Shown here one piece after another: positions 1 through 59,223 of a DNA stretch of 59,223 nucleotides. Position 1 is the first letter of the stretch. The number at the start of each line of letters is the position of its first letter. The stretch lies in assembly GCA_025276375.1 (NCBI GenBank), contig GCA_025276375.1_3645.1, one strand, 5' to 3'. This DNA is from a phage. Both the position numbers and the translations under genes were made by a program. Under the pieces are notes generated by a model that saw nothing but the letters and a program-made list of their open reading frames with translations, made no database searches and had not been told where the DNA came from.

Positions 1-561
1 ATTTCTAAGATGATTAGAGCGCCATTAGATAATTTATTTCTTGAAAGGCTGGAGCTTGATGGTGTTGAGATCTTAATTGCTGCAAAGCTGGAGCTACCGA
101 CAGGAACTGTCAGGGTGTGCTCAGGCACCGGTGTTGTAGTAATTGAGGGGCAACATTTTATAGGGATAGGTGGGTCAGCAACATTAACCGCTGTGTCTGA
201 GAAAGATGCCACCAACTTCGGATCTGTGGTAGCGACATTGAACGGGTTTGATCCTAAGTATGTTGGTGATCTGCTGAAGACGGAGTATTCTGGTTGTCGT
301 GCCACGTTGTACATTACCGCTATGGAGAATGGTCTGCCTGTTACAACTAATGGCCTGTTTGACGGCCTTATAACAGATATGGCTATTCAGACAGGTGAGA
401 ATAGTGCTTTGTCCATATCCATATCTTCCATCTTCAACAGTTGGTTAAGAGGTTTTCCTTATCGGTACACGGAGGAAAGCCACAGCTCAAGAAACGATAA
501 TGACAGATTTTTTAAATATGTGGATCAGGTGGCGAGCCGCCCGATCATTTGGGAGGTTTAA
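1..561 (+). CDS. tail tip assembly protein (lambda gpL / GTA g13-like), probably 5'-partial
   Basis: ORF open to window start with no SD before ATG at 10; sits directly upstream of NlpC/P60 and gpJ-like genes as in lambda L-K-I-J order; assignment by synteny only. Confidence 0.35.
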   Translation: MSKMIRAPLDNLFLERLELDGVEILIAAKLELPTGTVRVCSGTGVVVIEGQHFIGIGGSATLTAVSEKDATNFGSVVATLNGFDPKYVGDLLKTEYSGCRATLYITAMENGLPVTTNGLFDGLITDMAIQTGENSALSISISSIFNSWLRGFPYRYTEESHSSRNDNDRFFKYVDQVASRPIIWEV

Positions 562-986
562 TGAGCACACACCCTCGCTTAGTGGATTGGCAAGAAAGAT
601 TGTGGAAAGTGTTTGACGAAGAGGCCACCATACCTTTTGAATGGGGATTCCACGATTGTTGCACCTTTGCAGCTAAGTGTGTTGATGCCCAGTACGGAAC
701 AGATTTTCTTTCTAACTTCGAAGGAACGTATAAAACAGAGTTGGAAAGCAAAAGATGGTGCATGCTTCGTTTCAAAACCACACACCTGCCTACTATTTTT
801 GATTTCTTTATGACTCGGCTGGATACTCCTAAGCAGGTTCAGCGTGGAGATATTGTTATTTTCGAAGGTCTGAACGGGCTCACCGCTGGTGTGTTCTGGA
901 ACAACCAGATTTGGGCGAAAGGTGATAAAGGGGTCTTTATGTTTGACATGAAAGATTCTATAGTTGTTGATGTCTGGAGGTATTAA
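561..986 (+). CDS. NlpC/P60-family tail-associated peptidase (gpK-like)
   Basis: ATG 561 after GGGAGG (551-556); Cys/His-containing stretch 'FHDCCTFAAKC'; position between gpL-like and gpJ-like genes. Confidence 0.55.
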   Translation: MSTHPRLVDWQERLWKVFDEEATIPFEWGFHDCCTFAAKCVDAQYGTDFLSNFEGTYKTELESKRWCMLRFKTTHLPTIFDFFMTRLDTPKQVQRGDIVIFEGLNGLTAGVFWNNQIWAKGDKGVFMFDMKDSIVVDVWRY

Positions 987-3900
987 TGCCAATTGCAATG
1001 ATTGATAACATCGTTGCTTCTGCAAGATCTTCAAGTTATGACTGGAACGCATCCAAGGCAGCTCTGGCTGACAGCCTGAACACTGTTACCACCAGAACTC
1101 TGGATAAGATTTTTGAGGGCAACAAATCTTACAGAAGTCAGCAAGATAGACAAAAGCTTCTCAGATCTTCTGCTGCACCTTGCTCTGTAGTGTATGGAAA
1201 GACACGCACATCTGGATTGCTTGCGTTTTTGGAGCAGGATAGAGACAAAACCCTCCATTGTGCTATTGTTCTTGCCAATCACCCTCTGGAAGGTATAGAA
1301 GATATACTTATCGATGGTAATCCTATTTCCTCGTATGGAGATTTGGTATCGTGGGAATTACATAACGACAGAAAAACGGCTGATCCTTTCATGGGGACAC
1401 ACTGCCCATCGTGGTCACCAGACATGATAGGTAGAGGGATCAGTTGGCTACGTGCCAGCTTCAAGTTCGACCCTAACAAGTTTCCTTTTGGGTTGCCAAA
1501 CGTTACACTCGTCAAGGTTGGTAAAAAATGCTATGATCCTCGTATCAGTAAAGAGGTGTATACCAATAACGCTGCCTTGGTGATCCTGGACTATTTAAGA
1601 ACGTACCTTAAATGTCCTGACGAAACCATCAACTGGGAGTCCTTTAAGGAGGCTGCCAACATATGCGACGAGGCGGTAAAAAACGCTGACGGAACCAGTG
1701 AGCGACGTTACACCATTAACGGTGAGTTTGACATGGATGAGGCCCCAGCAAGTATTATGGCAGAAATGCTGAAAGCTTGCGGTGCAGACCTTAGTTATGT
1801 TGCTGGTAAGTATGGTTTGCTGGTTGGTGCATACTATGGTCCGGCAACAATGACATTGAGTGAGGACTGTGTCTGTGGTGAGGTTAAGATCTATCCGGAA
1901 GCCTCATTTGACAAAAGATCTAACACAATAACTGGCAGATTCACTAGTCCGACCAAAGGGTATTCTGAAACAGATTTCCCATCAGTGTTTGTCCCAGAGT
2001 GGATAGAGAAGGATGGAGAAAGAAAGATAATCGATATAGACTATCGCTTTGTTACCAGTCCTTATCAAGCTCAACGTGTTTCTGCAATCTTCTTAAGACG
2101 TGCTAGAGCTGGCAGGATTATTGAAGTCACCTGCAATATGCGAGGTTTTAAATTTAAGCCTGGCCGTTACGTTACAATGAATCTCCCAAGTATTGGTATA
2201 GTAGGCCAAGAAATGAGGGTTCTTGAATGGGAGTTCACCAAAAAGGGTGGTGTCAAGGTAAAACTTCGTCAAGATGCTAAAGAGTGGAATGATGCCACAG
2301 GGCAACTTCCGGATTCTGGTGATGTAGATATTCCGATATCTCCATCTGGTGTAGCTCAACCGCAAAACTTCAGATACTCCGTCCTCCAAGCTGGGGAAAT
2401 AACTCACGGTGTTCTGGCTTGGGACAACGTTGGGACTTACGCTCAAAATATTGTGCAGGTAAGAAAGAACGGAGAGATTGTTTGGACAGCACAGACAGTT
2501 GAGCAGTTTGTCCGAGTAGAAGGCTTGACCAAAGGGTCATACACAGCAACCGTGGTTGCAACATCTTATAAAGGTGGTGTATCTCCAGAAGCGTACTGCG
2601 AGTTTAACATTCAGGCACCTGAAGCTCCTGTTTCTGTAGAGGTTAAGCAGGGATACTTTGCTATCACCTTGATTCCACACAGCAGGGATTTAGCAAGTGT
2701 AAGCACCCAGTATGACTTTTGGACATCTGGTATGACAAGGTTGCCCGACACCAGCGATGCAACCGTTACTTCAAACGCCACCCGTATGGGTGTTGGTTCA
2801 ACTTGGACATCCGAAGGTCTGCAGAACGATAAGGTTTATTATTGGTATATTCGAACCACAAACGCTTTTGGTAGCTCTCAGTTTGTAGAGTGTGCTGCAC
2901 GCTGCTATACCTCCATTGAGGATTTGATGCCTCAGATAGATGCTGAATTCAAAAAGACAGAAACTTATAAAGAGTTGATGAGCACTTTAGATTCCTCTAT
3001 TGAAGAGGTTGAAAATCGTGTCACAGAACTTAACAGGTACATGGATGGTAGAGTTGACGAGGCTTTTGACCACATGGAAGGTGAGTTCTCTAGAGTAGAC
3101 AAGCTGTATGCTCAGTTGGGAGATAGGGTTGGAATATTCATCCAAGAAACCCACGACAACTTCCAGGACGTTAATGGAACGCTTACCACTCTAGATCAGA
3201 AACTGGTAGCCACTCAGAACAAGTTTGCAGATGATCTTTCTAAAGAAAGTGGCAAGCTTGCTTCTCTAATCCAGACCACTAACAAAGCTACAACCGATCT
3301 GTTGAATCAGAAAACTGAAGCTTTGGACGAGAAGATTGTTTCAACCAGGGGTGAGTTGGAAGATGCTTTAGCGCAGGAAAGCTCTGAGCTGAACTCCCTG
3401 ATTGTATCAACCAATAAAACGACTACAGATCTCCTTAATCGGAAAACCGAGGCTTTAGACAATAAGCTGACGGCAACGAAAGGTGAGTTGACCAACAATC
3501 TGCAGAATGAGAGTGCTAAACTATCGTCCTTGATTGAGTCAACCAACAAATCCACCACTGATCTTCTTAATAAGAAAACAGAGGCGTTGGATGAAAAACT
3601 GGTTGCTGCACAGGGCGAGTTGACTGAGCAGATCGGAGATGTTGAAAAAGGCTATCTGGCTGGTGATAAGAGCCTAGAGGGCAAGTTGAATACTCAAAGA
3701 TCTGAGTTGGATGCGAGCATTCTGAGCACTAACCAGGCCACTGTGGACTTGCTGAACAGAACTTCTGAGACTCTTGACCAGAAGATTAGCCAGACCAACG
3801 CCACAGTGTCCAAAAACTACACCACGCTTGATGGTAAGATAAACACCGCCAAGTCTGATCTTAATACGTTGATTTCTACCACCAACAAGGCCACAACTGA

Positions 3901-5131
3901 CCTGTTGAATCAGAAAACGGCAGCTTTGACTGAGCAGTTAACCACTGCTAAAGGGCAGATTACAACCAACACCAATAATATTACTGGGTTGGACAATAAG
4001 CTGACTCAGACGAAGAAAGACTTGTCTGCGAATATTTCTGAAACTAATAACGCCACTGTTGATCTGATTAACGGCACAGCGTCAGCTATTCGTCAAGAAC
4101 TTGCTGTTGCTAAGCAGGAGATCATTGATGGTGTTGGTGATGTGTCCGAGATCAGGGCTGCAGTAGCTACAACAGCTAAGGCTGTGACCGACTTAGAGGG
4201 TAAAGTAAATGCTCAGTGGGGTACAAAAATACAGGTAGACTCCGCAGGGAATAAATATGTTGCAGGTATCCAGTTGGGGATGGAAGGGTCTGGAGGCCAA
4301 GTTCAATCCTACTTCATGGTTAGTGCAAACAATTTTGCGGTATACAACCCAGGAAATGGAACAGCAACCCTTGCTTTCGCAATCAAGAACAACCAAGCGT
4401 TCTTGAAAGACGCTTTTATAGAGAATGGCACGATCTCCTCTGCCAAGATCGCACAAGAAATCTCGTCAAACAACTACGATGGCAACGGGTACCATAAATA
4501 CGGTTGGTATATTAACAAGAACGGGCACGCCCAATTTATGGATGTGTGGGTGAAAGGCAACATCAACGCTAGTTCTGGTAACTTCACAGGGGCAGTTAAC
4601 GCCACTAGTGGTACCTTCCGTGGGGATGTTTATGCCAATAATGGTAGCTTTAGGGGCACCATAGATGCAACCGGAGGTACCTTCCGTGGTCGTGTAGAAG
4701 CTTCTGTTATCCGTGCCAACCAGTTCGAAGGTGCAATTGTTGCACACAGGACTTACGGGGATTGTGCTCCAGTATATAACTCTCGGCAAAGGGTTTGCCG
4801 TTGGAGGTGGAGATACGTAGATAACGTTTCAGGTCAGGGTAAGAACGTAACATTCTTCTTTAAACTGAACGGTACTCTTGCCAGCTCCCAACTGAATGCA
4901 TGGATAGCTGGTCATCAGATCCTTGCTGGCAAGAAGTATTTTAACGACAACAACGGCATGTGTGCGGTAGGGATAACAGGTCTGGGTGAACAAACTATAG
5001 ACATTGTTATCGAGATTTACACACCGTGGTCAACGTCGAGCGTGACAGGTGTCACAATCTCCTGTCCCACTGTGATAGTAAGTCGTTCAAACTCTAGCTT
5101 CCAGGGACCTTGGAACGAGTCTCACGACTAA
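986..5131 (+). CDS. host specificity protein J-like central tail fiber (1381 aa)
   Basis: N-terminal gpJ-type motifs ('VVYGKTRTSGL', 'IVLANHPLEGIEDILIDGNPI', 'YDPRIS'); internal FN3-like segments; coiled-coil tandem repeats; C-terminal GxFxG-type repeats ('GTFRGDV','GSFRGTI','GTFRGRV'). Confidence 0.75.
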   Translation: MPIAMIDNIVASARSSSYDWNASKAALADSLNTVTTRTLDKIFEGNKSYRSQQDRQKLLRSSAAPCSVVYGKTRTSGLLAFLEQDRDKTLHCAIVLANHPLEGIEDILIDGNPISSYGDLVSWELHNDRKTADPFMGTHCPSWSPDMIGRGISWLRASFKFDPNKFPFGLPNVTLVKVGKKCYDPRISKEVYTNNAALVILDYLRTYLKCPDETINWESFKEAANICDEAVKNADGTSERRYTINGEFDMDEAPASIMAEMLKACGADLSYVAGKYGLLVGAYYGPATMTLSEDCVCGEVKIYPEASFDKRSNTITGRFTSPTKGYSETDFPSVFVPEWIEKDGERKIIDIDYRFVTSPYQAQRVSAIFLRRARAGRIIEVTCNMRGFKFKPGRYVTMNLPSIGIVGQEMRVLEWEFTKKGGVKVKLRQDAKEWNDATGQLPDSGDVDIPISPSGVAQPQNFRYSVLQAGEITHGVLAWDNVGTYAQNIVQVRKNGEIVWTAQTVEQFVRVEGLTKGSYTATVVATSYKGGVSPEAYCEFNIQAPEAPVSVEVKQGYFAITLIPHSRDLASVSTQYDFWTSGMTRLPDTSDATVTSNATRMGVGSTWTSEGLQNDKVYYWYIRTTNAFGSSQFVECAARCYTSIEDLMPQIDAEFKKTETYKELMSTLDSSIEEVENRVTELNRYMDGRVDEAFDHMEGEFSRVDKLYAQLGDRVGIFIQETHDNFQDVNGTLTTLDQKLVATQNKFADDLSKESGKLASLIQTTNKATTDLLNQKTEALDEKIVSTRGELEDALAQESSELNSLIVSTNKTTTDLLNRKTEALDNKLTATKGELTNNLQNESAKLSSLIESTNKSTTDLLNKKTEALDEKLVAAQGELTEQIGDVEKGYLAGDKSLEGKLNTQRSELDASILSTNQATVDLLNRTSETLDQKISQTNATVSKNYTTLDGKINTAKSDLNTLISTTNKATTDLLNQKTAALTEQLTTAKGQITTNTNNITGLDNKLTQTKKDLSANISETNNATVDLINGTASAIRQELAVAKQEIIDGVGDVSEIRAAVATTAKAVTDLEGKVNAQWGTKIQVDSAGNKYVAGIQLGMEGSGGQVQSYFMVSANNFAVYNPGNGTATLAFAIKNNQAFLKDAFIENGTISSAKIAQEISSNNYDGNGYHKYGWYINKNGHAQFMDVWVKGNINASSGNFTGAVNATSGTFRGDVYANNGSFRGTIDATGGTFRGRVEASVIRANQFEGAIVAHRTYGDCAPVYNSRQRVCRWRWRYVDNVSGQGKNVTFFFKLNGTLASSQLNAWIAGHQILAGKKYFNDNNGMCAVGITGLGEQTIDIVIEIYTPWSTSSVTGVTISCPTVIVSRSNSSFQGPWNESHD
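3271..4130 (+). repeat. intragenic tandem repeats (about 114-135 nt units) encoding 'STNKATTDLLNQKTEALDEKL...' coiled-coil heptads
   Basis: at least 6 consecutive diverged copies visible in DNA and protein (TTDLLN[QRK]KTEALD[EN]K). Confidence 0.7.
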
Positions 5132-5139
5132 CCTTTAAA

Positions 5140-5165
5140 GCCCCGCTTCGGCGGGGTTTATTTTT
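5140..5165 (+). terminator. intrinsic terminator, GCCCCGC-UUCG-GCGGGG hairpin plus U-tract
   Basis: perfect 6-7 bp GC stem, UUCG tetraloop, followed by TTTATTTTT, 9 nt after stop of gpJ-like gene. Confidence 0.8.
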
Positions 5166-5174
5166 ATGCTCAGA

Positions 5175-5203
5175 TTGACTATTGTTACAAAATTTGGTAA
5201 AAT
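5175..5203 (+). promoter_or_regulatory. sigma70-like promoter TTGACT-N17-TAAAAT
   Basis: -35 at 5175-5180, 17-nt spacer, -10 at 5198-5203; upstream of baseplate-J-like gene. Confidence 0.5.
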
Positions 5204-5236
5204 ACCTTGTAGAGATTTTCATACCGGAGGAGTGAC

Positions 5237-6727
5237 GTGGCTAAGTATGGATTGACAGAGGCTGGTTTCGTTATACCAACCCTAAATGACCTAATCGTTG
5301 AAACTAAGCAAAGCCTGATCCGTGCTTTTGGCGAAAACTTCAACGTACAGAGTAACTCCGTTGCAGATAAGCTGACCACTATCTTCAACGAGCGAGAGTA
5401 TCAACTTATTCTTATGGCAGCATCTGTATACGCATCACAGACGCTGTATGGGGCAGAAGGTATTTACCTAGATGAGCTTCTTGGAAGACAGGGTATTTAC
5501 CGAAGAGGCCGTTCTAAATCATCAGGTACCTGCCAGTTGACAATCAACACAACTGTGCCGTACAATATGATTTATGATTCCAAAACTTATACGCTGGACA
5601 GTGGCAACTTTGTTCTTAGCAACGATGTGCAAGTAGCAGGGAATCTTATTGCTCACAGAATAAATGCTCCAGACCTAAGGATTGGGAAATACAACTTCCA
5701 AATTACCAACCAGACAGATGGAAGTATCAAAACAAAAAGCCTGGTTTTAACAGATAAGTCTCTGGACTCTTCTGATTTGCCAAGCTTTTACGGAGAGATT
5801 AAGCAATTCATTGTCGATAATACAACCCTGTTGAACGACGATTTGATTCAGATCGATATGTTGACAGGGACGTTGTGGATAGGGTACAATTCAAATCTTG
5901 ATCAAGTTGGACTTAATAGCAGAGTAGATTTCAGAGTATCCCCGATTGTAGGGGAAAGAACTATCACACTGGATGTTATCGCTAACGAGGCTGGTGAGCT
6001 GTCAAGAGAAGCAGAAACCGTGACAACAATGTCGCCTACTCCTAGTGGATTTATCAAGCTTACCAACCGAGAAAGATTCAATGAGGGCAGGGATGTTGAG
6101 AAAGACTCAGAGTATCGCTTAAGAGCTTCCAGCACAAAACAGTTAACATCGAAGGCTACCCGTCCTGCAATCCTTAGCGCTGTAAGCGAGGTAAAAGGTG
6201 TTGAGAAAGTGAGAGTGTTCTCCAACAACACCGATAAAACTGATGCTAAAGGTATACCTCCTTACAAGTTCCAAGTGGTTGTGTTTGGTGGTGCAACGGA
6301 GGACATTTGCCAAGCACTTTACCAAACTATAGCCTGTACGAACAGGACTTATGGTAATATTTTCTACGATATCGCTACATCTGACGGTCAAACTGAAAGA
6401 ATTTATTACTCCAGGGCAAATACCTACCGCCTAGATGTAAGAATTACCTATTCCGGCGCTGCGCTTTCCACAACCGAAAAAGATGCCATTGTAGAGGCTC
6501 TTTTGCAGGTTGTTAACGGACTTGATGTTGCAGATACGTTGTACAATATCCAATTGGTCGGTGCTGCATCCGCTGCTGTGTCGATAGGTAGATTTAATAG
6601 ACTGGTAATTCAAGTTAAACCAGTAGGAGCTTCTGATGAAGCTTACACGACAAACGATATTGTTGCGAACATGACCGAGGTGTTTGACCTCGACGAAAGT
6701 AATATAACTTTCCAACAAACTATTTAA
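5237..6727 (+). CDS. baseplate J-like protein
   Basis: GTG start 6 nt after GGAGG; N-terminal region resembles Baseplate_J/gp47 family ('ASQTLYGAEGIYLDELLGRQGIYRRG'); assignment from recalled family features. Confidence 0.45.
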   Translation: MAKYGLTEAGFVIPTLNDLIVETKQSLIRAFGENFNVQSNSVADKLTTIFNEREYQLILMAASVYASQTLYGAEGIYLDELLGRQGIYRRGRSKSSGTCQLTINTTVPYNMIYDSKTYTLDSGNFVLSNDVQVAGNLIAHRINAPDLRIGKYNFQITNQTDGSIKTKSLVLTDKSLDSSDLPSFYGEIKQFIVDNTTLLNDDLIQIDMLTGTLWIGYNSNLDQVGLNSRVDFRVSPIVGERTITLDVIANEAGELSREAETVTTMSPTPSGFIKLTNRERFNEGRDVEKDSEYRLRASSTKQLTSKATRPAILSAVSEVKGVEKVRVFSNNTDKTDAKGIPPYKFQVVVFGGATEDICQALYQTIACTNRTYGNIFYDIATSDGQTERIYYSRANTYRLDVRITYSGAALSTTEKDAIVEALLQVVNGLDVADTLYNIQLVGAASAAVSIGRFNRLVIQVKPVGASDEAYTTNDIVANMTEVFDLDESNITFQQTI

Positions 6728-6738
6728 GGCGGCGAGAT

Positions 6739-7425
6739 ATGGCAGAGATTAAGTCGGATGTTAACCACATCCACACTCTGCCAGATTTTGTTCAGGGAGG
6801 TCTTGACTACCTACCTGGAGATTTTCTGGCTGAGAAGGTTAATTTAGTCACATTCTTAACCGTATACCTTAAAAGGTTGGAGGATGTTGATAAGATGCTG
6901 GTAGGTTTGGCTGAAGGAAGATTGCTTAACAATGCCAGCGGAAGATACCTTGACGAAGTTGGTAATCAACTTGGTATTCTTAGGAATGGACTTTCAGATG
7001 CTGATTTTCGTGCCACACTAATTATTCAGCAGGCCGCAGCATCAAGGGGCGGGACTCGCGAAGATGTCATCTCCACCTTGCGACAATTGTTCGGAAGAGA
7101 CAATTTCGATACGTGGAAAGGAGACAACTTCAGGTTTGACATAAATATTAGAAAAACTTGCTTTGACATATTGCAGTCTATCGATCAGATCTTAGATATG
7201 CTACCATTGCCTTGTCATTTGCGTCTTACAGAATCGCAAGGGCAAGCTTTTGGTTTTGAAGGGGACTCTACAGCTCTTGGCTTCGGATCGGTGTGGGAAG
7301 AAAACCAATTCGGAGTTGGTGGGCTGGCTACTTTGCTGTATGTTCCTGACGTAAGACCTGATTGGGACACCACAACCATTTATTGTGAAAGTATTACAGT
7401 AAACGCAACTAGACAGGAGGGTTAA
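6739..7425 (+). CDS. tail/baseplate protein (possible P2 gpI-like)
   Basis: follows baseplate-J-like gene; 228 aa; weak similarity by recall only. Confidence 0.3.
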   Translation: MAEIKSDVNHIHTLPDFVQGGLDYLPGDFLAEKVNLVTFLTVYLKRLEDVDKMLVGLAEGRLLNNASGRYLDEVGNQLGILRNGLSDADFRATLIIQQAAASRGGTREDVISTLRQLFGRDNFDTWKGDNFRFDINIRKTCFDILQSIDQILDMLPLPCHLRLTESQGQAFGFEGDSTALGFGSVWEENQFGVGGLATLLYVPDVRPDWDTTTIYCESITVNATRQEG

Positions 7426-9497
7426 TGGCAACAGCTGTTTTTAAACCTTACCGTGATTACTCTACAATGGCTGCACAGTTTCATTACCGAACAGTTCAGG
7501 ATACTGCCGTTCCTGGTAGGGATTATAATCATGTTGAGGGCGATGTAACTATCCCAATTGGGGCAACCAGTATTGAAATCCCAGTGGAAATTGTTGACAA
7601 ATTACCCAACAGGTTACCAAGAAGCTTCTTTATGGAGTTTTCATCAAAATCTCAAGGGGTGATGATTGGGACACAAAGGGCAAAATGTACAATAGTTTCA
7701 GATGAGAATCTTGACAGGATATCTTGGGATACTGTTGAGGAGAAAATGTTTCACCCAAGATATTGGGTTACAAATACTCAGCAGACTGAAAGTACCTGTA
7801 TTGTTGCAGATGACAACTGTTGTATTAACCGTTTAGTGTCAAGAACATATGGAGGTATGGCTGGGTGCATTTGGGAAACAGTTGACAAGTATGACCATTT
7901 CGGTATTGGGTTTGATGATCACTATGAGATGAGAAACACCAAGCTTTGGTTCAGAATGTCAATAACCAATGCCAGCAACTTCTCCACCCCTGAAAAGATG
8001 ATTATGACTGTAGACCTTGTCGATGGCACAATCATCTATGTTCCTTTAGCTCAATATGCTGTCAGCATCTCAGAGGATAAGAATGTTGCAGAAATTCATA
8101 TTGATTTTGAGGACTGCGTCGGGATGGACCAGAACAACAACATGATGGGTGTTGATCCTCGGCAGGTTAGAAGGATTTTAATACCACTCATGCCTAAAGA
8201 CTGGGTAAGTAATAGCACAGACCCGAGAACGGAAAATGTAGAGTGTGAGTTGCGCCTAGATTTGCTTCAGCCAGACACAGGCTGGAAAATGATGCAACTT
8301 AACAATATTCAGGTGAGAGAGCACGACGTTGGGATCTGCACTGCATATGACGATATGTGGAACGTATCCCCTTTAAGGGTGTTGAACAATATCAAGCGTC
8401 TGGGCTATACCGGAACCATAAACCATTATGTTGGTATGAGTCATTATTATGACTACACGTGGTCAGGAACCCAATGGTCTATAAACAGAACAGGGGCGCT
8501 AAACGCTGCAGCTTATAAATGGCATGATGATTTTATGTACAATGCCAAACGACATAACTTCGACGTTATGCAGTCTGTAAGTTTTGAGCTTTACAGCGAT
8601 GCCTGCCCGTTGGAATGGACCCAAAGAGACTGGAACGATAACTACGCTAAAACAGGGTATACACCTTGTAGCTACCTCCTGTCTCCAACCATTGAAGAGG
8701 GTATGAATTTCCTTACTGCAGTATTTAAGAATTTTGCATCAGCCGCTATGAGAAACAACCTGCCAGTGATTATGCAGGTTGGTGAACCGTGGTGGTGGTA
8801 CAATACCGATACTCGTAGACCTTGTATTTATGATTACCCTACAAAACAGGCGTTTTATGATGAGACAGGCGAGTATGCATTAGATATTGGGACTATTGAC
8901 GATCCTAAAACTGGCGGTGTTTACGATAAGTATGTAGCATTTTGTCGTGGTAAGCTTGGCGCTCGTATTGCGGCTATTTCAAAGGCAATAAAGGCACACG
9001 CTGCATCAGCTCAGATGACAGCTCTGCTGTTTTTCCCAACCATTATGGAAACCGAGCTTACGCAAAAGCTTAACCTTGCTGACCAATATAAAAAGGAAGC
9101 AGGTGCTCTTGATTTCTTCTGCACCGAGTGCTACGATTGGGTGATGCAGGGAGGTATTGAAAAGGCAAAAGAGTCTGTAAACATACCTATCGTTAAGTTA
9201 GGTTGGCAACCGTCTGAAATACAATACCTTGCAGGGTTCGTTCCTAGTAAAGAGCTTGCTCCGGTATATGGCTACGACCCAACCAGGAATTACCAAGAAT
9301 TTTTATGGAGATGTATTTGCGGAAACATGGCAACTATAGAGTATAGATACCCTGAGGTAAAACAGTATGTGTGGGCATACCCGCAAGTAATGTCTGACAG
9401 CATCACTGTTACCGCTAGAGATTCTACCGTGCTTCATATGGGGCAGGTTGCTCTGAAAGGGTATGTAGAAGATGTTGTCCCGCCAGACTTCTCATAA
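7425..9497 (+). CDS. tail-associated protein with Calx-beta-like N-terminal segment
   Basis: AGGAGG SD; 'DYNHVEGDVTIPIGATSIEIPVEIVD' resembles Calx-beta; aromatic-rich central region suggests a carbohydrate-active fold (unverified). Confidence 0.3.
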   Translation: MATAVFKPYRDYSTMAAQFHYRTVQDTAVPGRDYNHVEGDVTIPIGATSIEIPVEIVDKLPNRLPRSFFMEFSSKSQGVMIGTQRAKCTIVSDENLDRISWDTVEEKMFHPRYWVTNTQQTESTCIVADDNCCINRLVSRTYGGMAGCIWETVDKYDHFGIGFDDHYEMRNTKLWFRMSITNASNFSTPEKMIMTVDLVDGTIIYVPLAQYAVSISEDKNVAEIHIDFEDCVGMDQNNNMMGVDPRQVRRILIPLMPKDWVSNSTDPRTENVECELRLDLLQPDTGWKMMQLNNIQVREHDVGICTAYDDMWNVSPLRVLNNIKRLGYTGTINHYVGMSHYYDYTWSGTQWSINRTGALNAAAYKWHDDFMYNAKRHNFDVMQSVSFELYSDACPLEWTQRDWNDNYAKTGYTPCSYLLSPTIEEGMNFLTAVFKNFASAAMRNNLPVIMQVGEPWWWYNTDTRRPCIYDYPTKQAFYDETGEYALDIGTIDDPKTGGVYDKYVAFCRGKLGARIAAISKAIKAHAASAQMTALLFFPTIMETELTQKLNLADQYKKEAGALDFFCTECYDWVMQGGIEKAKESVNIPIVKLGWQPSEIQYLAGFVPSKELAPVYGYDPTRNYQEFLWRCICGNMATIEYRYPEVKQYVWAYPQVMSDSITVTARDSTVLHMGQVALKGYVEDVVPPDFS

Positions 9498-9509
9498 TCA
9501 GGAGATAAA

Positions 9510-10550
9510 ATGTCAAAACCTAGTTTTCCATTAGAGATTTGGGCAGAGGAGGATCAGGTTCTGCCTAACACCCACAGACAGAACAGGCTACGCCCGATTG
9601 ATGATTTGTGGAGAAAAGGTTGGGATCTTGGTCAAAAGCCCTCATGTGAAGAACTTAACTATATTTTCAATATGCTCGGAACTTGGGCAAAATACATTGC
9701 TGACGAGCAGATCCCCGCTCAAGAAGGCCGTTATCTGGTACGTGATAATAACTTGAGTGATCTTTTGAACATCCCTGTTGCCCGTAGAAACCTTGGGATT
9801 ATTACCAAGGAAGAGGCAGACGCCAGGTATGTAAAAGTTACAGGTGATACAATGACAGGCCCATTGGGTTTGCAACGTATCAACTTTAAAGCTGCCGAGA
9901 CAGATAAGGCTTGGATAGAGACAACTATTGGCCCAGATAAGACAACTCTCGACTTCGGGTTAAGTGATAATATTGGGTCGTTTGATGATGGTGGTACATC
10001 TACAGTAGATGCGTTTCGTTGGAGATTCCAGCCAACTCAGCCGGATATTAATCCAGAGTTCACTTTGATGTACCTTAACGCGATCACGGCTAACCGTGCG
10101 CTGTTGAAAGTGGTCGGCAATGTTGAAGTTGTCGATAACATGAGGTGCAATAACCTTACTATCAGCAATACAGCAACATTCACCAACTGTAATGTGGCTA
10201 GTCAGTTGACGGCTGGGTCAGTATATGTTAATGGTGGTGCAAGTTGTGACAGCATGGTTGTAAGAAGCCAGCACTGTGTTGTCGGTAACAGAAATGTGGT
10301 GCGATCTGTGAACGGAGTTACGGCTAACGGTAACGGTGATGTAACAATCACTATCCCGCAGACAGGTGTGCAAGACATCAGAATCGGTGCAAGACTTGTT
10401 GACGGCGTTTCTGAATCCCCAATTCGCAACGGCTACGTTGTCACAGGCTGGCATTTCGGTGACAAAAAAGAGATGCGTGGTTCAACCTACTGGGCAGGAC
10501 CTTTACAAAAACTTGTAAATGGTCAATGGATCACTGTTAATTATGCATAG
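9510..10550 (+). CDS. side tail fiber protein, copy 1
   Basis: AGGAG SD; paralog of 11565-12608 (shared N-terminus 'P[SV][FI]PL[ED]IWA' and C-terminus 'VNGQWITVNYA'); immediately upstream of Tfa homolog. Confidence 0.6.
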   Translation: MSKPSFPLEIWAEEDQVLPNTHRQNRLRPIDDLWRKGWDLGQKPSCEELNYIFNMLGTWAKYIADEQIPAQEGRYLVRDNNLSDLLNIPVARRNLGIITKEEADARYVKVTGDTMTGPLGLQRINFKAAETDKAWIETTIGPDKTTLDFGLSDNIGSFDDGGTSTVDAFRWRFQPTQPDINPEFTLMYLNAITANRALLKVVGNVEVVDNMRCNNLTISNTATFTNCNVASQLTAGSVYVNGGASCDSMVVRSQHCVVGNRNVVRSVNGVTANGNGDVTITIPQTGVQDIRIGARLVDGVSESPIRNGYVVTGWHFGDKKEMRGSTYWAGPLQKLVNGQWITVNYA

Positions 10551-10564
10551 ATCGGAGGACTAGC

Positions 10565-11149
10565 ATGAAAATACTTCAAGAGTTTAAACTTTACCAACCG
10601 GGATCTGGCGAATACCACGCCAACAAGGAAACCAAAGAGCTGACCCCTCAAGAGGTTGAGGATTACACCGCATACACTGGGTATTTTTTACGTAATGATG
10701 ATGGCGATTGGTATGTGCAGTCACGAACATTACGACAAGAAAATCCGGGTTGTATCTTCCTACTTGTTGACGAGAAGGGAATTCTTAAGACATCTACAGA
10801 AGAACCTGATGCCTTATGGCCTGCTCCAGGTCTTCGTGTGGTTATCGCCAAAAAAGAAGAGGTACCAGAAAACATTATGCTTCACCACGACGCTTTGCGT
10901 TTAGTTGGTGATGAATTTGTCACAGATAATGAATTCTTTGTTCAACAGGCAGAGGGTGTCATAGAGACAGAACTTGCTTGGGCTACTGCTAGAATTGGTG
11001 CCTATCAAGACATGATTGACCTTGAATATGATCTTACTGATGACCAGAAACGTAACATCAGGGATTTGAAAATGTACAGGGTAAAACTTCTTGAAATAGA
11101 TACATCTAAAGCCCCTGACATTTTCTTCCCGGAGCGACCTACCCTCTAA
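10565..11149 (+). CDS. tfa: tail fiber assembly protein (lambda Tfa homolog, 194 aa)
   Basis: C-terminus 'KMYRVKLLEIDTSKAPDIFFPERP' matches lambda Tfa '[24 protein letters not shown]' (from memory); same length as lambda Tfa; follows a fiber gene. Confidence 0.8.
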   Translation: MKILQEFKLYQPGSGEYHANKETKELTPQEVEDYTAYTGYFLRNDDGDWYVQSRTLRQENPGCIFLLVDEKGILKTSTEEPDALWPAPGLRVVIAKKEEVPENIMLHHDALRLVGDEFVTDNEFFVQQAEGVIETELAWATARIGAYQDMIDLEYDLTDDQKRNIRDLKMYRVKLLEIDTSKAPDIFFPERPTL

Positions 11150-11160
11150 GAGGAGGTGTT

Positions 11161-11475
11161 GTGGAGTTGGATTTGGCGGCATTGTACGGTATCTGCATGG
11201 GTACCGTTGTCCCGATCTGTGTATGGGCTTTCAACCAGTGGCACACCAAATGGAAAGGCATTTCCAAGAGGCTGGATGAACTGGAGAAAGACCTCATCTT
11301 AGTGAAAAACAGTATGGTTACAAAAGATAAACTTGATTCCGTTATCGAGACCCGGTTAAGCAAGCTAGAGGCCGATATTAACGACCTTAAGCAGGATGTC
11401 AGGACAGATGTCTCCGGCATCAGAGCTGATGTACAAAAGATTTTGCACATGCTTGTAGAGCATAGTAAAAGGTAA
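11161..11475 (+). CDS. small membrane protein with C-terminal coiled coil
   Basis: GTG start after AAGAGGAGG; hydrophobic helix 'LAALYGICMGTVVPICVWAF' then heptad-rich tail. Confidence 0.4.
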   Translation: MELDLAALYGICMGTVVPICVWAFNQWHTKWKGISKRLDELEKDLILVKNSMVTKDKLDSVIETRLSKLEADINDLKQDVRTDVSGIRADVQKILHMLVEHSKR

Positions 11476-11484
11476 ACAAAGGTC

Positions 11485-11516
11485 AGAACGGAAAGGACTC
11501 CGTTCTTGCATTTTGT
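11485..11516 (+). terminator. intrinsic terminator (AGAACGG/CCGTTCT stem plus U-rich tail)
   Basis: 7-bp stem with 8-nt loop followed by TGCATTTTGTTCTC. Confidence 0.55.
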
Positions 11517-11534
11517 TCTCTAAAGTGTTAAAAT
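11506..11534 (+). promoter_or_regulatory. sigma70-like promoter TTGCAT-N17-TAAAAT
   Basis: -35 at 11506-11511, 17-nt spacer, -10 at 11529-11534; 31 nt upstream of second fiber gene. Confidence 0.5.
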
Positions 11535-11564
11535 AGTCCTAAGGAATTTTCTCAGGAGAACGTG

Positions 11565-12608
11565 ATGACTAAACCAGTTATCCCTCTTGATATTTGGGCC
11601 AATCAGGATGTTGTGCTTGAAAATACGGGAGAGTTGAATAAATCTCAACCAAAAAAAGAAGAGAGATTGAAAGGTTGGGATATGACACAAAGAATGGCAT
11701 GTGAAGTTGTTAACTTTGAACTTCACATGCTTTCTGCGTGGTTGAAGCATTTAACAGAAGATGTTGTCCCAGGATGGGATAATAGATTCTTAAGGGTCAC
11801 TAATAATCTAGCAGACGTTCCAGACAAAGCTGCTGCACGTCAAGTTCTCAATGTATACTCGCCTGAAGAAATGGACGATCTATATGTTGACAAGTCTGGA
11901 GACATAATGACTCAGACTCAAACTTTAGGTCTCCAAAGAATCGAGTTTGCATCTGCGTCAACAGACAATGCGGCAATATATACTACCATAACTCCAGACA
12001 AGACGACGATGGACTTCTGGATTATGGACAACATCGGTGGTGCTGACGGCACAGACCTTGATGATCCTTCTCACCAAATAGATGGGTTCCGTTGGAGATT
12101 TCAACCTTCTGGTGGGCAGCCTGTGTTTTCGGCTATGAAGCTCAATGCTATAACTGCCAACCGTGCAAGACTGGCTATCCAAGGAAATCTTGAATGCAAC
12201 GATGCAAAAAGTTCCTCTGCAAATGCTAATGCGGTAACGATACCTAGAGCCACTGTTAATGGACAACAATCCTGCGGCAGCGCTCAAATAGGCGGAAGAG
12301 TAGATTGTAACGATAAAACCGCCAGGGGTCAATATGCAACAGTTGGTGGAAGAAACGTGGTCCGCAGGGTAAATGGTAGTAGCGCAGACAGTAGTGGTAA
12401 CCTTACTATTCCTATGCCTAGTAGGGGTGTTGAAGATGTAAGGATAGCAAACCGTTTCAGAACCACCTACAGAGAATCAAGAGTATACCCTGGGCATGTA
12501 ATGTGCTCCGGCAATTACGCCTATAAACACCCGTATCAGGGCGACTATTGGACTGGAGCCATTCAAAAATTTGTAAATGGTCAATGGATCACTATATCTT
12601 ATGCTTAA
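11565..12608 (+). CDS. side tail fiber protein, copy 2 (paralog)
   Basis: ATG 11565 after AGGAG; paralog of 9510-10550 with divergent central region and near-identical termini ('VNGQWITISYA'). Confidence 0.6.
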   Translation: MTKPVIPLDIWANQDVVLENTGELNKSQPKKEERLKGWDMTQRMACEVVNFELHMLSAWLKHLTEDVVPGWDNRFLRVTNNLADVPDKAAARQVLNVYSPEEMDDLYVDKSGDIMTQTQTLGLQRIEFASASTDNAAIYTTITPDKTTMDFWIMDNIGGADGTDLDDPSHQIDGFRWRFQPSGGQPVFSAMKLNAITANRARLAIQGNLECNDAKSSSANANAVTIPRATVNGQQSCGSAQIGGRVDCNDKTARGQYATVGGRNVVRRVNGSSADSSGNLTIPMPSRGVEDVRIANRFRTTYRESRVYPGHVMCSGNYAYKHPYQGDYWTGAIQKFVNGQWITISYA

Positions 12609-12619
12609 AAAGAGGGTAA

Positions 12620-12886
12620 ATGAAACTAACTCAGTTTTTATGGGGACTGGTTGCGGCATCTGATGACCCTACGAAAGTGTCCCAATCTAAGCTATGGTCG
12701 AATATAGGCATGGCGGTGATGACTGGGGTGTTTATTCATATGGGGTATAATGATACGCTTCCGGAATGGTATGCGTGGATATACGCACCTTCAGTAGCCT
12801 GCCCCCAGCTTATTAGCAAATTCATCTCGCTCCGGTGGGGTTGCCAGCACCCTGACCACGTTAAAAACGAAGAGCAAAAAGCTTAA
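12620..12886 (+). CDS. hypothetical protein (88 aa)
   Basis: ATG with AGAGGG SD; one hydrophobic segment. Confidence 0.35.
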   Translation: MKLTQFLWGLVAASDDPTKVSQSKLWSNIGMAVMTGVFIHMGYNDTLPEWYAWIYAPSVACPQLISKFISLRWGCQHPDHVKNEEQKA

Positions 12887-12895
12887 GGAGAAATC

Positions 12896-14641
12896 ATGGC
12901 GCAAGACATGACAAGCTTTGAGCAGGCGGTAGATCAAGTAATTGTTGATTCTGAACGTTTGCACCTGATTGTCAACGGTAACGCTGTGGATGAAGTTGTC
13001 GTAGAGGATGGGACCACCATCCCTACGGTACGAAAAGCCATGCTTGACACCCTTTATTTTAAAACGCCACCAATCCCTTGGGCGTATGGTGCATCCACAA
13101 CAGTTTTTAACCAGTTGTATGAGTTTAAAGGGGATACAGGCACTCAGTGGTGGTATGCCCCAGCAGCATCAAAATCTAACCCGGTTAGGATGCCAGCAGA
13201 TCCTTCACAATCTCCGAACTGGAGATTATATACCGATTCTGCTGTAATGGCAAAATACTACGCAAAACTTAACAGCCCAAGGTTCGAAGGTGACCCGCGA
13301 GCACCTACACCTCCAATGGACGATAAGTCTGAGTCCATAGCAAACACAGAGTTTGTTGTTGACTATGTGGATAGTATATTCAAAGCCATGGAGGGGATGA
13401 AAGTAACTGTAGGGTCTTTGGTAGTAAAAGGTCTTACAGAACTGGCTAACACCATAGTTGGTGGCACCCTTACCATACACGGGCCTGTTAATGGAGCGGA
13501 TTCTACTGCACGCTTCAGGAACCTAATCCTTACTGCAAATACTTCTACACTAACTTTTGCGTGGAGCGATCCTAAGCATGCAGACTGGAGAAGCACAGAG
13601 CTGCAACCTCATGAAGTATCCACCCACAGAGTTATAGCCGACACTATAACTTCTGGGAAACCAGTGGCTAATAACAACGATGTACATTTTGACGGTCTAG
13701 GTAATAACTTTTTTGACTACGTGTACATTCGTGGTAATGCCATGAAGGCAGCAACCGAACCGACATTGCAGGTCGATGGGACCACTAGGGTTAAGAACCT
13801 TGAGGTGACAGGTACCGTTACAGGGATAACCTACTCTGTCGATGGCACCATGATCTACCCTAGCTATATTGAAAGCACGGGTGACGCATTAATAAATGGT
13901 GATTTGGAGGTTGGCGGGTCTGTAGTTATTCGAGGTACGGCCTCTATCCAAAACATAGCTCTGAATACTCTCAGAGTCAATGAGCGTGCAACTTTTGAAG
14001 GGGAAGGGCTTACAGCCAACAAAGGTGTAATTACCGAGCTGACAACCACCACTTTAACTGCAACAACTGCAAACTCTGAAAACTGCAACGTTACCAGAAA
14101 CTTGCAGGTAAATGGGGATGTTAGTTTAAACGCAGCAGGTACGGGCACCACCTACCTTCACAACCTTGAAATATCCGGCACAGTGACTGGTTGGCTGCCA
14201 GACTTCTCTAATGTCAACTTTGTCTGTAATGGTATTAACTCTAGTGGTAAGATAACCACCTCTCAAGAAATTGAGGCTGGTAAAACCATCACTGCCCCTA
14301 CTTTCCACGCAGGGAAGGTAGATTTCGATTTAGAGGAGGTTGACGCGTCCAGTGGGACATGGACACCTAACGGGCAGGCCAGTATGTATGTTGTCCACGC
14401 TAAAGGGGATTTTACAATAGGCCAATGGCCTGGAACATCGGCTGAAGATAAACCTTACCCGTTTACTGCAATCATCTATGTCATTCAAGATGCCGTAGGC
14501 CACAACGTGACTTTGCACGATAAATATGCCATACTGTCGGCTACCCCTGTTATTAACAACAAAGCCAACAGCGTCACCTTGCTACAATTGACATATTGTG
14601 GTGTTGGTGATATCGTAGATGTGGTTATTGCACAACGTTAA
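12896..14641 (+). CDS. tail fiber / tailspike-like protein (581 aa)
   Basis: AAGGAG SD; Thr/Gly/Asn-rich beta-strand repeats typical of fiber shafts. Confidence 0.45.
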   Translation: MAQDMTSFEQAVDQVIVDSERLHLIVNGNAVDEVVVEDGTTIPTVRKAMLDTLYFKTPPIPWAYGASTTVFNQLYEFKGDTGTQWWYAPAASKSNPVRMPADPSQSPNWRLYTDSAVMAKYYAKLNSPRFEGDPRAPTPPMDDKSESIANTEFVVDYVDSIFKAMEGMKVTVGSLVVKGLTELANTIVGGTLTIHGPVNGADSTARFRNLILTANTSTLTFAWSDPKHADWRSTELQPHEVSTHRVIADTITSGKPVANNNDVHFDGLGNNFFDYVYIRGNAMKAATEPTLQVDGTTRVKNLEVTGTVTGITYSVDGTMIYPSYIESTGDALINGDLEVGGSVVIRGTASIQNIALNTLRVNERATFEGEGLTANKGVITELTTTTLTATTANSENCNVTRNLQVNGDVSLNAAGTGTTYLHNLEISGTVTGWLPDFSNVNFVCNGINSSGKITTSQEIEAGKTITAPTFHAGKVDFDLEEVDASSGTWTPNGQASMYVVHAKGDFTIGQWPGTSAEDKPYPFTAIIYVIQDAVGHNVTLHDKYAILSATPVINNKANSVTLLQLTYCGVGDIVDVVIAQR

Positions 14642-14650
14642 TATATCTGA

Positions 14651-14675
14651 CCGCTCCTGACGGGGCGGTTTTCTT
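14651..14675 (+). terminator. intrinsic terminator (CCGCUCC-UGAC-GGGGCGG plus UUUUCUU)
   Basis: 7-bp stem including one G-U pair, 4-nt loop, T-tract. Confidence 0.6.
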
Positions 14676-14689
14676 ATCTGGAGAACACA

Positions 14690-17600
14690 ATGCTTCCAAT
14701 CCCTTTGCTAAAACTTGGTCGTCATTTCCTCGATAAGAGGGGTGGAGTTAAGGAACTTGCTGTTCTGTCATACCCAATAGACAACAGTGACGGTACAAGC
14801 ACTACAGTGCCATATGTAAATAGCTTAGCCATACTTTTTGACGACGGTCAACTCAATATTACAGGTTACAACAGGTTCGGGGAGTGCAGGACTGGAGATC
14901 TTGACACGATAAACTACCCAAATGAGGCTGCCTGGAACGTTGATCATGTGTGGAGAGCAGACCGTGCGTTTGTGATCCGAACTTTTGATAATCAGTTTTT
15001 CTACATCGGCTGCACTGCAGGGCTTATTGGATCTGATGCTGCAGGTGGTAATGATGTTTGTGTAAGGGAGTGGACACCTCTTCCTGAACAGATTGTTAAA
15101 GGGTTGCACCTTGACACCCACCCGGAGCGCCTTGTTGAGGTGATGGGTGGTATTAACAACACTGTCTGGGTTATTGCAGAGGCAGAAGGCACAGGCATAC
15201 TGAATCTGTATGGGTCTGGTAACAACACCTACGGATCTTTGCATGTAGATAAAAATCAGCATGCAACCCCTGTAAAGATCGGTGAGACATCGGAAAATCC
15301 TGAAACAGGCCCTTGGAAAAACCCAAGCATTAACTGCGAGGTGCATGACAACTCTGTTATTTTCGGTGGTCCTAGAGGTTTCTGGATTGCTGGATACGAC
15401 TTTCTGAGAAATAACAGTAGAAACGACCTTGTTTGGCCTCCTGTGCAGATTACTCGTAACGATTTGAGGGGCATTCCTGCAGATGAGGAGTGGAAAGGGT
15501 TTATGTGCGGTCCTAACGGGGCAATAATTGCCACACAGAGGATGCATAGACCCGATGACCAGCAGCTTGTTAACGTATTTTATGGTCAAAACATTTGGGG
15601 AGATGATACATGGCGGGAACTGAATATCACCTACACCCATGAGGTAATAATGGCTCGTGGGTACGGCACAAGTGGCATTTTCTTCAATAATGGCACCAAG
15701 CAGTATCGTGGATTCTCTCGCAACTTGTGTAATGATATTGGTGCACAATCTGCAAACAATAGTCCTAGGTCCGATTTTATCCACTATCAAGCTCTTGCTA
15801 CAGCTAAATATGTTGAGCAACGCCTGCCAGTTAGCTGGACAGAGAGTGTTTATTTCCAAGGCATCCACAGAGAAGGTTTCTTAGGTACCTTTACTGTTGT
15901 TAATGGTAAACTTTGGTGGTCAGGTATCCCAAGGGGAAGTTTTACAGGATCTAATAACCTCTTTGGCGGCAGACTTAACAGCCAAGGGTTCACAGAGATT
16001 CCGGAGAATTGGTATAAAAATGTCCCGGTAGACAGTTGGGGTGTTGAGGATATTTTCGACGTTAACGGTGTTAGCAGCGTTAGCAATATTTACATTGGTG
16101 ACACGGTCAAGATGAAATTGAAGCCTCAGCCAGAGGGGGCTACGTTCATTATTGACAAGATTGAACTGGTAAATGCTGCAGGCACGGTTGTTACAGATGC
16201 AAACTATCAGTTCTCCACTAACTGGAACCATGGTGGGGCCAATGAAGTTGTTGTCACCCAGTATAACAGAAATGTTAACAGACGTGGCCTGTACTCTGTA
16301 AAAATAACCTATCATGACAAGCATGGCACAGGCAGAACCCATACGACAAGGACTTTGAACTGGAACACCATAGTTCCTGCGTACCCGTCTGATGGTAAAT
16401 GGCATACTGTCGGTAGAAACAAACAGTTCCATGTTAATGATACTGTATACTTTGGGCTGAATGGGACCCAGCCTGCAGTAGAAGGGGATACATCGTATAT
16501 GGTCAGACTCCACAGAATGGATGCTGGATCAGTCACTTATGATGTGACCCAAGAGATCTACGATCAAAGACGCGCCACGTATGACAATATTGTGAAAACA
16601 CAAGCCTTGTGGGAGTTCAATCCTAATGGCAAGGGTGGTAAAATGTTGCAGGTTAATGAGCAGAACGGAACGTCGTTGACTGTTCACGAACACCCAGACC
16701 CTTGGCCTGATCCTGGAAAACCTCACCCAGGAGCTCGTACACTGAAAATTGTCAGCCATGATGCAGGGTATTTCGGAATACGCTGGGAAGCTACAGTAAG
16801 ATATGTCGACGGGACAACAAACAACATAGGGATTACACTTGGCGGCACTAGTGAAGATAACTCGCTGAAAATTGCCTACACGCCTAGAGGTATCTCTATT
16901 GATAATATGGATGTTGTTCGCAATGGTTACGGCGATGTGAATGTAAAAGTTACTCTTGGCGAACATCTTGGTGGGGAAAGGATCATCATGTATGCCTTTG
17001 ATCATGATCCACGCACCAATGGAACTTATGCAAATCAGGCATGGAGTTACCTGATAAATGCACCTGAGCCGAATACTAAAGAGTTCTACTATGGTATGAA
17101 GCGAGATGTGTGCAAGAAAACAGGAACACATGACTGGATTGCTATCTGCGTTAAAGATGAGCGCACAGCTTGGGATGAGCCTGTTAACAGATGGTTCATA
17201 GGTATTCCTACCAGAAGTGATAAGTATGTCGCAGAATATATTGTATGCATGGGCGGTACCAACCTAAACATGTGTTGGAACGAAGATGTAAACAAATACT
17301 CTGATTATGACTATATGAGGGATTACTCTTGTAATTTGTGGTTTAACCAAACTACAGGTTACCCTCCAAGACAGGCGAGAGTAAACCCTGCAATCTTCAC
17401 AGACACGCAGGTTTTCTTGACAAAACAGGCCAACGAGGTTCAGACCTTCAAGAATAAATACGATCCTAACAAGTGGTTCTACAACTGTTACGGCGCATTT
17501 TTCTGGGGACCTGGTGAACTGCCTGACAGCGGTTCTTGCTTCGAGGCTGCAACCTACGGCAGCGACTATATTATGGGACAGGTCAAGAAGTACAAGATGA

Positions 17601-19759
17601 TCCCAGGGCCTGAAACTTTAGGTAACGCTGTTGACCCATACATAAATTTCTCAGCTTTGCATGCGAATATGGATGGTGCGAGGTATCCGTTCGACGTTCC
17701 AGTTGCCTATGGATACAGACGTGTCGTGATGATTATTAAATGCGATCTGATCGGGAAGCAAGTTCTTGCAGAAAACGGAACATCCACACATCCTTTTGAA
17801 GTTGCTCTGCACTACCAGTTTGCAGACTCACCATATGCAGGGGATAAAAGAATCTCCGACACAGACTCCAAGCGCTGTAAGAAAGTTTTACTTGGAGCCG
17901 GGTGGTGGTGGTACGAGTTTGATTTGACAGATAAGTTCACAGATGATACCAAAACTCTCACAGGTATCCGTCTGGACCTTGGTGAAAACATGCACAAAGC
18001 TGTTTGTGATGGCACCTACGGTGATCCTACAGTATACTTGAAGTATGTTTCTTTTGAGCATCCGGAAGATGTTGTCTACGGTCCAAAACTGAGATTGTTT
18101 GGCAGCTGGATTGCAAAAGATAGGGTAGGCATGGGTAAGAAGGTAAGAGGGTTCTTGGTTGATGCAGGAACAGAAGACATGCTGGTTAATGCAGTATGGC
18201 CTGAATTACCTGGGACTCAGTGGGACAACTCAGCCAAATCTATAAACTGGTTTAACATTCATAGGGCCATGTGGACCACTAACTGCTACTTGTGGAGAGA
18301 GCTTAACGATTTAGGCAGAAGGATGGCGATCATTTGCTGGACAACATTGCAAAGATGTTATGACCATGACTACGAGATTGGCGGTAGAGCATGGAAAGAT
18401 ATCAGAGATAGGGTTATATACAATTTTGCAGACGACAACGGTGGTGGAGCATATAACTTTGGCACAAGCCGACTCATCCATTTGAACGGATCCTCAGCCT
18501 ACAAGAAAGAAGGTTACTCCGGGTCCATGATCGAGTGGGGTCTGGTGAAAGATGCTCGTGTATTGATGGGCCAGCAACTTGCTGCTGCAATAGGTCCTAG
18601 TGCAGTGCAGTCTGCTAAACCAGCGTGGTTCGATATCCCATTATGGTCCTCTGGAACACCAGGAGCTGCTGCAATCAACCCTACCACTGAGGATCTAGAA
18701 ATCTCCTGGGAAGACCTGAAGCAGGTCGGTGGTTGGGACAAAACAGGGTATCAGGTTCAATGGTGGAGGGCTGACGGATCTTTAGCCGCTGATGAGTTTG
18801 TTAAGGACAATTTCTACACCATGTCCTCTGCAAAAGCACAGCAATTGTTCGGACAGGCTACTCCGTCAACAATCACCATGTCTATGTGCTGTAAAGACAA
18901 CAGAACTGGAGCTCTGGGGCCAAGGGTTGCTAAAGTTTTCTCAGGTATTAAATGGAGTCTACCTGTCCAAAGTATTTCATGGAAGCAAATAGGTGATAAC
19001 AAGCTGCTGGTTACCCCTGCCTGTCAGTTCAACGCAACTCTTAACGTTGATCCTGCTGTTGCGGCAAACTCAGCTAAAGCTTCTGACTTCTCTGTGTCTA
19101 ACACTGCTATGGCAGATGTGAGGAAGATTGACACACTGAACGCCAGAATTACCTGTAAAAACACTTATGGCACATTCCAAATCATCAACAACTTCACAGA
19201 TGCTGATTCTAAGGTAGTAAGGACAGCAAGCCAGACTCTGAGTTTAGGGACTCTGGCCTATGCGGCCCTGATCACCGAACAGTCGGCAACACTCCAAGGA
19301 GGCGGTGTAGGCAAGTCCATTGCAACACCTGTGTGGAAGCCGAATGAGTGGGTTGTGTTTGATTTGACTGTGGACTTCTCCAGTGATAATAACTGGACAT
19401 GGGTAAGGAATTGTTTGTCACAGTTGATGGGCGGTCCAAGCTCCGTTAGTGATAGTCACGACTCTACTGACCCGAGTGTGTTCCAGGTAGGTAAAACTCA
19501 CCCAGAGACTGGAGAAACGTTGCCTGACAGGAAGTATGCGTTGGTTTGCATCTCTTACGGGAAGGCAGATGTCACCTTCTCAGGGACACACACTTATAAC
19601 GGAACCTACAATTTCTCAAGGAAGTATAGTCTCAAAGCAGGGAACATTATAGACGAGGTTGGTGCACTGTATAATCCTGGTAACGGCATAGGGATTGTGG
19701 GCGGTAAACTGCAGATGCAGGAACCTTCTATTACCCCCTTCCAACGTATCTGGGATTAG
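14690..19759 (+). CDS. large tail fiber / structural protein (1689 aa) with N-terminal RCC1-like repeats
   Basis: GGAG SD; 'YGSGNNTYGSLHVD'-type repeats at N-terminus; size and position in tail module. Confidence 0.5.
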   Translation: MLPIPLLKLGRHFLDKRGGVKELAVLSYPIDNSDGTSTTVPYVNSLAILFDDGQLNITGYNRFGECRTGDLDTINYPNEAAWNVDHVWRADRAFVIRTFDNQFFYIGCTAGLIGSDAAGGNDVCVREWTPLPEQIVKGLHLDTHPERLVEVMGGINNTVWVIAEAEGTGILNLYGSGNNTYGSLHVDKNQHATPVKIGETSENPETGPWKNPSINCEVHDNSVIFGGPRGFWIAGYDFLRNNSRNDLVWPPVQITRNDLRGIPADEEWKGFMCGPNGAIIATQRMHRPDDQQLVNVFYGQNIWGDDTWRELNITYTHEVIMARGYGTSGIFFNNGTKQYRGFSRNLCNDIGAQSANNSPRSDFIHYQALATAKYVEQRLPVSWTESVYFQGIHREGFLGTFTVVNGKLWWSGIPRGSFTGSNNLFGGRLNSQGFTEIPENWYKNVPVDSWGVEDIFDVNGVSSVSNIYIGDTVKMKLKPQPEGATFIIDKIELVNAAGTVVTDANYQFSTNWNHGGANEVVVTQYNRNVNRRGLYSVKITYHDKHGTGRTHTTRTLNWNTIVPAYPSDGKWHTVGRNKQFHVNDTVYFGLNGTQPAVEGDTSYMVRLHRMDAGSVTYDVTQEIYDQRRATYDNIVKTQALWEFNPNGKGGKMLQVNEQNGTSLTVHEHPDPWPDPGKPHPGARTLKIVSHDAGYFGIRWEATVRYVDGTTNNIGITLGGTSEDNSLKIAYTPRGISIDNMDVVRNGYGDVNVKVTLGEHLGGERIIMYAFDHDPRTNGTYANQAWSYLINAPEPNTKEFYYGMKRDVCKKTGTHDWIAICVKDERTAWDEPVNRWFIGIPTRSDKYVAEYIVCMGGTNLNMCWNEDVNKYSDYDYMRDYSCNLWFNQTTGYPPRQARVNPAIFTDTQVFLTKQANEVQTFKNKYDPNKWFYNCYGAFFWGPGELPDSGSCFEAATYGSDYIMGQVKKYKMIPGPETLGNAVDPYINFSALHANMDGARYPFDVPVAYGYRRVVMIIKCDLIGKQVLAENGTSTHPFEVALHYQFADSPYAGDKRISDTDSKRCKKVLLGAGWWWYEFDLTDKFTDDTKTLTGIRLDLGENMHKAVCDGTYGDPTVYLKYVSFEHPEDVVYGPKLRLFGSWIAKDRVGMGKKVRGFLVDAGTEDMLVNAVWPELPGTQWDNSAKSINWFNIHRAMWTTNCYLWRELNDLGRRMAIICWTTLQRCYDHDYEIGGRAWKDIRDRVIYNFADDNGGGAYNFGTSRLIHLNGSSAYKKEGYSGSMIEWGLVKDARVLMGQQLAAAIGPSAVQSAKPAWFDIPLWSSGTPGAAAINPTTEDLEISWEDLKQVGGWDKTGYQVQWWRADGSLAADEFVKDNFYTMSSAKAQQLFGQATPSTITMSMCCKDNRTGALGPRVAKVFSGIKWSLPVQSISWKQIGDNKLLVTPACQFNATLNVDPAVAANSAKASDFSVSNTAMADVRKIDTLNARITCKNTYGTFQIINNFTDADSKVVRTASQTLSLGTLAYAALITEQSATLQGGGVGKSIATPVWKPNEWVVFDLTVDFSSDNNWTWVRNCLSQLMGGPSSVSDSHDSTDPSVFQVGKTHPETGETLPDRKYALVCISYGKADVTFSGTHTYNGTYNFSRKYSLKAGNIIDEVGALYNPGNGIGIVGGKLQMQEPSITPFQRIWD

Positions 19760-20300
19760 AAAGACTTGGGAAAGTAGCAATACCAACGTTGCAACAGTGG
19801 ATGCCACCACAGGACTGGTAACATTTAAAGCTACTGGGAATGTTACCATAAAGTTTGTAGTTACAGATGATGCAGGCCGCAAAACGTCTTCAACATCGTT
19901 TACTGTCAGACAGATGGCACCTCAGTGGTTTATTTGGGAAGGAAATCCTCTTGACGGGGCTTACCCTAGACCTGCAGGAACGTCCAATATGAGGGTCTTT
20001 ACCGGTCCGGTCATGGACAATCCGACCACAACCACCAACCCTACATTTTTTGGTGCTTACATACCTGAAATTATTGGCCTACCAAGGAACCAGATACAAC
20101 TGCTTTTCGGAGCAGGTGTTGATGGCCTAGCCACTTTTGGGTACAGTGACAACATTGATGCAGCCAGAAGCTCGGGTTGGATTGGATTTAAGTTCCAGTG
20201 GAACCCTGGTGGTAGAACATTAGGTCTTGCAAGCATAGGTGTTATGCTACCTGGTAACCAGCAATACCATCTCGAAGCTTATACAAACTTCCCTAGTTAA
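19695..20300 (+). CDS. Big_2 (bacterial Ig-like) domain ORF in the +1 frame overlapping the 3' end of the 1689-aa gene
   Basis: 'WESSNTNVATVDATTGLVTFKATGNVTIKFVVTDDAGRKTSSTSFTV' is a Big_2 signature; no SD or ATG start, only TTG at 19695. Confidence 0.4.
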   Translation: MWAVNCRCRNLLLPPSNVSGIRKTWESSNTNVATVDATTGLVTFKATGNVTIKFVVTDDAGRKTSSTSFTVRQMAPQWFIWEGNPLDGAYPRPAGTSNMRVFTGPVMDNPTTTTNPTFFGAYIPEIIGLPRNQIQLLFGAGVDGLATFGYSDNIDAARSSGWIGFKFQWNPGGRTLGLASIGVMLPGNQQYHLEAYTNFPS

Positions 20301-20310
20301 CAGGAGGCAA

Positions 20311-20343
20311 ATAAAAAGGGGCCGTTTGGCCCCTTTCTTTTTA
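20311..20343. terminator. bidirectional intrinsic terminator between convergent units
   Basis: AAAAA-GGGGCC-GTTT-GGCCCC-TTTCTTTTT: perfect 6-bp GC stem with A-run on the 5' side and T-run on the 3' side. Confidence 0.8.
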
Positions 20344-20346
20344 TAA

Positions 20347-20547
20347 TTAGTAATATTCCCAACACGACCCATCTTCAGACGGCTGGACACGCTTACCTTT
20401 ATGGTCAACATAGGTATAGCCACAACCTTCACAAATAACAGGTGCCGCATAACCTTCCTTCCACTGCTTCTCCGTGATCAATCCTTTCAGATCTCCGCAG
20501 TCACGACCAAACAACTCTTCAGAACAGTCTTTACAAAAATCAGCCAT
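20347..20547 (-). CDS. small zinc-ribbon protein (66 aa)
   Basis: GGAG SD; two CxxC pairs ('CKDC', 'CEGC'). Confidence 0.45.
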   Translation of the reverse strand: MADFCKDCSEELFGRDCGDLKGLITEKQWKEGYAAPVICEGCGYTYVDHKGKRVQPSEDGSCWEYY

Positions 20548-20613
20548 CTCTATCAGTCTCCATATTTAACCAATCTATATTACATATTGCCGAAGAAACA
20601 GTATTTCATTTCA

Positions 20614-20832
20614 TCACAGATCTCCAACAACTTCCCAAATACCCCAGTGAGCATCTACATCCTTGATAAAGTATCTTTCTCCACGGTTTGTCCACACACC
20701 TACCCCAACTTTACCATCTATCCCATTGTATACATCTGCCTCATACTCTTTGCCCGGTGTAAAGTGTACACCCATCATAAGGGCTGTTATTCCGTTAGGA
20801 TTTTTAAATTTAACAAATTTTACTTTGCTCAT
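20614..20832 (-). CDS. hypothetical protein (72 aa)
   Basis: ATG with AAGGA SD. Confidence 0.45.
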   Translation of the reverse strand: MSKVKFVKFKNPNGITALMMGVHFTPGKEYEADVYNGIDGKVGVGVWTNRGERYFIKDVDAHWGIWEVVGDL

Positions 20833-20833
20833 A

Positions 20834-21163
20834 TTACTTAATCCTTGCAGTTACAGTAGCGCTATACCCCATATAGTTATGAGACATAAAGAATGTAAGC
20901 CCTTTAAGTTCAGGATTCTTTCTAAGAAATCGTTTCAATTTTCGAATGCAATTAACACCATGATCATAGTTTGAGAAATTAAATTTAATACCCTGCTCCA
21001 TCATAGTGCACACTTCTTCATGGGTATGCCATTGTCTATCGTGGTCACAAAACCAGTAACCAATACCTTCTTTTTCTTGGATATGCAACCCCCAAAATAC
21101 TTTATGCATTGGATATTTTGGTTTTCTACCATGATAATGTAGTTTAATATTCACATGTGCCAT
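20834..21163 (-). CDS. hypothetical protein (109 aa)
   Basis: ATG with GGAG SD; His/Cys-rich. Confidence 0.45.
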   Translation of the reverse strand: MAHVNIKLHYHGRKPKYPMHKVFWGLHIQEKEGIGYWFCDHDRQWHTHEEVCTMMEQGIKFNFSNYDHGVNCIRKLKRFLRKNPELKGLTFFMSHNYMGYSATVTARIK

Positions 21164-21196
21164 TTTTTGTTACTCCGTTCTGTATCTGTGATAATG

Positions 21197-21226
21197 AGAA
21201 TAGCAAACTGGGGTGTGTGCTGTCAA
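21197..21226 (-). promoter_or_regulatory. possible sigma70-like promoter on minus strand (TTGACA-N18-TATTCT)
   Basis: read as reverse complement of 21197-21226; 18-nt spacer is suboptimal. Confidence 0.3.
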
Positions 21227-21332
21227 CAACATTTTTTAAGCGTTTTGGGGAAGTTTTTTGAAAGGTGGGTGTAATCACAAGAGAGGGTGGAGTTATTGAA
21301 GGCACAGGCCTCGTTTGAGGCCTTAAATTCTA

Positions 21333-21713
21333 TTATGACACTTTGACATAGCGCTCTGACAAAGCTGGGAAGCCAAAAGCAGTACCTATACTACCGTACG
21401 CTACCCACCATTGAAGTTCATCGTGACACCATTTTCCGATCAGGAAGGTGCTGGGGTAGCGGGTCAGTATTTTGGCATAAGCTTTAGGGTCTGCATCTTC
21501 TGGGATAATGATACTTGGAACATCTTTGTTATGACCACAGCAGCAGTTTAGAGTTTTCAATCCTGCCGCCCATAGACTCATGATAGGCTTAACCATGCAC
21601 TTATCAAGGCACACACGTTTTTTGCCGTCACGGAGCTTTTTAGGCACATCAACGATAACATTTTGATGCTTGGCACCTTTCACTTTCCAATTATAGGATT
21701 TACACTTGCACAT
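21333..21713 (-). CDS. Cys-rich hypothetical protein (126 aa)
   Basis: ATG with GGAG SD; 'CKCK', 'CLDKC', 'NCCCGH' clusters. Confidence 0.45.
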   Translation of the reverse strand: MCKCKSYNWKVKGAKHQNVIVDVPKKLRDGKKRVCLDKCMVKPIMSLWAAGLKTLNCCCGHNKDVPSIIIPEDADPKAYAKILTRYPSTFLIGKWCHDELQWWVAYGSIGTAFGFPALSERYVKVS

Positions 21714-21733
21714 TTAATCAGTCTCCATCTAGA

Positions 21734-21904
21734 AAGCAATACTTTACTTAAAATCTTTGTCACCTATTACGATTGCACGAATCCACTCATTGTGATGTTC
21801 AATGGCGGCAAGGCGTAACATAATGCAGTGATTGTCATTACTAAACACGGTGCGGTAAGCTTTAGCAGCACCATGATATAACTTCCACATCAGGTAATGA
21901 TATC
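21734..21904 (-). CDS. small ORF (56 aa), not in supplied ORF track
   Basis: hand-translated: MRRRYHYLMWKLYHGAAKAY...GDKDFK; GGAG 9 nt upstream; fills an otherwise empty 200-nt gap. Confidence 0.3.
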
Positions 21905-21919
21905 TTCGCCTCATGGCTC

Positions 21920-22384
21920 TTACTCCGGTTCAGGATCTGGGTAATCTTCAATAATAAAAGGCCATCCGTTCCGCTTAGCCTCAGACTTATACTCGATCTC
22001 CTTCATTGCAAACTCTAACTGATTTTTAGCCGGAATACATGCCGGAGAATCATCAATCCAAATATCTGGGTAGATATCAAACTGCGCCAGATAGGCTGCC
22101 TTCTGAACACCTCCAGTATAAAACACACCAACATCAAGCTCCTTGCGCCAATACTCAATGTCTACATTGTCTTGAGTAATGAATCGGAAAGTCACAAGGT
22201 AGACTGTCCACCCCTCCTTCTTCAGATCCCTGATCAGGCGGGAGAAGATGAAAGGGCTCGCATTAAATGTTCCATCAAAGTCAATGGCAATGATGTGTGT
22301 GCCGTGGCGTGTCTCATATGGATTGCTTGTGGTAAGATTGCTGTAGTTAAAAGGGACCTCTTCCCCGCAGTAGCTGTAGTCCAT
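21920..22384 (-). CDS. HAD-superfamily hydrolase (nucleotidase/phosphatase-like)
   Basis: 'IIAIDFDGTF' (HAD motif I DxDGT) and 'IWIDDS' (motif IV); start moved to ATG 22384 with GAAGG SD (ORF track gives GTG 22390). Confidence 0.5.
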   Translation of the reverse strand: MDYSYCGEEVPFNYSNLTTSNPYETRHGTHIIAIDFDGTFNASPFIFSRLIRDLKKEGWTVYLVTFRFITQDNVDIEYWRKELDVGVFYTGGVQKAAYLAQFDIYPDIWIDDSPACIPAKNQLEFAMKEIEYKSEAKRNGWPFIIEDYPDPEPE

Positions 22385-22386
22385 AT

Positions 22387-22662
22387 TCACACCTTCTCGT
22401 TGATAAATTTACGGGCGGTTTGGTGAGTTGTTTCTGCTGTCTTCAGAATGATATTAATTTTATCGTCAAGATCATTCATCTCAGCAGTTAATTCAGGAAT
22501 CTCTCCGGCATGCATGGTGAAATCATACATAGACATGCCCAGAATCTCATTGATTCGGCGGTTGCATTCTGCAGCACGCTGGTTCATTTTCCAAGCCAAC
22601 ACCAGAGCCTCTTGCGTAGCCTCCAGTGCAAAGTCTAATACGTCAGCTTCTTCTTTCGTCAT
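22387..22662 (-). CDS. hypothetical protein (91 aa)
   Basis: ORF with ATG; weak SD. Confidence 0.4.
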   Translation of the reverse strand: MTKEEADVLDFALEATQEALVLAWKMNQRAAECNRRINEILGMSMYDFTMHAGEIPELTAEMNDLDDKINIILKTAETTHQTARKFINEKV

Positions 22663-22717
22663 CTCAGTCTCTCTTGTTGTATTGTTAGTAGGTGCATGAA
22701 CACCTTATATCTCACTT

Positions 22718-23284
22718 TTATTCAAACTGCAATAGCAAGTCCACCACCGCGCTAGGTCTGTCAACAAATTCCCCAGGTCCACATGCCCACAGAGGGTATC
22801 CGTCCACATACCGCCAAATCCAACCTGCAGTGTGGAGTTCGAGCAGGGCAGTACCGTCCTTACTGTCAACCACTCTTTCCCACAGTGTTGGGCAGCGAAG
22901 CTTGAGAATCGGATCACCTCCCTTATACCCGTCCATGTAGATACCCATTGCAAAGTTCAGCATCATCTTTTTGTGCACTGATCTCTTACTGAGGGTGCTC
23001 ATCACTTCCTCTTTGTGAATGTTTGTAAGCTTCTCTTTGGCTACCCGCAGATCGTTGCAACCATTGTTCAGAAGATCTTCCAGGCACTTGATCCGAAGGT
23101 CGTGAATGTCTTTGTCGTGTACCGTTGGCACAGGGTCGTAGCGGTATAGCACTGTTGATACAAGATTGCTCGGGTGTGGGTCTGACAGCAACCCATAACC
23201 CCAATACTCTTCTGTATCTGAAAGGACAAGACACCCAATATCTCTGTCAAGCTTTCCTGTGTTGTAAGCCACATTGACAGCCAT
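22718..23284 (-). CDS. hypothetical protein (188 aa)
   Basis: ATG with GGAG SD. Confidence 0.45.
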   Translation of the reverse strand: MAVNVAYNTGKLDRDIGCLVLSDTEEYWGYGLLSDPHPSNLVSTVLYRYDPVPTVHDKDIHDLRIKCLEDLLNNGCNDLRVAKEKLTNIHKEEVMSTLSKRSVHKKMMLNFAMGIYMDGYKGGDPILKLRCPTLWERVVDSKDGTALLELHTAGWIWRYVDGYPLWACGPGEFVDRPSAVVDLLLQFE

Positions 23285-23286
23285 GG

Positions 23287-23532
23287 CTATAGCTCCACTA
23301 GCAAAGTGCTTTCAAAGTGCCGTTCATGCAAACCGTTGTAAGGGACCACTTCTACAACGCCATCACGGACATATGGGGCCATCATGGTGGTATAATCTCC
23401 AAACGGGTTGGTATTGTCACTAACCACAACCACCTTCTGCCCTTCCTTGGCAGAGTGCCAAATAGATCTGCACTTCATCAGGTGTTCGAGAGCTCCAGGT
23501 AAAATTTTGTTACGTTCTTTACGGGTCTTCAT
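23287..23532 (-). CDS. hypothetical protein (81 aa)
   Basis: ATG; AAGGAG 11 nt upstream. Confidence 0.4.
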   Translation of the reverse strand: MKTRKERNKILPGALEHLMKCRSIWHSAKEGQKVVVVSDNTNPFGDYTTMMAPYVRDGVVEVVPYNGLHERHFESTLLVEL

Positions 23533-23978
23533 AACAGATATAGCTCCTTATGAAAGTGGTCTTTTAATTTCTCACTGAGAAACTTCTTGATACCTTCCTC
23601 TAAAGTGTTTTCGATGTAGTCCAGCTTAACTGCCTCGATGGACATATCATAGATCGCCAGCTCTAAGCTGTCAAGTCCCATCATAGCATGAACCATAAGA
23701 TTTTCATCTTCAGATACATTCAGGGGACTCCCTATAACATCTGTAGGTAGGATAGTTTCCCAATTATTCTGGGGGGTAGTTCTCCCGCCATCCACTTTAC
23801 GGCGCAGTTCGAAGGTGTTTTTAGTGTAGAACACTTCATAGGAAACGATACGACTGTCGCTCTCATAATAAACGAAGTTCAGGTAGGAGCCTAGCCGCAG
23901 TCGGCAAACTTCTACCCCAAACCATTGTTTCTTATAAGAATTCAGGCTAATGCTGTCGCATTCACGCTTGCTCAACAC
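23529..23978 (-). CDS. hypothetical protein (149 aa)
   Basis: GTG start 6 nt after AAGGAG. Confidence 0.45.
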   Translation of the reverse strand: MLSKRECDSISLNSYKKQWFGVEVCRLRLGSYLNFVYYESDSRIVSYEVFYTKNTFELRRKVDGGRTTPQNNWETILPTDVIGSPLNVSEDENLMVHAMMGLDSLELAIYDMSIEAVKLDYIENTLEEGIKKFLSEKLKDHFHKELYLL

Positions 23979-23994
23979 GGCTATCTCCTTTTTG

Positions 23995-24228
23995 TTAATC
24001 TTCGTAAATCAGGATTTCTGCTTTAGGTTTTCGTGCTTTCAGGTCCAGCTCTATCCAGTGCACCATAGCTGTTTCAAGAAAAACAGCTTGGATGCATCCG
24101 TCCTCAGCGTGCCCCACCAACATAACAAGATCTTCACATTCGTCATCTGCATCACGAACATACAGAATCTCTCCAGATTCAAAGTCTTTCACAACCTGAT
24201 TGCTGGATAATTTACGAATTTTTGCCAT
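23995..24228 (-). CDS. hypothetical protein (77 aa)
   Basis: ATG with AGAGGG SD. Confidence 0.4.
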   Translation of the reverse strand: MAKIRKLSSNQVVKDFESGEILYVRDADDECEDLVMLVGHAEDGCIQAVFLETAMVHWIELDLKARKPKAEILIYED

Positions 24229-24229
24229 A

Positions 24230-24493
24230 TCAGAAACCCTCTAAAAAGCTCTTGTAGAAAATAATTTCAGTGTCCACACCTGTCACGATCTTATCGTTTC
24301 GGATCTCATCTGTGAGGTAGGTATCGAAACGTAGTACTTGTGTAGTATTGTCACACATCCACTCAGCTGTGACCATTGCGAAAATCTTAGCATCTTCATT
24401 ATCTGGTGTGAATGTTACCACCTCGCCGCACTTAAACTTTTCGATAGGTTGAGTGTTAGCTTTCGGTTCTGCGATAGTGATTTTCGTGGTCAT
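24230..24493 (-). CDS. hypothetical protein (87 aa)
   Basis: ATG with GGAGGAAGAG SD. Confidence 0.45.
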   Translation of the reverse strand: MTTKITIAEPKANTQPIEKFKCGEVVTFTPDNEDAKIFAMVTAEWMCDNTTQVLRFDTYLTDEIRNDKIVTGVDTEIIFYKSFLEGF

Positions 24494-24750
24494 TACTCTT
24501 CCTCCATAGTTTCACCAAATACTTCGATACGAGCATCGAGCTCGGTTGCTTTCAGCTCCCCAACAAAATATTTTAGTTCTTTCTCTTCCAGATCGTAAGC
24601 CCACACACAAGAAGAACATGCAGATTTCACAATCAGCAGCGTAGATACACGACCTGACTCTGTGATCATGCTCACAATGGTTCCCACAGGGAACGTGTTG
24701 ATAGCTTTTTTAACTGGGCGTTCAGCTTTAATTACTACCTCTGTTGCCAT
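24493..24750 (-). CDS. hypothetical protein (85 aa)
   Basis: start moved to ATG 24750 (GAGAGGA SD at 8 nt); ORF-track start 24759 has no spacer. Confidence 0.4.
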   Translation of the reverse strand: MATEVVIKAERPVKKAINTFPVGTIVSMITESGRVSTLLIVKSACSSCVWAYDLEEKELKYFVGELKATELDARIEVFGETMEEE

Positions 24751-24765
24751 AAATAACATCCTCTC

Positions 24766-26226
24766 TTACTTAGCGTACTCGATTAATTCCACAGTTTTCC
24801 CAAAGCTCGGGATATAATTTTTATTATACCCTTCAGTGAGAACCCATAAAGTATCGTACTTTTTCCACTTGTTGTCAACAGCCTTTTGTTCAAAGTTATG
24901 CTCAAAGTATAGGTCGGTCAGGACGATGACATCTTTCGCATTCGGTATGTTGGCATCCAGATACTCGAACACGCAAGCAGCTGTTGTGCCCCATGTTGAG
25001 TGGACCTCATAGTTGATCATTTCGTCTATGTTGCCGCGAGTATATACTTTAACCTCTCCGACTTCAGTTGACCAACAGAACATTGTAACCTTAAACTCTT
25101 TGTACAGATTGCACAATCCGGTGATTTCATTGAACATTTTCTTTAAAGTTCTTTGAGAGATCGAGCCAGAAACGTCTAAAGCCACCACAATATCTATAGT
25201 GTTTTCCGGATTACGACCAGGAACAATAACGTGCTGGTTCTTGTTTATAGCCCCAACTTTTCGCATTGTGCTGGTCAAAGATCCAGATCGACGACCAGGT
25301 TTTCTGTAGGTCAGTTCAGCCTTTCGTTTAGACAACATGCGTTGCTTAATGATGTCTATATAGTTGATTACAGGCTTACCTCTGTTCTTGACAAACTCAC
25401 GCACCGCCTCAGGGCAACGGCCTCCGGACGCTTGCATTGCTGCCTCCAGCATATCACCAGAGTCCTGCATGGCCTGATCTTTATCAGATTGGCTGATTAC
25501 AGGTTGTGGCTGATCATACCCCATAGCCTTTCCAAGATTATCACTGGTGCCACCGTTCCCACTCATGTGATCATCGGTTTGTCGCTTATCACCTTGAGAG
25601 TTCTCACCTTTACCGTTCTTACTTTTACCACTATTCTGATCTCTTTGCTTATCAAGAACTGCATAGACGTTCTCAGCAATCCATCCATGAAACCTCATGT
25701 CGCAGTAGCAGCTGGCTAAGAAACCAAAAGGTTTACCTTTTACGAACGTAGTGCTTTTCCCTTTTGGGAAGAAAACACAAGGAGGCTTGCTAAAGTCAAC
25801 CACAAGGCCTGTGTTGATGACGTGATCACAAGCAATGTTGAACAGTTCCGGTTCAAAGCTTTTACCACGGACCAGGTGATCACAGATAATATGTCCCACC
25901 TCATGTGACAGAAGAAAGGCCACCTCTTTCACAGATTTGGGGGAATAGAAAACCTCAGCCATCTCAAACTGCCCGTCAGTTAGAGAAGCCTTAAGAATAG
26001 CCTTGCGTTCATCAGCCAACCCCATAATGAACTCAGGACTGTAATAGATGCGTTTATGGTCGGTTGCCATGGTGGAGCACCATGTGTGGTTTTCTACGAA
26101 CTGCAACCCTGACAGTAGCGTGCCATAAAACGGCAGCTTTTCAAGAAGATACATACGTGCAGCTTGCAACATTCTCAGGGCATCATCTTTCTGTGAGGCA
26201 ATGATTTCTGAACTTCTGCTATCCAT
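24766..26226 (-). CDS. zincin-like metallopeptidase / von Willebrand factor A domain protein
   Basis: 'HEVGHIICDH' (HExxH) in N-terminal half; 'VVALDVSGSIS' (MIDAS DxSxS) in C-terminal half; start moved to ATG 26226 (GGAG at 5 nt) because ATG 26247 lies in a hairpin loop without SD. Confidence 0.65.
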   Translation of the reverse strand: MDSRSSEIIASQKDDALRMLQAARMYLLEKLPFYGTLLSGLQFVENHTWCSTMATDHKRIYYSPEFIMGLADERKAILKASLTDGQFEMAEVFYSPKSVKEVAFLLSHEVGHIICDHLVRGKSFEPELFNIACDHVINTGLVVDFSKPPCVFFPKGKSTTFVKGKPFGFLASCYCDMRFHGWIAENVYAVLDKQRDQNSGKSKNGKGENSQGDKRQTDDHMSGNGGTSDNLGKAMGYDQPQPVISQSDKDQAMQDSGDMLEAAMQASGGRCPEAVREFVKNRGKPVINYIDIIKQRMLSKRKAELTYRKPGRRSGSLTSTMRKVGAINKNQHVIVPGRNPENTIDIVVALDVSGSISQRTLKKMFNEITGLCNLYKEFKVTMFCWSTEVGEVKVYTRGNIDEMINYEVHSTWGTTAACVFEYLDANIPNAKDVIVLTDLYFEHNFEQKAVDNKWKKYDTLWVLTEGYNKNYIPSFGKTVELIEYAK

Positions 26227-26259
26227 TAAAACTCCAGAAGGGGCCATTGGCCCCTGTCA

Positions 26260-27237
26260 TTATTTAACGTGTTTGAAAATACCTGCCAACTCGGTCATTG
26301 TCATGCGGGTGGTCTTCATAAGATCTGTCATAGCTTTCTCCATAAGTGGAGATACTACCATAAAGTTTCCTTTAGTGAAACCTTTATTCCAGTCGGTCAC
26401 CAACAGTGGTTTAAGTCCAGCTCCGAGACGTTCACCAGTTAAAGCACAGCATTTGCGAATATACGAACTCTTAAATTGGCTGAACGACAGATCAACTTTC
26501 ATACCTGCATCGTAGAACGTTTGACAATAGAAAGTGTAAGCCTTAGCAATCTCAACATCATCAGGCAGTGCAGGAACTTCTTCTGCAATACCCTCTTCGA
26601 CCTCCTGAGGATCTTTTTCCTCTTCAGAGTTCTGTTCTTCAATTTCTTCTGTCACAGTCTCGTTTACGATGTCTGAAATGTGTTTGTTGGCTGCACGATC
26701 AGCCATGAAATTTTTAAAGTCCTGCATTGGTGACATATCTTCCTCCTCTTCGTCAAATAGTGCTAGTTTATCTTCTTCTGTCCCGTATTGCAAGATGAAA
26801 TCTTCAAAAGTATAATCACCTTTCAATTTCTCCATACGCTCTTCGCTCAGGTGGAGCATCATCTGCTGGACAATTTTTCGATCAGTTTTGTCTTTTATCA
26901 AGATTGCAGTCTTTTTATCTACCAGACAGTCCTTCAGAGCGTTGCACCTCAATCCCACCACACAACAATTATCAATTGAGTAAGGACCTTCATCATCTAT
27001 CCGCTCCAGAGATGGATAGAAAGGATTTCCCAGCCCGTTTTCATCTGTGTGCATGTCAAAAGGTATAAGGGTGTAATCGCACACTCCATCTCCTAAAAGT
27101 TTTTTACCAAATAGGAGGTATTCTTCCCATGACAGGTTGAACTCTATATCCCGTTTCCGTGCATTATTCTGTTTGCGTCTATATTTTTTGAGCAGGCGCT
27201 CTAACTCTTCTGGTGTATAATATTTTTCAAGATTCAT
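26260..27237 (-). CDS. hypothetical protein with degenerate HNH-like modules and acidic linker
   Basis: 'ERIDDEGPYSIDNCCVVGLRCNALK' resembles an HNH core with His replaced; Glu-rich central region; start set to ATG 27237 because ORF-track TTG 27303 lies upstream of the inferred promoter. Confidence 0.4.
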   Translation of the reverse strand: MNLEKYYTPEELERLLKKYRRKQNNARKRDIEFNLSWEEYLLFGKKLLGDGVCDYTLIPFDMHTDENGLGNPFYPSLERIDDEGPYSIDNCCVVGLRCNALKDCLVDKKTAILIKDKTDRKIVQQMMLHLSEERMEKLKGDYTFEDFILQYGTEEDKLALFDEEEEDMSPMQDFKNFMADRAANKHISDIVNETVTEEIEEQNSEEEKDPQEVEEGIAEEVPALPDDVEIAKAYTFYCQTFYDAGMKVDLSFSQFKSSYIRKCCALTGERLGAGLKPLLVTDWNKGFTKGNFMVVSPLMEKAMTDLMKTTRMTMTELAGIFKHVK

Positions 27238-27268
27238 GAGTTGTCTCTTGTGCTCTGTAGGTGAAGAA

Positions 27269-27297
27269 ATCTTATCAAGTGCCTCAACAGATGTCAA
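27269..27297 (-). promoter_or_regulatory. sigma70-like promoter for leftward block (TTGACA-N17-TAAGAT on minus strand)
   Basis: reverse complement of 27269-27297; positioned about 30 nt upstream of ATG 27237. Confidence 0.5.
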
Positions 27298-27310
27298 CCT
27301 CAAAAACGTG

Positions 27311-27339
27311 TTGACTTTACCCTAAATCCACGATATAGT
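27311..27339 (+). promoter_or_regulatory. sigma70-like promoter TTGACT-N17-TATAGT for rightward genes
   Basis: -35 at 27311-27316, 17-nt spacer, -10 at 27334-27339; back-to-back with the minus-strand promoter. Confidence 0.6.
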
Positions 27340-27379
27340 GCACCCATTCGAAAGAAAACGAACACAGGAGTACTTAATC

Positions 27380-28279
27380 ATGGCAAATCTTAACAGCTTT
27401 AGCACTCGGTGGAAACAAGATATCACAACCAATCTCTCAGCAGGCGATATCCTTTCTGCAATTTACGAGGCTTTGGATGATAAAGCTACTTCAAAAGCGG
27501 TTTGTACCAACCCACTAATTCCTGTAGTGATGAAGGTTATTGAGCGTAGATTGGTATCTGGGTCTGATAAGTGGACATATTTAGATAATGAAGGACACAC
27601 CTATTCCAATGGGTACGTCGATATAAAAGTAGAATACGCGGTATCATACCGCCGGAGCGGTTCTGTAACTTTCAACTTCTCTGGAGGTTTTCGATCTCTG
27701 GCTACCTCACCTTTTGTTTCCTCAGAGGAGAAGTATGAGCTTCCATTTCTTTGGATGATGGCTAACGCGACAGGAAAAACCCCCGTTAGCATCCGAGTAA
27801 AATACAACTACAACGGATCTAGTAAGATCTATGCCGAGAGTGTCTCAGCAAGTTTTTATTTTGTGATGGGGGATGGAATCCTCAAACATATAAAGATGTG
27901 CGATATGCATGATGTTATAAATGAAGTGACTGATAAGAATGTTCTGGTGAAGGATCTCAACAATTTTTATACACCCGGAGACTATTACGTCAGCCGTCCA
28001 CTGTGCATCTTTAATGCCGCACACCCTCTAGGTGAGTATTTGATCGCCAATAGCGATATTGCCAATAACCGCTTCGAGGTAGCAAGAGTACAGAATGAGG
28101 TATTGACATCTTGCAAGAGCGGTGATAAGTTTACCGAAGAAGAGATGGGTGTTTTAGAAATGATGGGATATAAGTGTAGCCTTTGGGTAGATGAGGTGTT
28201 TAATGATTGCATCTATGGACAGGATATTTACCCATTAAAGAAGTATACTGATTCCAGTTTAATTTACGCGGAGATTTGA
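27380..28279 (+). CDS. hypothetical protein (299 aa)
   Basis: ATG 27380 after AGGAG; ORF-track GTG 27338 overlaps the -10 element and was rejected. Confidence 0.45.
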   Translation: MANLNSFSTRWKQDITTNLSAGDILSAIYEALDDKATSKAVCTNPLIPVVMKVIERRLVSGSDKWTYLDNEGHTYSNGYVDIKVEYAVSYRRSGSVTFNFSGGFRSLATSPFVSSEEKYELPFLWMMANATGKTPVSIRVKYNYNGSSKIYAESVSASFYFVMGDGILKHIKMCDMHDVINEVTDKNVLVKDLNNFYTPGDYYVSRPLCIFNAAHPLGEYLIANSDIANNRFEVARVQNEVLTSCKSGDKFTEEEMGVLEMMGYKCSLWVDEVFNDCIYGQDIYPLKKYTDSSLIYAEI

Positions 28280-28281
28280 CT

Positions 28282-28554
28282 ATGATGAAGTCATGTGGTA
28301 GTGTATATTATGTTGGTGAGAATGTTCAGGCAGATAGTGTGTGGAAATCCATTAAGTCCACCACCGATGATGCCTTTCTGAGCGGGTTATGCTTTCCCAG
28401 CCCAGGGGACACTCTCCCTTACCCTGGAGATTTTGTTGTCAACAAGATGGACGGTTATACCGTGTGCCTGATGGTTGAAAAAATCTTTTTAGACACTAGA
28501 CACAATCACCGTCTTGTGTTAAAATTTCAAGAATGTAAAATGACAATTGCCTAA
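28282..28554 (+). CDS. hypothetical protein (90 aa)
   Basis: ATG with GGAG SD. Confidence 0.4.
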   Translation: MMKSCGSVYYVGENVQADSVWKSIKSTTDDAFLSGLCFPSPGDTLPYPGDFVVNKMDGYTVCLMVEKIFLDTRHNHRLVLKFQECKMTIA

Positions 28555-28567
28555 GGAGACCTTGCCG

Positions 28568-28924
28568 ATGTCTAAAGTTACTTATCGTGCAGCTATTTAC
28601 TGCAATGAACACCCAATCTATAATGATGGTCACTGCCTTTTTAAAGAAAATCAATTGGGCTGTATTGTCCTCCCTGATGAAGGTGAAGGTTATCTGATTG
28701 CGTTGACAGGGTTTGAACCTGAAGCTCTGGAAGCCAATCTTGACTACCTGGTAGAAGAGGGTGCTGCAGACCTGGTTGCCAATGGCCTATCCGTAAGCCT
28801 TGATGAAGTGGAGCGCTTCATGGGCAATTACCGTGTAGTGCGTGAGTTTACTATCGAGGTGGAAACTCCAGAGTGGGGTAGCACTGAAACTAATGCCGAA
28901 GAAAAAGAAGAGGAGGTAGAATAA
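28568..28924 (+). CDS. hypothetical protein with acidic C-terminus
   Basis: ATG 28568, AAGGAG at 9 nt. Confidence 0.45.
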   Translation: MSKVTYRAAIYCNEHPIYNDGHCLFKENQLGCIVLPDEGEGYLIALTGFEPEALEANLDYLVEEGAADLVANGLSVSLDEVERFMGNYRVVREFTIEVETPEWGSTETNAEEKEEEVE

Positions 28925-29181
28925 TGAAAGTGCAGATCTTGACTAATGCCGAGAAGATGTTTATTGAAGATACACCTTTTGAAGCTGGTGAGCTACAGTT
29001 CGTTTATTTTGTTGACTTAGATAAGGTGTTCCCTGCACTGAATCTGGGTCTGGATGAAGTTCCTCATAAGGTTTTGTGCCAAGTTGTTCGTGCCTTAGCG
29101 GCAGAGGGGGAGTTCCACACCCTTCAAGATATCCAGACCTACGGGTATCTTGAACTACAACGAGAAGAAGAGGTGGACTGA
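28924..29181 (+). CDS. hypothetical protein (85 aa)
   Basis: ATG overlapping upstream stop. Confidence 0.4.
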   Translation: MKVQILTNAEKMFIEDTPFEAGELQFVYFVDLDKVFPALNLGLDEVPHKVLCQVVRALAAEGEFHTLQDIQTYGYLELQREEEVD

Positions 29182-29183
29182 TA

Positions 29184-29564
29184 ATGGCTCAGTGGAAGAC
29201 AACAGTTGACCTTCATGATCAGTGGTTAGGACGCATCACTGAAGACGGGAAGTTAGTTGAGTGGGACAATAAGCATGTTAGCGAGTTGGCAAGTATTGTG
29301 GCTGGCAAGTTACGATCCAAGTTCCCTGAACAACTGGATCCTGATAGTTCAAAGTTCGATCCTGAGTTGGAGGATGTTGTATACTACTTCGACACCGTGG
29401 ATGACTACGATGCGTGGTTTGCAGCACGGGAGCTTTACCCACAAGGATCTGCTATGCGCCAGATGGAAGAAGATTATCCTCCGTGCGAGCAATTCAATAG
29501 TGCAATGACTTGCCTCTACGATTGGGCAGATAAGAACCTTGTCTGGATTCGGACTGCATTTTAG
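29184..29564 (+). CDS. hypothetical protein (126 aa)
   Basis: ORF with ATG. Confidence 0.4.
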   Translation: MAQWKTTVDLHDQWLGRITEDGKLVEWDNKHVSELASIVAGKLRSKFPEQLDPDSSKFDPELEDVVYYFDTVDDYDAWFAARELYPQGSAMRQMEEDYPPCEQFNSAMTCLYDWADKNLVWIRTAF

Positions 29565-29608
29565 TGGGCAGGAATGGCGGCAAGGATGCTGCTTAAGGAG
29601 TAGTAGAG

Positions 29609-29878
29609 ATGTTATACCAGCAATATGAACTTCGTGCAGAAAAAGAGTTAAATTTTGACAAAGATATTCACAGATATTATTATGGGAAAGTTAGAGGGCA
29701 AGCAAGAAAGTGTACTCCAACACTCTTTTATGCCAGCAGACGACTAGCGCCAGAAGAGGCAACAGCAGAAAGGGTTGCGTACAACTGGAGAGTCACGTAT
29801 GATATTGACAGATCCGATGTGATATCTGTTTTGGAAAACTTTGAAAACACTTACACACAAGTAGAGGACTTTTACTAA
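29609..29878 (+). CDS. hypothetical protein (89 aa)
   Basis: ATG with AAGGAG SD. Confidence 0.4.
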   Translation: MLYQQYELRAEKELNFDKDIHRYYYGKVRGQARKCTPTLFYASRRLAPEEATAERVAYNWRVTYDIDRSDVISVLENFENTYTQVEDFY

Positions 29879-31062
29879 TGTCAAGAAACGTATTTGAAAG
29901 TGGTCAAATCACTGTCCGTGAGTTGCCAGCTATCATTCAGTTTGCCCAGCGTCATAACCGATCTGTCCTGATTTTAGGACCAATGGGCGTGGGAAAGAGC
30001 CAGGTGATGAAGCAGATCGCTGATAATATGTTCGGTGAGCGAGATGACAACCTTGTTGACGTGCGACTGTCAGATAAAGATCCTGCCGACTTATCTGGGC
30101 TACCTATTCCTGTAGAAGCGGATGGAACTACACGTACAGTGTTTGCAATTCCAGAATTTTGGCCTGCGGATCCTGACTGGAGCGGAATTATCTTTCTGGA
30201 TGAGCTCACTCATGCAGATAACTACCTGCAAAAGGTTGCAATGCAAATTATGCTCGACCACAAGTGCGGTACCTATGCATTCCCTAAAGGTTCTGTTTTT
30301 GTGGCTGCTGGTAACCGTTCTACAGATGGTGCGGTTCTTTCGGCGCTCGAAGCCCCTCTGGCTAACCGTTTTATCATTGTAGAAGTTACAAGCAATGCAG
30401 AGGTGTTTATTGAGGACTACGCATTCCTTAATGGGGTGCACTCCTCTGTAATTGGATATTTGAAAAGAGTTCCATCAGCTATCGATAATTATGAGGCTAT
30501 GGCTGAGATTAATTGTCCATCTTTTGCCACACCACGATCTTGGGTTGCTGCATCTGACATCTTGCACGATTTTGACAGCGGTATTATTTCTGACGCTATG
30601 GCCCGTGTTCTTCTGCAAGGTGCTATTGGTCACACTGCAGCGGTAGAGATCTGGACTTACCACACCAAGAAACGTAACTTACCGGAAATCGGTCGGATTA
30701 TGGCAGGAGGTTGCAAAGAATATGTAGGTCCTAAACAGCCAGACATCTTGTGGATTCTTGGATCTGAAGGTTGTATCGCTATTCGTAATATGATGGAAAA
30801 TGCAAGTATCTCCGACGAAGATCTTGTTAGCTGTGTGGCAAACTTCCTCGATTTCCTTTGGGAAAATTTCAAGGACGAGAACCGAGATTTTGTATTCTCA
30901 GTCTTTATGGCGATGATGAAACCTAATGCCTTAGGAAATGCCTTGCTTATCGGTAAAGGGCGTGACAAGATTGTTGCTCAGCTGATCAAAGCATACCCAA
31001 ACCTAATGAAGATTGTAAAAGAGTTTGGTGAAGAGTTTAGCGCCATTTTGGCTAAAGCTTGA
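29878..31062 (+). CDS. MoxR-like AAA+ ATPase (CbbQ/NorQ/CobS-type)
   Basis: Walker A 'GPMGVGKSQ', Walker B 'IIFLDELTHA', sensor 'AAGNRS'. Confidence 0.7.
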   Translation: MSRNVFESGQITVRELPAIIQFAQRHNRSVLILGPMGVGKSQVMKQIADNMFGERDDNLVDVRLSDKDPADLSGLPIPVEADGTTRTVFAIPEFWPADPDWSGIIFLDELTHADNYLQKVAMQIMLDHKCGTYAFPKGSVFVAAGNRSTDGAVLSALEAPLANRFIIVEVTSNAEVFIEDYAFLNGVHSSVIGYLKRVPSAIDNYEAMAEINCPSFATPRSWVAASDILHDFDSGIISDAMARVLLQGAIGHTAAVEIWTYHTKKRNLPEIGRIMAGGCKEYVGPKQPDILWILGSEGCIAIRNMMENASISDEDLVSCVANFLDFLWENFKDENRDFVFSVFMAMMKPNALGNALLIGKGRDKIVAQLIKAYPNLMKIVKEFGEEFSAILAKA

Positions 31063-31071
31063 GGAGGTTGT

Positions 31072-31452
31072 ATGGCTAAAGTAGGTAAGCGGGGAAACTA
31101 CTTGGTAGTATTGACCGAGGAGCCGGAGAAGGAGTACGAATGCAGCTCCACTTGCGTGATCGATATCCGAGAAAAAGATGTAGATGAAATTTGGTTTGAA
31201 ATATTAGACGCTTGCGACAGCAGTGATTATTTCTTCATCTATGTCAACGATAAAGCCGGGTTCTTCCATGACGACGGAGAGTTGCCGTATGAAATCTATG
31301 AGCTTGTAGAGGCTTGCCATCGTGGAGATGCGGAGTTGTTTGGCTTACGGCTGAAAAGCGGTAAATTCTTCTATCAAGATGAGTGCATGAATCTTCATAA
31401 CTTTGTAGAGGGAACTTGCAACGATGGAGAGATTTTGGTACACTACGATTAA
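31072..31452 (+). CDS. hypothetical protein (126 aa), Cys-containing
   Basis: ATG after GAGGAGG. Confidence 0.45.
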   Translation: MAKVGKRGNYLVVLTEEPEKEYECSSTCVIDIREKDVDEIWFEILDACDSSDYFFIYVNDKAGFFHDDGELPYEIYELVEACHRGDAELFGLRLKSGKFFYQDECMNLHNFVEGTCNDGEILVHYD

Positions 31453-31463
31453 TTTCTAAGACA

Positions 31464-31490
31464 CCCCCGCTTCGGCGGGGATTTTCTATT
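31464..31490 (+). terminator. intrinsic terminator, CCCCGC-UUCG-GCGGGG hairpin plus U-tract
   Basis: same stem-loop as the 5140 terminator, followed by ATTTTCTATTT. Confidence 0.75.
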
Positions 31491-31500
31491 TGGAGTTATT

Positions 31501-32001
31501 GTGAAAATTAAGATCTTTGCTATTATTTTGAGCGCACTTTTATCGCTGCCTGTTGTTGCAGCACCAAAACAAAAAGTATATCATACTTGCAAGCCATCGG
31601 ATACTAAGGAAAACATTCTGGCATGCAATATCTACAGGGAAGCTAGAGGAGATGGCACGATGGGTATGCTGGCATCTGGGTTTGCCACCCTAAACAGGAA
31701 ATCTCATCCCAAATACCCGGACACTATAAGAAAGATTGTCTACCAACCTAATCAGTTTTCGTGGACAAACTACGGCAAAACTTTTAAGGTGACAGAAAAA
31801 GATTCATGGGATCACGCTAAAAGTCTTGCAAAGATGCTTCTAAAGGTCTATAATAACAACCATGTTGCATACATGGCTATGGATATAACAGGTGGAGCAA
31901 CACACTACCATACGACCAAAGTACGACCGAAATGGGCAAAAAAGATGCAGAGGACAGCTCAATTCGGGAGTCATATCTACTACAAGGAGCGCAATAAATG
32001 A
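31501..32001 (+). CDS. secreted SleB-like cell wall hydrolase
   Basis: signal-peptide-like N-terminus 'MKIKIFAIILSALLSLPVVAAP'; 'NIYREARGDG...ATLNR...QFSW' resembles the SleB/Hydrolase_2 core. Confidence 0.45.
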   Translation: MKIKIFAIILSALLSLPVVAAPKQKVYHTCKPSDTKENILACNIYREARGDGTMGMLASGFATLNRKSHPKYPDTIRKIVYQPNQFSWTNYGKTFKVTEKDSWDHAKSLAKMLLKVYNNNHVAYMAMDITGGATHYHTTKVRPKWAKKMQRTAQFGSHIYYKERNK

Positions 32002-33980
32002 TTGTAAACAGTAATGAAACTAAAGCAGTGCTAACTGGAAATATGGAGGTCACCAGGGGCTCAATTTCTCTGAACAAAGAGACTTTTGGGCTAATCATTA
32101 AAGGGATTTACGAAGATAAGGTGCTGGCAAGCTGCCGTGAACCAATCTTCAATGCTGTGGACTCTCATGTTGAGTCTGGACGGGGTGATGTACCGATCAT
32201 CATTCACTCTCCTACAGACCTTGAACCATACTTCTTTGTGCAGGACGTTGGATTAGGCATGTCAGAAGAGATGGTCCGCAACACTTTCATGAACCTCGGA
32301 GAGTCAACCAAGCGCAACAGCAACGCTCTGGTGGGTAATAAAGGTGTTGGTTCAAAGGCCCCGTTCAGCATGGTGGACACTTTCGATGTGATCAGTGTAC
32401 ACAATGGTGTTGAAAGCACATATCTATTGTTCTTGGATCAGGGTATCCCAAACGTTACCAAAATCCGCGAGCGGAAGACCGAAGAGCACAATGGGGTAAA
32501 AGTTCAGTTCCATGTTAAGAAAGAGCATGTTCTGAAATATCGCACTGCTATTGCATCATGCCTACGCTATGCAAAGTTTCCGTTTACCGTTACCGATCCT
32601 ATGACCAATAAGATGCTGGAAGGTGACAAGGTTGAGGCGCAGTATCGCTACGAGAAAGATGGTTGGAAAATGACCATCCTAAAGGGCTATACCAGCTCTG
32701 ACGAGAGTCGCGTGGTAATGGGTCACCAACCTTACCGTTCTAAGTTCCTGGAGACATTAACAGACTACCCTGCAATCTGTGTAGAGATCCCTATCGGGGA
32801 TTGCAATATTAACCCTGGGCGCGAATGGACCATAGAGGGGCACGACGATGGTGGATTCCAAGAGCGGTTGGAGGCCTTTGTCAAAGAAGGTATACGTCTT
32901 CGCGGGGCAGAAGTTGTTGCAGAACTGGAGACGGCAAAAACCTCCGCAGAAGCACGTGAAATGATGAAGAATAGTGGAGTGTTCGGGCACATCTTCGGTA
33001 AGAATTTTATGTATGACCGCTGGGAAGAAACAGGGCTAGGGAATTTGGGGGACTGCGAGATCTTCGCTGGCGGCTTAAATAAAGGCCGCATAGGTTACGC
33101 CTGCTACGGAAAGGTAGAATTCTTACGGGGAGTTTATTTAGTATTTAACGACGGAGACGGCAAATATAACCGGAATAAGTGTAACTACTTAAGCGAGATC
33201 ACCGGACGCAACGTTTTCTATTGCCGTAACACGGATCTGGTGAAAGAGTTTAAAGAGGCGGCACACCATCCGTTTTTTGCAGATACGGTCAAATTGTTAT
33301 CTGAGCTTCCACGCCGACCTACGAAGAAAGGTGAAACCAAAACCCGTTACGAACCAGGCTATTGGGTTAAAAAACTTGAGAAGGATGGTTACTTCCGGCG
33401 TGAGCGTATTACTAAGGCAGAGTTCAGGAAGATTAAGTACTGCATTCCCTACGAGGGGGATATCCAACGTGGAAGTTGTTGGCTGGGACAGCTGAGTAAC
33501 ATCTACCAGCAAAATTATGACCGTGTGCGTGCGGCACTCCAGATTCCTGAAGGGGAAGATCTGTACCTGGTATCGGAATCTCGTCTGCTTTGGACTGATC
33601 CTGATTGCCAGTATGTTACAGAGAAGAATGTGGAACATTTGTTGAAAGAGGATGCTTGGAAATTCTTACTGACTCGCGCAGCAAATGAAACTTCATATGA
33701 CAGCCTGTATAGACAATTAGGGAAAATTATTCCCATGCAAGATTTTGGAAATTATCGGCCACATTTCCACAAGTGGGAAGGTAACACCGCGTGGAAGCAC
33801 AGTGAGCTAAATCATCGTGCCAAAATCTTAATCGCCAACCGAGTTAAATGCGGGAAGGCCTATATTGCAAGATTGGAAAAGAAATACCCACTTTTGAAGC
33901 ATGTAGGCTTGAAATATTGGGACACTCCTGCTATGATTGAATACCGTGAACTGATCGATACAAAGAATAACATCAAATAA
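31998..33980 (+). CDS. rIIA-like protein with GHKL-type ATPase domain
   Basis: Bergerat-fold motifs 'FNAVDS' (N box), 'VQDVGLGM' (G1), 'GNKGVGSKAPF' (G2); 660 aa; phage context. Confidence 0.5.
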   Translation: MIVNSNETKAVLTGNMEVTRGSISLNKETFGLIIKGIYEDKVLASCREPIFNAVDSHVESGRGDVPIIIHSPTDLEPYFFVQDVGLGMSEEMVRNTFMNLGESTKRNSNALVGNKGVGSKAPFSMVDTFDVISVHNGVESTYLLFLDQGIPNVTKIRERKTEEHNGVKVQFHVKKEHVLKYRTAIASCLRYAKFPFTVTDPMTNKMLEGDKVEAQYRYEKDGWKMTILKGYTSSDESRVVMGHQPYRSKFLETLTDYPAICVEIPIGDCNINPGREWTIEGHDDGGFQERLEAFVKEGIRLRGAEVVAELETAKTSAEAREMMKNSGVFGHIFGKNFMYDRWEETGLGNLGDCEIFAGGLNKGRIGYACYGKVEFLRGVYLVFNDGDGKYNRNKCNYLSEITGRNVFYCRNTDLVKEFKEAAHHPFFADTVKLLSELPRRPTKKGETKTRYEPGYWVKKLEKDGYFRRERITKAEFRKIKYCIPYEGDIQRGSCWLGQLSNIYQQNYDRVRAALQIPEGEDLYLVSESRLLWTDPDCQYVTEKNVEHLLKEDAWKFLLTRAANETSYDSLYRQLGKIIPMQDFGNYRPHFHKWEGNTAWKHSELNHRAKILIANRVKCGKAYIARLEKKYPLLKHVGLKYWDTPAMIEYRELIDTKNNIK

Positions 33981-33990
33981 GGAGACCAAG

Positions 33991-35196
33991 ATGATTTTCA
34001 TCTACGAACATTTCAAAACCCGTAAAGAAGCACGAGACCGCCGTGCAGAACTTGAGAAGAAGGGTTTCACATGTGCCATTGAGAAAGGCGACACAACCTG
34101 GACACTGGCAGTTGGTGCCCCAGAGTTGTTCGATCCTGACCGTGACAGCGTCTGCTACACCCGTGAAGATTTTGAAACCCGCGAAGAGGCCCGTTTATTT
34201 CGATACGGTCTGGAAGATAACGGTAAGTACGCCATGATCTTAGATTTAGGCGAAGGGTCCGTTAAACGTTGGGGCGTGGTATACCCACTGTGTGTTGTTC
34301 ATGGTGTGGGGTTCACTGGGGTAGCAATCAAGTCAGAAGAACCTTTAGTAGAAGTCAAAGATCCGGTGCTGGAGGTGGTGAGCAGTGTATCTCAGCAACA
34401 GACTCGAAGTATTGAGCCTTTGGTAGTTATTTGTGGGGAACTCCTCCAGATCACCTGCAACGAAGGCATTTTTGAAATTCGCCGCAGCGAAAGTGAGGAA
34501 GTTTACCAGAAAGTCTTCGACCATATCTCTGTTCAGGAATATGATGAGGCAATTGGTGAAATCCTTGTCTGGCTGGAACGCAAGAATGAGTTCACCACAC
34601 TTGCAGACAACCTGGTCATGAAAGATGGTAAGCTCTACTACTACGGTGTAGAGATGCGATCCACCATTGCAAAGAAAATTGAGAAAGATTATGCAGACGG
34701 AACACTGGATGACCGCTATGTGAAATTCCTCGTTCGCCTGCTGCGCAATCCTTCTGCAAAATCTGTAAACATGCTCTACGATTTTATGCAGGCCAACGAT
34801 ATCCAGATTGCAGAAGATGGTCGAATCATTTGCTACAAAGGGGTTCAGTTTAACGGCAGCAAGTGGGTGGATTGGCACAGTGGTAAAGTTCCACAATACC
34901 AGGGGGCTTTTGTATCCATGCCTCGTAACTTTGTAGAGGATGATCCGGAAGCTGCGTGCTCCTATGGCTTACACTGCGCCAGCAAAGAGTATGCAAAGAG
35001 CTACGGCACTGTAATGACTGTTATGGTTGACCCTGCAGATGTGGTTAGTGTGCCATACCAACACAATGGCGCTAAGTGCCGTGCATGCCGCTATGAGATT
35101 GTGGTAGCTCCGGAAGCACGCAAAGATGGAGACCCTATTGAATATGTAGTTGATCGTGACGGTAACACTATCGACATTCTTTACGAGGAGGCGTAA
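33991..35196 (+). CDS. hypothetical protein (possible rIIB-like partner), duplicated ~40-aa N-terminal module
   Basis: adjacent to rIIA-like gene; internal repeat 'F[KE]TR[KE]EAR...G...' seen twice; no diagnostic motif. Confidence 0.3.
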   Translation: MIFIYEHFKTRKEARDRRAELEKKGFTCAIEKGDTTWTLAVGAPELFDPDRDSVCYTREDFETREEARLFRYGLEDNGKYAMILDLGEGSVKRWGVVYPLCVVHGVGFTGVAIKSEEPLVEVKDPVLEVVSSVSQQQTRSIEPLVVICGELLQITCNEGIFEIRRSESEEVYQKVFDHISVQEYDEAIGEILVWLERKNEFTTLADNLVMKDGKLYYYGVEMRSTIAKKIEKDYADGTLDDRYVKFLVRLLRNPSAKSVNMLYDFMQANDIQIAEDGRIICYKGVQFNGSKWVDWHSGKVPQYQGAFVSMPRNFVEDDPEAACSYGLHCASKEYAKSYGTVMTVMVDPADVVSVPYQHNGAKCRACRYEIVVAPEARKDGDPIEYVVDRDGNTIDILYEEA

Positions 35197-36566
35197 TGGA
35201 AAAAGGGCAGTATGATGTAGGCACAGATGCTGCCCTCGTTGCAATCATGAGTGGTGAGAATGTCTTCGTTTCAGGACCTGCAGGTTGTGGGAAGACGTAT
35301 CTCATCAACATGATCCAGTCAATGTATGGAGACTCTTGCATAACGGTTGCCCCGACAGGGGTAGCCGCTTTAAACGTTAATGGAGCAACAGCACACCGAA
35401 CCTTCGATCTTGCAGCAGGTGTGAGCATGGAGTCAGACTGGACCGCAATAAGGGCAAAAACAGCAAAGCCTTTGAAAAGCAAGGCATTTACCATCCTGAT
35501 TATCGATGAAATCTCTATGATCCGTGCTGATAAGTTTATAGAGATGGATAGGAAACTCCGCTTCCTTCGAAAAAATGACAAACCTTTCGGAGGCATACAG
35601 GTAATATTGTTTGGCGATTTTTACCAGGCACCTCCTGTTGTCTCTTCTATGGAGAAGGAAGCCTACTTCAACTTCTACCATACGGACCTGTGTTGCTATA
35701 CCGAATCTTGGAAAGAGCTTGACCTCCACAACATAGCCCTAGTAGATCAGTTCCGACAGGAGTCTATTCGATTTGCCACAATGCTCAACTGTGTTCGTGA
35801 GGGTCGTCGCATAAAAGAGGTTGTAGCAGAACTTAATGCTCGCTGTTACAAAGGCGGCGTACCAACAGATGCTCTCACAATTTGCGCCACCAACAAACAA
35901 GCAGAGGAAGTAAACAGAAGGTTCTATGATGCCATCAACGCCCCAGAGAAGGTATACACTGGTGAAATGAAGGGTAAGTTTCCCTCCACCCTGCCAGTTG
36001 AGCAGGAGATGAAGTTGAAAATTGGTATGAAAGTTATGATAACCGCCAACGATGTTGACCCGACGCACAAGGTACCTTATTATGTTAACGGAACACGTGC
36101 CACAATTGTTAAATTTAAGAACAAGGCGGTGGTGGTAGAGCTTGAAGATGGAACACAGGTTGACATAGAGCAGAGGTTGTGGGAGAATAACGAGTATAAG
36201 CCATCTCAGAGATACAACATTGCAGAAAGGAAGATGGAGAAGTTTATAGAGAGGGTAGTGATTGGGTCATACAAGCAACTTCCTCTGAAATCTGGGTACG
36301 CCGTAACATCTCATAAAAGTCAAGGGCTTACGCTAGATTGTTACAACCTAGACCTTGGAAAGAACGGAGCTTTCTCTCCTGGGATGACGTATGTCGCTTT
36401 GAGTAGAGTTAAGACAATACAAGGAATAAACTTGTTGCGTCCACTAAGAGAAGTTGACATTATTGTTGACCCGCGAGTCGTAGAGTTTTACAATACAACA
36501 TTCCCTGACTTAGACAAAATTGTCAGGAAAGATTTTGAAACCAGAGCAGAAGAGGGGGACGTATGA
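35196..36566 (+). CDS. dda: Dda-like SF1B DNA helicase
   Basis: Walker A 'GPAGCGKT', Walker B 'IIDEISM', 'GDFYQ', 'YAVTSHKSQGLT', 'YVALSRVK'. Confidence 0.75.
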   Translation: MEKGQYDVGTDAALVAIMSGENVFVSGPAGCGKTYLINMIQSMYGDSCITVAPTGVAALNVNGATAHRTFDLAAGVSMESDWTAIRAKTAKPLKSKAFTILIIDEISMIRADKFIEMDRKLRFLRKNDKPFGGIQVILFGDFYQAPPVVSSMEKEAYFNFYHTDLCCYTESWKELDLHNIALVDQFRQESIRFATMLNCVREGRRIKEVVAELNARCYKGGVPTDALTICATNKQAEEVNRRFYDAINAPEKVYTGEMKGKFPSTLPVEQEMKLKIGMKVMITANDVDPTHKVPYYVNGTRATIVKFKNKAVVVELEDGTQVDIEQRLWENNEYKPSQRYNIAERKMEKFIERVVIGSYKQLPLKSGYAVTSHKSQGLTLDCYNLDLGKNGAFSPGMTYVALSRVKTIQGINLLRPLREVDIIVDPRVVEFYNTTFPDLDKIVRKDFETRAEEGDV

Positions 36567-36904
36567 GTTTGTGGAGAAATATCGTTAACTACGTGTGTGG
36601 CAATCCGACTCCTGAAGAGAAGGATGTTGTGATTCACGATTTTACTAAAAGATCTCGTGAAAAAGATCTACTGCTAACAAAGGTGACTGATAAAGATCCT
36701 GCAGTAGGGGACTGGGCAGGTTTTGCGTTTACATCGGACAAATACACCTTTAACAAAGGTGACTACCTTGTTGTAGATTTTAACGAAGACATTGAGGGTG
36801 CTGAACCTTACTATCAAACCCTTATTGTTGCAGGGTGTGTTAATCTCTCTGCAAGCATGCACAGTTTGATTCTTTTTGAGCTTGACTCTGAAGACCTTGA
36901 GTAG
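36563..36904 (+). CDS. hypothetical protein (113 aa)
   Basis: ATG overlapping upstream stop. Confidence 0.4.
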   Translation: MSLWRNIVNYVCGNPTPEEKDVVIHDFTKRSREKDLLLTKVTDKDPAVGDWAGFAFTSDKYTFNKGDYLVVDFNEDIEGAEPYYQTLIVAGCVNLSASMHSLILFELDSEDLE

Positions 36905-36965
36905 TAAGATGTGAGTATAAAGGGGAGGCACTCCTCCCCACAAAAACTAAGGAGAGCACCAAACG

Positions 36966-38291
36966 ATGAGTAAAACCAAATTAGAACTTACCTGGATAGG
37001 TAAAAACGAGCGCAAAAAGTTAGAGCCGCACATTTTGTTAGAAGATTCTAGCAAATCTTACCACAGCCAGAAAGTGACCGAAAACGATATTTTTGATAAT
37101 AAACTGATTTTTGGAGATAACTTATTAGCATTGAAGGCGCTAGAGCAAGAGTATGCAGGCAAAGTGAAGTGTGTTTACATAGACCCACCATTCAATACCG
37201 GGAGGGCTTTTGAGCACTACGATGATAGCCTAGAGCATTCCATTTGGCTGGGCTTAATGAGGGATAGGTTAGAAATAATTCGTAATCTTCTGAGTGATGA
37301 TGGGGTAATATTCGTTCACTTAGATGGTTGCGAAATGGCGTATTTAAAAGTTTTGATGGACGAGATTTTTGGTCGTGCAAATCAGTTAAATACCATCTCG
37401 ATGACCACAAATTCCCCTTCAGGATTTAAGGCAACAGGAGCCACAGTTTTCTCCACAGCAAACTTTTTGCTTGTATATGCAAAAGATCGCAACCAGAAAC
37501 CGCTTAACAAAATCTATATACCTAAAGGGTATGATACAGGATATAACAAATACCTATTAAACCCGGATGACCATTATAAAAATTGGACGTGGTGTGGTAT
37601 TGCCGATGCGTTTGCAAAGGCCAATGGCTATAAAGATGCAAAAGAAGCCAAGAAAAAACTGCCTGACACATTCGATGATGAATTGGCACAATTCGCAATT
37701 GATAATGCAGAACGTGTATTTCAATCTGTTGCAATTGGTGGTGGTGCTAAAATAAAGAGAAAAGAAACTATCGAGAAGTCAAAGAAAGATAGGGATAAGG
37801 TTTATGTACATCCAAATGAGGATGTTGAAGGATTTTATATCGCAAATGGTAGGCAAATGGTCTTTTACTCCAACAGGCTTTTGGAAATTGACGGTGAGAT
37901 GCAGCCTGCGGAACTAATAACTGATGTTTGGACAGATATTAGTTGGAATGGAATAGCAAATGAAGGTGGCGTTAGTTTCAAAAATGGTAAAAAACCAGAA
38001 GCGCTTTTGAAGCGGATTTTCGAAATGTGTACGCGAGAAGGCGATTTGGTATTGGATTCATTCGGTGGTTCGGGAACTACTGCTGCTGTAGCTCACAAAA
38101 TGAAAAGACGTTGGATCTTGATCGAACTGGGTGATCATTGTCATACCCATATTATTCCGCGCTTGGAAAAAGTGATCGATGGCGAAGATCAAGGTGGTAT
38201 TTCTAAGTCTGTAAACTGGCAAGGTGGTGGTGGCTTCCGTTATTACAAACTTACCCCGGCCTTAATTGCGAAAGATATGTCTGATCAATAA
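36966..38291 (+). CDS. DNA methyltransferase, N6-adenine/N4-cytosine beta-class (Type III Mod-like, orphan)
   Basis: 'YIDPPFN' (motif IV DPPF) followed much later by 'LDSFGGSGTT' (motif I); no adjacent restriction subunit. Confidence 0.75.
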   Translation: MSKTKLELTWIGKNERKKLEPHILLEDSSKSYHSQKVTENDIFDNKLIFGDNLLALKALEQEYAGKVKCVYIDPPFNTGRAFEHYDDSLEHSIWLGLMRDRLEIIRNLLSDDGVIFVHLDGCEMAYLKVLMDEIFGRANQLNTISMTTNSPSGFKATGATVFSTANFLLVYAKDRNQKPLNKIYIPKGYDTGYNKYLLNPDDHYKNWTWCGIADAFAKANGYKDAKEAKKKLPDTFDDELAQFAIDNAERVFQSVAIGGGAKIKRKETIEKSKKDRDKVYVHPNEDVEGFYIANGRQMVFYSNRLLEIDGEMQPAELITDVWTDISWNGIANEGGVSFKNGKKPEALLKRIFEMCTREGDLVLDSFGGSGTTAAVAHKMKRRWILIELGDHCHTHIIPRLEKVIDGEDQGGISKSVNWQGGGGFRYYKLTPALIAKDMSDQ

Positions 38292-38304
38292 AGAGTACAA
38301 TCAA

Positions 38305-38610
38305 ATGATGAAACGTTATAAACCATACACTTTTGAAATCGATTTCGAACTTGACGATATGTTTACTGTAGAAGCTCAGGCAGTTGTCCAGTTGCCAGAC
38401 CCGGAGTGCCGTGATTCTGATGTTGACTATTACGGATTTAGACAAATTACCGATGTGCATGTTTACCACAACGGTGAAGAGGTGGACTTCCACCAACTGC
38501 CAAACGATTTGCGACACTCAATTTACAAACGTGCAGCCCGTGAACTAGAGTCCTATCTGGATGCAGCGACGACAGCAGCTGCATTTGCTGAAGAAGTGGG
38601 AGGTTTCTGA
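38305..38610 (+). CDS. hypothetical protein
   Basis: first ATG downstream of the methyltransferase stop; weak SD. Confidence 0.35.
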   Translation: MMKRYKPYTFEIDFELDDMFTVEAQAVVQLPDPECRDSDVDYYGFRQITDVHVYHNGEEVDFHQLPNDLRHSIYKRAARELESYLDAATTAAAFAEEVGGF

Positions 38611-39008
38611 TGATTACAGGTGTGAAGATTATACAATACCACTTAACTAAATTGGAAGACGCTGAAAAAGAGCTTGCAGAAGTTCTGAATAGTGGATATA
38701 CTTTGCTATCATGCGCCTGCTCAGATACCTACGCTGTGTGGACACTTATCCGGAAGGAAGAGCCTGCGGGGATCTTGGTGCCAAACCCTAAGATCATTAG
38801 TGAGGTGGATGACTATGCTCAGGACGGCCTGCCAGAAGGCTGGGAAGTATGGGAAGGTGGTGAAAACCCTGCACCAGGTAAGTGGGTAAAATACAAACTA
38901 CGTAGCGGTGCACAGTACGCTGACTACTCTGATGACCTGGATTGGAGTCATTCTTCACCAGGATCATCTGCAAGTTCATATGATATCATAGCTTTTCAGG
39001 AAGAATAA
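38610..39008 (+). CDS. hypothetical protein (132 aa)
   Basis: ATG overlapping upstream stop. Confidence 0.4.
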   Translation: MITGVKIIQYHLTKLEDAEKELAEVLNSGYTLLSCACSDTYAVWTLIRKEEPAGILVPNPKIISEVDDYAQDGLPEGWEVWEGGENPAPGKWVKYKLRSGAQYADYSDDLDWSHSSPGSSASSYDIIAFQEE

Positions 39009-39020
39009 GGAGATAGTGTT

Positions 39021-39503
39021 ATGTCAGATTTTATGTGGAAAGTAGGTTACGCAGCTCCTGAAATGTGTGAGGCTTGCTTTGTGAAAATAGGCCGCGAGGA
39101 TATCGACAAAGTGATCCTTAAGTTTCGTGATGTGGCTGTGATCGGCAACCGAGTGCTTAAGCACTTAAAGAATCTGAAGCTCACTAAAAAGAAGTTCTTC
39201 GGACTTTTCGAAGAGAAAGTTGATGCTTGGACCCATTGCATCCAGGAAGCTAAATCTCACTACAGTGCTATCGTTACTCCAGAACGGGTAGCCAAGATGG
39301 AAGGATTCATCAACAGCACAGAATTTGAGTGTCTGAAAGCTGCACTCGATAGTTATCCGAAATGCCTCAAGCACTTGGACAAGTATGTAGAAAAGGATGG
39401 GGAAATGTATCTCACCCTGGACGCATACTATGAGATGCAAGAAATTTTAAATTTAGATTTGACATTGGTATCCACCGAGTATACAATAGGTATCCGGGTT
39501 TAA
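39021..39503 (+). CDS. hypothetical protein (160 aa)
   Basis: AAGGAG SD. Confidence 0.45.
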   Translation: MSDFMWKVGYAAPEMCEACFVKIGREDIDKVILKFRDVAVIGNRVLKHLKNLKLTKKKFFGLFEEKVDAWTHCIQEAKSHYSAIVTPERVAKMEGFINSTEFECLKAALDSYPKCLKHLDKYVEKDGEMYLTLDAYYEMQEILNLDLTLVSTEYTIGIRV

Positions 39504-39509
39504 CACTAG

Positions 39510-39536
39510 GCCCTGCCCGAAAGGGTGGGGCTTTTT
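39510..39536 (+). terminator. intrinsic terminator, GCCCUGCCC-GAAA-GGGUGGGGC plus UUUUU
   Basis: 9-bp stem with two G-U pairs, GNRA tetraloop, T-tract. Confidence 0.75.
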
Positions 39537-39554
39537 GCATTAGGAGACAGCAAA

Positions 39555-40319
39555 TTGAAATTCATCTACAAAGAACACTACCACAAAGGTGTTGTGTGGA
39601 GTCTATTTGACGGGTCTGGTGGTGCAGTTATTGACTGGGCAAAAGCTGGGTACCTGTGCCTGTGCTTTAATGCAGAAGGTGCTGACCACGGCAGTTATGC
39701 AGAGGTGATAACCGATCATCCTAACATTCACTATGTGGATTATTGGATTGACCCATGGTTCCCTCAAGAAACTTTTTGCATGTATCCAGCTCCAGACTTT
39801 ATTCTTGCATTTCCTCCGTGCACGCATTTAGCGGTATCAGGAGCTGCACACTTTAAGAAAAAGCTGGCTAAGGACCCACTGATCCAAATTAATGCTGTAA
39901 AGGATGCTCGGGTTGCGGAAGAGTTGGGAGAGATTTACGATTGCCCGTGGCATGTAGAGAATCCTGTAGGTGTTATGTCCACACTGTGGCGCAAACCTGA
40001 TTACCGTTTTCATCCTTCTGACTATGGCGGGTATTTACCGGAGGATGATGTAAACCCCTGGTTTCCTGAATTTATAGCTCCACGTGATGCCTATCCAAAA
40101 ATAACTTGCGGCTGGATAGGTAATGGATTTATAATCCCGGCCACAAAACCTGTCCCGCAAATAGTTGACGCGGTTAGCGGGTATTCCATGCAACACGCCA
40201 AGCTGGGTGGAAAGAGTGCAAGAACAAAGATGATTCGAAGCCTCACACCACGTGGCTGGGCAAAAGCCGTATTCTTAGCAAACGAGCCTGTAGTAAGGAG
40301 CAGAATTAATGGGAAGTAA
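39555..40319 (+). CDS. putative DNA cytosine-5 methyltransferase-like protein (short)
   Basis: 'LFDGSGG' (motif I FxGxGG), 'FPPCTHLAVSG' (PC motif IV), 'HVENPVG' (ENV motif VI) in canonical order; TTG start after AGGAG; only 254 aa so target-recognition region is atypical. Confidence 0.4.
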   Translation: MKFIYKEHYHKGVVWSLFDGSGGAVIDWAKAGYLCLCFNAEGADHGSYAEVITDHPNIHYVDYWIDPWFPQETFCMYPAPDFILAFPPCTHLAVSGAAHFKKKLAKDPLIQINAVKDARVAEELGEIYDCPWHVENPVGVMSTLWRKPDYRFHPSDYGGYLPEDDVNPWFPEFIAPRDAYPKITCGWIGNGFIIPATKPVPQIVDAVSGYSMQHAKLGGKSARTKMIRSLTPRGWAKAVFLANEPVVRSRINGK

Positions 40320-42387
40320 ATTTATGGCATCTGCATACAACCGTTTCGGTGAGCCAAACCCGAAAGCAACTAAGTATAAAAGTGGGGGAAGTGTGAAACG
40401 AGACTATCGTGATGAAAAAGAGGTTGAAACTGTAGAGACTGTTTTAGAAAATACTAAAATCGTCCCTGTCCCACAACAAAATATCGGTCTGATGGCTGCA
40501 CAATATTTTGGTGTGCGATCAGCATTGTCCCAAGAAGACGGTGTGACAGTTACTGCAACATATTTCCCATATTACGACCGCTACGGGAATCTGTCAGGTT
40601 TCAAAAAGCGTGACTGGACGATCCCCAAAGAGCAACGTGGGCACTTTACGACGGTTGGGATCGTAAAGGCTAACTCCCAAATGTTTGGGCAAAAGCTGTG
40701 TGCATCTTCTAACAACCGTAAGCAGATTAACGTTTGTGAGGGAGAAGGCGATGTTATTGCAGCATGGCAGGCTGCATATCAGATACAAGTAAAAGGGATT
40801 CTCACCAACGCTAAAGCCCCGGCAAAGGTGAAACAGTGGGCTAAAGAGGTCCAGGACGGGATCGATGCAGTTATCAACGGGGGCGATCTGGCAGGAAAAC
40901 CCTGCCTGCCTTTTGTTGGAATTAACTGTGGATGTGCAAACGCAGTAGATACTTTTGCAAACAATGAGAAATTTATCCGTAGCTATGGAACAGTTGTGCT
41001 GGCAATGGATAACGATGCAGCTAACGAGGTAGAGAAGCAAAAACACGTCATTAAAGGTGTTGAGGCCACGCACAATATCGCAGCATTTTTGATGGCTGAT
41101 AACGTTTACCACGTGGAATATCCTGGCGAGGTAAACGACCCTGATGGTGTAAAAGATATCCGTGACATGCTGAAGGCTAAAAAGCTGGAAGATATTGTAA
41201 ACATGTTCCGGCATCCTGTTAAGTATGTGCCGGATGCTGTGTCGGATTTAGAAGACTTCTCTATCGAATCTTTGCGGAAAAAGACTTCCAACGGGGTAGA
41301 TATCAGCGCAGAGTTCCCAAAACTGCAAAAAATGCTGAAAGGCTTGCACAAAGGGACACTTGTAATGCTTACAGGTCCATCAGGAGGCGGTAAAACAACT
41401 GTAGCTAAAAAACTGGAACACTGTATTGCAAGATACCTAATGGACCCGACATGTCCAAAGGCTGATGATTACGAAGAGGATGATCGTCTATGCATGATTC
41501 ATCTTGAGGAGGACCCAGAGGAAGCAATTAACTCCTTGTATGCAAACCAGTTAGGGTTTGATGTTAAAGAGTTTGTTGAAGATCCTAGCCAGTTTTTAAC
41601 TGATCAAGAACACGCAGAGATTCACCAATCATGGGCAAAAGCTGGAAAAATCAAAGTGTTCAAACATTTCGGATCTATTCCGGTGGACGAGTTGATTACC
41701 AAGCTTAAGCAAATGGTTTGCCTGTACCATTGCCGTTATATTGTGCTGGATCACCTGTCCATGGTAATTTCAGGGCTTAATGTTAAGGATGAGCGAAAAG
41801 AGCTGGATATGGCTATGACTCAACTGGCTGCGTTTTGTAAGCAGTTTAACGTGTTTATCCTAGTGATCGCTCACCTCAAACGTACAGAGATTGTGCCTCC
41901 TAAGGACAAGGATGGTAACCCGTTACCTTTCTGGTATCCTGTGCGAAAAGAGAATTTGCGAGGATCGGCTGGGCTTGAACAGTTGAGTTGGGTAGTCATA
42001 GGTGTTGAGGCTGAAGAAATGGTAGATCGTTCTCGTGGTCGTGTCCGTTTAGTAGGTCTTAAAAACCGTCCAGCAAAAACATTGGGTATTGCGGATACTT
42101 TGGTTATGGACCCACATACAGGTAAGTTCCATGATGCCAGTAATTGGTACTGGGACAAAGAAATGCAGATGTTTACAGACGGAGAAGGTGGGGAGGTTGT
42201 TTGGAGACCTCAGGCCATGTTTGAGGACCAAGAGCATGCAGTTGTAGAAACACCTATGGGCAAGGTTGTAGCTGATAAGGTTGTAACTCCTACTATTAAG
42301 CCTGTTGACACGCAGGAAGACCTCCAGTACGATGATCCATCTTCTGATCCGGTCCCCGGTTTTGAAGATGATGAAACACCTTTTTAA
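40309..42387 (+). CDS. DNA primase-helicase (T7 gp4-like: TOPRIM plus DnaB-family helicase)
   Basis: TOPRIM 'VCEGEGD' and 'LAMDNDAANE'; helicase Walker A 'GPSGGGKTT', Walker B 'YIVLDHLS'. Confidence 0.8.
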   Translation: MGSKFMASAYNRFGEPNPKATKYKSGGSVKRDYRDEKEVETVETVLENTKIVPVPQQNIGLMAAQYFGVRSALSQEDGVTVTATYFPYYDRYGNLSGFKKRDWTIPKEQRGHFTTVGIVKANSQMFGQKLCASSNNRKQINVCEGEGDVIAAWQAAYQIQVKGILTNAKAPAKVKQWAKEVQDGIDAVINGGDLAGKPCLPFVGINCGCANAVDTFANNEKFIRSYGTVVLAMDNDAANEVEKQKHVIKGVEATHNIAAFLMADNVYHVEYPGEVNDPDGVKDIRDMLKAKKLEDIVNMFRHPVKYVPDAVSDLEDFSIESLRKKTSNGVDISAEFPKLQKMLKGLHKGTLVMLTGPSGGGKTTVAKKLEHCIARYLMDPTCPKADDYEEDDRLCMIHLEEDPEEAINSLYANQLGFDVKEFVEDPSQFLTDQEHAEIHQSWAKAGKIKVFKHFGSIPVDELITKLKQMVCLYHCRYIVLDHLSMVISGLNVKDERKELDMAMTQLAAFCKQFNVFILVIAHLKRTEIVPPKDKDGNPLPFWYPVRKENLRGSAGLEQLSWVVIGVEAEEMVDRSRGRVRLVGLKNRPAKTLGIADTLVMDPHTGKFHDASNWYWDKEMQMFTDGEGGEVVWRPQAMFEDQEHAVVETPMGKVVADKVVTPTIKPVDTQEDLQYDDPSSDPVPGFEDDETPF

Positions 42388-42445
42388 TGTTTAACAAAGA
42401 GTGGGAGGGGTAGTACAACCGCCTCCCCTTTAAGGAGAACACTTT

Positions 42446-44875
42446 ATGAGCATGTATAGCTTCGATTTTGAGGCCTCCGGGCTTTTGGAAGACCCAGATC
42501 TTTATTATCACTGCGGCCTGTTTAAAGAGCTGAATAAGAACCGTTTTATGCTGTTCCTCCCTCTAAATGACCGCACACACTACTCCGAGGAGGATATAGA
42601 GAAGGCTAAGAACTTTATTCTGGCAAAGAAAGCTCTTTATAAAGATTTTGAAGTTCGCATAGCAGATTTTTCGGAGTTGGAAGGTTGGCTTACAGGCAAT
42701 TCCGACTGGTCACCAACAGCTTTGAACTGCCATAACTGCTATAGTTATGACTTTATGCTGATGGAGAGATTATCCGGTATTCATTTTGATATGTTCCGTG
42801 ATCCTAAATGTATGGGGACTATCAACGACCACCAGGTTAACCTGTTTGATACGTTGGCGATGAGCCGAATCTTGTGGCCTGATCGCCCTTTACCAAAAGG
42901 TTGTCCGGACGCTGTATTCAACCCGGTTACTAAGAAAATGCAGCCTGTTGGTCCTCACGGCCTTATGGCATGGGGCTACGCCCTTGGTAACCAGAAAGTT
43001 CAAATTGATGACTGGCGCGATCTTCCGTTATGGAAGTATGTGGATCGTGTATTTGAGGACGTTATCATCCAGGAGCTGCTCTGGAAAGAGCTGGTAGCGG
43101 AATCAAAAGGTGTATTCTACGGCAAATCTGACATGCAGAACTTTATGTACGATCCTGCCAAAGAGAAGCCGAAAGGGTTCAAGAAGATTACCTGGAAGAA
43201 TGCATTACGCCGAGGCATGCTGCAGCATTTCCTGATGGAGCTGCAGGCTCGACAGGGTGTGTATTTCGACATAGATGGGGCTATTGCTTTACGTGACCGC
43301 TGCGATGCGTGGATGAAAGAGATCGCTGATCGTGTTGAACCACAACTTCCTTTAAAAGAGTTATCAATGTCTCAGCGGCCTAAGTTCCCTGAAAAGCCGT
43401 TTAACCAGGATGGGACAATCTCCAATAATGGTTGGAAATGGTTAAAAGACAAGCTTGGCTATCCTGTGGACATGAGCGCTTTAGAGTTCAAAGCTCCTCC
43501 TAAGCGAGCATTTACCTCCACAGGGGATGTCAGCAAAATGGGGATAAAATGGTGTGAAGAGATGGGCTGCAAAGACCCCGATAAGATGGCTGATTTCTTA
43601 AGGGGGTATATTAAAGGGACCTCTACACCACATCCTTTACCTAAAGAGCTAATGGATCAGGCAATAAGTGATCTACAGCAGAAGCGGATGCCTGACTGCA
43701 AGATACCTATGAAGATCAGCAACCAGGACGATATTAAGAGATACCTGATCAGTGCTGGTTGGCTCCCAACAATGTGGAGAACTAAGGATGTAACTAAAGA
43801 CAGCAAGAAGAAAGCTCTACCTGATGCAGATGTTGATGCACGAGTATATGCATATATGGACGAGCTTTTAGAGTCAGAGTATTGTGACCTGATTATCAAC
43901 TTCTGGAACAAAACTGATGCTAAGTTCCAGACAACCGTGCACAAGTTCCGAAGCTTTCCTAACTCCGAAAGGATTAAAAAGGAAGTATTCGGGAAAATAC
44001 GTAGAAAAGCCAGGGCACTTATTACTTCTCCGCAACTGAAAGATACGTTTGGACACCTATGTCCGAATCTTGAAAAATTGAACGGAGAGATGGCTAAAGA
44101 TATCGTCTTGTGGTTATCATTGCGAAACCGCAGATCGGTCCTTGATCCAATTAAGGAGGATAAGGTTGATACTGGTCTTCTTAATCACCCACGTTTGAAG
44201 ATTGACCATAAGCTTCCTGCTAAAAGCTCTGGATTAACAAACACTTCCAGACAGAAACACAGTATTTGTGCAAACATGCCTAAACCATCTCCTAAAGTGG
44301 TTATGGGTAAAGAGATGCGTAGTCTGTGGGGTGTTCCTCCAGGATACTTTGAGATCGGTATTGACGGGTCCAACTTAGAGCAGCTTATCGGGGCTTGGGG
44401 TGCCTTTGAGTTCGACAACGGCTTGTATTATGATGTTGTAAGTAACGGGGACGCACACCAAAACAATGCTGAGGCATATACAAAAGTAGCAGGCAGAGAG
44501 GTGTCTCGTAACGACGGTAAACCTATCACGTATGGGGTTATGTACGGGGCACAAAAAGATAAAGTTGCAGATATGCTGGACATCTCTCCAGAGTTGGGAC
44601 AAAGGGTAATCGATGCACTTTGGGATGCCAACCCTGGTCTTAAGGGGCGTAAAGAGGATCTGGAGAAATTCTGGGAAGCAACGGGTAAGAAGTTTATCTA
44701 CTCTTTTGATGGTCATGCCATCTGGACCCGATCTAAACACTCTTTACTTAATGCATACCAACAGAATGGTGGTGCATCGCTGTGTGACTTAGTTGGGATA
44801 CTCATGCACCACCAAATGGTGAAGCGTGGGTGGTACGATGAAGGTGTTCGTCGTATTATTTATTACCATAAATAA
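42446..44875 (+). CDS. family A DNA polymerase, exon 1 ORF (conserved sequence ends at about 44809-44812)
   Basis: exo motif 'FDFEASG', motif A 'DGSNLEQ', motif B 'RNDGKPITYGVMYG'; last 21-22 codons look like intron read-through. Confidence 0.8.
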   Translation: MSMYSFDFEASGLLEDPDLYYHCGLFKELNKNRFMLFLPLNDRTHYSEEDIEKAKNFILAKKALYKDFEVRIADFSELEGWLTGNSDWSPTALNCHNCYSYDFMLMERLSGIHFDMFRDPKCMGTINDHQVNLFDTLAMSRILWPDRPLPKGCPDAVFNPVTKKMQPVGPHGLMAWGYALGNQKVQIDDWRDLPLWKYVDRVFEDVIIQELLWKELVAESKGVFYGKSDMQNFMYDPAKEKPKGFKKITWKNALRRGMLQHFLMELQARQGVYFDIDGAIALRDRCDAWMKEIADRVEPQLPLKELSMSQRPKFPEKPFNQDGTISNNGWKWLKDKLGYPVDMSALEFKAPPKRAFTSTGDVSKMGIKWCEEMGCKDPDKMADFLRGYIKGTSTPHPLPKELMDQAISDLQQKRMPDCKIPMKISNQDDIKRYLISAGWLPTMWRTKDVTKDSKKKALPDADVDARVYAYMDELLESEYCDLIINFWNKTDAKFQTTVHKFRSFPNSERIKKEVFGKIRRKARALITSPQLKDTFGHLCPNLEKLNGEMAKDIVLWLSLRNRRSVLDPIKEDKVDTGLLNHPRLKIDHKLPAKSSGLTNTSRQKHSICANMPKPSPKVVMGKEMRSLWGVPPGYFEIGIDGSNLEQLIGAWGAFEFDNGLYYDVVSNGDAHQNNAEAYTKVAGREVSRNDGKPITYGVMYGAQKDKVADMLDISPELGQRVIDALWDANPGLKGRKEDLEKFWEATGKKFIYSFDGHAIWTRSKHSLLNAYQQNGGASLCDLVGILMHHQMVKRGWYDEGVRRIIYYHK

Positions 44876-45712
44876 CATTGTGGCTTCATAGAGTGATCTA
44901 TGTCGAATAACCTCTTTAATTGACGGGAAAGCTAAGTTGACTTTTACACCTGAGTATGGTAAAAGCTCAATATGCTAATCCGCAGCGAAGACTAAAGGGG
45001 TGTAGTTAAAATGGCTAGAACAGCTGATTATCACGGGTATACCGTGTTTGATGATGGAACAATACCTTTATCGAAACGTGATCATACAACAATGTTTTGT
45101 TTTGATAATGGTAGAGGTTACCTTTGCGTAACCATGCTAATCGAGGGGAAGCAGTGCACAAAAGGTGTCCACCACCTGGTTGCTGAATGCTTTGTATCAA
45201 ACCCAGATCCTGAAAGGCTCACATGGGTGAACCATAAGGATGGGAATAAGTACAACAATGCATACTGGAACCTGGAATGGACCACCCCTGGTGGAAATAT
45301 CAAGCACGCCTATGATAATGACCTCAGAGTAAGGCCAGTTGGTGAGTATAATGCCAACGCTGTGCTGACAGAAGATGAGGTAATAGAGATTTGCGAACTG
45401 TTGCAGAGTGGTCTACGACAATGCGAGATTAGGGATCTTGGATATCCTTATGAGACCGTCAGGGCTATAAAGCAAAGAAGACAGTGGAAACATATCTCTA
45501 AAAACTACACCTGGTAGTAACGTTCAGAGACTATCGAAAGCATAGCTCCAACACAGGTTGGTGTGAAGAAGCGAGTAGAGTAGGCCAGCAAGTGCGGTCG
45601 AAATGGGAGGTGCCTTGGTAACAAGGCAGTGAGGTAGTCCGATCCATACAGGAAACTGTATGGCTATGCACGTAATGGTGCGGGGTAGCTTAACGACCTA
45701 CCTGAACAGATG
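44810..45712 (+). mobile_element. putative group I intron carrying an HNH homing endonuclease ORF, inserted in DNA polymerase motif C
   Basis: joining 44809 to 45713 restores '...GILMH|DEYQLQV...' (motif C HDE); intron ends in G (45712); no SD before exon 2; GC-rich structured 3' region with 'CAGAGACTATCG' (P7-like). Confidence 0.55.
45011..45517 (+). CDS. HNH homing endonuclease (I-HmuI-like)
   Basis: 'VHHLVAECFVSNPDPERLTWVNHKDGNKYNNAYWNLEWTT' HNH core; AAAGGGG SD. Confidence 0.75.
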   Translation: MARTADYHGYTVFDDGTIPLSKRDHTTMFCFDNGRGYLCVTMLIEGKQCTKGVHHLVAECFVSNPDPERLTWVNHKDGNKYNNAYWNLEWTTPGGNIKHAYDNDLRVRPVGEYNANAVLTEDEVIEICELLQSGLRQCEIRDLGYPYETVRAIKQRRQWKHISKNYTW

Positions 45713-46066
45713 GATGAGTACCAACTTCAGGTTCCTGACACGCCTAAGTATAAGACTGTGTACACCTTCGACACAATTGAAGAATTGGAAGCATTTAAGG
45801 CAGAGCAGGAGGCCAAACTTCATGTGTTCGACGGTCATAAGTACAAAAAGGCACGCAAGGATGAAAACGGAAACGAAGTGGTTGACAGAGACGGAAACAC
45901 GGTGTACGATCCTATCTTGAACGATGACGGAAAGCTTGAACTTATCTGGAGCCCTGTGGGTGAAATGGTGGTGCATTGCTTCTGGCAAGCTTCTAAAATG
46001 ATGGGAGTCCCGTTCCAGATCACAGGTGAATACTTGTGTGGTCGTAACTGGGGTGATTGTCACTAA
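45710..46066 (+). CDS. family A DNA polymerase, exon 2 (C-terminal segment; coding probably begins at 45713)
   Basis: begins 'DEYQLQV' and ends 'GRNWGDCH', matching the Pol A C-terminal '...NW...H' end (T7 gp5, Klenow). Confidence 0.6.
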   Translation: MDEYQLQVPDTPKYKTVYTFDTIEELEAFKAEQEAKLHVFDGHKYKKARKDENGNEVVDRDGNTVYDPILNDDGKLELIWSPVGEMVVHCFWQASKMMGVPFQITGEYLCGRNWGDCH

Positions 46067-46115
46067 TGTAAACTATCAGCACAGGGAGGTGCTGTTAAGC
46101 AAAGAGGAGACTTTT

Positions 46116-46400
46116 ATGGTAGTAGAACCAACAAAAACATTTACATCAATGACTATTCCTGTTATTATGCAGGTGGAATGTGTTCAGGTATCTCAAGTGT
46201 GGCCTGGAACCAAAATCCCAACAGGACCTGATTTCTTTCAGGTTGGGAAAGTGTACAATGTCTGGAAGGCACCAGATTGTTACCCTTTCATTAAAGATGA
46301 CCGTGGGATGCTGTGGTATCTTGGAAATGACTTGACACTGCACCTTGGGAATGCTATTATTGCAGTATTCAGACTTAACAAGAAGGAGACCGATCAATGA
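46116..46400 (+). CDS. hypothetical protein (94 aa)
   Basis: ATG 46116 after AAAGAGGAG; ORF-track start 46026 overlaps Pol exon 2. Confidence 0.45.
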   Translation: MVVEPTKTFTSMTIPVIMQVECVQVSQVWPGTKIPTGPDFFQVGKVYNVWKAPDCYPFIKDDRGMLWYLGNDLTLHLGNAIIAVFRLNKKETDQ

Positions 46401-46624
46401 CGACTTTGGTTAAAGCTACCTTTGTAGAAGAAAAGATGACAGACCTGTCATTCTTTAAAGAAGGAAAGACCTACGAGGTTTATTACGATAAAGCTCGTGC
46501 AAACAAAATGATTAAAGACGAGGAAGGGGTTGCCTGGTATATCTCTCACCTGGCAAACGGTGAGTATCATATCTACGGAACCACTTTGCTTGCCAAGTTT
46601 GTAGTTGTTGAAGAGGACCTATGA
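46397..46624 (+). CDS. hypothetical small protein (75 aa)
   Basis: AAGGAG SD. Confidence 0.45.
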   Translation: MTTLVKATFVEEKMTDLSFFKEGKTYEVYYDKARANKMIKDEEGVAWYISHLANGEYHIYGTTLLAKFVVVEEDL

Positions 46625-46815
46625 AAGTAAAGTATCTGGCTGATGGTATGAGTAGGTATTTCACCCTTGGTGAAGAATATTGGCCCTTTACAAGCAACGG
46701 CGATGTCTACGTGAAAGATAATTTCGGCACGCCGTGGTTTCTGCACTCTAATGGGCTGGGATACTCCATTTACTGCGGTGCAGTGAACAACACAACCCTT
46801 GCAGAGTTCGTTTAG
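46621..46815 (+). CDS. hypothetical small protein (64 aa)
   Basis: ATG with GAAGAGGA SD. Confidence 0.4.
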   Translation: MKVKYLADGMSRYFTLGEEYWPFTSNGDVYVKDNFGTPWFLHSNGLGYSIYCGAVNNTTLAEFV

Positions 46816-46825
46816 AGGAGGTAGG

Positions 46826-47197
46826 ATGTTAGTAAAAGGTACCCACACAGTCAAACAACGTATTGAAGTTGAGATTGATGATTGTGAGCTGAAGCATATT
46901 CTACGGTCATGTTCTAACGTTTTGCTCCTTAGTATTCTCCAAGAGCGAGCGGAGAACGAGTTCTTAAATGCATTGGCAGGCCGTCCCGGTGACTTCTGTG
47001 TGCGTAAGCGTGGTGACAACAAGTCATGGCTGTGGGAAATCGATGCCGACTGGGATTACCACAAAAATGAGGGTATAGATGAGCCTATTCGTGAACTGAC
47101 GGACAAAGAGATTCAGATGTACAATGAAGTTTGTCATTGGGCAACACGCCAACAAATTTACCTCGACCCTGTGTGGCTGATTGAAAATAGCCATTGA
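46826..47197 (+). CDS. hypothetical protein (123 aa)
   Basis: ATG 46826 after GAGGAGG. Confidence 0.45.
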   Translation: MLVKGTHTVKQRIEVEIDDCELKHILRSCSNVLLLSILQERAENEFLNALAGRPGDFCVRKRGDNKSWLWEIDADWDYHKNEGIDEPIRELTDKEIQMYNEVCHWATRQQIYLDPVWLIENSH

Positions 47198-47273
47198 CAA
47201 GAAGTAAGATTAGATATAAGATGCTTCACACAAACAGATCGGTGATTTTTAAATAACTAAGGGGACTGCCAAG

Positions 47274-47528
47274 ATGAAAATTACTTTGAAGCCAGAATGC
47301 GTTGCAAATGACCGAGCTTTTAAAGATTGCACAGTAGGTGCAATTTATGAAGCAGAGTTTTGTGAGAACCCTCTGGTAAAAGCCCTTCTGGAAGAAGGGG
47401 CCCCTTTATCACAAGAAGAGATTGATGAGCTGGAAAACTCAGCACAGTGCCTTACCTTTAAAGATGATGAAGGAGACTCTGTCTGGTGCACTGTTAATGA
47501 AGTAGTTTTTGTAAAACCTGAACATTAA
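47274..47528 (+). CDS. hypothetical small protein, paralog family member
   Basis: AAGGGGA SD; shares 'FKDCT...DDEGDSVWCT' pattern with 47592-47864. Confidence 0.45.
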   Translation: MKITLKPECVANDRAFKDCTVGAIYEAEFCENPLVKALLEEGAPLSQEEIDELENSAQCLTFKDDEGDSVWCTVNEVVFVKPEH

Positions 47529-47531
47529 TAC

Positions 47532-47560
47532 TTGACAACAGTGATAGGGCCTAATATAAT
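47532..47560 (+). promoter_or_regulatory. consensus sigma70 promoter TTGACA-N17-TATAAT with -10 inside a perfect 8-bp inverted repeat
   Basis: -35 at 47532-47537, -10 at 47555-47560; inverted repeat ATAGGGCC (47544-47551) / GGCCCTAT (47561-47568). Confidence 0.65.
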
Positions 47561-47591
47561 GGCCCTATCAAAACGAAAGGGGACCACAGCA

Positions 47592-47864
47592 ATGACCAAA
47601 CAATATCAACGAATTAAAGCCAAGGTTAAGCCAGACTATCTGGAAATGGACTCTGCTTTTCGGGACTGCACGGCTGACAAAGTTTACACAGGGGCCGTCC
47701 TGTTGAACGATGAATTTAAAGTAGATGTTCTGGGTAAAGAGGCCACTATTAAGGACGACCAAGGCGATTATGTTTGCTGCACCACACGCGAGCTAGAAAT
47801 CTTAGAATACTTCGGTGAAATCTTCACCTCTCTTGATGATTACTTAGATGATGAGGCAGAGTGA
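47592..47864 (+). CDS. hypothetical small protein, paralog of 47274-47528
   Basis: ATG 47592 after AAAGGGGA; 'FRDCTADKVY...DDQGDYVCCT'. Confidence 0.45.
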   Translation: MTKQYQRIKAKVKPDYLEMDSAFRDCTADKVYTGAVLLNDEFKVDVLGKEATIKDDQGDYVCCTTRELEILEYFGEIFTSLDDYLDDEAE

Positions 47865-48265
47865 TGAAAAACATTTGGGATATCAATATCTTTGAAGCCT
47901 CTGAGCTTGACGGTGCCGATGGGGTTATTATAGTTTCTGATGGAAAGGCAACACTGACCTCTGGACTGACCTATGAGGACACTACCTACGCATTGGGCGA
48001 TCTTGCCTTGTTGAAATCAACAGGCGACTCTCTGGAAGAACGTCTGCAAGGATTTGCCTTTAAAGAAGGCACAAACACCACACTGATGTGCACTACACGC
48101 ACTGTTCAGTTGGGCAACGGGGTATATATGGTCATTGCAGTGTGCCCCAAATTCAGCAACATTAATAAAGATGATGCTGACGCTGTCAACGACGTGGTTG
48201 TCCTATTCGTGGGTGACGCTATGGCAGATCTGATGAATGCAGGAGAAGCAGCAAATGAAGACTGA
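47861..48265 (+). CDS. hypothetical protein (134 aa)
   Basis: ATG overlapping upstream stop. Confidence 0.4.
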   Translation: MMKNIWDINIFEASELDGADGVIIVSDGKATLTSGLTYEDTTYALGDLALLKSTGDSLEERLQGFAFKEGTNTTLMCTTRTVQLGNGVYMVIAVCPKFSNINKDDADAVNDVVVLFVGDAMADLMNAGEAANED

Positions 48266-48557
48266 AAACATTACACCAGAAGGATTCCTGAAAGTATACC
48301 GTGAACTATTGTATACCACAGAGGATAGTGTTCTAGAGTACCCAGAATATCTTTTGCTGTATAAGTATCTGCAGGAAGCTGGTGAAAATCTTCCAATTAG
48401 CGCAGAAGGTGGTCCAAACTGGGTCTACAGTGCATGGAGAAAGGTTGACATTCTCCCAGATCCCGGTAAAGATATGGTAGTTTGGCAGCTTATCAACAAC
48501 ATCGGGATTCCAATCTTTGATGAAGCTGTTAAAATCTATTTTGAACTTGACGATTAA
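48255..48557 (+). CDS. hypothetical protein (100 aa)
   Basis: ATG 48255 after AGGAG at 8 nt. Confidence 0.4.
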   Translation: MKTENITPEGFLKVYRELLYTTEDSVLEYPEYLLLYKYLQEAGENLPISAEGGPNWVYSAWRKVDILPDPGKDMVVWQLINNIGIPIFDEAVKIYFELDD

Positions 48558-48574
48558 TATCAGGAGACCTTAAG

Positions 48575-48820
48575 ATGACTGAAGTAGTTGCTCGCGCAGG
48601 ACAGAAAGTACGTTGTGTTGAAGTAGGTTTTGGTGGCAAAGGGTGTCAAAACTTGACTCAAGGTAAGGAATACGCTGTTATCTCTGGTGGTGGCGACGAA
48701 AGTATTGTGTTCGAGGGCCACACCCTGGATGCTGAAAACTTTGAAATCTTTGACGACGATGGGGATCCGATCACCTGCCTGCTGGACGGGAATTGGGGAA
48801 CTTTCGAAGTGATTGGCTAA
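48575..48820 (+). CDS. hypothetical small protein (81 aa)
   Basis: AGGAG SD. Confidence 0.45.
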   Translation: MTEVVARAGQKVRCVEVGFGGKGCQNLTQGKEYAVISGGGDESIVFEGHTLDAENFEIFDDDGDPITCLLDGNWGTFEVIG

Positions 48821-48903
48821 CAAATACCTATTGTAATTTACAGAAGGGGATGCTAAAATAGTGTCTCCTTCTATGTTGTTCAAATAAAATCGGAGATTCC
48901 ATA

Positions 48904-49269
48904 ATGGAACAAATGAACGATCAAGCGTCGGTTGCGATGAACGAGCAAGAACAACCTCAAGAATTTTTCTTAGGGTTAAGTAAAGATCAAGTGTCTCTTC
49001 TGCTAGTGCTTTCTTCTTTCATGGGAAGACTTCAGGAGCTCACACAACAGCCAGAGGCTGAACAATTATTCCAAGCTTTGCGTGAAGAAGAAAAATATCG
49101 TCGTTTGGACTATGCCTTAGGTTGGGTAGCTCAACAACGAGATATGCTAATGGCCCTCTCTGGGACTACAAGTTTTGCAATGGGCCTGTTAGCTCAAGTT
49201 CAAGACAAATTAATTCAAGCAGGGTTTGCACACACGGCAAACACTAACGAAGAACAAGGAGATAAATAA
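48904..49269 (+). CDS. hypothetical protein (121 aa)
   Basis: GGAG SD. Confidence 0.4.
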   Translation: MEQMNDQASVAMNEQEQPQEFFLGLSKDQVSLLLVLSSFMGRLQELTQQPEAEQLFQALREEEKYRRLDYALGWVAQQRDMLMALSGTTSFAMGLLAQVQDKLIQAGFAHTANTNEEQGDK

Positions 49270-50540
49270 TGAGCGTTATTCAACAATTCGCTAACCCGAT
49301 GAATCCGCGTGAAACTGTTTTACTGGCTCACGGCATGATCAAGCGTGTTAGCATTAAACCTATTAAAGGGGCTGATCCTGCAACAGGTATTAAAACCACC
49401 GTGTGGCAAGGTAAGAAAATTGAATCCAGCCACACTATCTCTTTACTGATTTCTGAACTGGATTCCTCTGATAACCTGCTTCAAGGCGGTGAAGAAGTCT
49501 GGATCAGCATGGGTGATAAGCTGCTTAAACCGGGGCATCAAGACTCTGTCTCTGTTAAGATTGATGACAAGTGGGAAACCGTAACGCCAGGATGGATCGT
49601 AAATATTCCTTTGAAGGCAAACGAGCATAACGGTAAGACCTATTACAAAGGCTCACTGGCTAAGATGGTTAAGCTGGGTGTAGGAGAGGCTCCAGCAGCG
49701 ACTCAGCAGCAAAAACAGCAACAAGGTGCACAATCACAAGGCCAGAAGCAGAAACCTCAGCAGAATGCCAATCAGGACGTTTTACGCATCTATGGTGATG
49801 TGACTCAGATTGTTGGCAACGTGGTTACTGTCAATGACCACAAGATTGGCGAAGGTGCTATGGTTGTCACCGATGAGCAGCTTAAAGATCTGGTGGTAGG
49901 TGGTCGTGTTGCAGCCATTGTTGACAAAGACACCGGAAACATTATCAGTGGTTTCAAAGCCTATCCACCTAAGGCAGAGAACGGCACCCAAGGTTCTGGT
50001 GGCAAGCGTAAATCCTCTTACGACCCTATTGGTGTGGAGACGGGGCATAGCATCAATGCGTTGCAGATCATCCTGGATCGTGGGTTTAAGGTAGACGACC
50101 CACTAGGTGTGGCTAAAGCACTGCACGTAGTCACCATTGAGCTTAAGAAAGAGTATGCTCAAGCCACCAACCGAACTGAAGATGAAGTAGGTGCCAGTGT
50201 CGGTAATGCGGTGTTGAACGCTTGTCGCCGTATTGACAAGAAAACGAAAGTTGATGATTTTGCAGCGGCAATTACTGCAGAAGCAAAAGATGTGTTGACT
50301 AATCTGGCTGAGCCGTTGTACGATTGGATCAAGAACGGTGCTGGGTCAACTGACCATCAAGAACCTCAGGCTGCCAAACAGGAAGCAGCTCCACAGCAAA
50401 ACACTGTAGACGCTCCTCCTGTAAATGATGGGGAAGACGACCCGATGGATCAGAATCCGGCACAGTATGAGTTCTGTGATGACATACCTTTCGCTCCGGT
50501 GGGTTTGCAATATGGCAAAAGCAGAATCCACGCATTGTAA
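49269..50540 (+). CDS. putative ssDNA-binding protein (SSB-like acidic tail with DDIPF motif)
   Basis: Gln-rich linker, acidic C-terminal region containing 'DDIPF' (E. coli SSB ends DDDIPF); next to replication genes; no fold evidence. Confidence 0.35.
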
Positions 50541-51135
50541 GAGGTGCATCAAGTGCGGAGAGGTGAAAAACCTCTCCGAGTTCTACAAACACCCAAAGAT
50601 GTCTGACGGTCATCTTAATAAGTGCAAAGAGTGTTGCAAGAAGGCCAGCAGGGAGGCTGACCAATTTTCCCACGACTCTTCAGAAAAAGGTGTAATACGC
50701 GTGCTGTACAAGGCTCAAAAGTGCAACAGCAAGCAAAGAGGCCACCCTCCTCCGACTTACACCAAAAAAGAGTTTAAGGAGTGGCTATACCTGAACGGTT
50801 ACAAAGAGTTGTATGATCAGTGGGTAGCCAGCGGATACGACAAAAGGAAAAAGCCTTCTTGTGACAGGATAGACGATTTCAAAGGGTACTCTTTTGATAA
50901 TATCCGTTTAACGACCTGGGGAGAAAATAAAGACAAGCAGACGGAGGATATTCTATTGCATAGAAGCACCAGCGGTAGACGGTGTAAAAATGTAAGGAGG
51001 CTGGACATGAATGGAAACGTTCTTAAAGAATGGGTATCCCACAATTCTTGTAGAAGAGAAACCGGAATATGTGTTGATTACTACATTCATGAAAAAATTC
51101 CAGCCCCCGATGGATACCTCTACGAATACTTTTAA
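50512..51135 (+). CDS. zinc-ribbon / degenerate HNH-like protein
   Basis: ATG 50512 overlapping upstream gene; '[16 protein letters not shown]...CKEC' zinc ribbon; '[23 protein letters not shown]' HNH-like core lacking the first His. Confidence 0.4.
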
Positions 51136-51150
51136 CATCTAGTTAACATA

Positions 51151-51178
51151 GCCCTGCCCGAAAGGGTGGGGCATTTTT
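51151..51178 (+). terminator. intrinsic terminator, second copy of GCCCUGCCC-GAAA-GGGUGGGGC hairpin
   Basis: stem-loop identical to 39510-39531, followed by ATTTTTG. Confidence 0.7.
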
Positions 51179-51197
51179 GTATAAGGAGATCTGAAAA

Positions 51198-51614
51198 ATG
51201 ACATTAGAAGATATCATTGTTAAACCTGAGAACTATGACCAATACAACCTGTCAACTCAATCTGTAGACCTTGGATGCGCCACGGTCAGTGCGTGGCTGG
51301 TTAACGGAAAAGAGCTAGATAAATGCTTAGAAGCTCACATGTCTATTAACAAGTTTCTGGATGAAAATACTCACTGGCTTGAGGGTGCAGGAGTATATGC
51401 TTCATGGTTGGAGAGTATGGGATTTGACTACCAATCTGAAGAAGGGTGGTGGAGCTATTTAGCTATCTGCCCCGAGACGCTGCAATGCTTCATGAAATAT
51501 TCTGAAGATTTGGAGTACCGGGCGGTGGTTGATAGTGCTATTGCCCGTTATAGCCGTAAACCTTTTTCCCACGACATTAAAACTGTGGAAGAATTTGTTG
51601 AAGTTTTCTGTTGA
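51198..51614 (+). CDS. hypothetical protein (138 aa)
   Basis: AAGGAG SD. Confidence 0.45.
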   Translation: MTLEDIIVKPENYDQYNLSTQSVDLGCATVSAWLVNGKELDKCLEAHMSINKFLDENTHWLEGAGVYASWLESMGFDYQSEEGWWSYLAICPETLQCFMKYSEDLEYRAVVDSAIARYSRKPFSHDIKTVEEFVEVFC

Positions 51615-51710
51615 CACAGGTTGAAAGGTGTGCAATTATAACTTCATATAACGGGAGGACGCGATGAACGAAGAAAACTGGGATGTATAACTAACAGGAG
51701 GCCACTGCCC

Positions 51711-51908
51711 ATGATTTATCGAATCCGTGTAAGAGAAGATGCACCAGGCTGTTACTTTGACTGGCGTGGGTGGTGGTTTCTCCACCCAATGGATGGACTC
51801 ACAGATAGAATGCTGGATGCTGCCCTTTATACAGATACCGATATAGAATATAATCTCTATCTGAAGGACGGTATAGATAACGGCCTATTTGAAGCAATTC
51901 CTGTGTAA
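51711..51908 (+). CDS. hypothetical small protein (65 aa)
   Basis: AGGAGG SD. Confidence 0.45.
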   Translation: MIYRIRVREDAPGCYFDWRGWWFLHPMDGLTDRMLDAALYTDTDIEYNLYLKDGIDNGLFEAIPV

Positions 51909-51976
51909 GAGGCTGTGATAGCTATGTTTTATGATCTTCCTGTAGCACCACCACCTGTTGAACCCGGAGAACTAAG

Positions 51977-52402
51977 ATGATCTATGAAATGCCAAAACTG
52001 ATTCGCGACGATGCCCAAAACGCTCACACCATTATTATGGGCAAACGCATGGATATTATTTGTCATAGAGATTTCTGGGAAGGAAGTTACTTCACAGAGT
52101 ATTTTGGTAAACTGGACAATGGTCTGCTGATCCAGTTCTACACCGATGCGGAAAACAACATTCACTGGGAGTTCGAAACTGAAGATATTCATAAACTTTT
52201 CACCTTCCTCGGTATTAAGGTTGAGGCCAAGTTTGAAGAAGGCGAGTGCGACGATTGTGGATTCTACGAGGTAACAGATTTCTATCTCCCAAGTGGTGAG
52301 AACCTTTACTATGAAAGCCACTTCGGCAACTCAAATATGCCACAAGGTTGGGATGAGTTTTTTGAAATTGCGGAAGAGGAGCTGGCATACCGTGATTATT
52401 GA
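51977..52402 (+). CDS. hypothetical protein (141 aa)
   Basis: GGAG SD. Confidence 0.4.
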   Translation: MIYEMPKLIRDDAQNAHTIIMGKRMDIICHRDFWEGSYFTEYFGKLDNGLLIQFYTDAENNIHWEFETEDIHKLFTFLGIKVEAKFEEGECDDCGFYEVTDFYLPSGENLYYESHFGNSNMPQGWDEFFEIAEEELAYRDY

Positions 52403-52850
52403 TACTGTAGAGGGAGATTTAATCTCCCTTTTTAAGAGCGGTGCTGGTCACCTGATCCACGGTTGTAACTGCTTCCACACAATGGGCAAGGGGATAGCAA
52501 AACAGATTGCCCGTGAGTTCCCTCAAGCACTGGCAGCTGACAAAGAGACCAGACACGGTTGCCTAAGTAAACTGGGTGCGTTCTCCCGATGGGAGCACTT
52601 ATCTCCGAGAGGTATTGTCTACGGAATCAATCTGTATACTCAGTTCTACCCAGGACCTAATGCTGAATATTTCTCAATCCTGAAAGGCTTTGAGCTAGTC
52701 AATGAGGTATTCAGTGGATCGACTTTACCATTCTACATCCCTAAGATCGGGTGCGGCATAGGCGGTTTGAAGTGGGAGCACGTAGAGGACGTTATTAACC
52801 TTGCCACTTTTGATATGAATATTATCGTGGTGGAGTACAAAAAGTGTTGA
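52392..52850 (+). CDS. macro-domain-like protein (putative ADP-ribose binding/processing)
   Basis: 'GDLISLFKSGAGHLIHGCNCFHTMGKGIAKQIAREFP' and 'PKIGCGIGGL' match the two macro-domain glycine-rich motifs in the right order; GTG start after GAGGAG (uncertain). Confidence 0.45.
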   Translation: MIIDTVEGDLISLFKSGAGHLIHGCNCFHTMGKGIAKQIAREFPQALAADKETRHGCLSKLGAFSRWEHLSPRGIVYGINLYTQFYPGPNAEYFSILKGFELVNEVFSGSTLPFYIPKIGCGIGGLKWEHVEDVINLATFDMNIIVVEYKKC

Positions 52851-52875
52851 CAGCGGGTTTTTGAGATGGTATAGT
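52847..52875 (+). promoter_or_regulatory. sigma70-like promoter TTGACA-N17-TATAGT
   Basis: -35 at 52847-52852, -10 at 52870-52875. Confidence 0.6.
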
Positions 52876-52903
52876 CACCACAACGATTGAGAGAGGGAGC
52901 ACT

Positions 52904-53074
52904 ATGGAGACTAAAATCTTAATTCTGGCTGTGATAGATACAACCGAAGGGGCTGTGTTCGAATCTGCAGGAGGGTATTTCTACCTACCCTACGGAAAAA
53001 GAACTGCTGAACCAGGTAAAGATTCAATCATCAAAGTGTTCCCGTGTGCTTTCTGGCTGGAGATTTTGGTATAA
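52904..53074 (+). CDS. small ORF (56 aa), not in supplied ORF track
   Basis: hand-translated METKILILAVIDTTEGAVFE...; GAGAGGGAG SD; directly downstream of promoter 52847. Confidence 0.35.
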   Translation: METKILILAVIDTTEGAVFESAGGYFYLPYGKRTAEPGKDSIIKVFPCAFWLEILV

Positions 53075-53100
53075 GATTGCAGAGGATTTGGGAGAGAATT

Positions 53101-53295
53101 ATGAGAAACAAGAGAGAGCTTTACTCTGGCGAGTGGATAAACGATCAACAGGTTGGAGAGGTAACCTGCTTCCGGTGTTTTACTCGGTACAATCTTAAAA
53201 CTGCACCAAAAAGTGTTCCAAAGACTGATGGTTATTACATAAAAGAGCCTCATTGCCCGAAATGTAAATGCCGAGTATACTGGAGTAACCTGTAA
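53101..53295 (+). CDS. small zinc-ribbon protein (64 aa)
   Basis: ATG 53101 after GGAGAG; 'CFRC...CPKCKC'. Confidence 0.4.
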   Translation: MRNKRELYSGEWINDQQVGEVTCFRCFTRYNLKTAPKSVPKTDGYYIKEPHCPKCKCRVYWSNL

Positions 53296-53299
53296 AAGA

Positions 53300-53327
53300 T
53301 TGACATCTGAAAACTACAGTGTATAAT
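53300..53327 (+). promoter_or_regulatory. sigma70-like promoter TTGACA-N16-TATAAT
   Basis: -35 at 53300-53305, -10 at 53322-53327. Confidence 0.6.
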
Positions 53328-53358
53328 ATACGCACAGACTAACAGAGAGCGACGTATT

Positions 53359-53550
53359 ATGGTAATTTTTAACCGGGATGGCATCATAGTTAGACAGCAC
53401 CCCTTCCTTGAATACTATCAAATTGAGCAATGGTGCTACGGAGATTGCAGTCACTCCTATGGGCAAAGTTGGGGATATCGCACAGTTTTTGAATCAACAG
53501 ACCTTGACAAAGTAAGACAGAAAGTTTTAGAACTTATTAACAACAAGTGA
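53359..53550 (+). CDS. hypothetical small protein (63 aa)
   Basis: ATG downstream of promoter 53300. Confidence 0.4.
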   Translation: MVIFNRDGIIVRQHPFLEYYQIEQWCYGDCSHSYGQSWGYRTVFESTDLDKVRQKVLELINNK

Positions 53551-53560
53551 GTATCGTGCC

Positions 53561-53893
53561 ATGGTAACATTGGAAAGACGTAAAGCTATCGCCGCCACAC
53601 TGGCAGACATCTTTTGGGATTGCAACTTAAAAGATACCCGAAATTGTGGCGCATCTGTAGATGTATTATTCCCACGGCCCACCATTGTTGCAATGGGAAA
53701 CCTGTTAAACGTAGTGTACGGAGCATGGGACAAAGAAGGTGGATTCTATATCTGGCAACCTGACTACGGAGCCTGGAAAGAGGTAAGGGGTGCGGATGAC
53801 TTTGGGCCTACAGTTGCTAAGATGGATGGCTGGGAAATTTATGTTGGAAACGACATGAAGCTGAAAGGAGAGATTGTTTACTGGTTACCTTAA
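53561..53893 (+). CDS. hypothetical protein (110 aa)
   Basis: ORF with ATG. Confidence 0.4.
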   Translation: MVTLERRKAIAATLADIFWDCNLKDTRNCGASVDVLFPRPTIVAMGNLLNVVYGAWDKEGGFYIWQPDYGAWKEVRGADDFGPTVAKMDGWEIYVGNDMKLKGEIVYWLP

Positions 53894-53913
53894 GAAAGTG
53901 CAGGAGATAAAGT

Positions 53914-54159
53914 ATGAACAAAGGGTGGACATTTGTAGACGGCGTTAAAAACATGCCTCTAGGAAAGTATATCGTAGCCATGGCTGATGAGGATGGCAAT
54001 GTAGATTTCGGAGCTTGCGAGGTTGTTCTTGCAGGATCTGGTAACTATGTGAGTAAAACCGGGATAATTAACGGTCAGTTCTACTTTGATCACAACCCTG
54101 TTGTAGCGTATATGGCTATGCCAGAGTTCAAGTTCCCAAAGGAGGGTGCAGATGTTTAA
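53914..54159 (+). CDS. hypothetical small protein (81 aa)
   Basis: AGGAG SD. Confidence 0.45.
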   Translation: MNKGWTFVDGVKNMPLGKYIVAMADEDGNVDFGACEVVLAGSGNYVSKTGIINGQFYFDHNPVVAYMAMPEFKFPKEGADV

Positions 54160-54349
54160 GCTTAAATCTGCATGGAACATCGCTGTAGGGGACGAGATCC
54201 GTATCCCAGGTGGAAAGACCATTATGAAGATATCTCGTATTGAGTACGAAGGTGACCGTGTATTCCACATCTTCGCAGAAGATGGTCGAGAAATTTATAT
54301 ACAGGCAGGTTCTCACATCTATATCCGTAAGAAAGGGGACGACAAATGA
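54152..54349 (+). CDS. hypothetical small protein (65 aa)
   Basis: ATG 54152 after AAGGAGGG. Confidence 0.4.
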   Translation: MFKLKSAWNIAVGDEIRIPGGKTIMKISRIEYEGDRVFHIFAEDGREIYIQAGSHIYIRKKGDDK

Positions 54350-54675
54350 CAGAGATCATCATTTCAACTGCAGGGTATGTGTTCCTGACAATCATTGCAC
54401 TGACTATTTTGGTGACAGTGTATGGGTTTGTTATCCTTCCTATCCTTGAGACATTTAGTTTGTGTCGGTGTTGGAGAAAAGCTTACGGTCCACAACCATG
54501 GAAGGACTGGCCCCACCTGTTACGCATAGCGTTCTCTTATGCTTACGATCACTCCAGTAGTGCATGCATAACCGGATACCACGCCCACAACTGGAGCTGG
54601 GAAGGATTGAGGAAATGGAATGTTACAAAGACCATACCTCTACGCATGTACAAACCTAAAAACAAAGACAGCTGA
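54346..54675 (+). CDS. small membrane protein (109 aa)
   Basis: AAAGGGGA SD; hydrophobic helix 'GYVFLTIIALTILVTVYGFVILPIL'. Confidence 0.45.
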   Translation: MTEIIISTAGYVFLTIIALTILVTVYGFVILPILETFSLCRCWRKAYGPQPWKDWPHLLRIAFSYAYDHSSSACITGYHAHNWSWEGLRKWNVTKTIPLRMYKPKNKDS

Positions 54676-54987
54676 TACTTGAAAATTCCTGGCATATCAA
54701 GTGTAAGGGGGATTTCTAAAATGGATTTCCTCCTTTTGATATTTCACCGGGCTGGATATTTTAAAATTCTTAGAAAATCAGAAAATGGATCGAAAACTAA
54801 AATGGATTTTTCAGAGTAGGCGCGACAAGCTGAATAACTCATCCTATCGTTTGCACCATATTCCAGGCCACCATTATAGATTTCCCACACATGCTAACCT
54901 CCCTCTACTAGAACTTCCTCCACTTGCCCTTAACCTTCTATGGTAACAATCTAACCACTATCTTGAAGTTGCGGTGCAGCTTTCCAA

Positions 54988-55116
54988 GTACTCGATCTAC
55001 TTTTCATTTCATGGCTTGGATTTTCTGAAAATTTTTCTCGATAAATTTCTCAGTACTCGATCTGTTTTTCGTTTTCTGAATCGGATTTTCTGGAAATCGT
55101 TCCGGATCTCGACCTG
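54988..55116 (+). repeat. tandem direct repeat, two ~64-bp units (AGTACTCGATCT...GGATTTTCTG...)
   Basis: unit 1 at 54988-55051, unit 2 at 55052-55116, roughly 75 percent identical by eye. Confidence 0.6.
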
Positions 55117-55277
55117 AAATTTTTGGGGACGAAATCGATTTTTCGTTTTCAGAAATGGATTTTTAAAATTTCTATATGGGAATATTTTATGGTATACTGT
55201 TTTATAGGAAATTGTTACGGAGGGTAATTAGCATGCTAATTAAATTTATTAAATGCGAGGAGTTCTCATTTAGAATT

Positions 55278-55296
55278 TTGAATGATAATCATTCTC
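55278..55296. promoter_or_regulatory. Fur-box-like palindrome, site 1 (TTGAATGATAATCATTCTC)
   Basis: 15/19 match to GATAATGATAATCATTATC; core AATGAT-A-ATCATT is a perfect inverted repeat. Confidence 0.45.
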
Positions 55297-55413
55297 GTTT
55301 GCAGAATAACGGGCAGGCCCGGTGATTGTCTCCCGGCCCCTGTTGCCCCGGCTTGTTATTATAGTATCACACAGGACAAAGAAAGCAAGGATTTTTTGCA
55401 TAAATTTTTAAAT

Positions 55414-55432
55414 GATAATGATAACCGTTCTC
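55414..55432. promoter_or_regulatory. Fur-box-like palindrome, site 2 (GATAATGATAACCGTTCTC)
   Basis: 16/19 match to the Fur-box consensus; followed by sequence related to that after site 1. Confidence 0.4.
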
Positions 55433-55869
55433 ATTTTATGCAGCGCCCATCCCCGGTGGTTGTCTCCCCCGTCACCGGTGCCTGCCGTCCTTTCGATAGG
55501 TATATTGTGCCACCTGGCGGGGCCGCTGTCAACACTTTTCAAAAAATTTTTCTAACCTGATGCGCTAACCGCTGCAACCTGGCGGGGCCAGCCTGGCAGT
55601 ACCTAACTGACCAGGTAGGAGAGAATGAAGGCTTGTAAACCTGGTGGGCCTATGCTATAGGACAGGTAACAATTGAAGAGGAGGTACAAAAATAAAAGGT
55701 AATATGATCCCCTGGAAAATGTAGCTATTAATGACGCTGAGGCTATCGCCCTGGTAGAAAAGGCCATGGCGGGAGCGTTGGAACATAAAGAAGAGTACGA
55801 AAAAATGATGGTTAACCTGGCAGGGCGGCGGCAGGTGGATTCTATCATAAAAATAATTTAAAATAATTG

Positions 55870-55897
55870 TTGACAACCGGGGGAGTCCTGCTATTCT
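55870..55897 (+). promoter_or_regulatory. sigma70-like promoter TTGACA-N16-TATTCT
   Basis: -35 at 55870-55875; upstream of gene 55950. Confidence 0.45.
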
Positions 55898-55949
55898 TAC
55901 CCTACAAGGTGAACAACACCGCACTAACTAGTAAAGAGGATAAAAAATC

Positions 55950-56147
55950 ATGAACGCATACGGAATCAAAGTACGTCGCAACACTCGCCAGGCGGTCACC
56001 GATCAAGTGGTTTGCCTGGTGGATGTAACCATCAACAACGGGCAAGGCCTTTATAAATTTCGTCGCGGTCATAGCTATACCCTGCAACAGCTTAATCGTT
56101 GCGCCCTGACAAAAGGTCAGATCAATCACTGGTTTAATAAAAAATAA
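55950..56147 (+). CDS. hypothetical early protein (65 aa)
   Basis: AAAGAGGA SD. Confidence 0.45.
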   Translation: MNAYGIKVRRNTRQAVTDQVVCLVDVTINNGQGLYKFRRGHSYTLQQLNRCALTKGQINHWFNKK

Positions 56148-56150
56148 GTA

Positions 56151-56179
56151 TTGACATACGCCCCGACACAAAATATACT
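56151..56179 (+). promoter_or_regulatory. sigma70-like promoter TTGACA-N17-TATACT
   Basis: -35 at 56151-56156, -10 at 56174-56179. Confidence 0.65.
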
Positions 56180-56211
56180 GAAATCACAAAAGACACTAAG
56201 AGGATAAAATC

Positions 56212-56610
56212 ATGAAAACCACAACCTTTAATTTTGACAATGCCGACTTCTCTTTTTCTGATGTCAAGAACTGCCGCCGTGATCGTGGATTTTACAAGGC
56301 TTATAATCTGGTTGGCCTGGACGATGATAATAATTTGCACGAAGTAGCTGAGATCCGGTATTATGCCGCCGCCAGTGGGAACACTCATTATTGCGTTTTT
56401 TGGATACACGACAACAAGAACAATAAGTACGGTTATACTGGTGGCAAAGCGAGCGGTCACGGTTATGATAAGGCCAATGCAGCACTTGAAAGCGCGTTAA
56501 ATGCTATGGGGATCACTGCCAACGGCTGGATCTATGAAGAAGAGTTTTTGTCGGCACTTGCTGATCATCTAGGCTATAAAAAGCACATTGTAACATGCGC
56601 CCACGAATAA
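56212..56610 (+). CDS. hypothetical early protein (132 aa)
   Basis: AAGAGGA SD. Confidence 0.45.
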   Translation: MKTTTFNFDNADFSFSDVKNCRRDRGFYKAYNLVGLDDDNNLHEVAEIRYYAAASGNTHYCVFWIHDNKNNKYGYTGGKASGHGYDKANAALESALNAMGITANGWIYEEEFLSALADHLGYKKHIVTCAHE

Positions 56611-56616
56611 AAATCA

Positions 56617-56644
56617 TTGACACGCTGCAAAATTCAAGTAAACT
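56617..56644 (+). promoter_or_regulatory. sigma70-like promoter TTGACA-N16-TAAACT followed by 5'UTR hairpin GGCGGGA/TCCCGCC
   Basis: -35 at 56617-56622, -10 at 56639-56644; leader hairpin at 56655-56673. Confidence 0.55.
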
Positions 56645-56692
56645 AGGCACAAAAGGCGGGAATGTTTCCCGCCAACACGAAGGAAAAAGATC

Positions 56693-57097
56693 ATGAATAA
56701 GAACGTACGCCGTATCATGAACGAACTGGCAAACGATGAAAAAATTATTGACATGCATTTAGTCAACATTTGCCGCCGTTGTGTAACATATAACAACCGC
56801 GCCGCAAAAGCGCGTGGGATGAACGCAAAAGGCACCTTAAAGCCCTTCCAGGTGGTGGTAAAGGCCATTAAAGATGTAACTAATACAGCAAACCAGGTAC
56901 AGGGGAACACCAACGAGAGTACCAATATTGATCCGGCTTACATCATGAAACGGATCCGGACCTGCAAGAACAAAGAGCAAGTGTATAACGTCATAGACTG
57001 GTTGGATTCTATGGGCGACGTGGTGTACAATAGGTTTTCTGCAGCTATCGAGATCCAGCTTGACAGGTTGGACGGGAAAGTACTGAAAACTTATTAA
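56693..57097 (+). CDS. hypothetical early protein (134 aa)
   Basis: AAGGAAAAAG SD. Confidence 0.45.
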   Translation: MNKNVRRIMNELANDEKIIDMHLVNICRRCVTYNNRAAKARGMNAKGTLKPFQVVVKAIKDVTNTANQVQGNTNESTNIDPAYIMKRIRTCKNKEQVYNVIDWLDSMGDVVYNRFSAAIEIQLDRLDGKVLKTY

Positions 57098-57098
57098 G

Positions 57099-57144
57099 TT
57101 TATTTTCAGATGGCCTTGACTCCAGGGCCATCAATAAAGTAAAC
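57099..57144 (+). repeat. 46-nt repeated hairpin element, copy 1 (TTTATTTTCAGATGGCCTTGACTCCAGGGCCATCAATAAAGTAAAC)
   Basis: identical to 57722-57767; 6-bp stem ATGGCC/GGCCAT with 10-nt loop; begins 2 nt after a stop codon. Confidence 0.7.
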
Positions 57145-57178
57145 TAGTCTCAACTAAGCGAAAAAAGGGGGCTTTAAG

Positions 57179-57298
57179 ATGAGCACTGCACGCCAATACA
57201 CAAAGGTAACTATTATCGTTTGCGTTGTCGGTTACATCCTGGCGCAAATGTTAATGAGTAGCGCCAACAGTTTTGCAAAATTTTTCTTAAATTTTTAA
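57179..57298 (+). CDS. small hydrophobic ORF (39 aa), not in supplied ORF track
   Basis: hand-translated MSTARQYTKVTIIVCVVGYILAQMLMSSANSFAKFFLNF; AAGGGGG SD at 7-8 nt. Confidence 0.3.
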   Translation: MSTARQYTKVTIIVCVVGYILAQMLMSSANSFAKFFLNF

Positions 57299-57326
57299 TT
57301 GACAAGCTAACCCAAATCGGTATACT
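57299..57326 (+). promoter_or_regulatory. sigma70-like promoter TTGACA-N16-TATACT
   Basis: -35 at 57299-57304, -10 at 57321-57326; TATACTTAAACAC shared with promoter 59137. Confidence 0.65.
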
Positions 57327-57377
57327 TAAACACGTAAACGGGAAAACTTCCCAGAACACACAAAAGGAGAAAACACC

Positions 57378-57719
57378 ATGACTACTATGACCGCCGCAGA
57401 AAAAGCTATGCAGATCTCCGCGCTGAAAAAACAGATCGCAGACCTTGAGAACAAGATCGATAACTTTGAAATCGACGAGGACAAGTACGACGAAAACTAT
57501 GATGAATGGTTAGACGAGATCTACGGCGAAATTATGATCGGAAACATTTCTTTTCTTCCGTCGCGTATCCTCAAGGAGTTAGATCCTATCGCTTACCGCT
57601 GCGGATTTAGCGACTACATCGACAGCCTGGATATTGAGGACGATGAAGAATACCAGGAATTGCAGACAGAGCTGGAAGAAGTGAAAGAAGAGCTTTCAGA
57701 GCTGGAAGAAAACGAGTAA
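57378..57719 (+). CDS. highly acidic coiled-coil protein (113 aa)
   Basis: AAGGAG SD; Asp/Glu-rich throughout ('DEDKYDENYDEWLDEIYGE', 'DIEDDEEYQELQTELEEVKEELSELEENE'). Confidence 0.5.
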   Translation: MTTMTAAEKAMQISALKKQIADLENKIDNFEIDEDKYDENYDEWLDEIYGEIMIGNISFLPSRILKELDPIAYRCGFSDYIDSLDIEDDEEYQELQTELEEVKEELSELEENE

Positions 57720-57721
57720 AA

Positions 57722-57767
57722 TTTATTTTCAGATGGCCTTGACTCCAGGGCCATCAATAAAGTAAAC
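57722..57767 (+). repeat. 46-nt repeated hairpin element, copy 2
   Basis: identical to 57099-57144; begins 3 nt after stop of 57378-57719. Confidence 0.7.
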
Positions 57768-57806
57768 TTTACACTGTTAACACTGAACTAATGAGGAGTT
57801 AAAACC

Positions 57807-58052
57807 ATGGCAGCACTAATCACAAAATATTATGCGCCCACCAACACTAAAAGCGCCCGGATCATGGTAAAAGGCTTCGGACGTAAAAAGGTTTACACCT
57901 GGGATTATTCCCTGGACATGGAAGACAACTACACCAACGCGATGACCGATTTTATTAACGAGCTGAATACGCGGATCTTAACAAATTATAAAATTACCGA
58001 CATTGCTTATATAGGTGAAGGCGGGATCTGTTTTGTAGGCATTGTGAAATAG
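57807..58052 (+). CDS. hypothetical early protein (81 aa)
   Basis: GAGGAG SD. Confidence 0.45.
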   Translation: MAALITKYYAPTNTKSARIMVKGFGRKKVYTWDYSLDMEDNYTNAMTDFINELNTRILTNYKITDIAYIGEGGICFVGIVK

Positions 58053-58125
58053 TTATTTTTCGGTGGTCCTGGCTGCAGGGCCATCTATAAAGATAATTTA
58101 TTAACACCATGAAAGGAGAAAGTAC

Positions 58126-58473
58126 ATGATCAGCGGGGCTAGTTTTATTATTGGCGCTATTGCTACGGCTTTAATTGTAAACAAGATCCAATCTAAAAAC
58201 GAAAAAGATAGCAACGCGCTCACAGAATACCCATTTTGGGTATTCAACGACAACGAAGACTACATAATCAAGTACAAAGATGAGAGAGGCGACCAGGTAA
58301 CACCGCGACCGATCCCAGCTTACAAGATGCAAGAAACACTATACCGCCTAAAGGCCGGAGGCGCAAAGATCGTAGACTTTTGGGGATATGATTGCAAGGA
58401 TCAGGAGGTTATAAAACGGCGTATCCGGGCGATTCAGGCAAATATTGAAATCAGTAAAGGGGGAAATTTATGA
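58126..58473 (+). CDS. hypothetical early protein with N-terminal hydrophobic helix (115 aa)
   Basis: AAAGGAG SD; 'ISGASFIIGAIATALIV'. Confidence 0.45.
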   Translation: MISGASFIIGAIATALIVNKIQSKNEKDSNALTEYPFWVFNDNEDYIIKYKDERGDQVTPRPIPAYKMQETLYRLKAGGAKIVDFWGYDCKDQEVIKRRIRAIQANIEISKGGNL

Positions 58474-58667
58474 AAATTAATTTCGAAAAAATTGTAAAGC
58501 GCCCCCACGATTCCGAAGAGCTGCCGGAACGCCGCCAGCGTAACAATAAACTGAATAAGCCGAAAAGGTTCGGGAAGATCTGGAGGAATCACTATGATCG
58601 CAAATTACCGGGCCTGCTTTTGGAACGTGAACGACAGGCAGAACGATACCGCCATAAAGACAAATAA
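58470..58667 (+). CDS. small basic protein (65 aa)
   Basis: AAAGGGGGA SD; Arg/Lys-rich. Confidence 0.4.
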   Translation: MKINFEKIVKRPHDSEELPERRQRNNKLNKPKRFGKIWRNHYDRKLPGLLLERERQAERYRHKDK

Positions 58668-58675
58668 CAACCAAC

Positions 58676-58703
58676 GCCCCGCCATTGTGCGGGGCTTTTT
58701 ATT
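58676..58703 (+). terminator. intrinsic terminator GCCCCGC-CATTGT-GCGGGGC plus UUUUUAUUUC
   Basis: 7-bp GC stem followed by T-tract, 9 nt after stop. Confidence 0.75.
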
Positions 58704-58826
58704 TCTATCCTACGAATAGCGCCCCTGGTTGGCCCTATAAGTGCCAAAAAGGCCCCCACCTATGCAATCGCCCCCCTTTAACCTGAAAACATCGCCCAGG
58801 GCCGTTTTATGGCGTTAAAAATATCA

Positions 58827-58854
58827 TTGACATCGTCAACAGGTTAGCTATACT
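58827..58854 (+). promoter_or_regulatory. sigma70-like promoter TTGACA-N16-TATACT
   Basis: -35 at 58827-58832, -10 at 58849-58854. Confidence 0.65.
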
Positions 58855-58886
58855 AACCACATCAAAGAGAGAAAGGAGTAAACGCC

Positions 58887-59147
58887 ATGCGTAAATTAAA
58901 AAATTTTGATAAAGTCGATATTGTCCTGAATAATTTTTACTACTGCAATAATAAAGCCGTTTGGTGGCGTGATAGTTCCACCGATAAAGTTAAAGCGCGC
59001 TTTCTCCAGGGGCACTGGCAAGGCCGCCCAGTGATTAAAATCTTAGGGCAATTGGTAGCGTTTAAAAATTGCCGCCGTGTTGATGACGTTGAAGATATTC
59101 TAAACATTTTACGCCACAATAATTTAAAAAATAGTGTTGACAAGTAA
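58887..59147 (+). CDS. hypothetical early protein (86 aa)
   Basis: AAAGGAG SD. Confidence 0.45.
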   Translation: MRKLKNFDKVDIVLNNFYYCNNKAVWWRDSSTDKVKARFLQGHWQGRPVIKILGQLVAFKNCRRVDDVEDILNILRHNNLKNSVDK

Positions 59148-59164
59148 ATCTCGATAAGTATACT
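59137..59164 (+). promoter_or_regulatory. sigma70-like promoter TTGACA-N16-TATACT followed by 5'UTR hairpin GGCGGGA/TCCCGCC
   Basis: -35 at 59137-59142, -10 at 59159-59164; leader hairpin at 59176-59194; AGGAG at 59209-59213 implies a gene starting at the window edge. Confidence 0.6.
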
Positions 59165-59223
59165 TAAACACACAGGCGGGAAAACTTCCCGCCACTAACA
59201 AAGAAAATAGGAGAAAATATCAT

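What the first reader, a model, noticed from the sequence alone, without database searches (positions are those of the whole stretch)
44810..45712. DNA polymerase split inside catalytic motif C by an HNH-endonuclease-bearing, group-I-intron-like insertion
The Pol A ORF loses conservation after '...LVGILMH' (about 44809) and runs 21-22 more codons to a stop. The downstream ORF at 45710 begins 'MDEYQLQV' and ends 'GRNWGDCH', the hallmark Pol A C-terminus. Joining 44809 to 45713 gives 'GILMHDEYQLQV', a good motif C (compare Klenow 'IMQVHDELVFEV'). The intervening 903 nt ends in G, carries a free-standing HNH endonuclease ORF with its own SD (45011-45517), and exon 2 has no SD, unlike almost every other gene here. 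The 3' part (45518-45709) is unusually GC-rich and contains 'CAGAGACTATCG', reminiscent of the group I P7 strand. The last exon base is C rather than the usual U, so the exact 5' splice site is uncertain.
Basis: partly seen in the sequence, partly recalled or inferred. Interest (0 to 1): 0.8.

Follow-up and report, generated by a model that had tools for sequence, protein, structure and literature searches.

The report
Self-splicing intron in phage DNA polymerase

Summary
The window comes from an rV5-like (Vequintavirus) coliphage. Its family-A DNA polymerase gene is interrupted by a group I intron at 44870-45712 (843 nt), not 44810-45712. Intron-less sister phages read ...TATTACCAT|GATGAGTAC... 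without a break, which fixes the exon junction at 44869|45713 (…RRIIYYH|DEYQLQV…). That is between the His and the catalytic Asp of motif C (T7 gp5 H653|D654). The last exon base is a U, in a U·G pair within P1, and the intron ends in G. Natural ORF-less versions of the intron (276 and 328 nt) exceed Rfam's group I threshold. Across 14 homologous introns from several phage genera, 57 base pairs (P1-P9.2, including the P3/P7 pseudoknot) are 98.6% paired, and 31 show compensatory changes. The 168-aa ORF (45011-45517) is an I-HmuI-like HNH endonuclease sitting in loop P6a. A homologous intron at the same site in Pectobacterium phage CB7 was shown by RT-PCR to splice, and GenBank records of the BASEL collection already annotate this polymerase as a joined CDS. 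Splicing of this copy is inferred, not measured. The kind is well known, so interest is low.

The parts
42446..44869 (+). Exon 1 of the family-A DNA polymerase gene (808 codons, ends ...RRIIYYH).
   Evidence: ORF. Intron-less alleles continue from TATTACCAT straight into GATGAG. The T7 gp5 alignment runs through to H653.
44870..45712 (+). Group I intron, 843 nt, IA-type (P7.1/P7.2 present). It begins AAATAA, giving an in-frame stop after one extra codon, and ends in the terminal G (omega-G).
   Evidence: Boundaries come from intron-less alleles. RF00028 gives 27.8 bits on the window and 73.7 / 64.7 bits on ORF-less alleles. Covariation.
44866..44883 (+). P1: exon CCAU plus intron AA (44866-44871) pairs with the internal guide UUGUGG (44878-44883). 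The 5' splice site follows U44869, which pairs with G44880.
   Evidence: All six pairs are kept in 14/14 introns, with the U·G pair invariant (helix 1).
44887..44902 (+). P2 hairpin (CAUAGA / UCUAUG).
   Evidence: 6 of 6 pairs show changes on both sides and 100% of cells are paired (helix 2).
44911..44916 (+). P3 5' strand (CCUCUU); it pairs with 45605-45610.
   Evidence: 3 of 6 pairs are compensatory and 100% are paired (helix 3).
44921..44984 (+). P4-P5-P5a domain: P4 is UGaCGGG / UCCGCA; P5a is CUUUUAC / GUAAAAG.
   Evidence: Rfam alignment and fold. P4 shows G-C to U-A exchange between lineages, read by eye from the alignments.
44937..44965 (+). Sigma-70-like motif inside P5a (TTGACT, 17 nt, TAAAAG). 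It may be a promoter for the endonuclease gene, but the -10 element is weak in this copy.
   Evidence: The motif sits at the same position in 11 of 14 homologous introns and is missing from the three shortest ORF-less ones. A promoter is annotated there in PVP-SE1. The consensus scan did not call it in the window.
44985..44990 (+). P6 5' strand (GC...) and the start of P6a.
   Evidence: Rfam alignment of the ORF-less allele, helix 5.
44991..45518 (+). Insertion in loop P6a (528 nt). It replaces the 14-nt hairpin CAUCCGAGAGGAUG of the ORF-less JEP1 intron.
   Evidence: Comparison of the window with JEP1.
45011..45517 (+). HNH homing-endonuclease gene (168 aa), I-HmuI-like, with its own SD.
   Evidence: PHROG 59, E 1.5e-36. 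PDB 1U3E (I-HmuI), E 3e-5, across the HNH motif. Pfam HNH_3 gives 17.7 bits, below its cut-off. 31 phage records hold a copy at 90% identity or more.
45519..45533 (+). P6 3' strand, J6/7 and the P7 5' strand (AACGUUCAGAGACUA; P7 is 45529-45533).
   Evidence: P7 is 100% paired with one compensatory pair (helix 6).
45534..45599 (+). P7.1 (45534-45582) and the P7.2 hairpin (45583-45599), the extra helices typical of subgroup IA.
   Evidence: Fold. P7.2 has 4 pairs with changes on both sides (helices 7-8).
45605..45610 (+). P3 3' strand (GGGAGG), which closes the P3/P7 pseudoknot.
   Evidence: helix 3.
45611..45628 (+). P8 hairpin (UGCCUUG / CAAGGCA).
   Evidence: 6 of 7 pairs are compensatory (helix 9).
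45635..45639 (+). P7 3' strand (UAGUC).
   Evidence: helix 6.
45644..45702 (+). P9 (45644-45663), P9.1 (45668-45681) and P9.2 (45684-45702).
   Evidence: Fold. There are 5, 2 and 3 compensatory pairs respectively (helices 10-12).
45712..45712 (+). Terminal G (omega-G); the 3' splice site follows it.
   Evidence: G in 14 of 14 introns; junction fixed by intron-less alleles.
45713..46066 (+). Exon 2 of the polymerase (DEYQLQV...GRNWGDCH, 117 codons plus stop). Its first codon is the motif C catalytic Asp.

Best explanation
The family-A DNA polymerase gene of this Vequintavirus is interrupted by a mobile group I intron (44870-45712). It lies between the His and Asp codons of motif C (H808|D809, equivalent to T7 gp5 H653|D654). 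The primary transcript is inferred to fold into a P1-P9.2 ribozyme of IA type. A guanosine cofactor would attack after U44869, which lies in the U·G pair of P1. The freed exon 1 would then attack after the terminal G45712. Ligation restores a 925-aa polymerase reading ...RRIIYYHDEYQLQV.... Loop P6a holds a 168-aa I-HmuI-like HNH endonuclease gene with its own ribosome-binding site. By analogy with I-HmuI, I-BasI and I-TslI, this enzyme would nick or cut intron-less polymerase alleles in mixed infections, so that repair copies the intron into them (homing). Shown here: the exact junction, the conserved and covarying ribozyme structure, the family of the endonuclease, and the presence/absence polymorphism. 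Inferred: splicing of this particular copy, and the activity and target of the endonuclease.
For: 1) Intron-less alleles. The joined exons match as one ungapped 328-nt piece at 94-98.5% identity in many Vequintaviruses. EduardKellenberger, JES2013, slur12 and B9-1 read TATTACCAT|GA(T/C)GA(G/A)TA continuously, and their polymerase CDS is 2778 nt, i.e. 925 aa. 2) The corrected junction aligns with T7 gp5 across ...awvHDEiqv. It also lifts Pfam DNA_pol_A to 34.5 bits with the alignment crossing the junction. 3) RF00028 scores 73.7 and 64.7 bits (gathering score 50) on the natural ORF-less introns of JEP1 and rV5. The window scores 27.8 bits, E 7e-5, because the ORF breaks the model. 4) Covariation in 14 homologous introns at the same codon boundary, from Vequintavirus, Seunavirus, Certrevirus, Plateaulakevirus, Pakpunavirus and Vibrio phages. 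Of 57 pairs, 98.6% of cells are paired; shuffles give 83.0 +/- 0.9 (0/500 reach the observed value) and slid controls 33-43%. 31 pairs change on both sides, against 2-13 in slid controls (independent count). 5) U·G at the 5' splice site and a terminal G are present in 14/14 introns. 6) HNH ORF: PHROG 59, E 1.5e-36; I-HmuI (PDB 1U3E), E 3e-5, over the catalytic HNH motif. 7) The homologous intron of phage CB7 (HNH gene CB7_50) has the same IIYYH|DEYQLEV junction. RT-PCR with cDNA sequencing reported it as spliced (PMC7344957, Table 3). 8) BASEL GenBank records annotate this polymerase as a two-piece join around a 'putative homing endonuclease', and the joined length is 2778 nt.
Against: No RNA data exist for this phage, so splicing of this copy is inferred. 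The window sequence itself stays below Rfam's gathering score. Pfam HNH_3 is below its curated cut-off and NCBIfam gives nothing. No consistent exon difference between intron-plus and intron-minus alleles was seen within 20 nt upstream of the site, so the endonuclease target cannot be read from the sequences. The intron ends in an in-frame ATG, so separate translation of exon 2 cannot be excluded formally.
Confidence: 0.92

Rival explanations
1. Split gene without splicing. The insertion is never removed from the RNA. The polymerase is made as two polypeptides (exon 1 plus Lys, and MDEYQLQV... starting from the ATG at 45710) that assemble after translation, as reported for NrdA of Aeromonas phage Aeh1 split by mobE.
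For: There is an in-frame ATG at 45710-45712. All 14 homologous introns end in ATG, TTG or GTG in frame with exon 2. Non-splicing HNH insertions are reported, for example CB7_245 and Aeh1 nrdA (PMC7344957).
Against: There is no Shine-Dalgarno sequence before 45710. The break would fall between His and the catalytic Asp of motif C. ORF-less 253-328-nt versions are retained with 31 compensatory pairs, which makes sense only if the RNA fold is under selection. The homologous CB7 intron does splice.
Confidence: 0.04
2. The intron is 44810-45712 (903 nt) and the mature protein reads ...LVGILMH|DEYQLQV....
For: That join is in frame and produces an HDE motif.
Against: Intron-less alleles keep the 60 nt 44810-44869. 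Those 20 residues align with T7 gp5 634-653. The Pfam score is lower and the alignment stops before the junction. No U·G P1 pair can form at 44809, whereas a conserved one exists at 44869.
Confidence: 0.01
3. A decayed intron. The ribozyme core is intact but this copy has lost self-splicing, or needs a protein cofactor, and/or the HNH gene is an inactive relic.
For: There is no direct activity data. The -10 element of the promoter-like motif in P5a is weak in this lineage. Intron-less, ORF-less and ORF-bearing alleles coexist, as expected for a cycle of gain, decay and loss.
Against: All core helices of the window copy are fully paired. The ORF is full length (168 aa against 172 aa in CR9) and keeps the His/Asn residues of the HNH motif. 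Phages carrying this allele are viable isolates, 31 records in all, and need a working polymerase.
Confidence: 0.05

Closest known systems
The same intron as annotated in Vequintavirus genomes of the BASEL collection (e.g. WalterGehring MZ501111, RudolfGeigy MZ501102; Maffei et al. 2021, PMC8594841)
   Same: The sequence is 93-96% identical. The polymerase CDS is annotated as a two-piece join around a 'putative homing endonuclease', and the joined length is 2778 nt, as derived here.
   Different: Those records and the paper give only intron boundaries from comparative annotation. They give no ribozyme class, structure or splicing data. Many other records (FFH2, Mangalyan, rV5) still list two or three separate genes.
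Pectobacterium phage CB7 / phiTE (Certrevirus) DNA polymerase intron containing CB7_50 (Buttimer et al. 2020, PMC7344957)
   Same: A homologous ribozyme core at the identical IIYYH|DEYQ codon boundary. Splicing in infected cells was shown by RT-PCR and cDNA sequencing.
   Different: It carries a different, smaller HNH gene that starts in the P5 loop and reads through P4'/P6. The core is about 75% identical. CB7 has a second polymerase intron that this window lacks.
[quoted passage not shown]
   Same: Pol A gene of a coliphage. PMC3428280 gives the insertion site as 'site 881' in E. coli Pol I numbering. From my own knowledge H881 is the His of the motif C HDE triad, which would make it the H|D boundary found here. 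From my memory of that paper's abstract, those introns are subgroup IA2 with an HNH ORF in P6a, as here.
   Different: I could not compare sequences. The paper is not held and no PhiI or W31 record surfaced in the phage collection. Homology between the two introns is therefore untested.
SPO1 / SP82 / Bastille / Pf-WMP3 DNA polymerase introns encoding I-HmuI, I-HmuII, I-BasI, I-PfoP3I
   Same: Group I introns in phage Pol A genes that encode HNH nicking endonucleases. The window's ORF matches I-HmuI (PDB 1U3E) at E 3e-5 over the HNH motif.
   Different: They are inserted at a different place, site 674 in the fingers rather than motif C (PMC3428280), and their hosts are Gram-positive bacteria or cyanobacteria.
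T4 td, nrdB and nrdD (sunY) introns
   Same: Group IA2-type phage introns with an ORF looped out of a peripheral helix. From established knowledge, the ORFs are expressed from signals internal to the intron.
   Different: The host genes and the endonucleases differ (GIY-YIG I-TevI and I-TevII; I-TevIII is an HNH enzyme).

Membership tests
Group I intron (Rfam RF00028) | Covariance-model score at or above the family's gathering score (50 bits). | tested here: met
   The natural ORF-less alleles of the same intron score 73.7 bits (JEP1) and 64.7 bits (rV5). The window copy scores only 27.8 bits (E 7e-5 locally, 0.004 window-wide), because the 528-nt P6a insertion breaks the model.
Group I intron (Rfam RF00028) | P1 formed by the exon end and an internal guide sequence, with a U·G pair at the 5' splice site. 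| tested here: met
   CCAU|AA pairs with UUGUGG, and U44869 pairs with G44880. This is invariant in 14/14 homologous introns.
Group I intron (Rfam RF00028) | Terminal G (omega-G) at the 3' end of the intron. | tested here: met
   G45712; G in 14/14 introns.
Group I intron (Rfam RF00028) | Conserved core of P3-P8 with the P3/P7 pseudoknot and the P4-P6 domain, supported by covariation. | tested here: met
   57 pairs are 98.6% paired and 31 are compensatory. 0 of 500 shuffles reach the observed value, and slid controls give 33-43%. The inner P4 pairs were left out of the count because a bulge shifts the alignment; by eye they exchange G-C for U-A.
Group I intron (Rfam RF00028) | Precise removal restores the host reading frame. 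| tested here: met
   Intron-less alleles are collinear with exon 1 plus exon 2. The product is 925 aa.
Group I intron (Rfam RF00028) | Guanosine-dependent self-splicing. | not testable with these tools
   The only indirect support is in vivo splicing of the homologous CB7 intron by RT-PCR (PMC7344957; same site).
Subgroup IA (IA2-like) | Extra helices P7.1/P7.2 between the P7 5' strand and the P3 3' strand (definition from my own knowledge of the Michel & Westhof classification). | tested here: met
   71 nt (45534-45604) lie between P7 and P3'. The P7.2 hairpin covaries (helices 7-8; fold). No subgroup-specific model was run.
HNH homing endonuclease (I-HmuI-like) | HNH / His-Me finger catalytic motif. 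| tested here: met
   PHROG 59, E 1.5e-36. The alignment to I-HmuI (1U3E) covers vHhLva...v(n)HkDGnk.NN...NL.W. Pfam HNH_3 is below its cut-off at 17.7 against 24.8 bits, and NCBIfam gives nothing.
HNH homing endonuclease (I-HmuI-like) | Encoded inside a self-splicing intron, with presence/absence polymorphism among close relatives. | tested here: met
   The ORF lies wholly within P6a. Four allele states occur within one genus: no intron, 276 nt, 328 nt and 843 nt. 31 records carry the ORF.
HNH homing endonuclease (I-HmuI-like) | Site-specific nicking or cleavage of the intron-less allele near the insertion site. | not testable with these tools
   Exon flanks of intron-plus and intron-minus alleles show no diagnostic difference.
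Intein | An in-frame insertion translated together with the host protein. | tested here: not met
   A stop codon (TAA, 44873-44875) falls two codons into the insertion, and the HNH ORF has its own start.
Split gene expressed as two polypeptides (Aeh1 nrdA/mobE type) | The downstream half has its own translation start signals, and no ribozyme is present. | tested here: not met
   An ATG is present but there is no SD, and a complete, covarying ribozyme is present.

The most novel reading that the evidence does not exclude
This would be one old intron lineage fixed at the His|Asp boundary of Pol A motif C in at least six groups of Gram-negative myoviruses, and possibly the T7-like PhiI/W31 introns as well. 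It has been colonised independently by three unrelated endonuclease genes in three different loops: an I-HmuI-like HNH gene in P6a, a small HNH gene entering through P5, and a LAGLIDADG gene in P7.1. Its P5a helix doubles as a sigma-70-type promoter for whichever gene is on board. Within Vequintavirus alone, empty sites, two ORF-less intron types and the ORF-bearing form circulate together. That would make it a natural system for watching the intron-endonuclease partnership and the homing cycle. I found no paper describing this pattern in the held literature.
Probability: 0.35. Interest if true: 0.4.

Novelty: already known. Interest (0 to 1): 0.2.

Why it matters
There are three practical points. 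First, many GenBank records of rV5-like phages list the polymerase as two 'genes' plus an HNH gene or hypothetical proteins. The type phage rV5 and RefSeq FFH2 are among them, and the rV5 genome paper describes a truncated 775-aa polymerase. The exact junction given here (…TATTACCAT|GATGAG…) corrects those records. Second, an intron at the catalytic Asp of an essential replication gene is a textbook example of homing elements targeting the most conserved DNA. Third, four allele states in one genus, and three different endonuclease genes in the same intron across genera, make a good data set for intron-endonuclease evolution. None of this changes current understanding of group I introns.

Tried and rejected
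- Rfam at gathering threshold on the whole window found nothing. The cause is the 528-nt ORF insertion, not the absence of an intron, as the ORF-less alleles show.
- RNAalifold without pseudoknots mispaired the P3 5' strand and proposed a GUUCA/UGAAC helix with no covariation. I replaced it with a manual structure containing the pseudoknot.
- MAFFT shifts the inner P4 pairs by one column between introns with and without a bulged base, so those pairs were left out of the formal count.
- My first automatic mapping of helices onto alignment A1 picked the wrong GAGAGG and GCAC copies and was corrected.
- The sigma-70 scan did not call the P5a motif in the window.
- Bonocora & Shub 2004 could not be read. 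The comparison with PhiI/W31 rests on a secondary citation and on memory.
- A search for another group I intron in the window found none: Rfam in E-value mode and the P7 motif. The window has no tRNA genes.
- Comparing exon flanks for a co-conversion or immunity signature was inconclusive.
Full report
WHAT THE WINDOW IS. The region 44400-46100 is 95-99% identical to many Escherichia phages of the genus Vequintavirus (rV5-like myoviruses), such as phiWec189, ECML-10, FFH2 and FV3. A Pol A ORF runs 42446-44875, a 168-aa ORF 45011-45517, and a 118-aa ORF 45710-46066 that ends GRNWGDCH. Pfam sees DNA_pol_A in the first ORF, but only up to profile position 261 of 381 and below the curated cut-off (27.9 against 34.3 bits). 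It gives a weak HNH_3 hit in the second ORF.

THE JUNCTION. I joined exon sequence as 44693-44869 plus 45713-45863 and searched the phage collection. The 328-nt query matched as a single ungapped piece at 94-98.5% identity in many Vequintaviruses. In EduardKellenberger, JES2013, slur12 and B9-1 the sequence reads ...TATTACCAT GA(T/C)GA(G/A)TA... without interruption. Their polymerase CDS is 2778 nt, i.e. 925 aa. That is exactly the length of my spliced product.

The insertion is therefore 44870-45712 (843 nt). They are present in all intron-less alleles. They align with T7 gp5 up to H653, and the alignment continues across the junction into D654-E655 (…iiyyHDEyql / …mawvHDEiqv).

With the corrected junction the Pfam DNA_pol_A alignment extends to profile position 349 and reaches 34.5 bits. 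The intron thus sits between His808 and Asp809. By established knowledge of Pol A enzymes (T7 D654, Klenow D882), Asp809 is the metal-binding aspartate of motif C.

IS IT A GROUP I INTRON? Rfam at gathering threshold finds nothing in the window. In E-value mode RF00028 gives the only hit, at 44860-45089 with 27.8 bits. The model recognises P1-P6 and then loses the thread inside the ORF.

Nature has provided the control. Besides intron-less alleles, Vequintaviruses carry ORF-less versions of the same insertion at the same site: 276 nt in rV5 itself and 328 nt in JEP1. These score 64.7 and 73.7 bits, above the gathering score of 50. The JEP1 intron is 92-99% identical to the flanks of the ORF-bearing introns. 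It differs from the window mainly in having a 14-nt hairpin (CAUCCGAGAGGAUG) where the window has 528 nt containing the ORF. The ORF is therefore an insertion in loop P6a.

STRUCTURE AND COVARIATION. A distant search with the ORF-less intron found homologous introns in polymerase genes of other genera. I fetched 13:
- Vequintavirus and close relatives: rV5, JEP1, TH18, A5-4
- Seunavirus: SSE121, PVP-SE1
- Certrevirus: CR9, phiTE
- Vibrio phages: K412, 10AMN
- Aeromonas Plateaulakevirus: 4L372D, phiA019
- Pseudomonas Pakpunavirus: SPA01

All have exon 1 ending TACCAT and exon 2 starting GAYGAR, so they share the same His|Asp boundary.

I wrote a structure by hand (P1, P2, P3, outer P4, P6, P7, P7.2, P8, P9, P9.1, P9.2, with P3 and P7 as a pseudoknot). 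It was applied to an alignment of the five natural ORF-less introns plus nine with the endonuclease gene excised. The results were:
- 57 pairs, with 98.6% of cells forming standard pairs. Shuffles give 83.0 +/- 0.9 (0/500 reach the observed value) and partners slid by 1-3 columns give 33-43%.
- 31 pairs change on both sides, against 2-13 in the slid controls.
- The covariation score is 0.513 against 0.210 for shuffles.

An independent count on a differently built alignment gave the same picture. P2, P3, P8, P9 and P9.2 are especially rich in compensatory changes. P1, with U·G at the splice site, and the terminal G are invariant.

In window coordinates the elements are:
- P1 44866-44871 / 44878-44883
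- P2 44887-44902
- P3 44911-44916 / 45605-45610
- P4-P5a 44921-44984
- P6 44985-44986 / 45522-45523
- P7 45529-45533 / 45635-45639
- P7.1-P7.2 45534-45599
- P8 45611-45628
- P9 45644-45663
- P9.1 45668-45681
- P9.2 45684-45702
- omega-G 45712

The extra helices between P7 and P3' place it in subgroup IA. That assignment rests on my knowledge of the classification; no subgroup model was run. A four-pair P10 is possible on paper (exon 2 GAUG with CAUU 44876-44879); this is inference.

The core folds and covaries.

THE ORF. The 168-aa protein matches PHROG 59 'HNH endonuclease' (E 1.5e-36). It also matches the solved structure of I-HmuI, the nicking endonuclease of the SPO1 polymerase intron (1U3E, E 3e-5), across the HNH motif. 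31 phage records carry a copy at 90% identity or more. The next closest (55%) is the ORF in the CR9 intron at the same site. Activity and target are inferred by analogy. Exon flanks of intron-plus and intron-minus alleles show no diagnostic difference close to the site.

DOES IT SPLICE? There are no RNA data for this phage. Three arguments support splicing.
- The polymerase is essential, and its catalytic Asp lies in exon 2.
- ORF-less introns of 253-328 nt are kept with dozens of compensatory pairs, which is expected only if the fold is selected.
- The homologous intron of Pectobacterium phage CB7 (with HNH gene CB7_50, between CB7_51 and CB7_49) sits at the identical IIYYH|DEYQLEV junction. 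RT-PCR with sequencing of the cDNA reported it as spliced in infected cells (PMC7344957, Table 3).

The alternative, two polypeptides without splicing, has in its favour only the in-frame ATG at 45710. That ATG has no ribosome-binding site.

WHAT IS KNOWN. Group I introns with HNH endonucleases in phage Pol A genes have been known since SPO1. PMC3428280 lists three insertion sites. Site 674 is used by SPO1, SP82, Bastille and Pf-WMP3. Site 676 is used by phiL7. Site 881 is used by the T7-like coliphages PhiI and W31. Site 881 is the His of the motif C HDE triad, so it appears to be the same boundary as here. I could not read the original paper or compare sequences.

For Vequintavirus, the BASEL collection records already annotate the polymerase as a two-piece join around a 'putative homing endonuclease'. 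This holds for both the 842-nt and the 276-nt form, and the joined length is 2778 nt. The BASEL paper says intron boundaries were set by comparative annotation. In contrast, the rV5 genome paper describes a 775-aa polymerase and mentions introns only in the terminase gene. The rV5, FFH2 and Mangalyan records list separate genes. I found no paper that describes the ribozyme of this intron.

The element is therefore already known and annotated, though unevenly.

POPULATION PICTURE. One search listed an evenly spaced sample of 60 of the 117 matching records. Of these, 58 were informative:
- 28 had no intron
- 14 had the 276-nt intron
- 2 had the 328-nt intron
- 14 had the HNH intron

In all, 31 records carry the HNH form.

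Across genera the same intron carries three unrelated endonuclease genes in three different places. An I-HmuI-like HNH gene sits in P6a (window, SSE121, CR9, A5-4). A smaller HNH gene starts in the P5 loop and reads through P4'/P6 (phiTE, CB7, 4L372D). A LAGLIDADG gene sits in P7.1 (PVP-SE1). phiA019 and SPA01 also carry an insertion of about 500 nt at P6a, but their ORFs were not classified.

VERDICT. The interpretation (group I intron with an HNH homing endonuclease inside motif C) is correct. The finding is ordinary for phage biology and already present in public annotation, so interest is low.

Noticed in passing
window 44937-44965 (P5a); same position in L005, L008-L011, L013, L014, L016-L018: The P5 extension of the intron contains TTGAnn, 16-17 nt, TAnnnN at intron position about 67-69 (104 in phiTE) in 11 of 14 homologous introns. 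These are all nine with an endonuclease gene, plus JEP1 and TH18. The motif is absent from the three shortest ORF-less introns. PVP-SE1's record annotates a promoter there. A structural helix may double as the promoter of the endonuclease gene. In the window the -10 element is weak (TAAAAG).
   Followed up: partly
L011 (phiTE), L013 (4L372D), L018 (PVP-SE1), L022 (CB7) versus window 44991-45518: The same intron at the same site carries three unrelated endonuclease genes in three different loops in different genera: an I-HmuI-like HNH gene in P6a, a small HNH gene entering through P5, and a LAGLIDADG gene in P7.1. This implies independent invasions.
   Followed up: partly
L004 (rV5, DQ832317) 778-1053: The type phage rV5 carries a 276-nt ORF-less intron at this site. 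Its record and genome paper list a truncated 775-aa polymerase plus 'hypothetical' ORFs 225-227, so the intron was missed. The rV5 intron also looks mosaic: P1-P3 and P9.1 to the 3' end resemble the window/JEP1 type, while P4-P9 resemble the SSE121 type.
   Followed up: partly
window 45710-45712; last three bases of all 14 introns: Every homologous intron ends in ATG, TTG or GTG in frame with exon 2, all of which are possible start codons. No Shine-Dalgarno sequence precedes them. This is probably a by-product of the conserved U before the terminal G, but it would allow exon 2 to be translated from unspliced RNA.
   Followed up: no
window 45713-45724 and the same positions in L001, L019-L021: The first 12 nt of exon 2 occur in two synonymous versions, GATGAGTACCAA and GACGAATATCAG, with hybrids also present. 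They do not sort cleanly by intron state. This may be variation in the endonuclease target or a trace of co-conversion.
   Followed up: partly
hits H198-H205 (e.g. JES2013 59613-59664; rV5_ev158 and JohannBauhin terminase large subunit): A 51-nt stretch of the intron core (P4' to P7) is 92-94% identical to sequence inside the terminase large-subunit gene region of Vequintaviruses, where rV5 is known to have introns. This suggests related introns in two genes of the same phage. The terminase intron is not in this window.
   Followed up: partly
(GenBank MG0656xx records): About 16-20 records named 'Campylobacter phage' with host C. jejuni are 95-99% identical to E. coli Vequintaviruses over this region. 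They are probably mislabelled or were co-isolated coliphages.
   Followed up: no
L022 (CB7) about 1546-2260: CB7 has a second HNH-bearing insertion further upstream in the polymerase gene, between ...KGVTYG and (I)MYGAQ. The window has no insertion there; it reads GKPITYGVMYGAQ continuously.
   Followed up: no
L002 (Mangalyan) and L005 (JEP1), polymerase CDS start; L001 (FFH2) 1-550: Mangalyan and JEP1 annotate exon 1 as 3399 nt, 969 nt longer at the 5' end than the window's 2430-nt ORF. FFH2 has an extra HNH endonuclease gene abutting the polymerase start. The window has neither. Another mobile element seems to come and go at the 5' end of the polymerase gene.
   Followed up: no

What the first reader, a model, noticed from the sequence alone, without database searches (positions are those of the whole stretch)
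52392..52850. Macro-domain-like protein in the early region: candidate counter-defense against ADP-ribosylation
The two glycine-rich macro-domain motifs ('HGCNCFHTMGKGIA' and 'IGCGIGGL') occur in canonical order and spacing. Macro domains remove or bind ADP-ribose, so a phage copy could reverse ADP-ribosylation by host systems such as DarT-like toxins. This is motif-level inference; the start codon (GTG 52392) is uncertain.
Basis: inference. Interest (0 to 1): 0.6.

Follow-up and report, generated by a model that had tools for sequence, protein, structure and literature searches.

The report
Phage macrodomain, likely anti-DarT enzyme
This early gene of an rV5-like E. coli phage encodes a genuine stand-alone macrodomain, a homologue of T4 Tk.4 (AdfM), which lets T4 escape the DNA-ADP-ribosylating DarTG2 defence; it is therefore a credible but already-anticipated counter-defence gene.

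Summary

The window is a Vequintavirus, 99.9% identical to phage JES2013, where the gene is already annotated "macro domain protein" or "phosphatase". It is 39% identical over its full length to T4 Tk.4 and 69% identical to the RB49-like Tk.4. A 2025 preprint showed that T4 tk.4 (adfM) is required to resist DarTG2.

Three refinements:
- It is not a DarG. It lacks the C-terminal domain and a darT neighbour, and the catalytic Lys is replaced by a nearly invariant Gln (Q84), as in SCO6735, which hydrolyses thymidine-linked ADP-ribose on DNA.
- The same family also contains Adpp, a phage ADPR-1''-phosphate phosphatase that works with NARP1 against aRES. This phage lineage has no detectable NARP1/NARP2 genes, so that role is less likely.
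- No activity was tested here.

Verdict: a new member of a known kind, of modest interest.

The parts
52392..52850 (+). Macrodomain gene, a Tk.4/AdfM-like orphan ADP-ribosyl hydrolase of 152 aa with a GTG start and TGA stop
52376..52381 (+). Shine-Dalgarno-like GAGGAG, 10 nt upstream of the GTG start
   Evidence: Read directly from the sequence. The start position is confirmed by ATG at the homologous position in kvi and RB3.
52458..52499 (+). ADP-ribose-binding loop 1, 'HGCNCFHTMGKGIA' (residues 23-36). It contains H23 and N26.
   Evidence: N26 is present in 225 of 226 family members, H23 in 219, G24 in 223, G34 in 225 and A36 in 223. N26 aligns with DarG N22, PhiKZ AdfM N23 and SCO6735 N27. 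H23 aligns with Poa1p H23 and Adpp H24.
52641..52643 (+). Codon of Gln84 in 'NLYTQ', at the position of the catalytic Lys of DarG (K80) and TARG1 (K84) and of the essential Gln85 of SCO6735
   Evidence: Profile alignments and the MAFFT alignment. Q is present in 224 of 226 family members. The SCO6735 Q85A mutant is inactive (PMC9411070).
52746..52769 (+). ADP-ribose (diphosphate)-binding loop 2, 'IGCGIGGL' (residues 119-126)
   Evidence: G120 is present in 225 of 226 members, G122 in 223 and G125 in 219. The loop aligns with 'IGCGLAGG' of BT1257 and SCO6735 and 'LGVGNGGL' of DarG.
51611..51639 (+). Sigma-70-like promoter (TTGACA-17-AATTAT with an extended -10 TG). It is the likely start of the early transcription unit ORF 51711-51908, ORF 51977-52402, then the macro gene.
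   Evidence: Promoter scan. A terminator-like hairpin at 51151-51172 closes the preceding unit. Function is inferred, not shown.
51977..52402 (+). Upstream 141-aa ORF of unknown function. Its TGA stop overlaps the macro start (GTGATTATTGA), which suggests translational coupling.
   Evidence: PHROG 8157, function unknown. Only 4 protein clusters were found. No confident fold match. It is not homologous to vs, the gene upstream of tk.4 in T-even phages.
52847..52875 (+). Strong sigma-70-like promoter (TTGACA-17-TATAGT with TG) that overlaps the macro stop codon and starts the next early unit
   Evidence: 11 of 12 matches.

Best explanation
The gene encodes a stand-alone ('orphan antitoxin-like') macrodomain ADP-ribosyl glycohydrolase, the Vequintavirus counterpart of T-even Tk.4/AdfM.

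Proposed mechanism:
- Host RNA polymerase transcribes it early from sigma-70 promoters.
- When the host DarT2 toxin (DarTG2 system) ADP-ribosylates thymidines in TNTC motifs of single-stranded phage DNA and blocks replication, the enzyme binds the ADP-ribose in the pocket formed by loop 1 (H23-G-C-N26...G-K-G-I-A) and loop 2 (I-G-C-G-I-G-G).
- It then hydrolyses the ribose-thymine bond and restores replicable DNA.
- Chemically it should work like SCO6735 rather than DarG. Gln84, held in place by Asn26, orients the distal ribose for attack by an activated water. There is no catalytic lysine.

What is shown: the macrodomain identity, the ALC1-like/TARG1-DarG class fold, the active-site residues, the homology to Tk.4, and early-type promoters.

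What is inferred: the substrate (thymidine-linked ADPr-DNA), the anti-DarTG2 phenotype in this phage, and the water-mediated mechanism.
For: Fold and family:
- Pfam Macro above the curated cut-off.
- AF2 pLDDT 96.5.
- Foldseek top hits are TARG1, Poa1p, DarG, BT1257 and SCO6735.
- The NCBIfam DarG model (E 1.6e-12) and the PADLOC DarG model (E 1.1e-13) match over the macro part.

Homology to a tested protein:
- T4 Tk.4 is 39% identical, E 4e-40, over the full length.
- RB3 Tk.4 is 42% identical.
- The RB49-like Tk.4, sitting in the syntenic vs-tk.4 slot, is 69% identical.
- That RB49-like protein groups with the window protein at 100% bootstrap.
- T4 tk.4 is the single HIDEN-SEQ hit on a DarTG2 host, and its knockout is DarTG2-sensitive.
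- T4 lacking adfA and adfN remains DarTG2-resistant.

Active site:
- N26 is in 225 of 226 members, Q84 in 224 and H23 in 219.
- Q84 aligns with DarG K80, TARG1 K84 and the Gln of BT1257. PMC9411070 equates SCO6735 Q85 with those lysines.
- SCO6735 hydrolyses dT-ADPr DNA and protects against DarT. Its Q85A and N27S mutants lose activity (PMC9411070).

Context:
- The gene lies in an early block rich in sigma-70 promoters.
- It is retained in 115 of 119 matching Vequintavirus records and is under purifying selection.
- T4 tk.4 is dispensable in the laboratory, as expected for an accessory counter-defence gene.
- No NARP1/NARP2 genes were found, which would be needed for the rival Adpp role.
Against: - No experiment on this protein or on any Vequintavirus homologue was found. 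The HIDEN-SEQ study built a Bas54 (Vequintavirinae) library, but I found no report that it was challenged with DarTG2.
- The T4 evidence is genetic and from a preprint. De-ADP-ribosylation of DNA by Tk.4 itself has not been shown biochemically.
- In my NJ tree the link between the window clade and T4-type Tk.4 has only 37% bootstrap.
- NARP1-linked Adpp proteins are only slightly more distant (35-36% against 39-42% identity) and share H23, N26 and Q84. Sequence alone therefore cannot separate the two activities.
- The biochemically validated phage AdfM (PhiKZ gp104) is a Lys-type enzyme and only 23% identical.
Confidence: 0.6

Rival explanations
1. It is an Adpp-type ADP-ribose-1''-phosphate phosphatase. 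It would convert the ADPR-1''-P produced by RES-domain NADases (the aRES defence) into ADPR, either to feed NAD+ reconstitution or to detoxify the metabolite. It could do this alone or in addition to DNA de-ADP-ribosylation (a bifunctional enzyme).
For: - The NARP1-associated Macro proteins of Osterman et al. 2026 (bioRxiv 10.64898/2026.01.28.702374) belong to the same sequence family. Gary Adpp is 35% identical (69 bits), PAK_P1 35% and phiAbaA1 36%.
- Gary Adpp dephosphorylates ADPR-1P in vitro. An H24A mutant was built, and the paper reports that mutations in Adpp abolish anti-aRES activity.
- The window protein keeps the equivalent H23 and the same N and Q residues.
- Poa1p is among the top structural matches.
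- T4 Tk.4 and PHROG 335 have long been annotated as 'A1pp phosphatase'.
Against: - Adpp gives protection only together with Adps and Namat.
- tblastn with Adps and Namat from two phages, and with KVP40 Nampt and Nmnat, finds nothing at E<=1 in the window or in the complete genome of a 95%-identical relative.
- No such genes are annotated in that relative.
- No Escherichia, Salmonella or Klebsiella phage appears in the paper's list of NARP1-linked Macro genes.
- The window protein is closer to Tk.4 proteins than to any NARP1-linked protein.
Confidence: 0.15
2. It acts on another ADP-ribose conjugate. Candidates are: de-ADP-ribosylation of proteins or RNA modified by other host ARTs (for example CmdT-type mRNA ARTs); deacetylation of O-acetyl-ADP-ribose made by the phage's own Sir2-like protein; or hydrolysis or sequestration of ADPR-derived immune signals.
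For: - TARG1/OARD1 is the best Foldseek match (E 5.4e-10, TM 0.78-0.85), and that enzyme acts on protein-Glu-ADPr and on OAADPr.
- One GenBank record names the gene 'O-acetyl-ADP-ribose deacetylase'.
- A Sir2-like gene is annotated elsewhere in a closely related genome (PQ014731 113338-114099).
Against: - TARG1's catalytic dyad is absent. K84 is Gln, and D125 aligns with a Gly of loop 2.
- T4, which carries Tk.4, is still strongly restricted by the mRNA ADP-ribosyltransferase system CmdTAC.
- The Sir2-like gene is about 50 kb away in another transcription unit, and nothing found here links Tk.4 homologues to Sir2 genes.
- No Alt/Mod-type ART is annotated in the vequintavirus genome.
- No experimental support was found for any family member.
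Confidence: 0.12
3. It is a catalytically inactive ADP-ribose 'reader' or sponge, or a stoichiometric DarT binder, rather than a hydrolase.
For: - The catalytic Lys of DarG and TARG1 is missing.
- Catalytically dead SCO6735 (Q85A), DarG (K80A) and TARG1 (K84A) still inhibit DarT by interaction (PMC9411070).
Against: - The Gln that replaces Lys is itself essential for hydrolysis in SCO6735 and is nearly invariant in the family (224 of 226), as is N26 (225 of 226).
- An Adpp homologue with the same residues is an active enzyme.
- Such strict conservation of active-site residues fits catalysis.
Confidence: 0.05

Closest known systems
T4 Tk.4 = AdfM (anti-DarT factor Macrodomain; HIDEN-SEQ preprint, bioRxiv 10.1101/2025.11.20.689424) and its RB49-like (Krischvirus) orthologue
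   Same: - Stand-alone macrodomain of about 150 aa, alignable end to end (39% identity to T4, 42% to RB3, 69% to kvi).
- Shared signature motifs HGCNCFHTMG, NLYTQxxPGPN and IP(K/R)IG(C/A)GI(G/A).
- Early or accessory gene.
- Start codon overlaps the stop codon of the upstream gene in T4-type phages as well.
   Different: - Different phage lineage (Vequintavirinae against Straboviridae).
- Different neighbours: there is no vs or tk, and the flanks are not homologous.
- The anti-DarTG2 phenotype has been shown only for T4.
- Grouping with T4-type Tk.4 is weakly supported (37% bootstrap), whereas grouping with RB49-like Tk.4 is solid (100%).
SCO6735 (Streptomyces coelicolor) and BT1257, the Gln-type ALC1-like macrodomains
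   Same: - Gln at the DarG K80 / TARG1 K84 position, together with the Asn and His of loop 1.
- SCO6735 hydrolyses thymidine-linked ADPr on DNA and protects against DarT.
   Different: - Only 21-26% identity.
- These are cellular proteins.
- They have a longer mobile loop after the Gln (12-13 residues against 7).
DarG antitoxin of DarTG2 (Thermus aquaticus, M. tuberculosis) and PhiKZ gp104 AdfM
   Same: - Conserved Asn (N22/N23 aligns with N26).
- Proposed same substrate, dT-ADPr on ssDNA.
- PhiKZ gp104 shows that a phage orphan macrodomain can neutralise DarT2 (PMC13309987).
   Different: - Those enzymes have a catalytic Lys (K80/K78). Here the residue is Gln.
- DarG has a C-terminal DarT-binding domain and sits next to darT. 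Both are absent here: NCBIfam gives 47 bits against a 250-bit cut-off, and only positions 3-139 of 338 are matched.
- PhiKZ gp104 is only 23% identical and groups with DarG at 100% bootstrap, away from the Tk.4 family.
Adpp (NARP1-AP ADPR-1''-phosphate phosphatase, Vibrio phage Gary gp137) and yeast Poa1p
   Same: - Same sequence family (35% identity).
- Same His, Asn and Gln residues.
   Different: - Adpp genes lie within two genes of Adps and Namat. This phage lineage has neither gene.
- The loop after the Gln differs in sequence: (F/Y)xPGPN here and in Tk.4, against YHW.../YNYG... in NARP1-linked proteins.

Membership tests
Macro domain superfamily (Pfam PF01661) | Match to the curated profile above its gathering score | tested here: met
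   28.3 bits against a cut-off of 22, E 1.9e-6. The profile built from 51 homologues hits PDB macrodomains down to E 2e-17.
Macro domain superfamily (Pfam PF01661) | Three-layer alpha/beta/alpha macro fold | tested here: met
   [not shown]
Macro domain superfamily (Pfam PF01661) | Two Gly-rich ADP-ribose-binding loops in canonical order | tested here: met
   Residues 23-36 and 119-126. G24, N26, G34, A36, G120, G122 and G125 are each present in 219-225 of 226 members. Ligand binding itself was not tested.
ALC1-like / TARG1-DarG-Poa1p-SCO6735 class of macrodomains | Closest structural and sequence neighbours belong to this class rather than to the MacroD, PARG or viral X-domain classes | tested here: met
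   [not shown]
DarG antitoxin (NCBIfam NF048014; DarTG2 toxin-antitoxin) | Full-length match including the C-terminal DarT-binding domain | tested here: not met
   47.4 bits against a cut-off of 250. Only profile positions 3-139 of 338 are matched, and the protein is 152 aa. PADLOC DarG matches positions 4-141 of 329.
DarG antitoxin (NCBIfam NF048014; DarTG2 toxin-antitoxin) | Adjacent darT toxin gene | tested here: not met
   The neighbours are small phage ORFs of unknown function (PHROGs 9903, 8157, 15268, 4864). They have no Pfam hit, apart from a phage zinc-binding domain (PF23903) on 53044-53292.
DarG antitoxin (NCBIfam NF048014; DarTG2 toxin-antitoxin) | Catalytic lysine (Taq/Mtb K80) after the conserved Thr | tested here: not met
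   'NFPTK' of DarG aligns with 'NLYTQ'. The residue is Gln84, present in 224 of 226 family members.
AdfM, T4 Tk.4 type (anti-DarTG2 orphan macrodomain) | Full-length homology to T4 Tk.4 with shared signature motifs | tested here: met
   39% identity, E 4e-40, residues 1-150 against 1-152. The motifs HGCNCFHTMG and NLYTQFxPGPN are shared.
AdfM, T4 Tk.4 type (anti-DarTG2 orphan macrodomain) | Phylogenetic grouping with Tk.4 proteins to the exclusion of NARP1-linked Adpp proteins | tested here: inconclusive
   The clade with the syntenic RB49-like Tk.4 has 100% bootstrap. Its union with T4-type Tk.4 has only 37%, and the deep nodes are unresolved (NJ, 148 columns).
AdfM, T4 Tk.4 type (anti-DarTG2 orphan macrodomain) | Required for phage growth on DarTG2 hosts, and removes ADPr from DarT2-modified DNA | not testable with these tools
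   Genetic evidence exists only for T4. Biochemical evidence exists only for the distantly related PhiKZ gp104 and for SCO6735.
Adpp (NARP1-AP ADPR-1''-P phosphatase) | Encoded in or next to a NARP1 operon (Adps + Namat) | tested here: not met
   tblastn with Adps and Namat (Gary, SPbetaL1) and with KVP40 Nampt and Nmnat finds nothing at E<=1 in the window or in the whole related genome PQ014731. Annotation shows none either.
Adpp (NARP1-AP ADPR-1''-P phosphatase) | Conserved loop-1 histidine (Gary H24; Poa1p H23) | tested here: met
   H23 aligns with it. The residue is also present in Tk.4, SCO6735, BT1257 and TARG1, so it does not discriminate between the families.
SCO6735-type (Gln) DNA ADP-ribosyl hydrolases | Gln at the K80/K84 position, positioned by the loop-1 Asn | tested here: met
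   Q84 and N26 align with Q85 and N27. Activity was not tested.

The most novel reading that the evidence does not exclude
The large phage 'Tk.4/Adpp' macrodomain family has 4,472 clusters at 50% identity and an almost invariant His-Asn-Gln active site. It may be a single bifunctional enzyme class whose one pocket both removes ADP-ribose from DarT2-modified thymidines in DNA and dephosphorylates ADPR-1''-phosphate made by RES NADases. One small early gene would then blunt two mechanistically unrelated NAD+-consuming defences, DarTG2 and aRES. The biological read-out would depend only on which partners (such as NARP1) the phage carries. The Vequintavirus copy, which has no NARP1, would be a natural test case.
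Probability: 0.2. Interest if true: 0.6.

Novelty: new member of a known kind. Interest (0 to 1): 0.3.

Why it matters
Vequintaviruses (rV5-like phages) are used for E. coli O157 typing and biocontrol, and most of their roughly 220 genes have no known function. Assigning this early gene to the Tk.4/AdfM family predicts that these phages are intrinsically resistant to DarTG2, and it names the gene to delete to test that.

The comparison also yields two points of wider use. First, the T4-type AdfM family uses a Gln active site like SCO6735, not the Lys of DarG, so the two proteins currently called 'AdfM' (T4 Tk.4 and PhiKZ gp104) are different lineages with probably different chemistry. Second, the same family includes the recently described Adpp phosphatase, so annotation pipelines that label all members 'phosphatase' or 'anti-DarT' will be wrong for part of the family until substrate specificity is mapped.

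Tried and rejected
- DarG membership: rejected. There is no C-terminal domain and no darT neighbour, and Lys is replaced by Gln.
- A vs-tk.4 module transferred as a block: rejected. The upstream ORF 51977-52402 and the downstream ORF 52904-53074 show no similarity to the genes flanking tk.4 in kvi or RB3, so only the macro gene is shared.
- Upstream, translationally coupled ORF as a functional partner: nothing learned. It has no Pfam hit, only four clusters, a mediocre model (pLDDT 73.5, with only one of five models above 55) and no fold match with E<=0.001 or TM>0.3.
- A NADAR (AdfN-like) gene nearby: none was detected among the 20 ORFs scanned with Pfam between 45 and 58.5 kb. This was not an exhaustive scan of the window.
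- Loop length after Gln84 as a discriminator between Tk.4-type and Adpp-type proteins: rejected as unreliable. The Vibrio and Acinetobacter NARP1-linked proteins have 14 residues, but the Pseudomonas ones align with 7, like Tk.4. Only the loop sequence (xPGPN) tracks the Tk.4 group.
It was repeated without that row.
- One paper reading failed because a search term was too short.
- The 2026 Migulavirinae preprint and the CmdTAC paper were checked for phage macrodomain counter-defence. The former concerns only the ThsA macro effector. The latter shows only that Tk.4-bearing T4 is still restricted.
Full report
**1. What is there**

Window 52392-52850 (+) is an open reading frame of 152 codons, from GTG at 52392 to TGA at 52848-52850. 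The longer ORF that the mechanical list gives from GTG 52293 is not the gene, for four reasons.
- The preceding ORF runs to 52402, so 52392 sits in a start/stop overlap (GTGATTATTGA).
- The RB49-like phage kvi and the T4-like phage RB3 have ATG at exactly the homologous position.
- All 50 aligned homologues start in the same column, most with MI(I/V).
- A GAGGAG Shine-Dalgarno-like sequence lies 10 nt upstream.

Against the 90%-identical copy in phage HMD-6, dN/dS is 0.21, and 21 of 36 differences are at third codon positions. This is an expressed protein-coding gene under purifying selection.

**2. It is a macrodomain of the TARG1/DarG/Poa1p/SCO6735 class**

- Pfam Macro is matched above the curated threshold: 28.3 bits against 22.
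- PHROG 335 ('phosphatase') matches at E 4.8e-59.
- The DarG models of NCBIfam and PADLOC match at E 1.6e-12 and 1.1e-13, but only over their macro part.
- With an alignment of 50 homologues, AlphaFold2 gives pLDDT 96.5 and pTM 0.90.
- Foldseek against the PDB ranks TARG1, Poa1p, Taq and Mtb DarG, BT1257 and SCO6735 first.

**3. Where the window comes from, and the gene's context**

The region is 99.9% identical to Escherichia phage JES2013 and to E. coli O157 typing phage 4 (genus Vequintavirus). Of 119 phage records that match, 115 cover at least 80% of the 1.5-kb query. In those records the gene is already annotated as 'macro domain protein', 'phosphatase', 'O-acetyl-ADP-ribose deacetylase' or 'hypothetical protein'.

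The gene lies in a run of small + strand ORFs of unknown function. Near-consensus sigma-70 promoters punctuate this run. The window has 14 sites with at least 11 of 12 matches, against 1.7 in shuffles, and eight of them are on the + strand between 46.3 and 59.2 kb.

The likely transcription unit is as follows.
- A promoter at 51611-51639, preceded by a terminator-like hairpin at 51151-51172.
- ORF 51711-51908.
- ORF 51977-52402.
- The macro gene.

The next strong promoter (52847-52875) overlaps the macro stop codon. 'Early region' is thus supported, although by consensus matches only.

**4. The closest characterised relative**

tblastn finds homologues in 2,723 phage records. In T-even phages the homologue is tk.4, next to vs.
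- T4 Tk.4 is 39% identical over the whole length, E 4e-40.
- RB3 Tk.4 is 42% identical.
- The Krischvirus (RB49-like) Tk.4, in the same syntenic slot, is 69% identical.

A 2025 preprint (bioRxiv 10.1101/2025.11.20.689424) reports that tk.4 is the single T4 gene whose transposon insertions are depleted on a DarTG2 host. It also reports that a clean knockout becomes DarTG2-sensitive. The authors named the gene adfM. The gene is otherwise dispensable: 45 of 46 TA sites are hit. This fits earlier work showing that T4 lacking adfA and adfN is still DarTG2-resistant (PMC11825919).

**5. How it probably works: not like DarG**

In profile and multiple alignments, 'NLYTQ' of the window protein aligns with 'NFPTK' of DarG, 'MFPTK' of PhiKZ gp104 and 'LITK' of TARG1. 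The catalytic lysine (K80/K78/K84) is therefore replaced by Gln84. TARG1's partner Asp125 aligns with a glycine of loop 2.

BT1257 and SCO6735 carry Gln at the same place. For SCO6735, PMC9411070 shows four things.
- It hydrolyses thymidine-linked ADP-ribose on DNA.
- It protects against DarT in vivo.
- It loses activity in Q85A, Q85E and N27S mutants.
- It probably uses a water activated through backbone contacts, with Gln orienting the distal ribose.

Among 226 family members, Q84 is present in 224, N26 in 225, H23 in 219 and the loop glycines in 219-225. I therefore propose a SCO6735-like, lysine-independent hydrolysis of dT-ADPr on phage ssDNA. This step is inferred, not shown.

It also follows that the two proteins now named AdfM are different lineages. 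PhiKZ gp104 was validated biochemically, with N23 and K78 as its putative active-site residues (PMC13309987). It is only 23% identical to the window protein and groups with DarG at 100% bootstrap.

**6. A real rival inside the same family**

A 2026 preprint (bioRxiv 10.64898/2026.01.28.702374) shows that Macro proteins encoded in NARP1 operons (Adpp; Vibrio phage Gary gp137) dephosphorylate ADPR-1''-phosphate. That molecule is the product of the RES-domain defence aRES, and removing the phosphate lets NARP1 rebuild NAD+. An H24A mutant of Adpp was built, and the paper reports that mutations in Adpp abolish the anti-aRES effect.

The sequences in its Table S1 clearly belong to the Tk.4 family (for example 'AHQCNCF...MGRGIA...NVYGQ...IGCGLAGGDW'). 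They share His, Asn and Gln with the window protein and are 32-36% identical to it.

My NJ tree (148 columns, 100 bootstraps) gives the following.
- The window protein joins Bas59 and the RB49-like Tk.4 at 100%.
- That clade joins T4-type Tk.4 at only 37%.
- The deep order relative to the NARP1-linked clades is unresolved.

Sequence alone therefore cannot decide between the two activities, and one pocket may even perform both. Context argues against the Adpp role here.
- Adpp protects only together with Adps and Namat.
- tblastn with Adps and Namat of two phages, and with the NARP2 enzymes of KVP40, finds nothing at E<=1 in the window or in the complete genome of a relative that is 95% identical over 19 kb.
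- No such genes are annotated in that relative.
- No enterobacterial phage appears in the NARP1-linked list.

**7. Other alternatives**

- TARG1-like protein de-ADP-ribosylation lacks the Lys/Asp dyad.
- Reversal of mRNA ADP-ribosylation is unlikely, because Tk.4-bearing T4 is still strongly restricted by CmdTAC.
- A link to the phage's Sir2-like gene (O-acetyl-ADP-ribose turnover) has no support beyond co-occurrence in one genome, about 50 kb away.
- A purely non-catalytic reader is hard to reconcile with the near-invariant catalytic-type residues.

**8. Membership and novelty**

- The protein is a member of the macrodomain superfamily and of the ALC1-like class. All features tested were met.
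- It is not a DarG. Three defining features were tested and not met.
- It is best filed as a Vequintavirus member of the Tk.4/AdfM family. The homology and motif tests were met, phylogenetic exclusivity was inconclusive, and the phenotype is untestable here.

The family is very large: 4,472 clusters at 50% identity with E<=1e-3, and 1,331 with E<=1e-10. The gene is already annotated as a macrodomain in GenBank, and the counter-defence idea is already published for T4. This is therefore a new member of a known kind.

What the analysis adds is the Gln-type active site, the separation of the two 'AdfM' lineages, the overlap with Adpp, and the evidence for exchange of this single gene between Krischvirus-like and rV5-like phages (69% identity with non-homologous flanks).

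**9. Confidence**

| Claim | Confidence |
|---|---|
| Macrodomain identity | about 0.99 |
| Enzymatic counter-defence against an NAD+-consuming host system | about 0.8 |
| Specifically anti-DarT2 DNA de-ADP-ribosylation | about 0.6 |
| Interest | 0.3 |

The interest score is modest. The finding is correct and useful for annotation, but it would not surprise a specialist. The one open and testable question is the substrate range of the Gln-type phage macrodomains.

Noticed in passing
L004 (Escherichia phage kvi, MN850615) 1501-1956 compared with window 52392-52850: The Krischvirus (RB49-like) tk.4 product is 69% identical to the Vequintavirus protein, much closer than T4's own Tk.4 (39%). The first 18 nt after the start codon are identical, yet the flanking genes are unrelated. 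This suggests lateral exchange of this single gene between Straboviridae and Vequintavirinae.
   Followed up: partly
window 51977-52402 (+): A 141-aa ORF whose stop overlaps the macro start (possible translational coupling). Only four protein clusters were found, all close relatives (68-98% identical). It has no Pfam hit, a mediocre AF2 model and no PDB fold match.
   Followed up: yes
protein P0017 (metagenome contig, 121 aa): One database protein is a chimera. It is 98% identical to the C-terminal part of the upstream ORF and 83% identical to the C-terminal half of the macro protein. It probably reflects a frameshift, deletion or assembly artefact in that contig.
   Followed up: no
window 53300-53327 (+) and 47532-47560 (+): Two perfect 12/12 sigma-70 consensus promoters (TTGACA-16/17-TATAAT). 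In all, 14 sites with at least 11 of 12 matches occur in the window, against 1.7 in shuffles, mostly on the + strand between 46 and 59 kb. This fits a host-polymerase-dependent early region made of many short transcription units.
   Followed up: partly
window 50425/50548-51135 (+): An endonuclease VII / homing-endonuclease-like ORF (PHROG 1035, E 7e-38). It overlaps the end of the 423-aa ORF 49269-50540 and is followed by a strong terminator-like hairpin at 51151-51172. An HNH-like ORF lies at 45011-45517. Both are probable mobile insertions in the early region.
   Followed up: no
GenBank MG0656xx 'Campylobacter phage' records (hits H9-H15, H23, H24): Sixteen unannotated records labelled Campylobacter phage (host C. 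jejuni) are 96-98% identical in DNA to this E. coli Vequintavirus region. They look mislabelled or contaminated rather than genuine Campylobacter phages.
   Followed up: no
PQ014731.1 113338-114099 (L007 18338-19099), outside the window: A closely related vequintavirus encodes a Sir2-like protein next to a nucleotide pyrophosphohydrolase and RNA ligase genes. This is another NAD+/ADP-ribose-related function in the same genome, and its relation to the macrodomain is unknown.
   Followed up: no
window 53044-53295 (+): A small ORF with a phage zinc-binding domain (PF23903, E 1.6e-22), two genes downstream of the macro gene. Annotated records start it further in (about residue 20).
   Followed up: no
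literature: The name AdfM has been given independently to two non-orthologous phage macrodomains: T4 Tk.4 (Gln-type) and PhiKZ gp104 (Lys-type, DarG-like). This is a nomenclature clash that will confuse annotation.
   Followed up: yes

What the first reader, a model, noticed from the sequence alone, without database searches (positions are those of the whole stretch)
54676..55949. ORF-poor 1.27-kb region with tandem repeats and reiterated short motifs: candidate origin or regulatory hub
This is the only long stretch without a convincing SD-led ORF. It contains a 2 x 64-bp tandem direct repeat (54988-55116), four copies of AAATGGAT (54718, 54783, 54800, 55153), repeated TTTTCGTTTTC[TA]GAA, and three to four copies of ACCTGG[CT]GGGGCC-like GC-rich words (55512, 55577, 55639, 55815). 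Iteron-like repeats next to an AT-rich segment are typical of replication origins or packaging/terminal regions, and the region separates the middle genes from the early cassettes.
Basis: seen in the sequence. Interest (0 to 1): 0.55.

Follow-up and report, generated by a model that had tools for sequence, protein, structure and literature searches.

The report
Conserved Fur-box control region, rV5-like phage
A gene-free stretch of about 0.9 kb in an rV5-like E. coli phage is a deeply conserved control region (three phased repeats, an AT-rich stretch, two binding-site sequences for the host iron sensor Fur, and two host-type promoters firing backwards into it); it may be a replication start or an iron-sensing RNA switch, and neither has been tested.

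Summary
The repeats and words sit where stated and exceed chance. The window is part of a Vequintavirus (rV5-like, about 137 kb).

The true non-coding core is 54676 to about 55630. The right-hand third holds a broken small early ORF and early promoters. Within the genus, 55026-55525 is more conserved than the flanking genes. The same layout recurs at the syntenic site in at least eight genera of two subfamilies.

Read right to left on the minus strand, the core contains:
- two tandem sigma70 promoters (55532-55504 and 55388-55358);
- after each promoter, a conserved GC-rich leader and a Fur-box palindrome;
- an AT-rich stretch (55130-55309, 22-30% GC);
- three phased iterons (54978-55163).

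The Fur call rests on three results. The boxes match the E. coli Fur consensus at 15-16 of 19 positions. Box 1 shares 16 consecutive bases with the fhuA operator. The perfect form of the box lies next to iron-uptake genes in many bacteria.

The region is not a genome terminus: in EdH4 the 459-bp terminal repeat lies about 11 kb away.

Function is inferred, not shown. I favour Fur-gated leftward non-coding transcription that activates a T7-like origin. An RNA or insulator role is a close rival.

The parts
54674..54809 (+). Two copies of an 81-bp direct repeat (54674-54728 and 54755-54809), each ending in CTAAAATGGATTT. They carry three of the AAATGGAT words, which resemble the 3' half of the iterons (GGATTTTC).
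   Evidence: families D4, D9. Conserved in the genus at 0.91-0.94.
54826..54975 (.). Variable spacer, the least conserved part of the region.
   Evidence: 0.74-0.80 identity per 50 bp; many substitutions in L016.
54978..55163 (+). Three phased iterons (54978-55024, 55043-55089, 55117-55163). Core motif: CTCGATCnnTTTTTCgTTTTC...GGATTTTC. Spacing is 65 and 74 bp.
   Evidence: There are exactly three homologous units, spaced 63-78 bp, in Kashira, PBES02, Hena1 and PVP-SE1. GATC is enriched here.
55130..55309 (.). The most AT-rich stretch of the region (22-30% GC). It lies between iteron 3 and the GC-rich leaders and overlaps iteron 3, the palindrome and the Fur-type boxes.
55225..55242 (.). 18-bp perfect palindrome TAATTAGCATGCTAATTA. 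Role unknown.
   Evidence: Read. Conserved in the genus.
55251..55271 (.). Degenerate Fur-type box (AAATGCGAGGAGTTCTCATTT). Only the right half is intact. It aligns with full boxes of other genera.
   Evidence: alignment. In relatives the boxes form tandem arrays of 3-4 at 29-38 bp spacing (L003 family D1 and L010 family D3).
55278..55301 (.). Fur box 1, with 7-1-7 core TGATAATCATTCTCG at 55283-55297. It matches the 19-bp Fur consensus at 15 of 19 positions. Bases 55285-55300 are identical to 16 consecutive bases of the E. coli K-12 fhuA operator.
55278..55307 (+). Doubtful rightward promoter-like pair TTGAAT-18-CAGAAT with box 1 in its spacer (8 of 12 consensus matches).
   Evidence: Read. 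One search shows the second hexamer is CTGAAT or CGGAAT in some genera, so the key A is not conserved. Fur hexamers themselves mimic -10 and -35 hexamers.
55309..55352 (-). GC-rich module A1, the leader of the inner leftward promoter. Its invariant motif is GAGACAATCACCG on the minus strand (CGGTGATTGTCTC at 55320-55332 on the + strand).
   Evidence: Conserved at 72-88% in eight genera. It folds no better than shuffled sequence.
55358..55388 (-). Inner leftward sigma70 promoter P_L2: -35 TTGCTT (55388-55383), 19-nt spacer, -10 TATAAT (55363-55358). Predicted start near 55352.
   Evidence: 7-10 of 12 at the same position in 17 genomes, with 16-17-nt spacers outside this genus. The independent scan flagged the PVP-SE1 copy.
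55414..55433 (.). Fur box 2, GATAATGATAACCGTTCTC. It matches the Fur consensus at 16 of 19 positions.
   Evidence: the only hit in the window at up to 3 mismatches, against 0.03 expected. Also.
55441..55497 (-). GC-rich module A2, the leader of the outer leftward promoter. It is a diverged copy of A1 (GGTGGTTGTCTC at 55455-55466). It occupies the place where other genera have a structured element, 'block 4'.
   Evidence: (families D6, D13).
55504..55532 (-). Outer leftward sigma70 promoter P_L1: TTGACA (55532-55527), 17-nt spacer, TG-extended CACAAT (55509-55504). Predicted start near 55497. One ACCTGGCGGGGCC word forms its spacer.
   Evidence: 10 of 12, with TG; 9-12 of 12 at the same position in all 30 sequences from at least eight genera.
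55577..55589 (+). Second ACCTGGCGGGGCC word, in a poorly conserved stretch. It may be a remnant of a duplication of the P_L1 spacer.
55633..55661 (+). Rightward promoter TTGTAA-17-TATAGG of the small early ORF. The third ACCTGG word lies in its spacer.
   Evidence: Read.
55692..55861 (+). Broken small early ORF. The start codon is ATA here and ATG in relatives. A 1-nt deletion in a run of C near 55709 shifts the frame. The fourth ACCTGG word lies inside it.
   Evidence: The ORF is 60 aa in MaxTheCat (bas57_0100).
55870..55949 (+). Promoter TTGACA-16-TATTCT and 5' UTR of the first early gene (55950-56147).

Best explanation
The region is a conserved non-coding control region at the boundary between the middle and early genes of rV5-like phages.

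Proposed mechanism. Two tandem promoters of the host sigma70 type (P_L1 and P_L2) fire leftward, against the direction of every neighbouring gene. Each transcript runs through a conserved GC-rich leader and then across a Fur operator. It then enters an ORF-less, AT-rich stretch followed by three phased iterons. I propose that iron-loaded host Fur, bound at the boxes, gates how much of this transcription reaches the AT-rich and iteron DNA. I further propose that the invading transcript opens or primes this DNA as a replication origin. The model is the primary origin of T7: tandem promoters followed by an AT-rich segment, used by a gp4-type primase-helicase and a family A polymerase without a dedicated initiator protein.

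Shown here:
- the anatomy of the region;
- its conservation in at least eight genera;
- the consensus quality of the promoters;
- the identity of the boxes with genuine bacterial Fur operators;
- the absence of an ORF downstream of the leftward promoters;
- the T7-like replisome genes;
- that the region is not a terminus.

Inferred, not shown:
- that the promoters fire;
- that Fur binds;
- that Fur acts as a gate;
- that replication starts here.
For: Constraint. 55026-55525 is 0.96-0.998 identical among nine Vequintavirus genomes, against about 0.93 in the flanking genes.

Same layout elsewhere. The same architecture sits at the syntenic gap in Phapecoctavirus, Seunavirus, Mydovirus, Certrevirus, Henunavirus and a Serratia phage.

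Promoters.
- P_L1 scores 9-12 of 12 in 30 of 30 sequences although its spacer sequence differs between them.
- P_L2 scores 7-10 of 12 in 17 of 17 sequences.
- In PVP-SE1 an independent scan finds 4 promoter-like sites, all on the minus strand, against 1.0 expected.

Fur boxes.
- They match the Fur consensus at 16 of 19 and 15 of 19 positions; the chance expectation at up to 3 mismatches is 0.03 per window.
- Box 1 shares 16 consecutive bases with the fhuA operator.
- The perfect 19-mer form occurs in more than 120 bacterial genomes.
- Of the first 30 ORFs starting within 150 nt of that 19-mer, about half are iron or metal uptake genes: TonB-dependent receptors, FTR1, FeoA, a FUR-family regulator, a siderophore monooxygenase, Fe3+ binding proteins.
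- The boxes keep one consensus across phages of seven host genera while the iterons diverge. That fits recognition by a conserved host protein.

Origin-like features.
- Exactly three iterons at 63-78 bp spacing in each of the five Vequintavirinae genomes compared.
- An adjacent stretch of 22-30% GC.
- GATC enrichment in the iterons.
- Replisome genes about 10-20 kb upstream: PIF1 helicase, DnaB-type primase-helicase and PolA. No initiator was found among the 10 largest upstream ORFs scanned.

Structured RNA in relatives. Downstream of P_L1, relatives carry a structured element with real covariation: 22 double-change cells, reached by 0 of 500 shuffles. So at least this leftward transcript, or its antisense, is under RNA-level (or single-strand-level) selection.
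Against: - No experiment of any kind bears on transcription, Fur binding or origin activity in this phage group (literature searches).
- The iterons are 45-60 nt units spaced 65-78 bp, unlike the 17-22 bp iterons of classical origins.
- There is no DnaA box or IHF consensus in the region.
- GC skew gives no origin signal. It falls across the region although transcription direction is unchanged. The rV5 authors likewise found only transcription-linked skew changes (PMC3606486).
- A second large ORF-free region (about 2.9 kb) surrounds the terminal repeat and could equally hold the origin.
- The same promoter + leader (+ box) module occurs elsewhere in the genome in front of an ordinary early gene. 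The module is therefore a gene-expression device, not something specific to origins.
- The Fur boxes lie about +55 to +85 downstream of the predicted starts, which is not the usual promoter-occluding position.
- P_L2 has a poor 19-nt spacer in this genus.
- The leaders are not more stably folded than shuffled sequence.
Confidence: 0.38

Rival explanations
1. A purely regulatory RNA or insulator locus. The leftward promoters make early non-coding RNA. That RNA acts in trans, or acts as antisense or by transcriptional interference against read-through from the middle operon. Fur makes the output respond to iron. The iterons bind a phage or host protein, or act as weak terminators of the rightward middle operon. 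No replication role.
For: - The conserved promoters and leaders are reused in front of an early gene at the second copy of the module.
- Block 4, downstream of P_L1 in 226 phage records, has a covarying hairpin.
- An invariant 13-nt motif flanked by variable sequence looks like an sRNA seed.
- On the + strand the PVP-SE1 iterons read as 6-bp hairpins followed by GUAUUUUUUCU.
- The element H3 of block 4 is flagged as terminator-like on the + strand.
Against: - No clear terminator ends the leftward RNA in the window.
- No target for the motif was found in the window.
- There is no Rfam family.
- The terminator scan did not flag the iterons as terminators in PVP-SE1 or PBES02.
- This reading does not explain why the number and phasing of the iterons are conserved.
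Confidence: 0.32
2. The palindromic boxes are operators of a phage-encoded regulator, or RNA hairpins, and their likeness to Fur boxes is a coincidence.
For: - The palindrome extends to 9-1-9 (AATGAGAAT-C-ATTCTCATT), beyond the 7-1-7 Fur core.
- Similar words open the terminal repeat of EdH4.
- As RNA the box would fold into a hairpin.
Against: - The exact 19-mer is strongly over-represented in bacterial genomes and sits at iron-uptake promoters.
- Box 1 shares 16 consecutive bases with the fhuA operator.
- The consensus is unchanged across phages of many host genera, whereas the neighbouring iterons co-vary with genus.
Confidence: 0.15
3. A boundary of a T5-like first-step-transfer region. 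Under this reading, the repeat-rich non-coding block about 8-9% from the genome end would stop or pause DNA injection after the early genes have entered.
For: The region lies 10.9-12.3 kb from the left end of a 136-kb genome. Only small early genes lie between it and the end. From my own knowledge, the geometry recalls the pre-early region and the repeat-rich injection stop signal of T5.
Against: - These are contractile-tailed phages with a 459-bp terminal repeat, not a 10-kb one.
- It is not known which end enters first.
- No homologue of T5 A1/A2 was looked for.
- This reading explains neither the promoters nor the Fur boxes.
Confidence: 0.05
4. A packaging or terminal region (pac or cos site, terminal repeat).
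For: Fur-like words also occur in the real terminal repeat.
Against: EdH4 (96.5% identical here) carries its 459-bp direct terminal repeat at the record ends, about 11 kb away (PMC6563267). In GenBank records this region lies at arbitrary internal positions.
Confidence: 0.02
5. Decaying coding DNA or a neutral spacer whose repeats arose by chance or by slippage.
For: One small ORF at the right edge really is decaying. The stretches 54826-54975 and 55576-55675 are poorly conserved.
Against: The core is more conserved than the flanking genes. It is retained across two subfamilies. The repeat statistics are far beyond those of shuffled sequence.
Confidence: 0.03

Closest known systems
Fur-repressed bacterial promoters (E. 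coli fhuA; the aerobactin iucA promoter from my own knowledge)
   Same: The operator sequence is the same. Box 1 has 16 consecutive bases identical to the fhuA operator and matches the consensus at 15-16 of 19 positions. Relatives have tandem arrays of boxes, as at strongly Fur-controlled promoters.
   Different: The boxes are in a strictly lytic phage. They lie downstream of the predicted starts of promoters that have no ORF, not over a -35/-10 of an iron-uptake gene. Fur binding is untested.
Primary origin of phage T7 (tandem promoters phi1.1A and phi1.1B followed by an AT-rich segment; from established knowledge)
   Same: Two tandem promoters fire into an AT-rich, ORF-free segment. The replisome is of the T7 type (gp4-like primase-helicase, family A polymerase). 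The region lies between the early genes and the DNA-metabolism genes.
   Different: The promoters are of the host sigma70 type. About 150-200 nt of GC-rich leader and Fur boxes intervene. Three iterons follow. No initiation data exist.
ColE1 RNA II / RNA I primer control
   Same: A strong promoter makes a structured, ORF-less transcript towards an AT-rich region. There may be a convergent weak promoter inside the transcribed leader.
   Different: The convergent promoter is doubtful. No RNase H-type processing site or origin has been identified. Copy-number control is not an obvious need for a lytic phage.
Iteron origins (lambda ori, P1 oriR, theta plasmids)
   Same: At least three direct repeats in one orientation lie next to an AT-rich segment. 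GATC is enriched.
   Different: The units are 45-60 nt at 65-78 bp spacing, not 17-22 bp. There are no DnaA or IHF sites. No adjacent initiator gene was recognised.
RyhB-type Fur-repressed small RNAs
   Same: A Fur operator is associated with a short non-coding transcription unit that has a conserved single-stranded-looking motif.
   Different: There is no sequence or Rfam similarity. No clear terminator is present. The better-supported promoters have the box downstream, not over the promoter.

Membership tests
Fur operator (Fur box) | Match to the 19-bp consensus GATAATGATAATCATTATC, or to the 7-1-7 core TGATAATnATTATCA. | tested here: met
   Box 2 matches 16 of 19 and is the only hit in the window at up to 3 mismatches (0.03 expected). 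Box 1 matches 15 of 19. The genuine fhuA operator scores 14 of 19 on the same count. The 7-1-7 cores have 1-2 mismatches.
Fur operator (Fur box) | The same sequence is used at bacterial iron-regulated promoters. | tested here: met
   Box 1 shares 16 consecutive bases with the K-12 fhuA promoter. The perfect phage 19-mer occurs in more than 120 species genomes. About half of the first 30 adjacent ORFs are iron or metal uptake genes or fur itself.
Fur operator (Fur box) | The operator overlaps the -35/-10 of the regulated promoter. | tested here: inconclusive
   Box 1 lies in the spacer of TTGAAT-18-CAGAAT (8 of 12), but the key A of the -10 is not conserved in all genera. Relative to the well-supported leftward promoters the boxes lie at about +55 to +85.
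Fur operator (Fur box) | Binding by metal-loaded Fur, and iron-dependent expression. | not testable with these tools
   Needs EMSA or footprinting, a Fur titration assay, or a fur mutant.
Iteron-type replication origin | Three or more direct repeats in the same orientation. | tested here: met
   Three units at 54978-55163. Three units in each of four other genera.
Iteron-type replication origin | Iterons of about 17-22 bp, spaced about two helical turns apart. | tested here: not met
   The units are 45-60 nt, spaced 63-78 bp.
Iteron-type replication origin | An adjacent AT-rich unwinding element. | tested here: met
   55130-55309 is 22-30% GC.
Iteron-type replication origin | Host-factor sites (DnaA boxes, IHF). 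| tested here: not met
   No TTWTNCACA and no WATCAANNNNTTR in the region.
Iteron-type replication origin | A cognate initiator gene nearby. | tested here: inconclusive
   Pfam on the 10 largest upstream ORFs gives helicases, a methylase and PolA but no initiator. The small ORFs were not examined.
Transcription-activated origin (T7 primary origin type) | Promoter(s) reading into an AT-rich, ORF-free segment. | tested here: met
   P_L1 and P_L2 lie on the minus strand and are followed by 55309-55130. No plausible minus-strand ORF is present.
Transcription-activated origin (T7 primary origin type) | A T7-type replisome (gp4-like primase-helicase plus family A polymerase). | tested here: met
   DnaB_C/AAA_25 in the 40309-42387 protein; DNA_pol_A in the 42446-44875 protein (the latter below Pfam's curated cut-off, E = 1.5e-6).
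Transcription-activated origin (T7 primary origin type) | RNA-to-DNA transition, or an initiation bubble, at the site. | not testable with these tools
   Needs marker-frequency analysis, 2D gels or primer mapping.
Genome terminus / packaging site | The site lies at or next to the physical ends or the terminal repeat. | tested here: not met
   The first 459 bp of the EdH4 record equal its last 459 bp. The region is at 10891-12289 of that record.
Described RNA families (Rfam 15), tRNA/tmRNA | A covariance-model hit at or near the gathering score. | tested here: not met
   No hit in the window at gathering thresholds. Nothing with E up to 1 in seven relatives. Only chance-level hits in the region. 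No tRNA.
'Block 4' structured element of the other rV5-like genera | Sequence and structure match to a covariance model built from 27 sequences (two hairpins). | tested here: not met
   The best match in window 53500-57500 with filters off scores 4.7 bits, E = 0.6. nhmmer aligns the window only to the block 3 part.

The most novel reading that the evidence does not exclude
Strictly lytic phages of two subfamilies (Vequintavirinae and Stephanstirmvirinae, several hundred sequenced genomes) wire the host iron sensor Fur into their early programme. Fur operators gate tandem leftward promoters whose ORF-less transcript switches on a T7-like, transcription-primed origin. The start of phage DNA replication, which depends on an iron-requiring dNTP supply, would then be coupled to the iron status of the infected cell.
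Probability: 0.15. Interest if true: 0.8.

Novelty: new variant of a known kind. Interest (0 to 1): 0.6.

Why it matters
rV5-like phages are widely used in therapy and biocontrol cocktails. Their replication origin, their early regulation and most of their early genes are unknown.

If the boxes bind Fur, this would be a clear case of a virulent phage reading a host metal-sensing regulator. It would predict that infection differs between iron-replete broth and the iron-poor gut or infected tissue.

If the region is the origin, it identifies the origin for a large phage group. It would also give a host-RNAP version of the T7 origin design.

In either case the conserved elements need attention in the databases. 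They are unannotated in nearly all records or covered by spurious ORFs, and annotation pipelines should mask those ORFs. The elements concerned are three iterons, Fur boxes, two promoters, the 13-nt motif and, in other genera, a covarying hairpin element present in 226 records.

Tried and rejected
- Rfam at gathering and at permissive thresholds on the window and on seven relatives: nothing. tRNA/tmRNA: none.
- Terminal or packaging site: rejected from the EdH4 ends.
- DnaA and IHF sites: none in the region.
- Coding potential. The annotated small ORFs in the core (rV5 ORF197-199 and others) lack ribosome-binding sites and are absent in other genera. The small minus-strand genes that sit right of P_L1 in other genera leave no tblastn trace in the window.
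- Block 3 as a stable RNA hairpin or terminator. The stems are not consistently compensated, and folding is no better than for shuffled sequence on either strand (mean z = -0.4 and -0.7).
- A 14-bp long-range pairing between A1 and A2 appears in the fold of the window. It is not compensated in natural GG-to-CC variants.
- Which strand of block 4 is the functional one: energies differ by only 1.8 kcal/mol, so this is undecided.
- The covariance model of block 4 finds nothing in the window.
- A target for the conserved 13-nt motif within the window: chance level.
- My first reading was a rightward Fur-repressed sRNA promoter (TTGAAT/CAGAAT). I downgraded it after finding that its -10 is not conserved, and that a well-conserved leftward promoter reads the same module in the opposite sense.
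- Iterons as intrinsic terminators: not flagged by the scan in PVP-SE1 or PBES02.
- Literature searches for transcriptomics, origin mapping or Fur boxes in these phages found nothing relevant.
- The 'non-coding' box of the rV5 paper could not be placed, because the figures are not held.
Full report
IDENTITY OF THE WINDOW. The stretch 54600-56000 matches 122 phage records by megablast, 109 of them over at least 80% of its length, at 83-97% identity. Nearly all are Escherichia Vequintavirus (rV5-like myophages of about 137 kb). The window is therefore a 59-kb piece of such a genome.

Upstream on the + strand lie a PIF1-like helicase (35196-36566), an N6/N4 DNA methylase (36966-38291), a DnaB-type primase-helicase (40309-42387) and a family A polymerase (42446-44875). 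Downstream, from 55870, lie small ORFs, each with its own near-consensus TTGACA/TATACT promoter.

THE OBSERVATION. Every listed feature is present and exceeds chance.
- Four of the five AAATGGAT copies in the window lie here.
- TTTTCGTTTTCWGAA gives 4 hits against 0.47 expected.
- The ACCTGG words give 7 hits against 1.3 expected.
- The tandem repeat is a three-copy imperfect array (54978-55024, 55043-55089, 55117-55163). Its best 47-nt match is 37/47, about ten standard deviations above dinucleotide shuffles.

Two corrections are needed. First, a further 81-bp two-copy repeat carries the left-hand AAATGGAT words. Second, 55633-55949 is not really non-coding. It holds a promoter (TTGTAA-17-TATAGG) and a GAGGAGG ribosome-binding site. 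It also holds a 60-codon early ORF that is intact in relatives but broken here, by ATG to ATA and by a 1-nt deletion. The promoter and leader of the first early gene follow.

CONSERVATION. Among nine Vequintavirus genomes, 55026-55525 is the most conserved half-kilobase within 3 kb on either side. Its identity per 50 bp is 0.96-0.998, against about 0.93 in the flanking genes. The stretches 54826-54975, 55576-55675 and 55826-55925 are the least conserved.

A sensitive BLAST finds the sub-segment around 55240-55400 in 249 records, including Phapecoctavirus, Seunavirus, Mydovirus, Certrevirus, Henunavirus and Serratia and Enterobacter phages. The match is 70-88% identical, and in most of the rows listed for these genera nothing is annotated under it. 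I fetched eight such loci. Each has an ORF-poor gap of roughly 0.4-1.4 kb at the syntenic place, with the same order of elements.

ANATOMY. The region is best read right to left on the minus strand.

(a) P_L1. This is TTGACA-17-(TG)CACAAT at 55532-55504. It is one of only three minus-strand sites scoring 9 or more of 12 within the finding's coordinates, and the best of them, in the tool's scan of 54000-59223. A promoter scoring 9-12 of 12 occupies the same position in all 30 sequences compared, although its spacer sequence differs.

(b) Module A2. This GC-rich leader (55497-55441) contains GGTGGTTGTCTC.

(c) Fur box 2 (55414-55433).

(d) P_L2. A positional scan anchored on the conserved motif in 14 genomes showed that the most consistently promoter-like position on either strand is a second minus-strand site. 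There the -35 is TTGCAA, TTGATC, TTGCTT or TTGACC; the spacer is 16-17 nt; and the -10 is TATATT, TATTAT, TATTCT, GATAAT or GATACT. It scores 7-10 of 12 in 17 of 17 genomes. In the window it is TTGCTT-19-TATAAT (55388-55358). The independent scan flags it in PVP-SE1 together with P_L1 and a third leftward promoter. That makes four sites, all on the minus strand, against 1.0 expected.

(e) Module A1 (55352-55309). It contains the invariant CGGTGATTGTCTC.

(f) Fur box 1 (55278-55301) and a degenerate box (55251-55271).

(g) An 18-bp perfect palindrome (55225-55242), within the most AT-rich stretch of the region (55130-55309, 22-30% GC).

(h) The three iterons.

Units (a)-(c) and (d)-(f) are a tandem duplication about 135-146 bp apart (families D6 and D13). 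No plausible ORF lies downstream of the leftward promoters.

THE BOXES ARE FUR OPERATORS BY SEQUENCE. The consensus of the phage box across genera is the palindrome AATGAGAAT-C-ATTCTCATT. Its core, TGAGAATcATTCTCA, differs from the 7-1-7 Fur core TGATAATnATTATCA at one symmetric position per half-site (7-1-7 core from established knowledge).
- The classical 19-bp consensus (quoted for example in PMC4506495) matches 55414-55432 with three mismatches. That is the only such site in the window, against 0.03 expected.
- Box 1 scores 15 of 19. The genuine fhuA operator scores 14 of 19 on the same count.
- I fetched the K-12 fhuA promoter. It reads tttATAATAATCATTCTCGTTTACg, and 16 consecutive bases are identical to window 55285-55300.
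- As an independent test I scanned one genome per bacterial species for the perfect 19-mer.
- I took the first 30 ORFs that start within 150 nt of the site, in list order. They include four TonB-dependent receptors, two FTR1 iron permeases and two FeoA proteins. They also include a FUR-family regulator, a lysine/ornithine N-monooxygenase, two Fe3+-type binding proteins, a ZnuA, a PepSY_TM protein and a PF00756 esterase.

The sequence is therefore one that bacteria use as a Fur operator. The boxes keep this consensus in phages of Escherichia, Salmonella, Klebsiella, Serratia, Pectobacterium, Erwinia and Cronobacter, while the neighbouring iterons change with genus. That fits recognition by a conserved host protein. 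Binding itself is untested.

THE ITERONS. Kashira, PBES02, Hena1 and PVP-SE1 each have exactly three units, spaced 63-78 bp. The units share CTCGATCGGTTTTTC(A/G)TTTTC...CGTATT(T/C)TC and an A-tract/T-tract junction. Phapecoctavirus has different repeats at the same place. GATC is enriched about three-fold in the iterons of most genera, but not in Hena1. Within the window the motif occurs only here.

STRUCTURED RNA IN RELATIVES, NOT HERE. Between P_L1 and P_L2, all genera except Vequintavirus carry 'block 4' (CTACCGGCGATCCACCTTCC...GTTAGCCCCGCC...GGGGTGGCG), which is present in 226 phage records. One of its hairpins shows real covariation: A:U in 17 sequences against G:C in 10 at one pair, and C:G in 24 against G:C in 3 at another. 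In all there are 22 double-change cells, a number reached by 0 of 500 shuffles, and pairing collapses when partners are slid. Which strand is functional is undecided. A covariance model of block 4 finds nothing in the window (4.7 bits). Vequintavirus has module A2 at that position instead.

Modules A1 and A2 themselves fold no better than shuffled sequence. Their stems are not consistently compensated, so what is conserved there is primary sequence.

A second, inverted copy of the promoter + leader (+ box) module lies about 9 kb away, outside the window. In EdH4 it is at 2206-2298 and has the promoter TTGCAA-16-TATACT. There it points at an ordinary early gene. This indicates that the functional sense of the module is the window's minus strand. 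The rightward 'promoter' TTGAAT-18-CAGAAT around box 1 is doubtful for two reasons. Its -10 is CTGAAT or CGGAAT in some genera. Fur hexamers also mimic promoter hexamers.

NOT A TERMINUS. EdH4 and HdK5 were reported to have 458-bp terminal redundancies (PMC6563267). In the EdH4 record the first 459 bases equal the last 459. The region lies at 10891-12289 of that record, with only small early genes between it and the end. The terminus is therefore about 7-8 kb beyond the right edge of the window.

MECHANISM. The following is shown: a constrained, ORF-less DNA segment into which two conserved host-type promoters point, each followed by a conserved leader and a Fur-operator sequence, and then by AT-rich DNA and three phased repeats. 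All of this sits in a phage whose replisome is of the T7 type.

By analogy with the T7 primary origin (two tandem promoters followed by an AT-rich segment; established knowledge), I favour a transcription-activated origin whose activating transcription is gated by Fur. My confidence is about 0.38.

The close rival (about 0.32) is a purely regulatory locus. In that case the leftward RNA would be an sRNA, or an antisense or interference device insulating the early from the middle transcription units, with iron responsiveness.

My estimates for the individual steps:
- the leftward promoters are active: about 0.8;
- Fur binds the boxes: about 0.75;
- an origin lies here: about 0.35.

The main counter-arguments are these:
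- the atypical geometry of the iterons;
- no DnaA or IHF sites;
- uninformative skew (PMC3606486);
- another large ORF-free region at the termini;
- reuse of the module in front of a normal gene;
- the downstream position of the boxes relative to the predicted starts.

NOVELTY. I found no paper that describes Fur boxes, an origin or a transcript map for these phages. The rV5 paper reports only sigma70 promoters, terminators and an unsuccessful skew search for the origin. Fur operators, promoter-driven origins and iterons are each known kinds. Their combination in a lytic phage, conserved across two subfamilies, would be a new variant. It remains a computational inference.

Noticed in passing
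window 55692-55861: A small early ORF (60 aa in MaxTheCat, bas57_0100) with its own promoter and a GAGGAGG ribosome-binding site is inactivated in this phage. The start codon is ATA instead of ATG, and a 1-nt deletion in a run of C near 55709 shifts the frame. It could be a real pseudogene or, for the deletion, a homopolymer sequencing error.
   Followed up: partly
L011 (EdH4, MK327930.1) 1-460 and 1-1468; L012: The 459-bp direct terminal repeat of EdH4 opens with three Fur-box-like words (GGAATGGGAATACTTCTCATTC, GAATGAGAATACCTATCATTG, TGTGAGAACTGTTATCATTAC), followed by ACGGGCA as in module A1. About 2.9 kb around the genome ends is ORF-free.
   Followed up: partly
L011 2206-2298; L047 4309-4419; L236 4974-5084; L078 1174-1309; L115 4012-4121: A second, inverted copy of the promoter + GC-rich leader (+ Fur-type box in some genera) module lies 7-9 kb from the main locus, between early genes and next to a bidirectional terminator-like hairpin. 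In EdH4 it points at gene EdH4_00002.
   Followed up: partly
L004 3139-3237 and homologues (226 phage records): 'Block 4', an element of about 100 nt with a covarying hairpin, is conserved in Seunavirus, Mydovirus, Certrevirus, Phapecoctavirus and Justusliebigvirus. It is unannotated in nearly all records, has no Rfam family, and is absent from Vequintavirus.
   Followed up: partly
whole window: The DnaA-box consensus TTWTNCACA occurs once, against 7.9 +/- 2.6 expected from shuffles. This may reflect avoidance of the sequence.
   Followed up: no
GenBank records MG0656xx: Sixteen to seventeen records named 'Campylobacter phage', with host given as C. jejuni, are 93-95% identical here to E. coli Vequintavirus. 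Others match Phapecoctavirus. The host assignment is probably wrong, or the phage stocks were contaminated.
   Followed up: no
window 55225-55242: An 18-bp perfect palindrome, TAATTAGCATGCTAATTA, lies in the AT-rich stretch between the iterons and the boxes. It is conserved in the genus and its role is unknown.
   Followed up: no
rV5 ORF197-199 (L247 4487-5622), ECML10_000150, bas57_0097-0099, PVP-SE1 gp202 (L004 2674-2958): Annotated hypothetical proteins lie over the iterons, boxes and leaders. They are very probably spurious gene calls.
   Followed up: partly
window 41000-59000: The GC skew of the + strand drops from 0.11-0.19 to 0.02-0.03, and the AT skew rises to 0.18-0.19, at this region. 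The genes stay on the + strand throughout. The middle and early modules therefore differ in composition.
   Followed up: no
L003, L005, L007 (88-aa type) and L004, L006 (about 60-aa type), right of P_L1: Other genera have a small minus-strand gene immediately upstream of P_L1. It comes in two unrelated types. The -35 of P_L1 sits at or in a GC-rich hairpin, often with a GCAA loop, at the end of that gene. The window has neither gene.
   Followed up: partly
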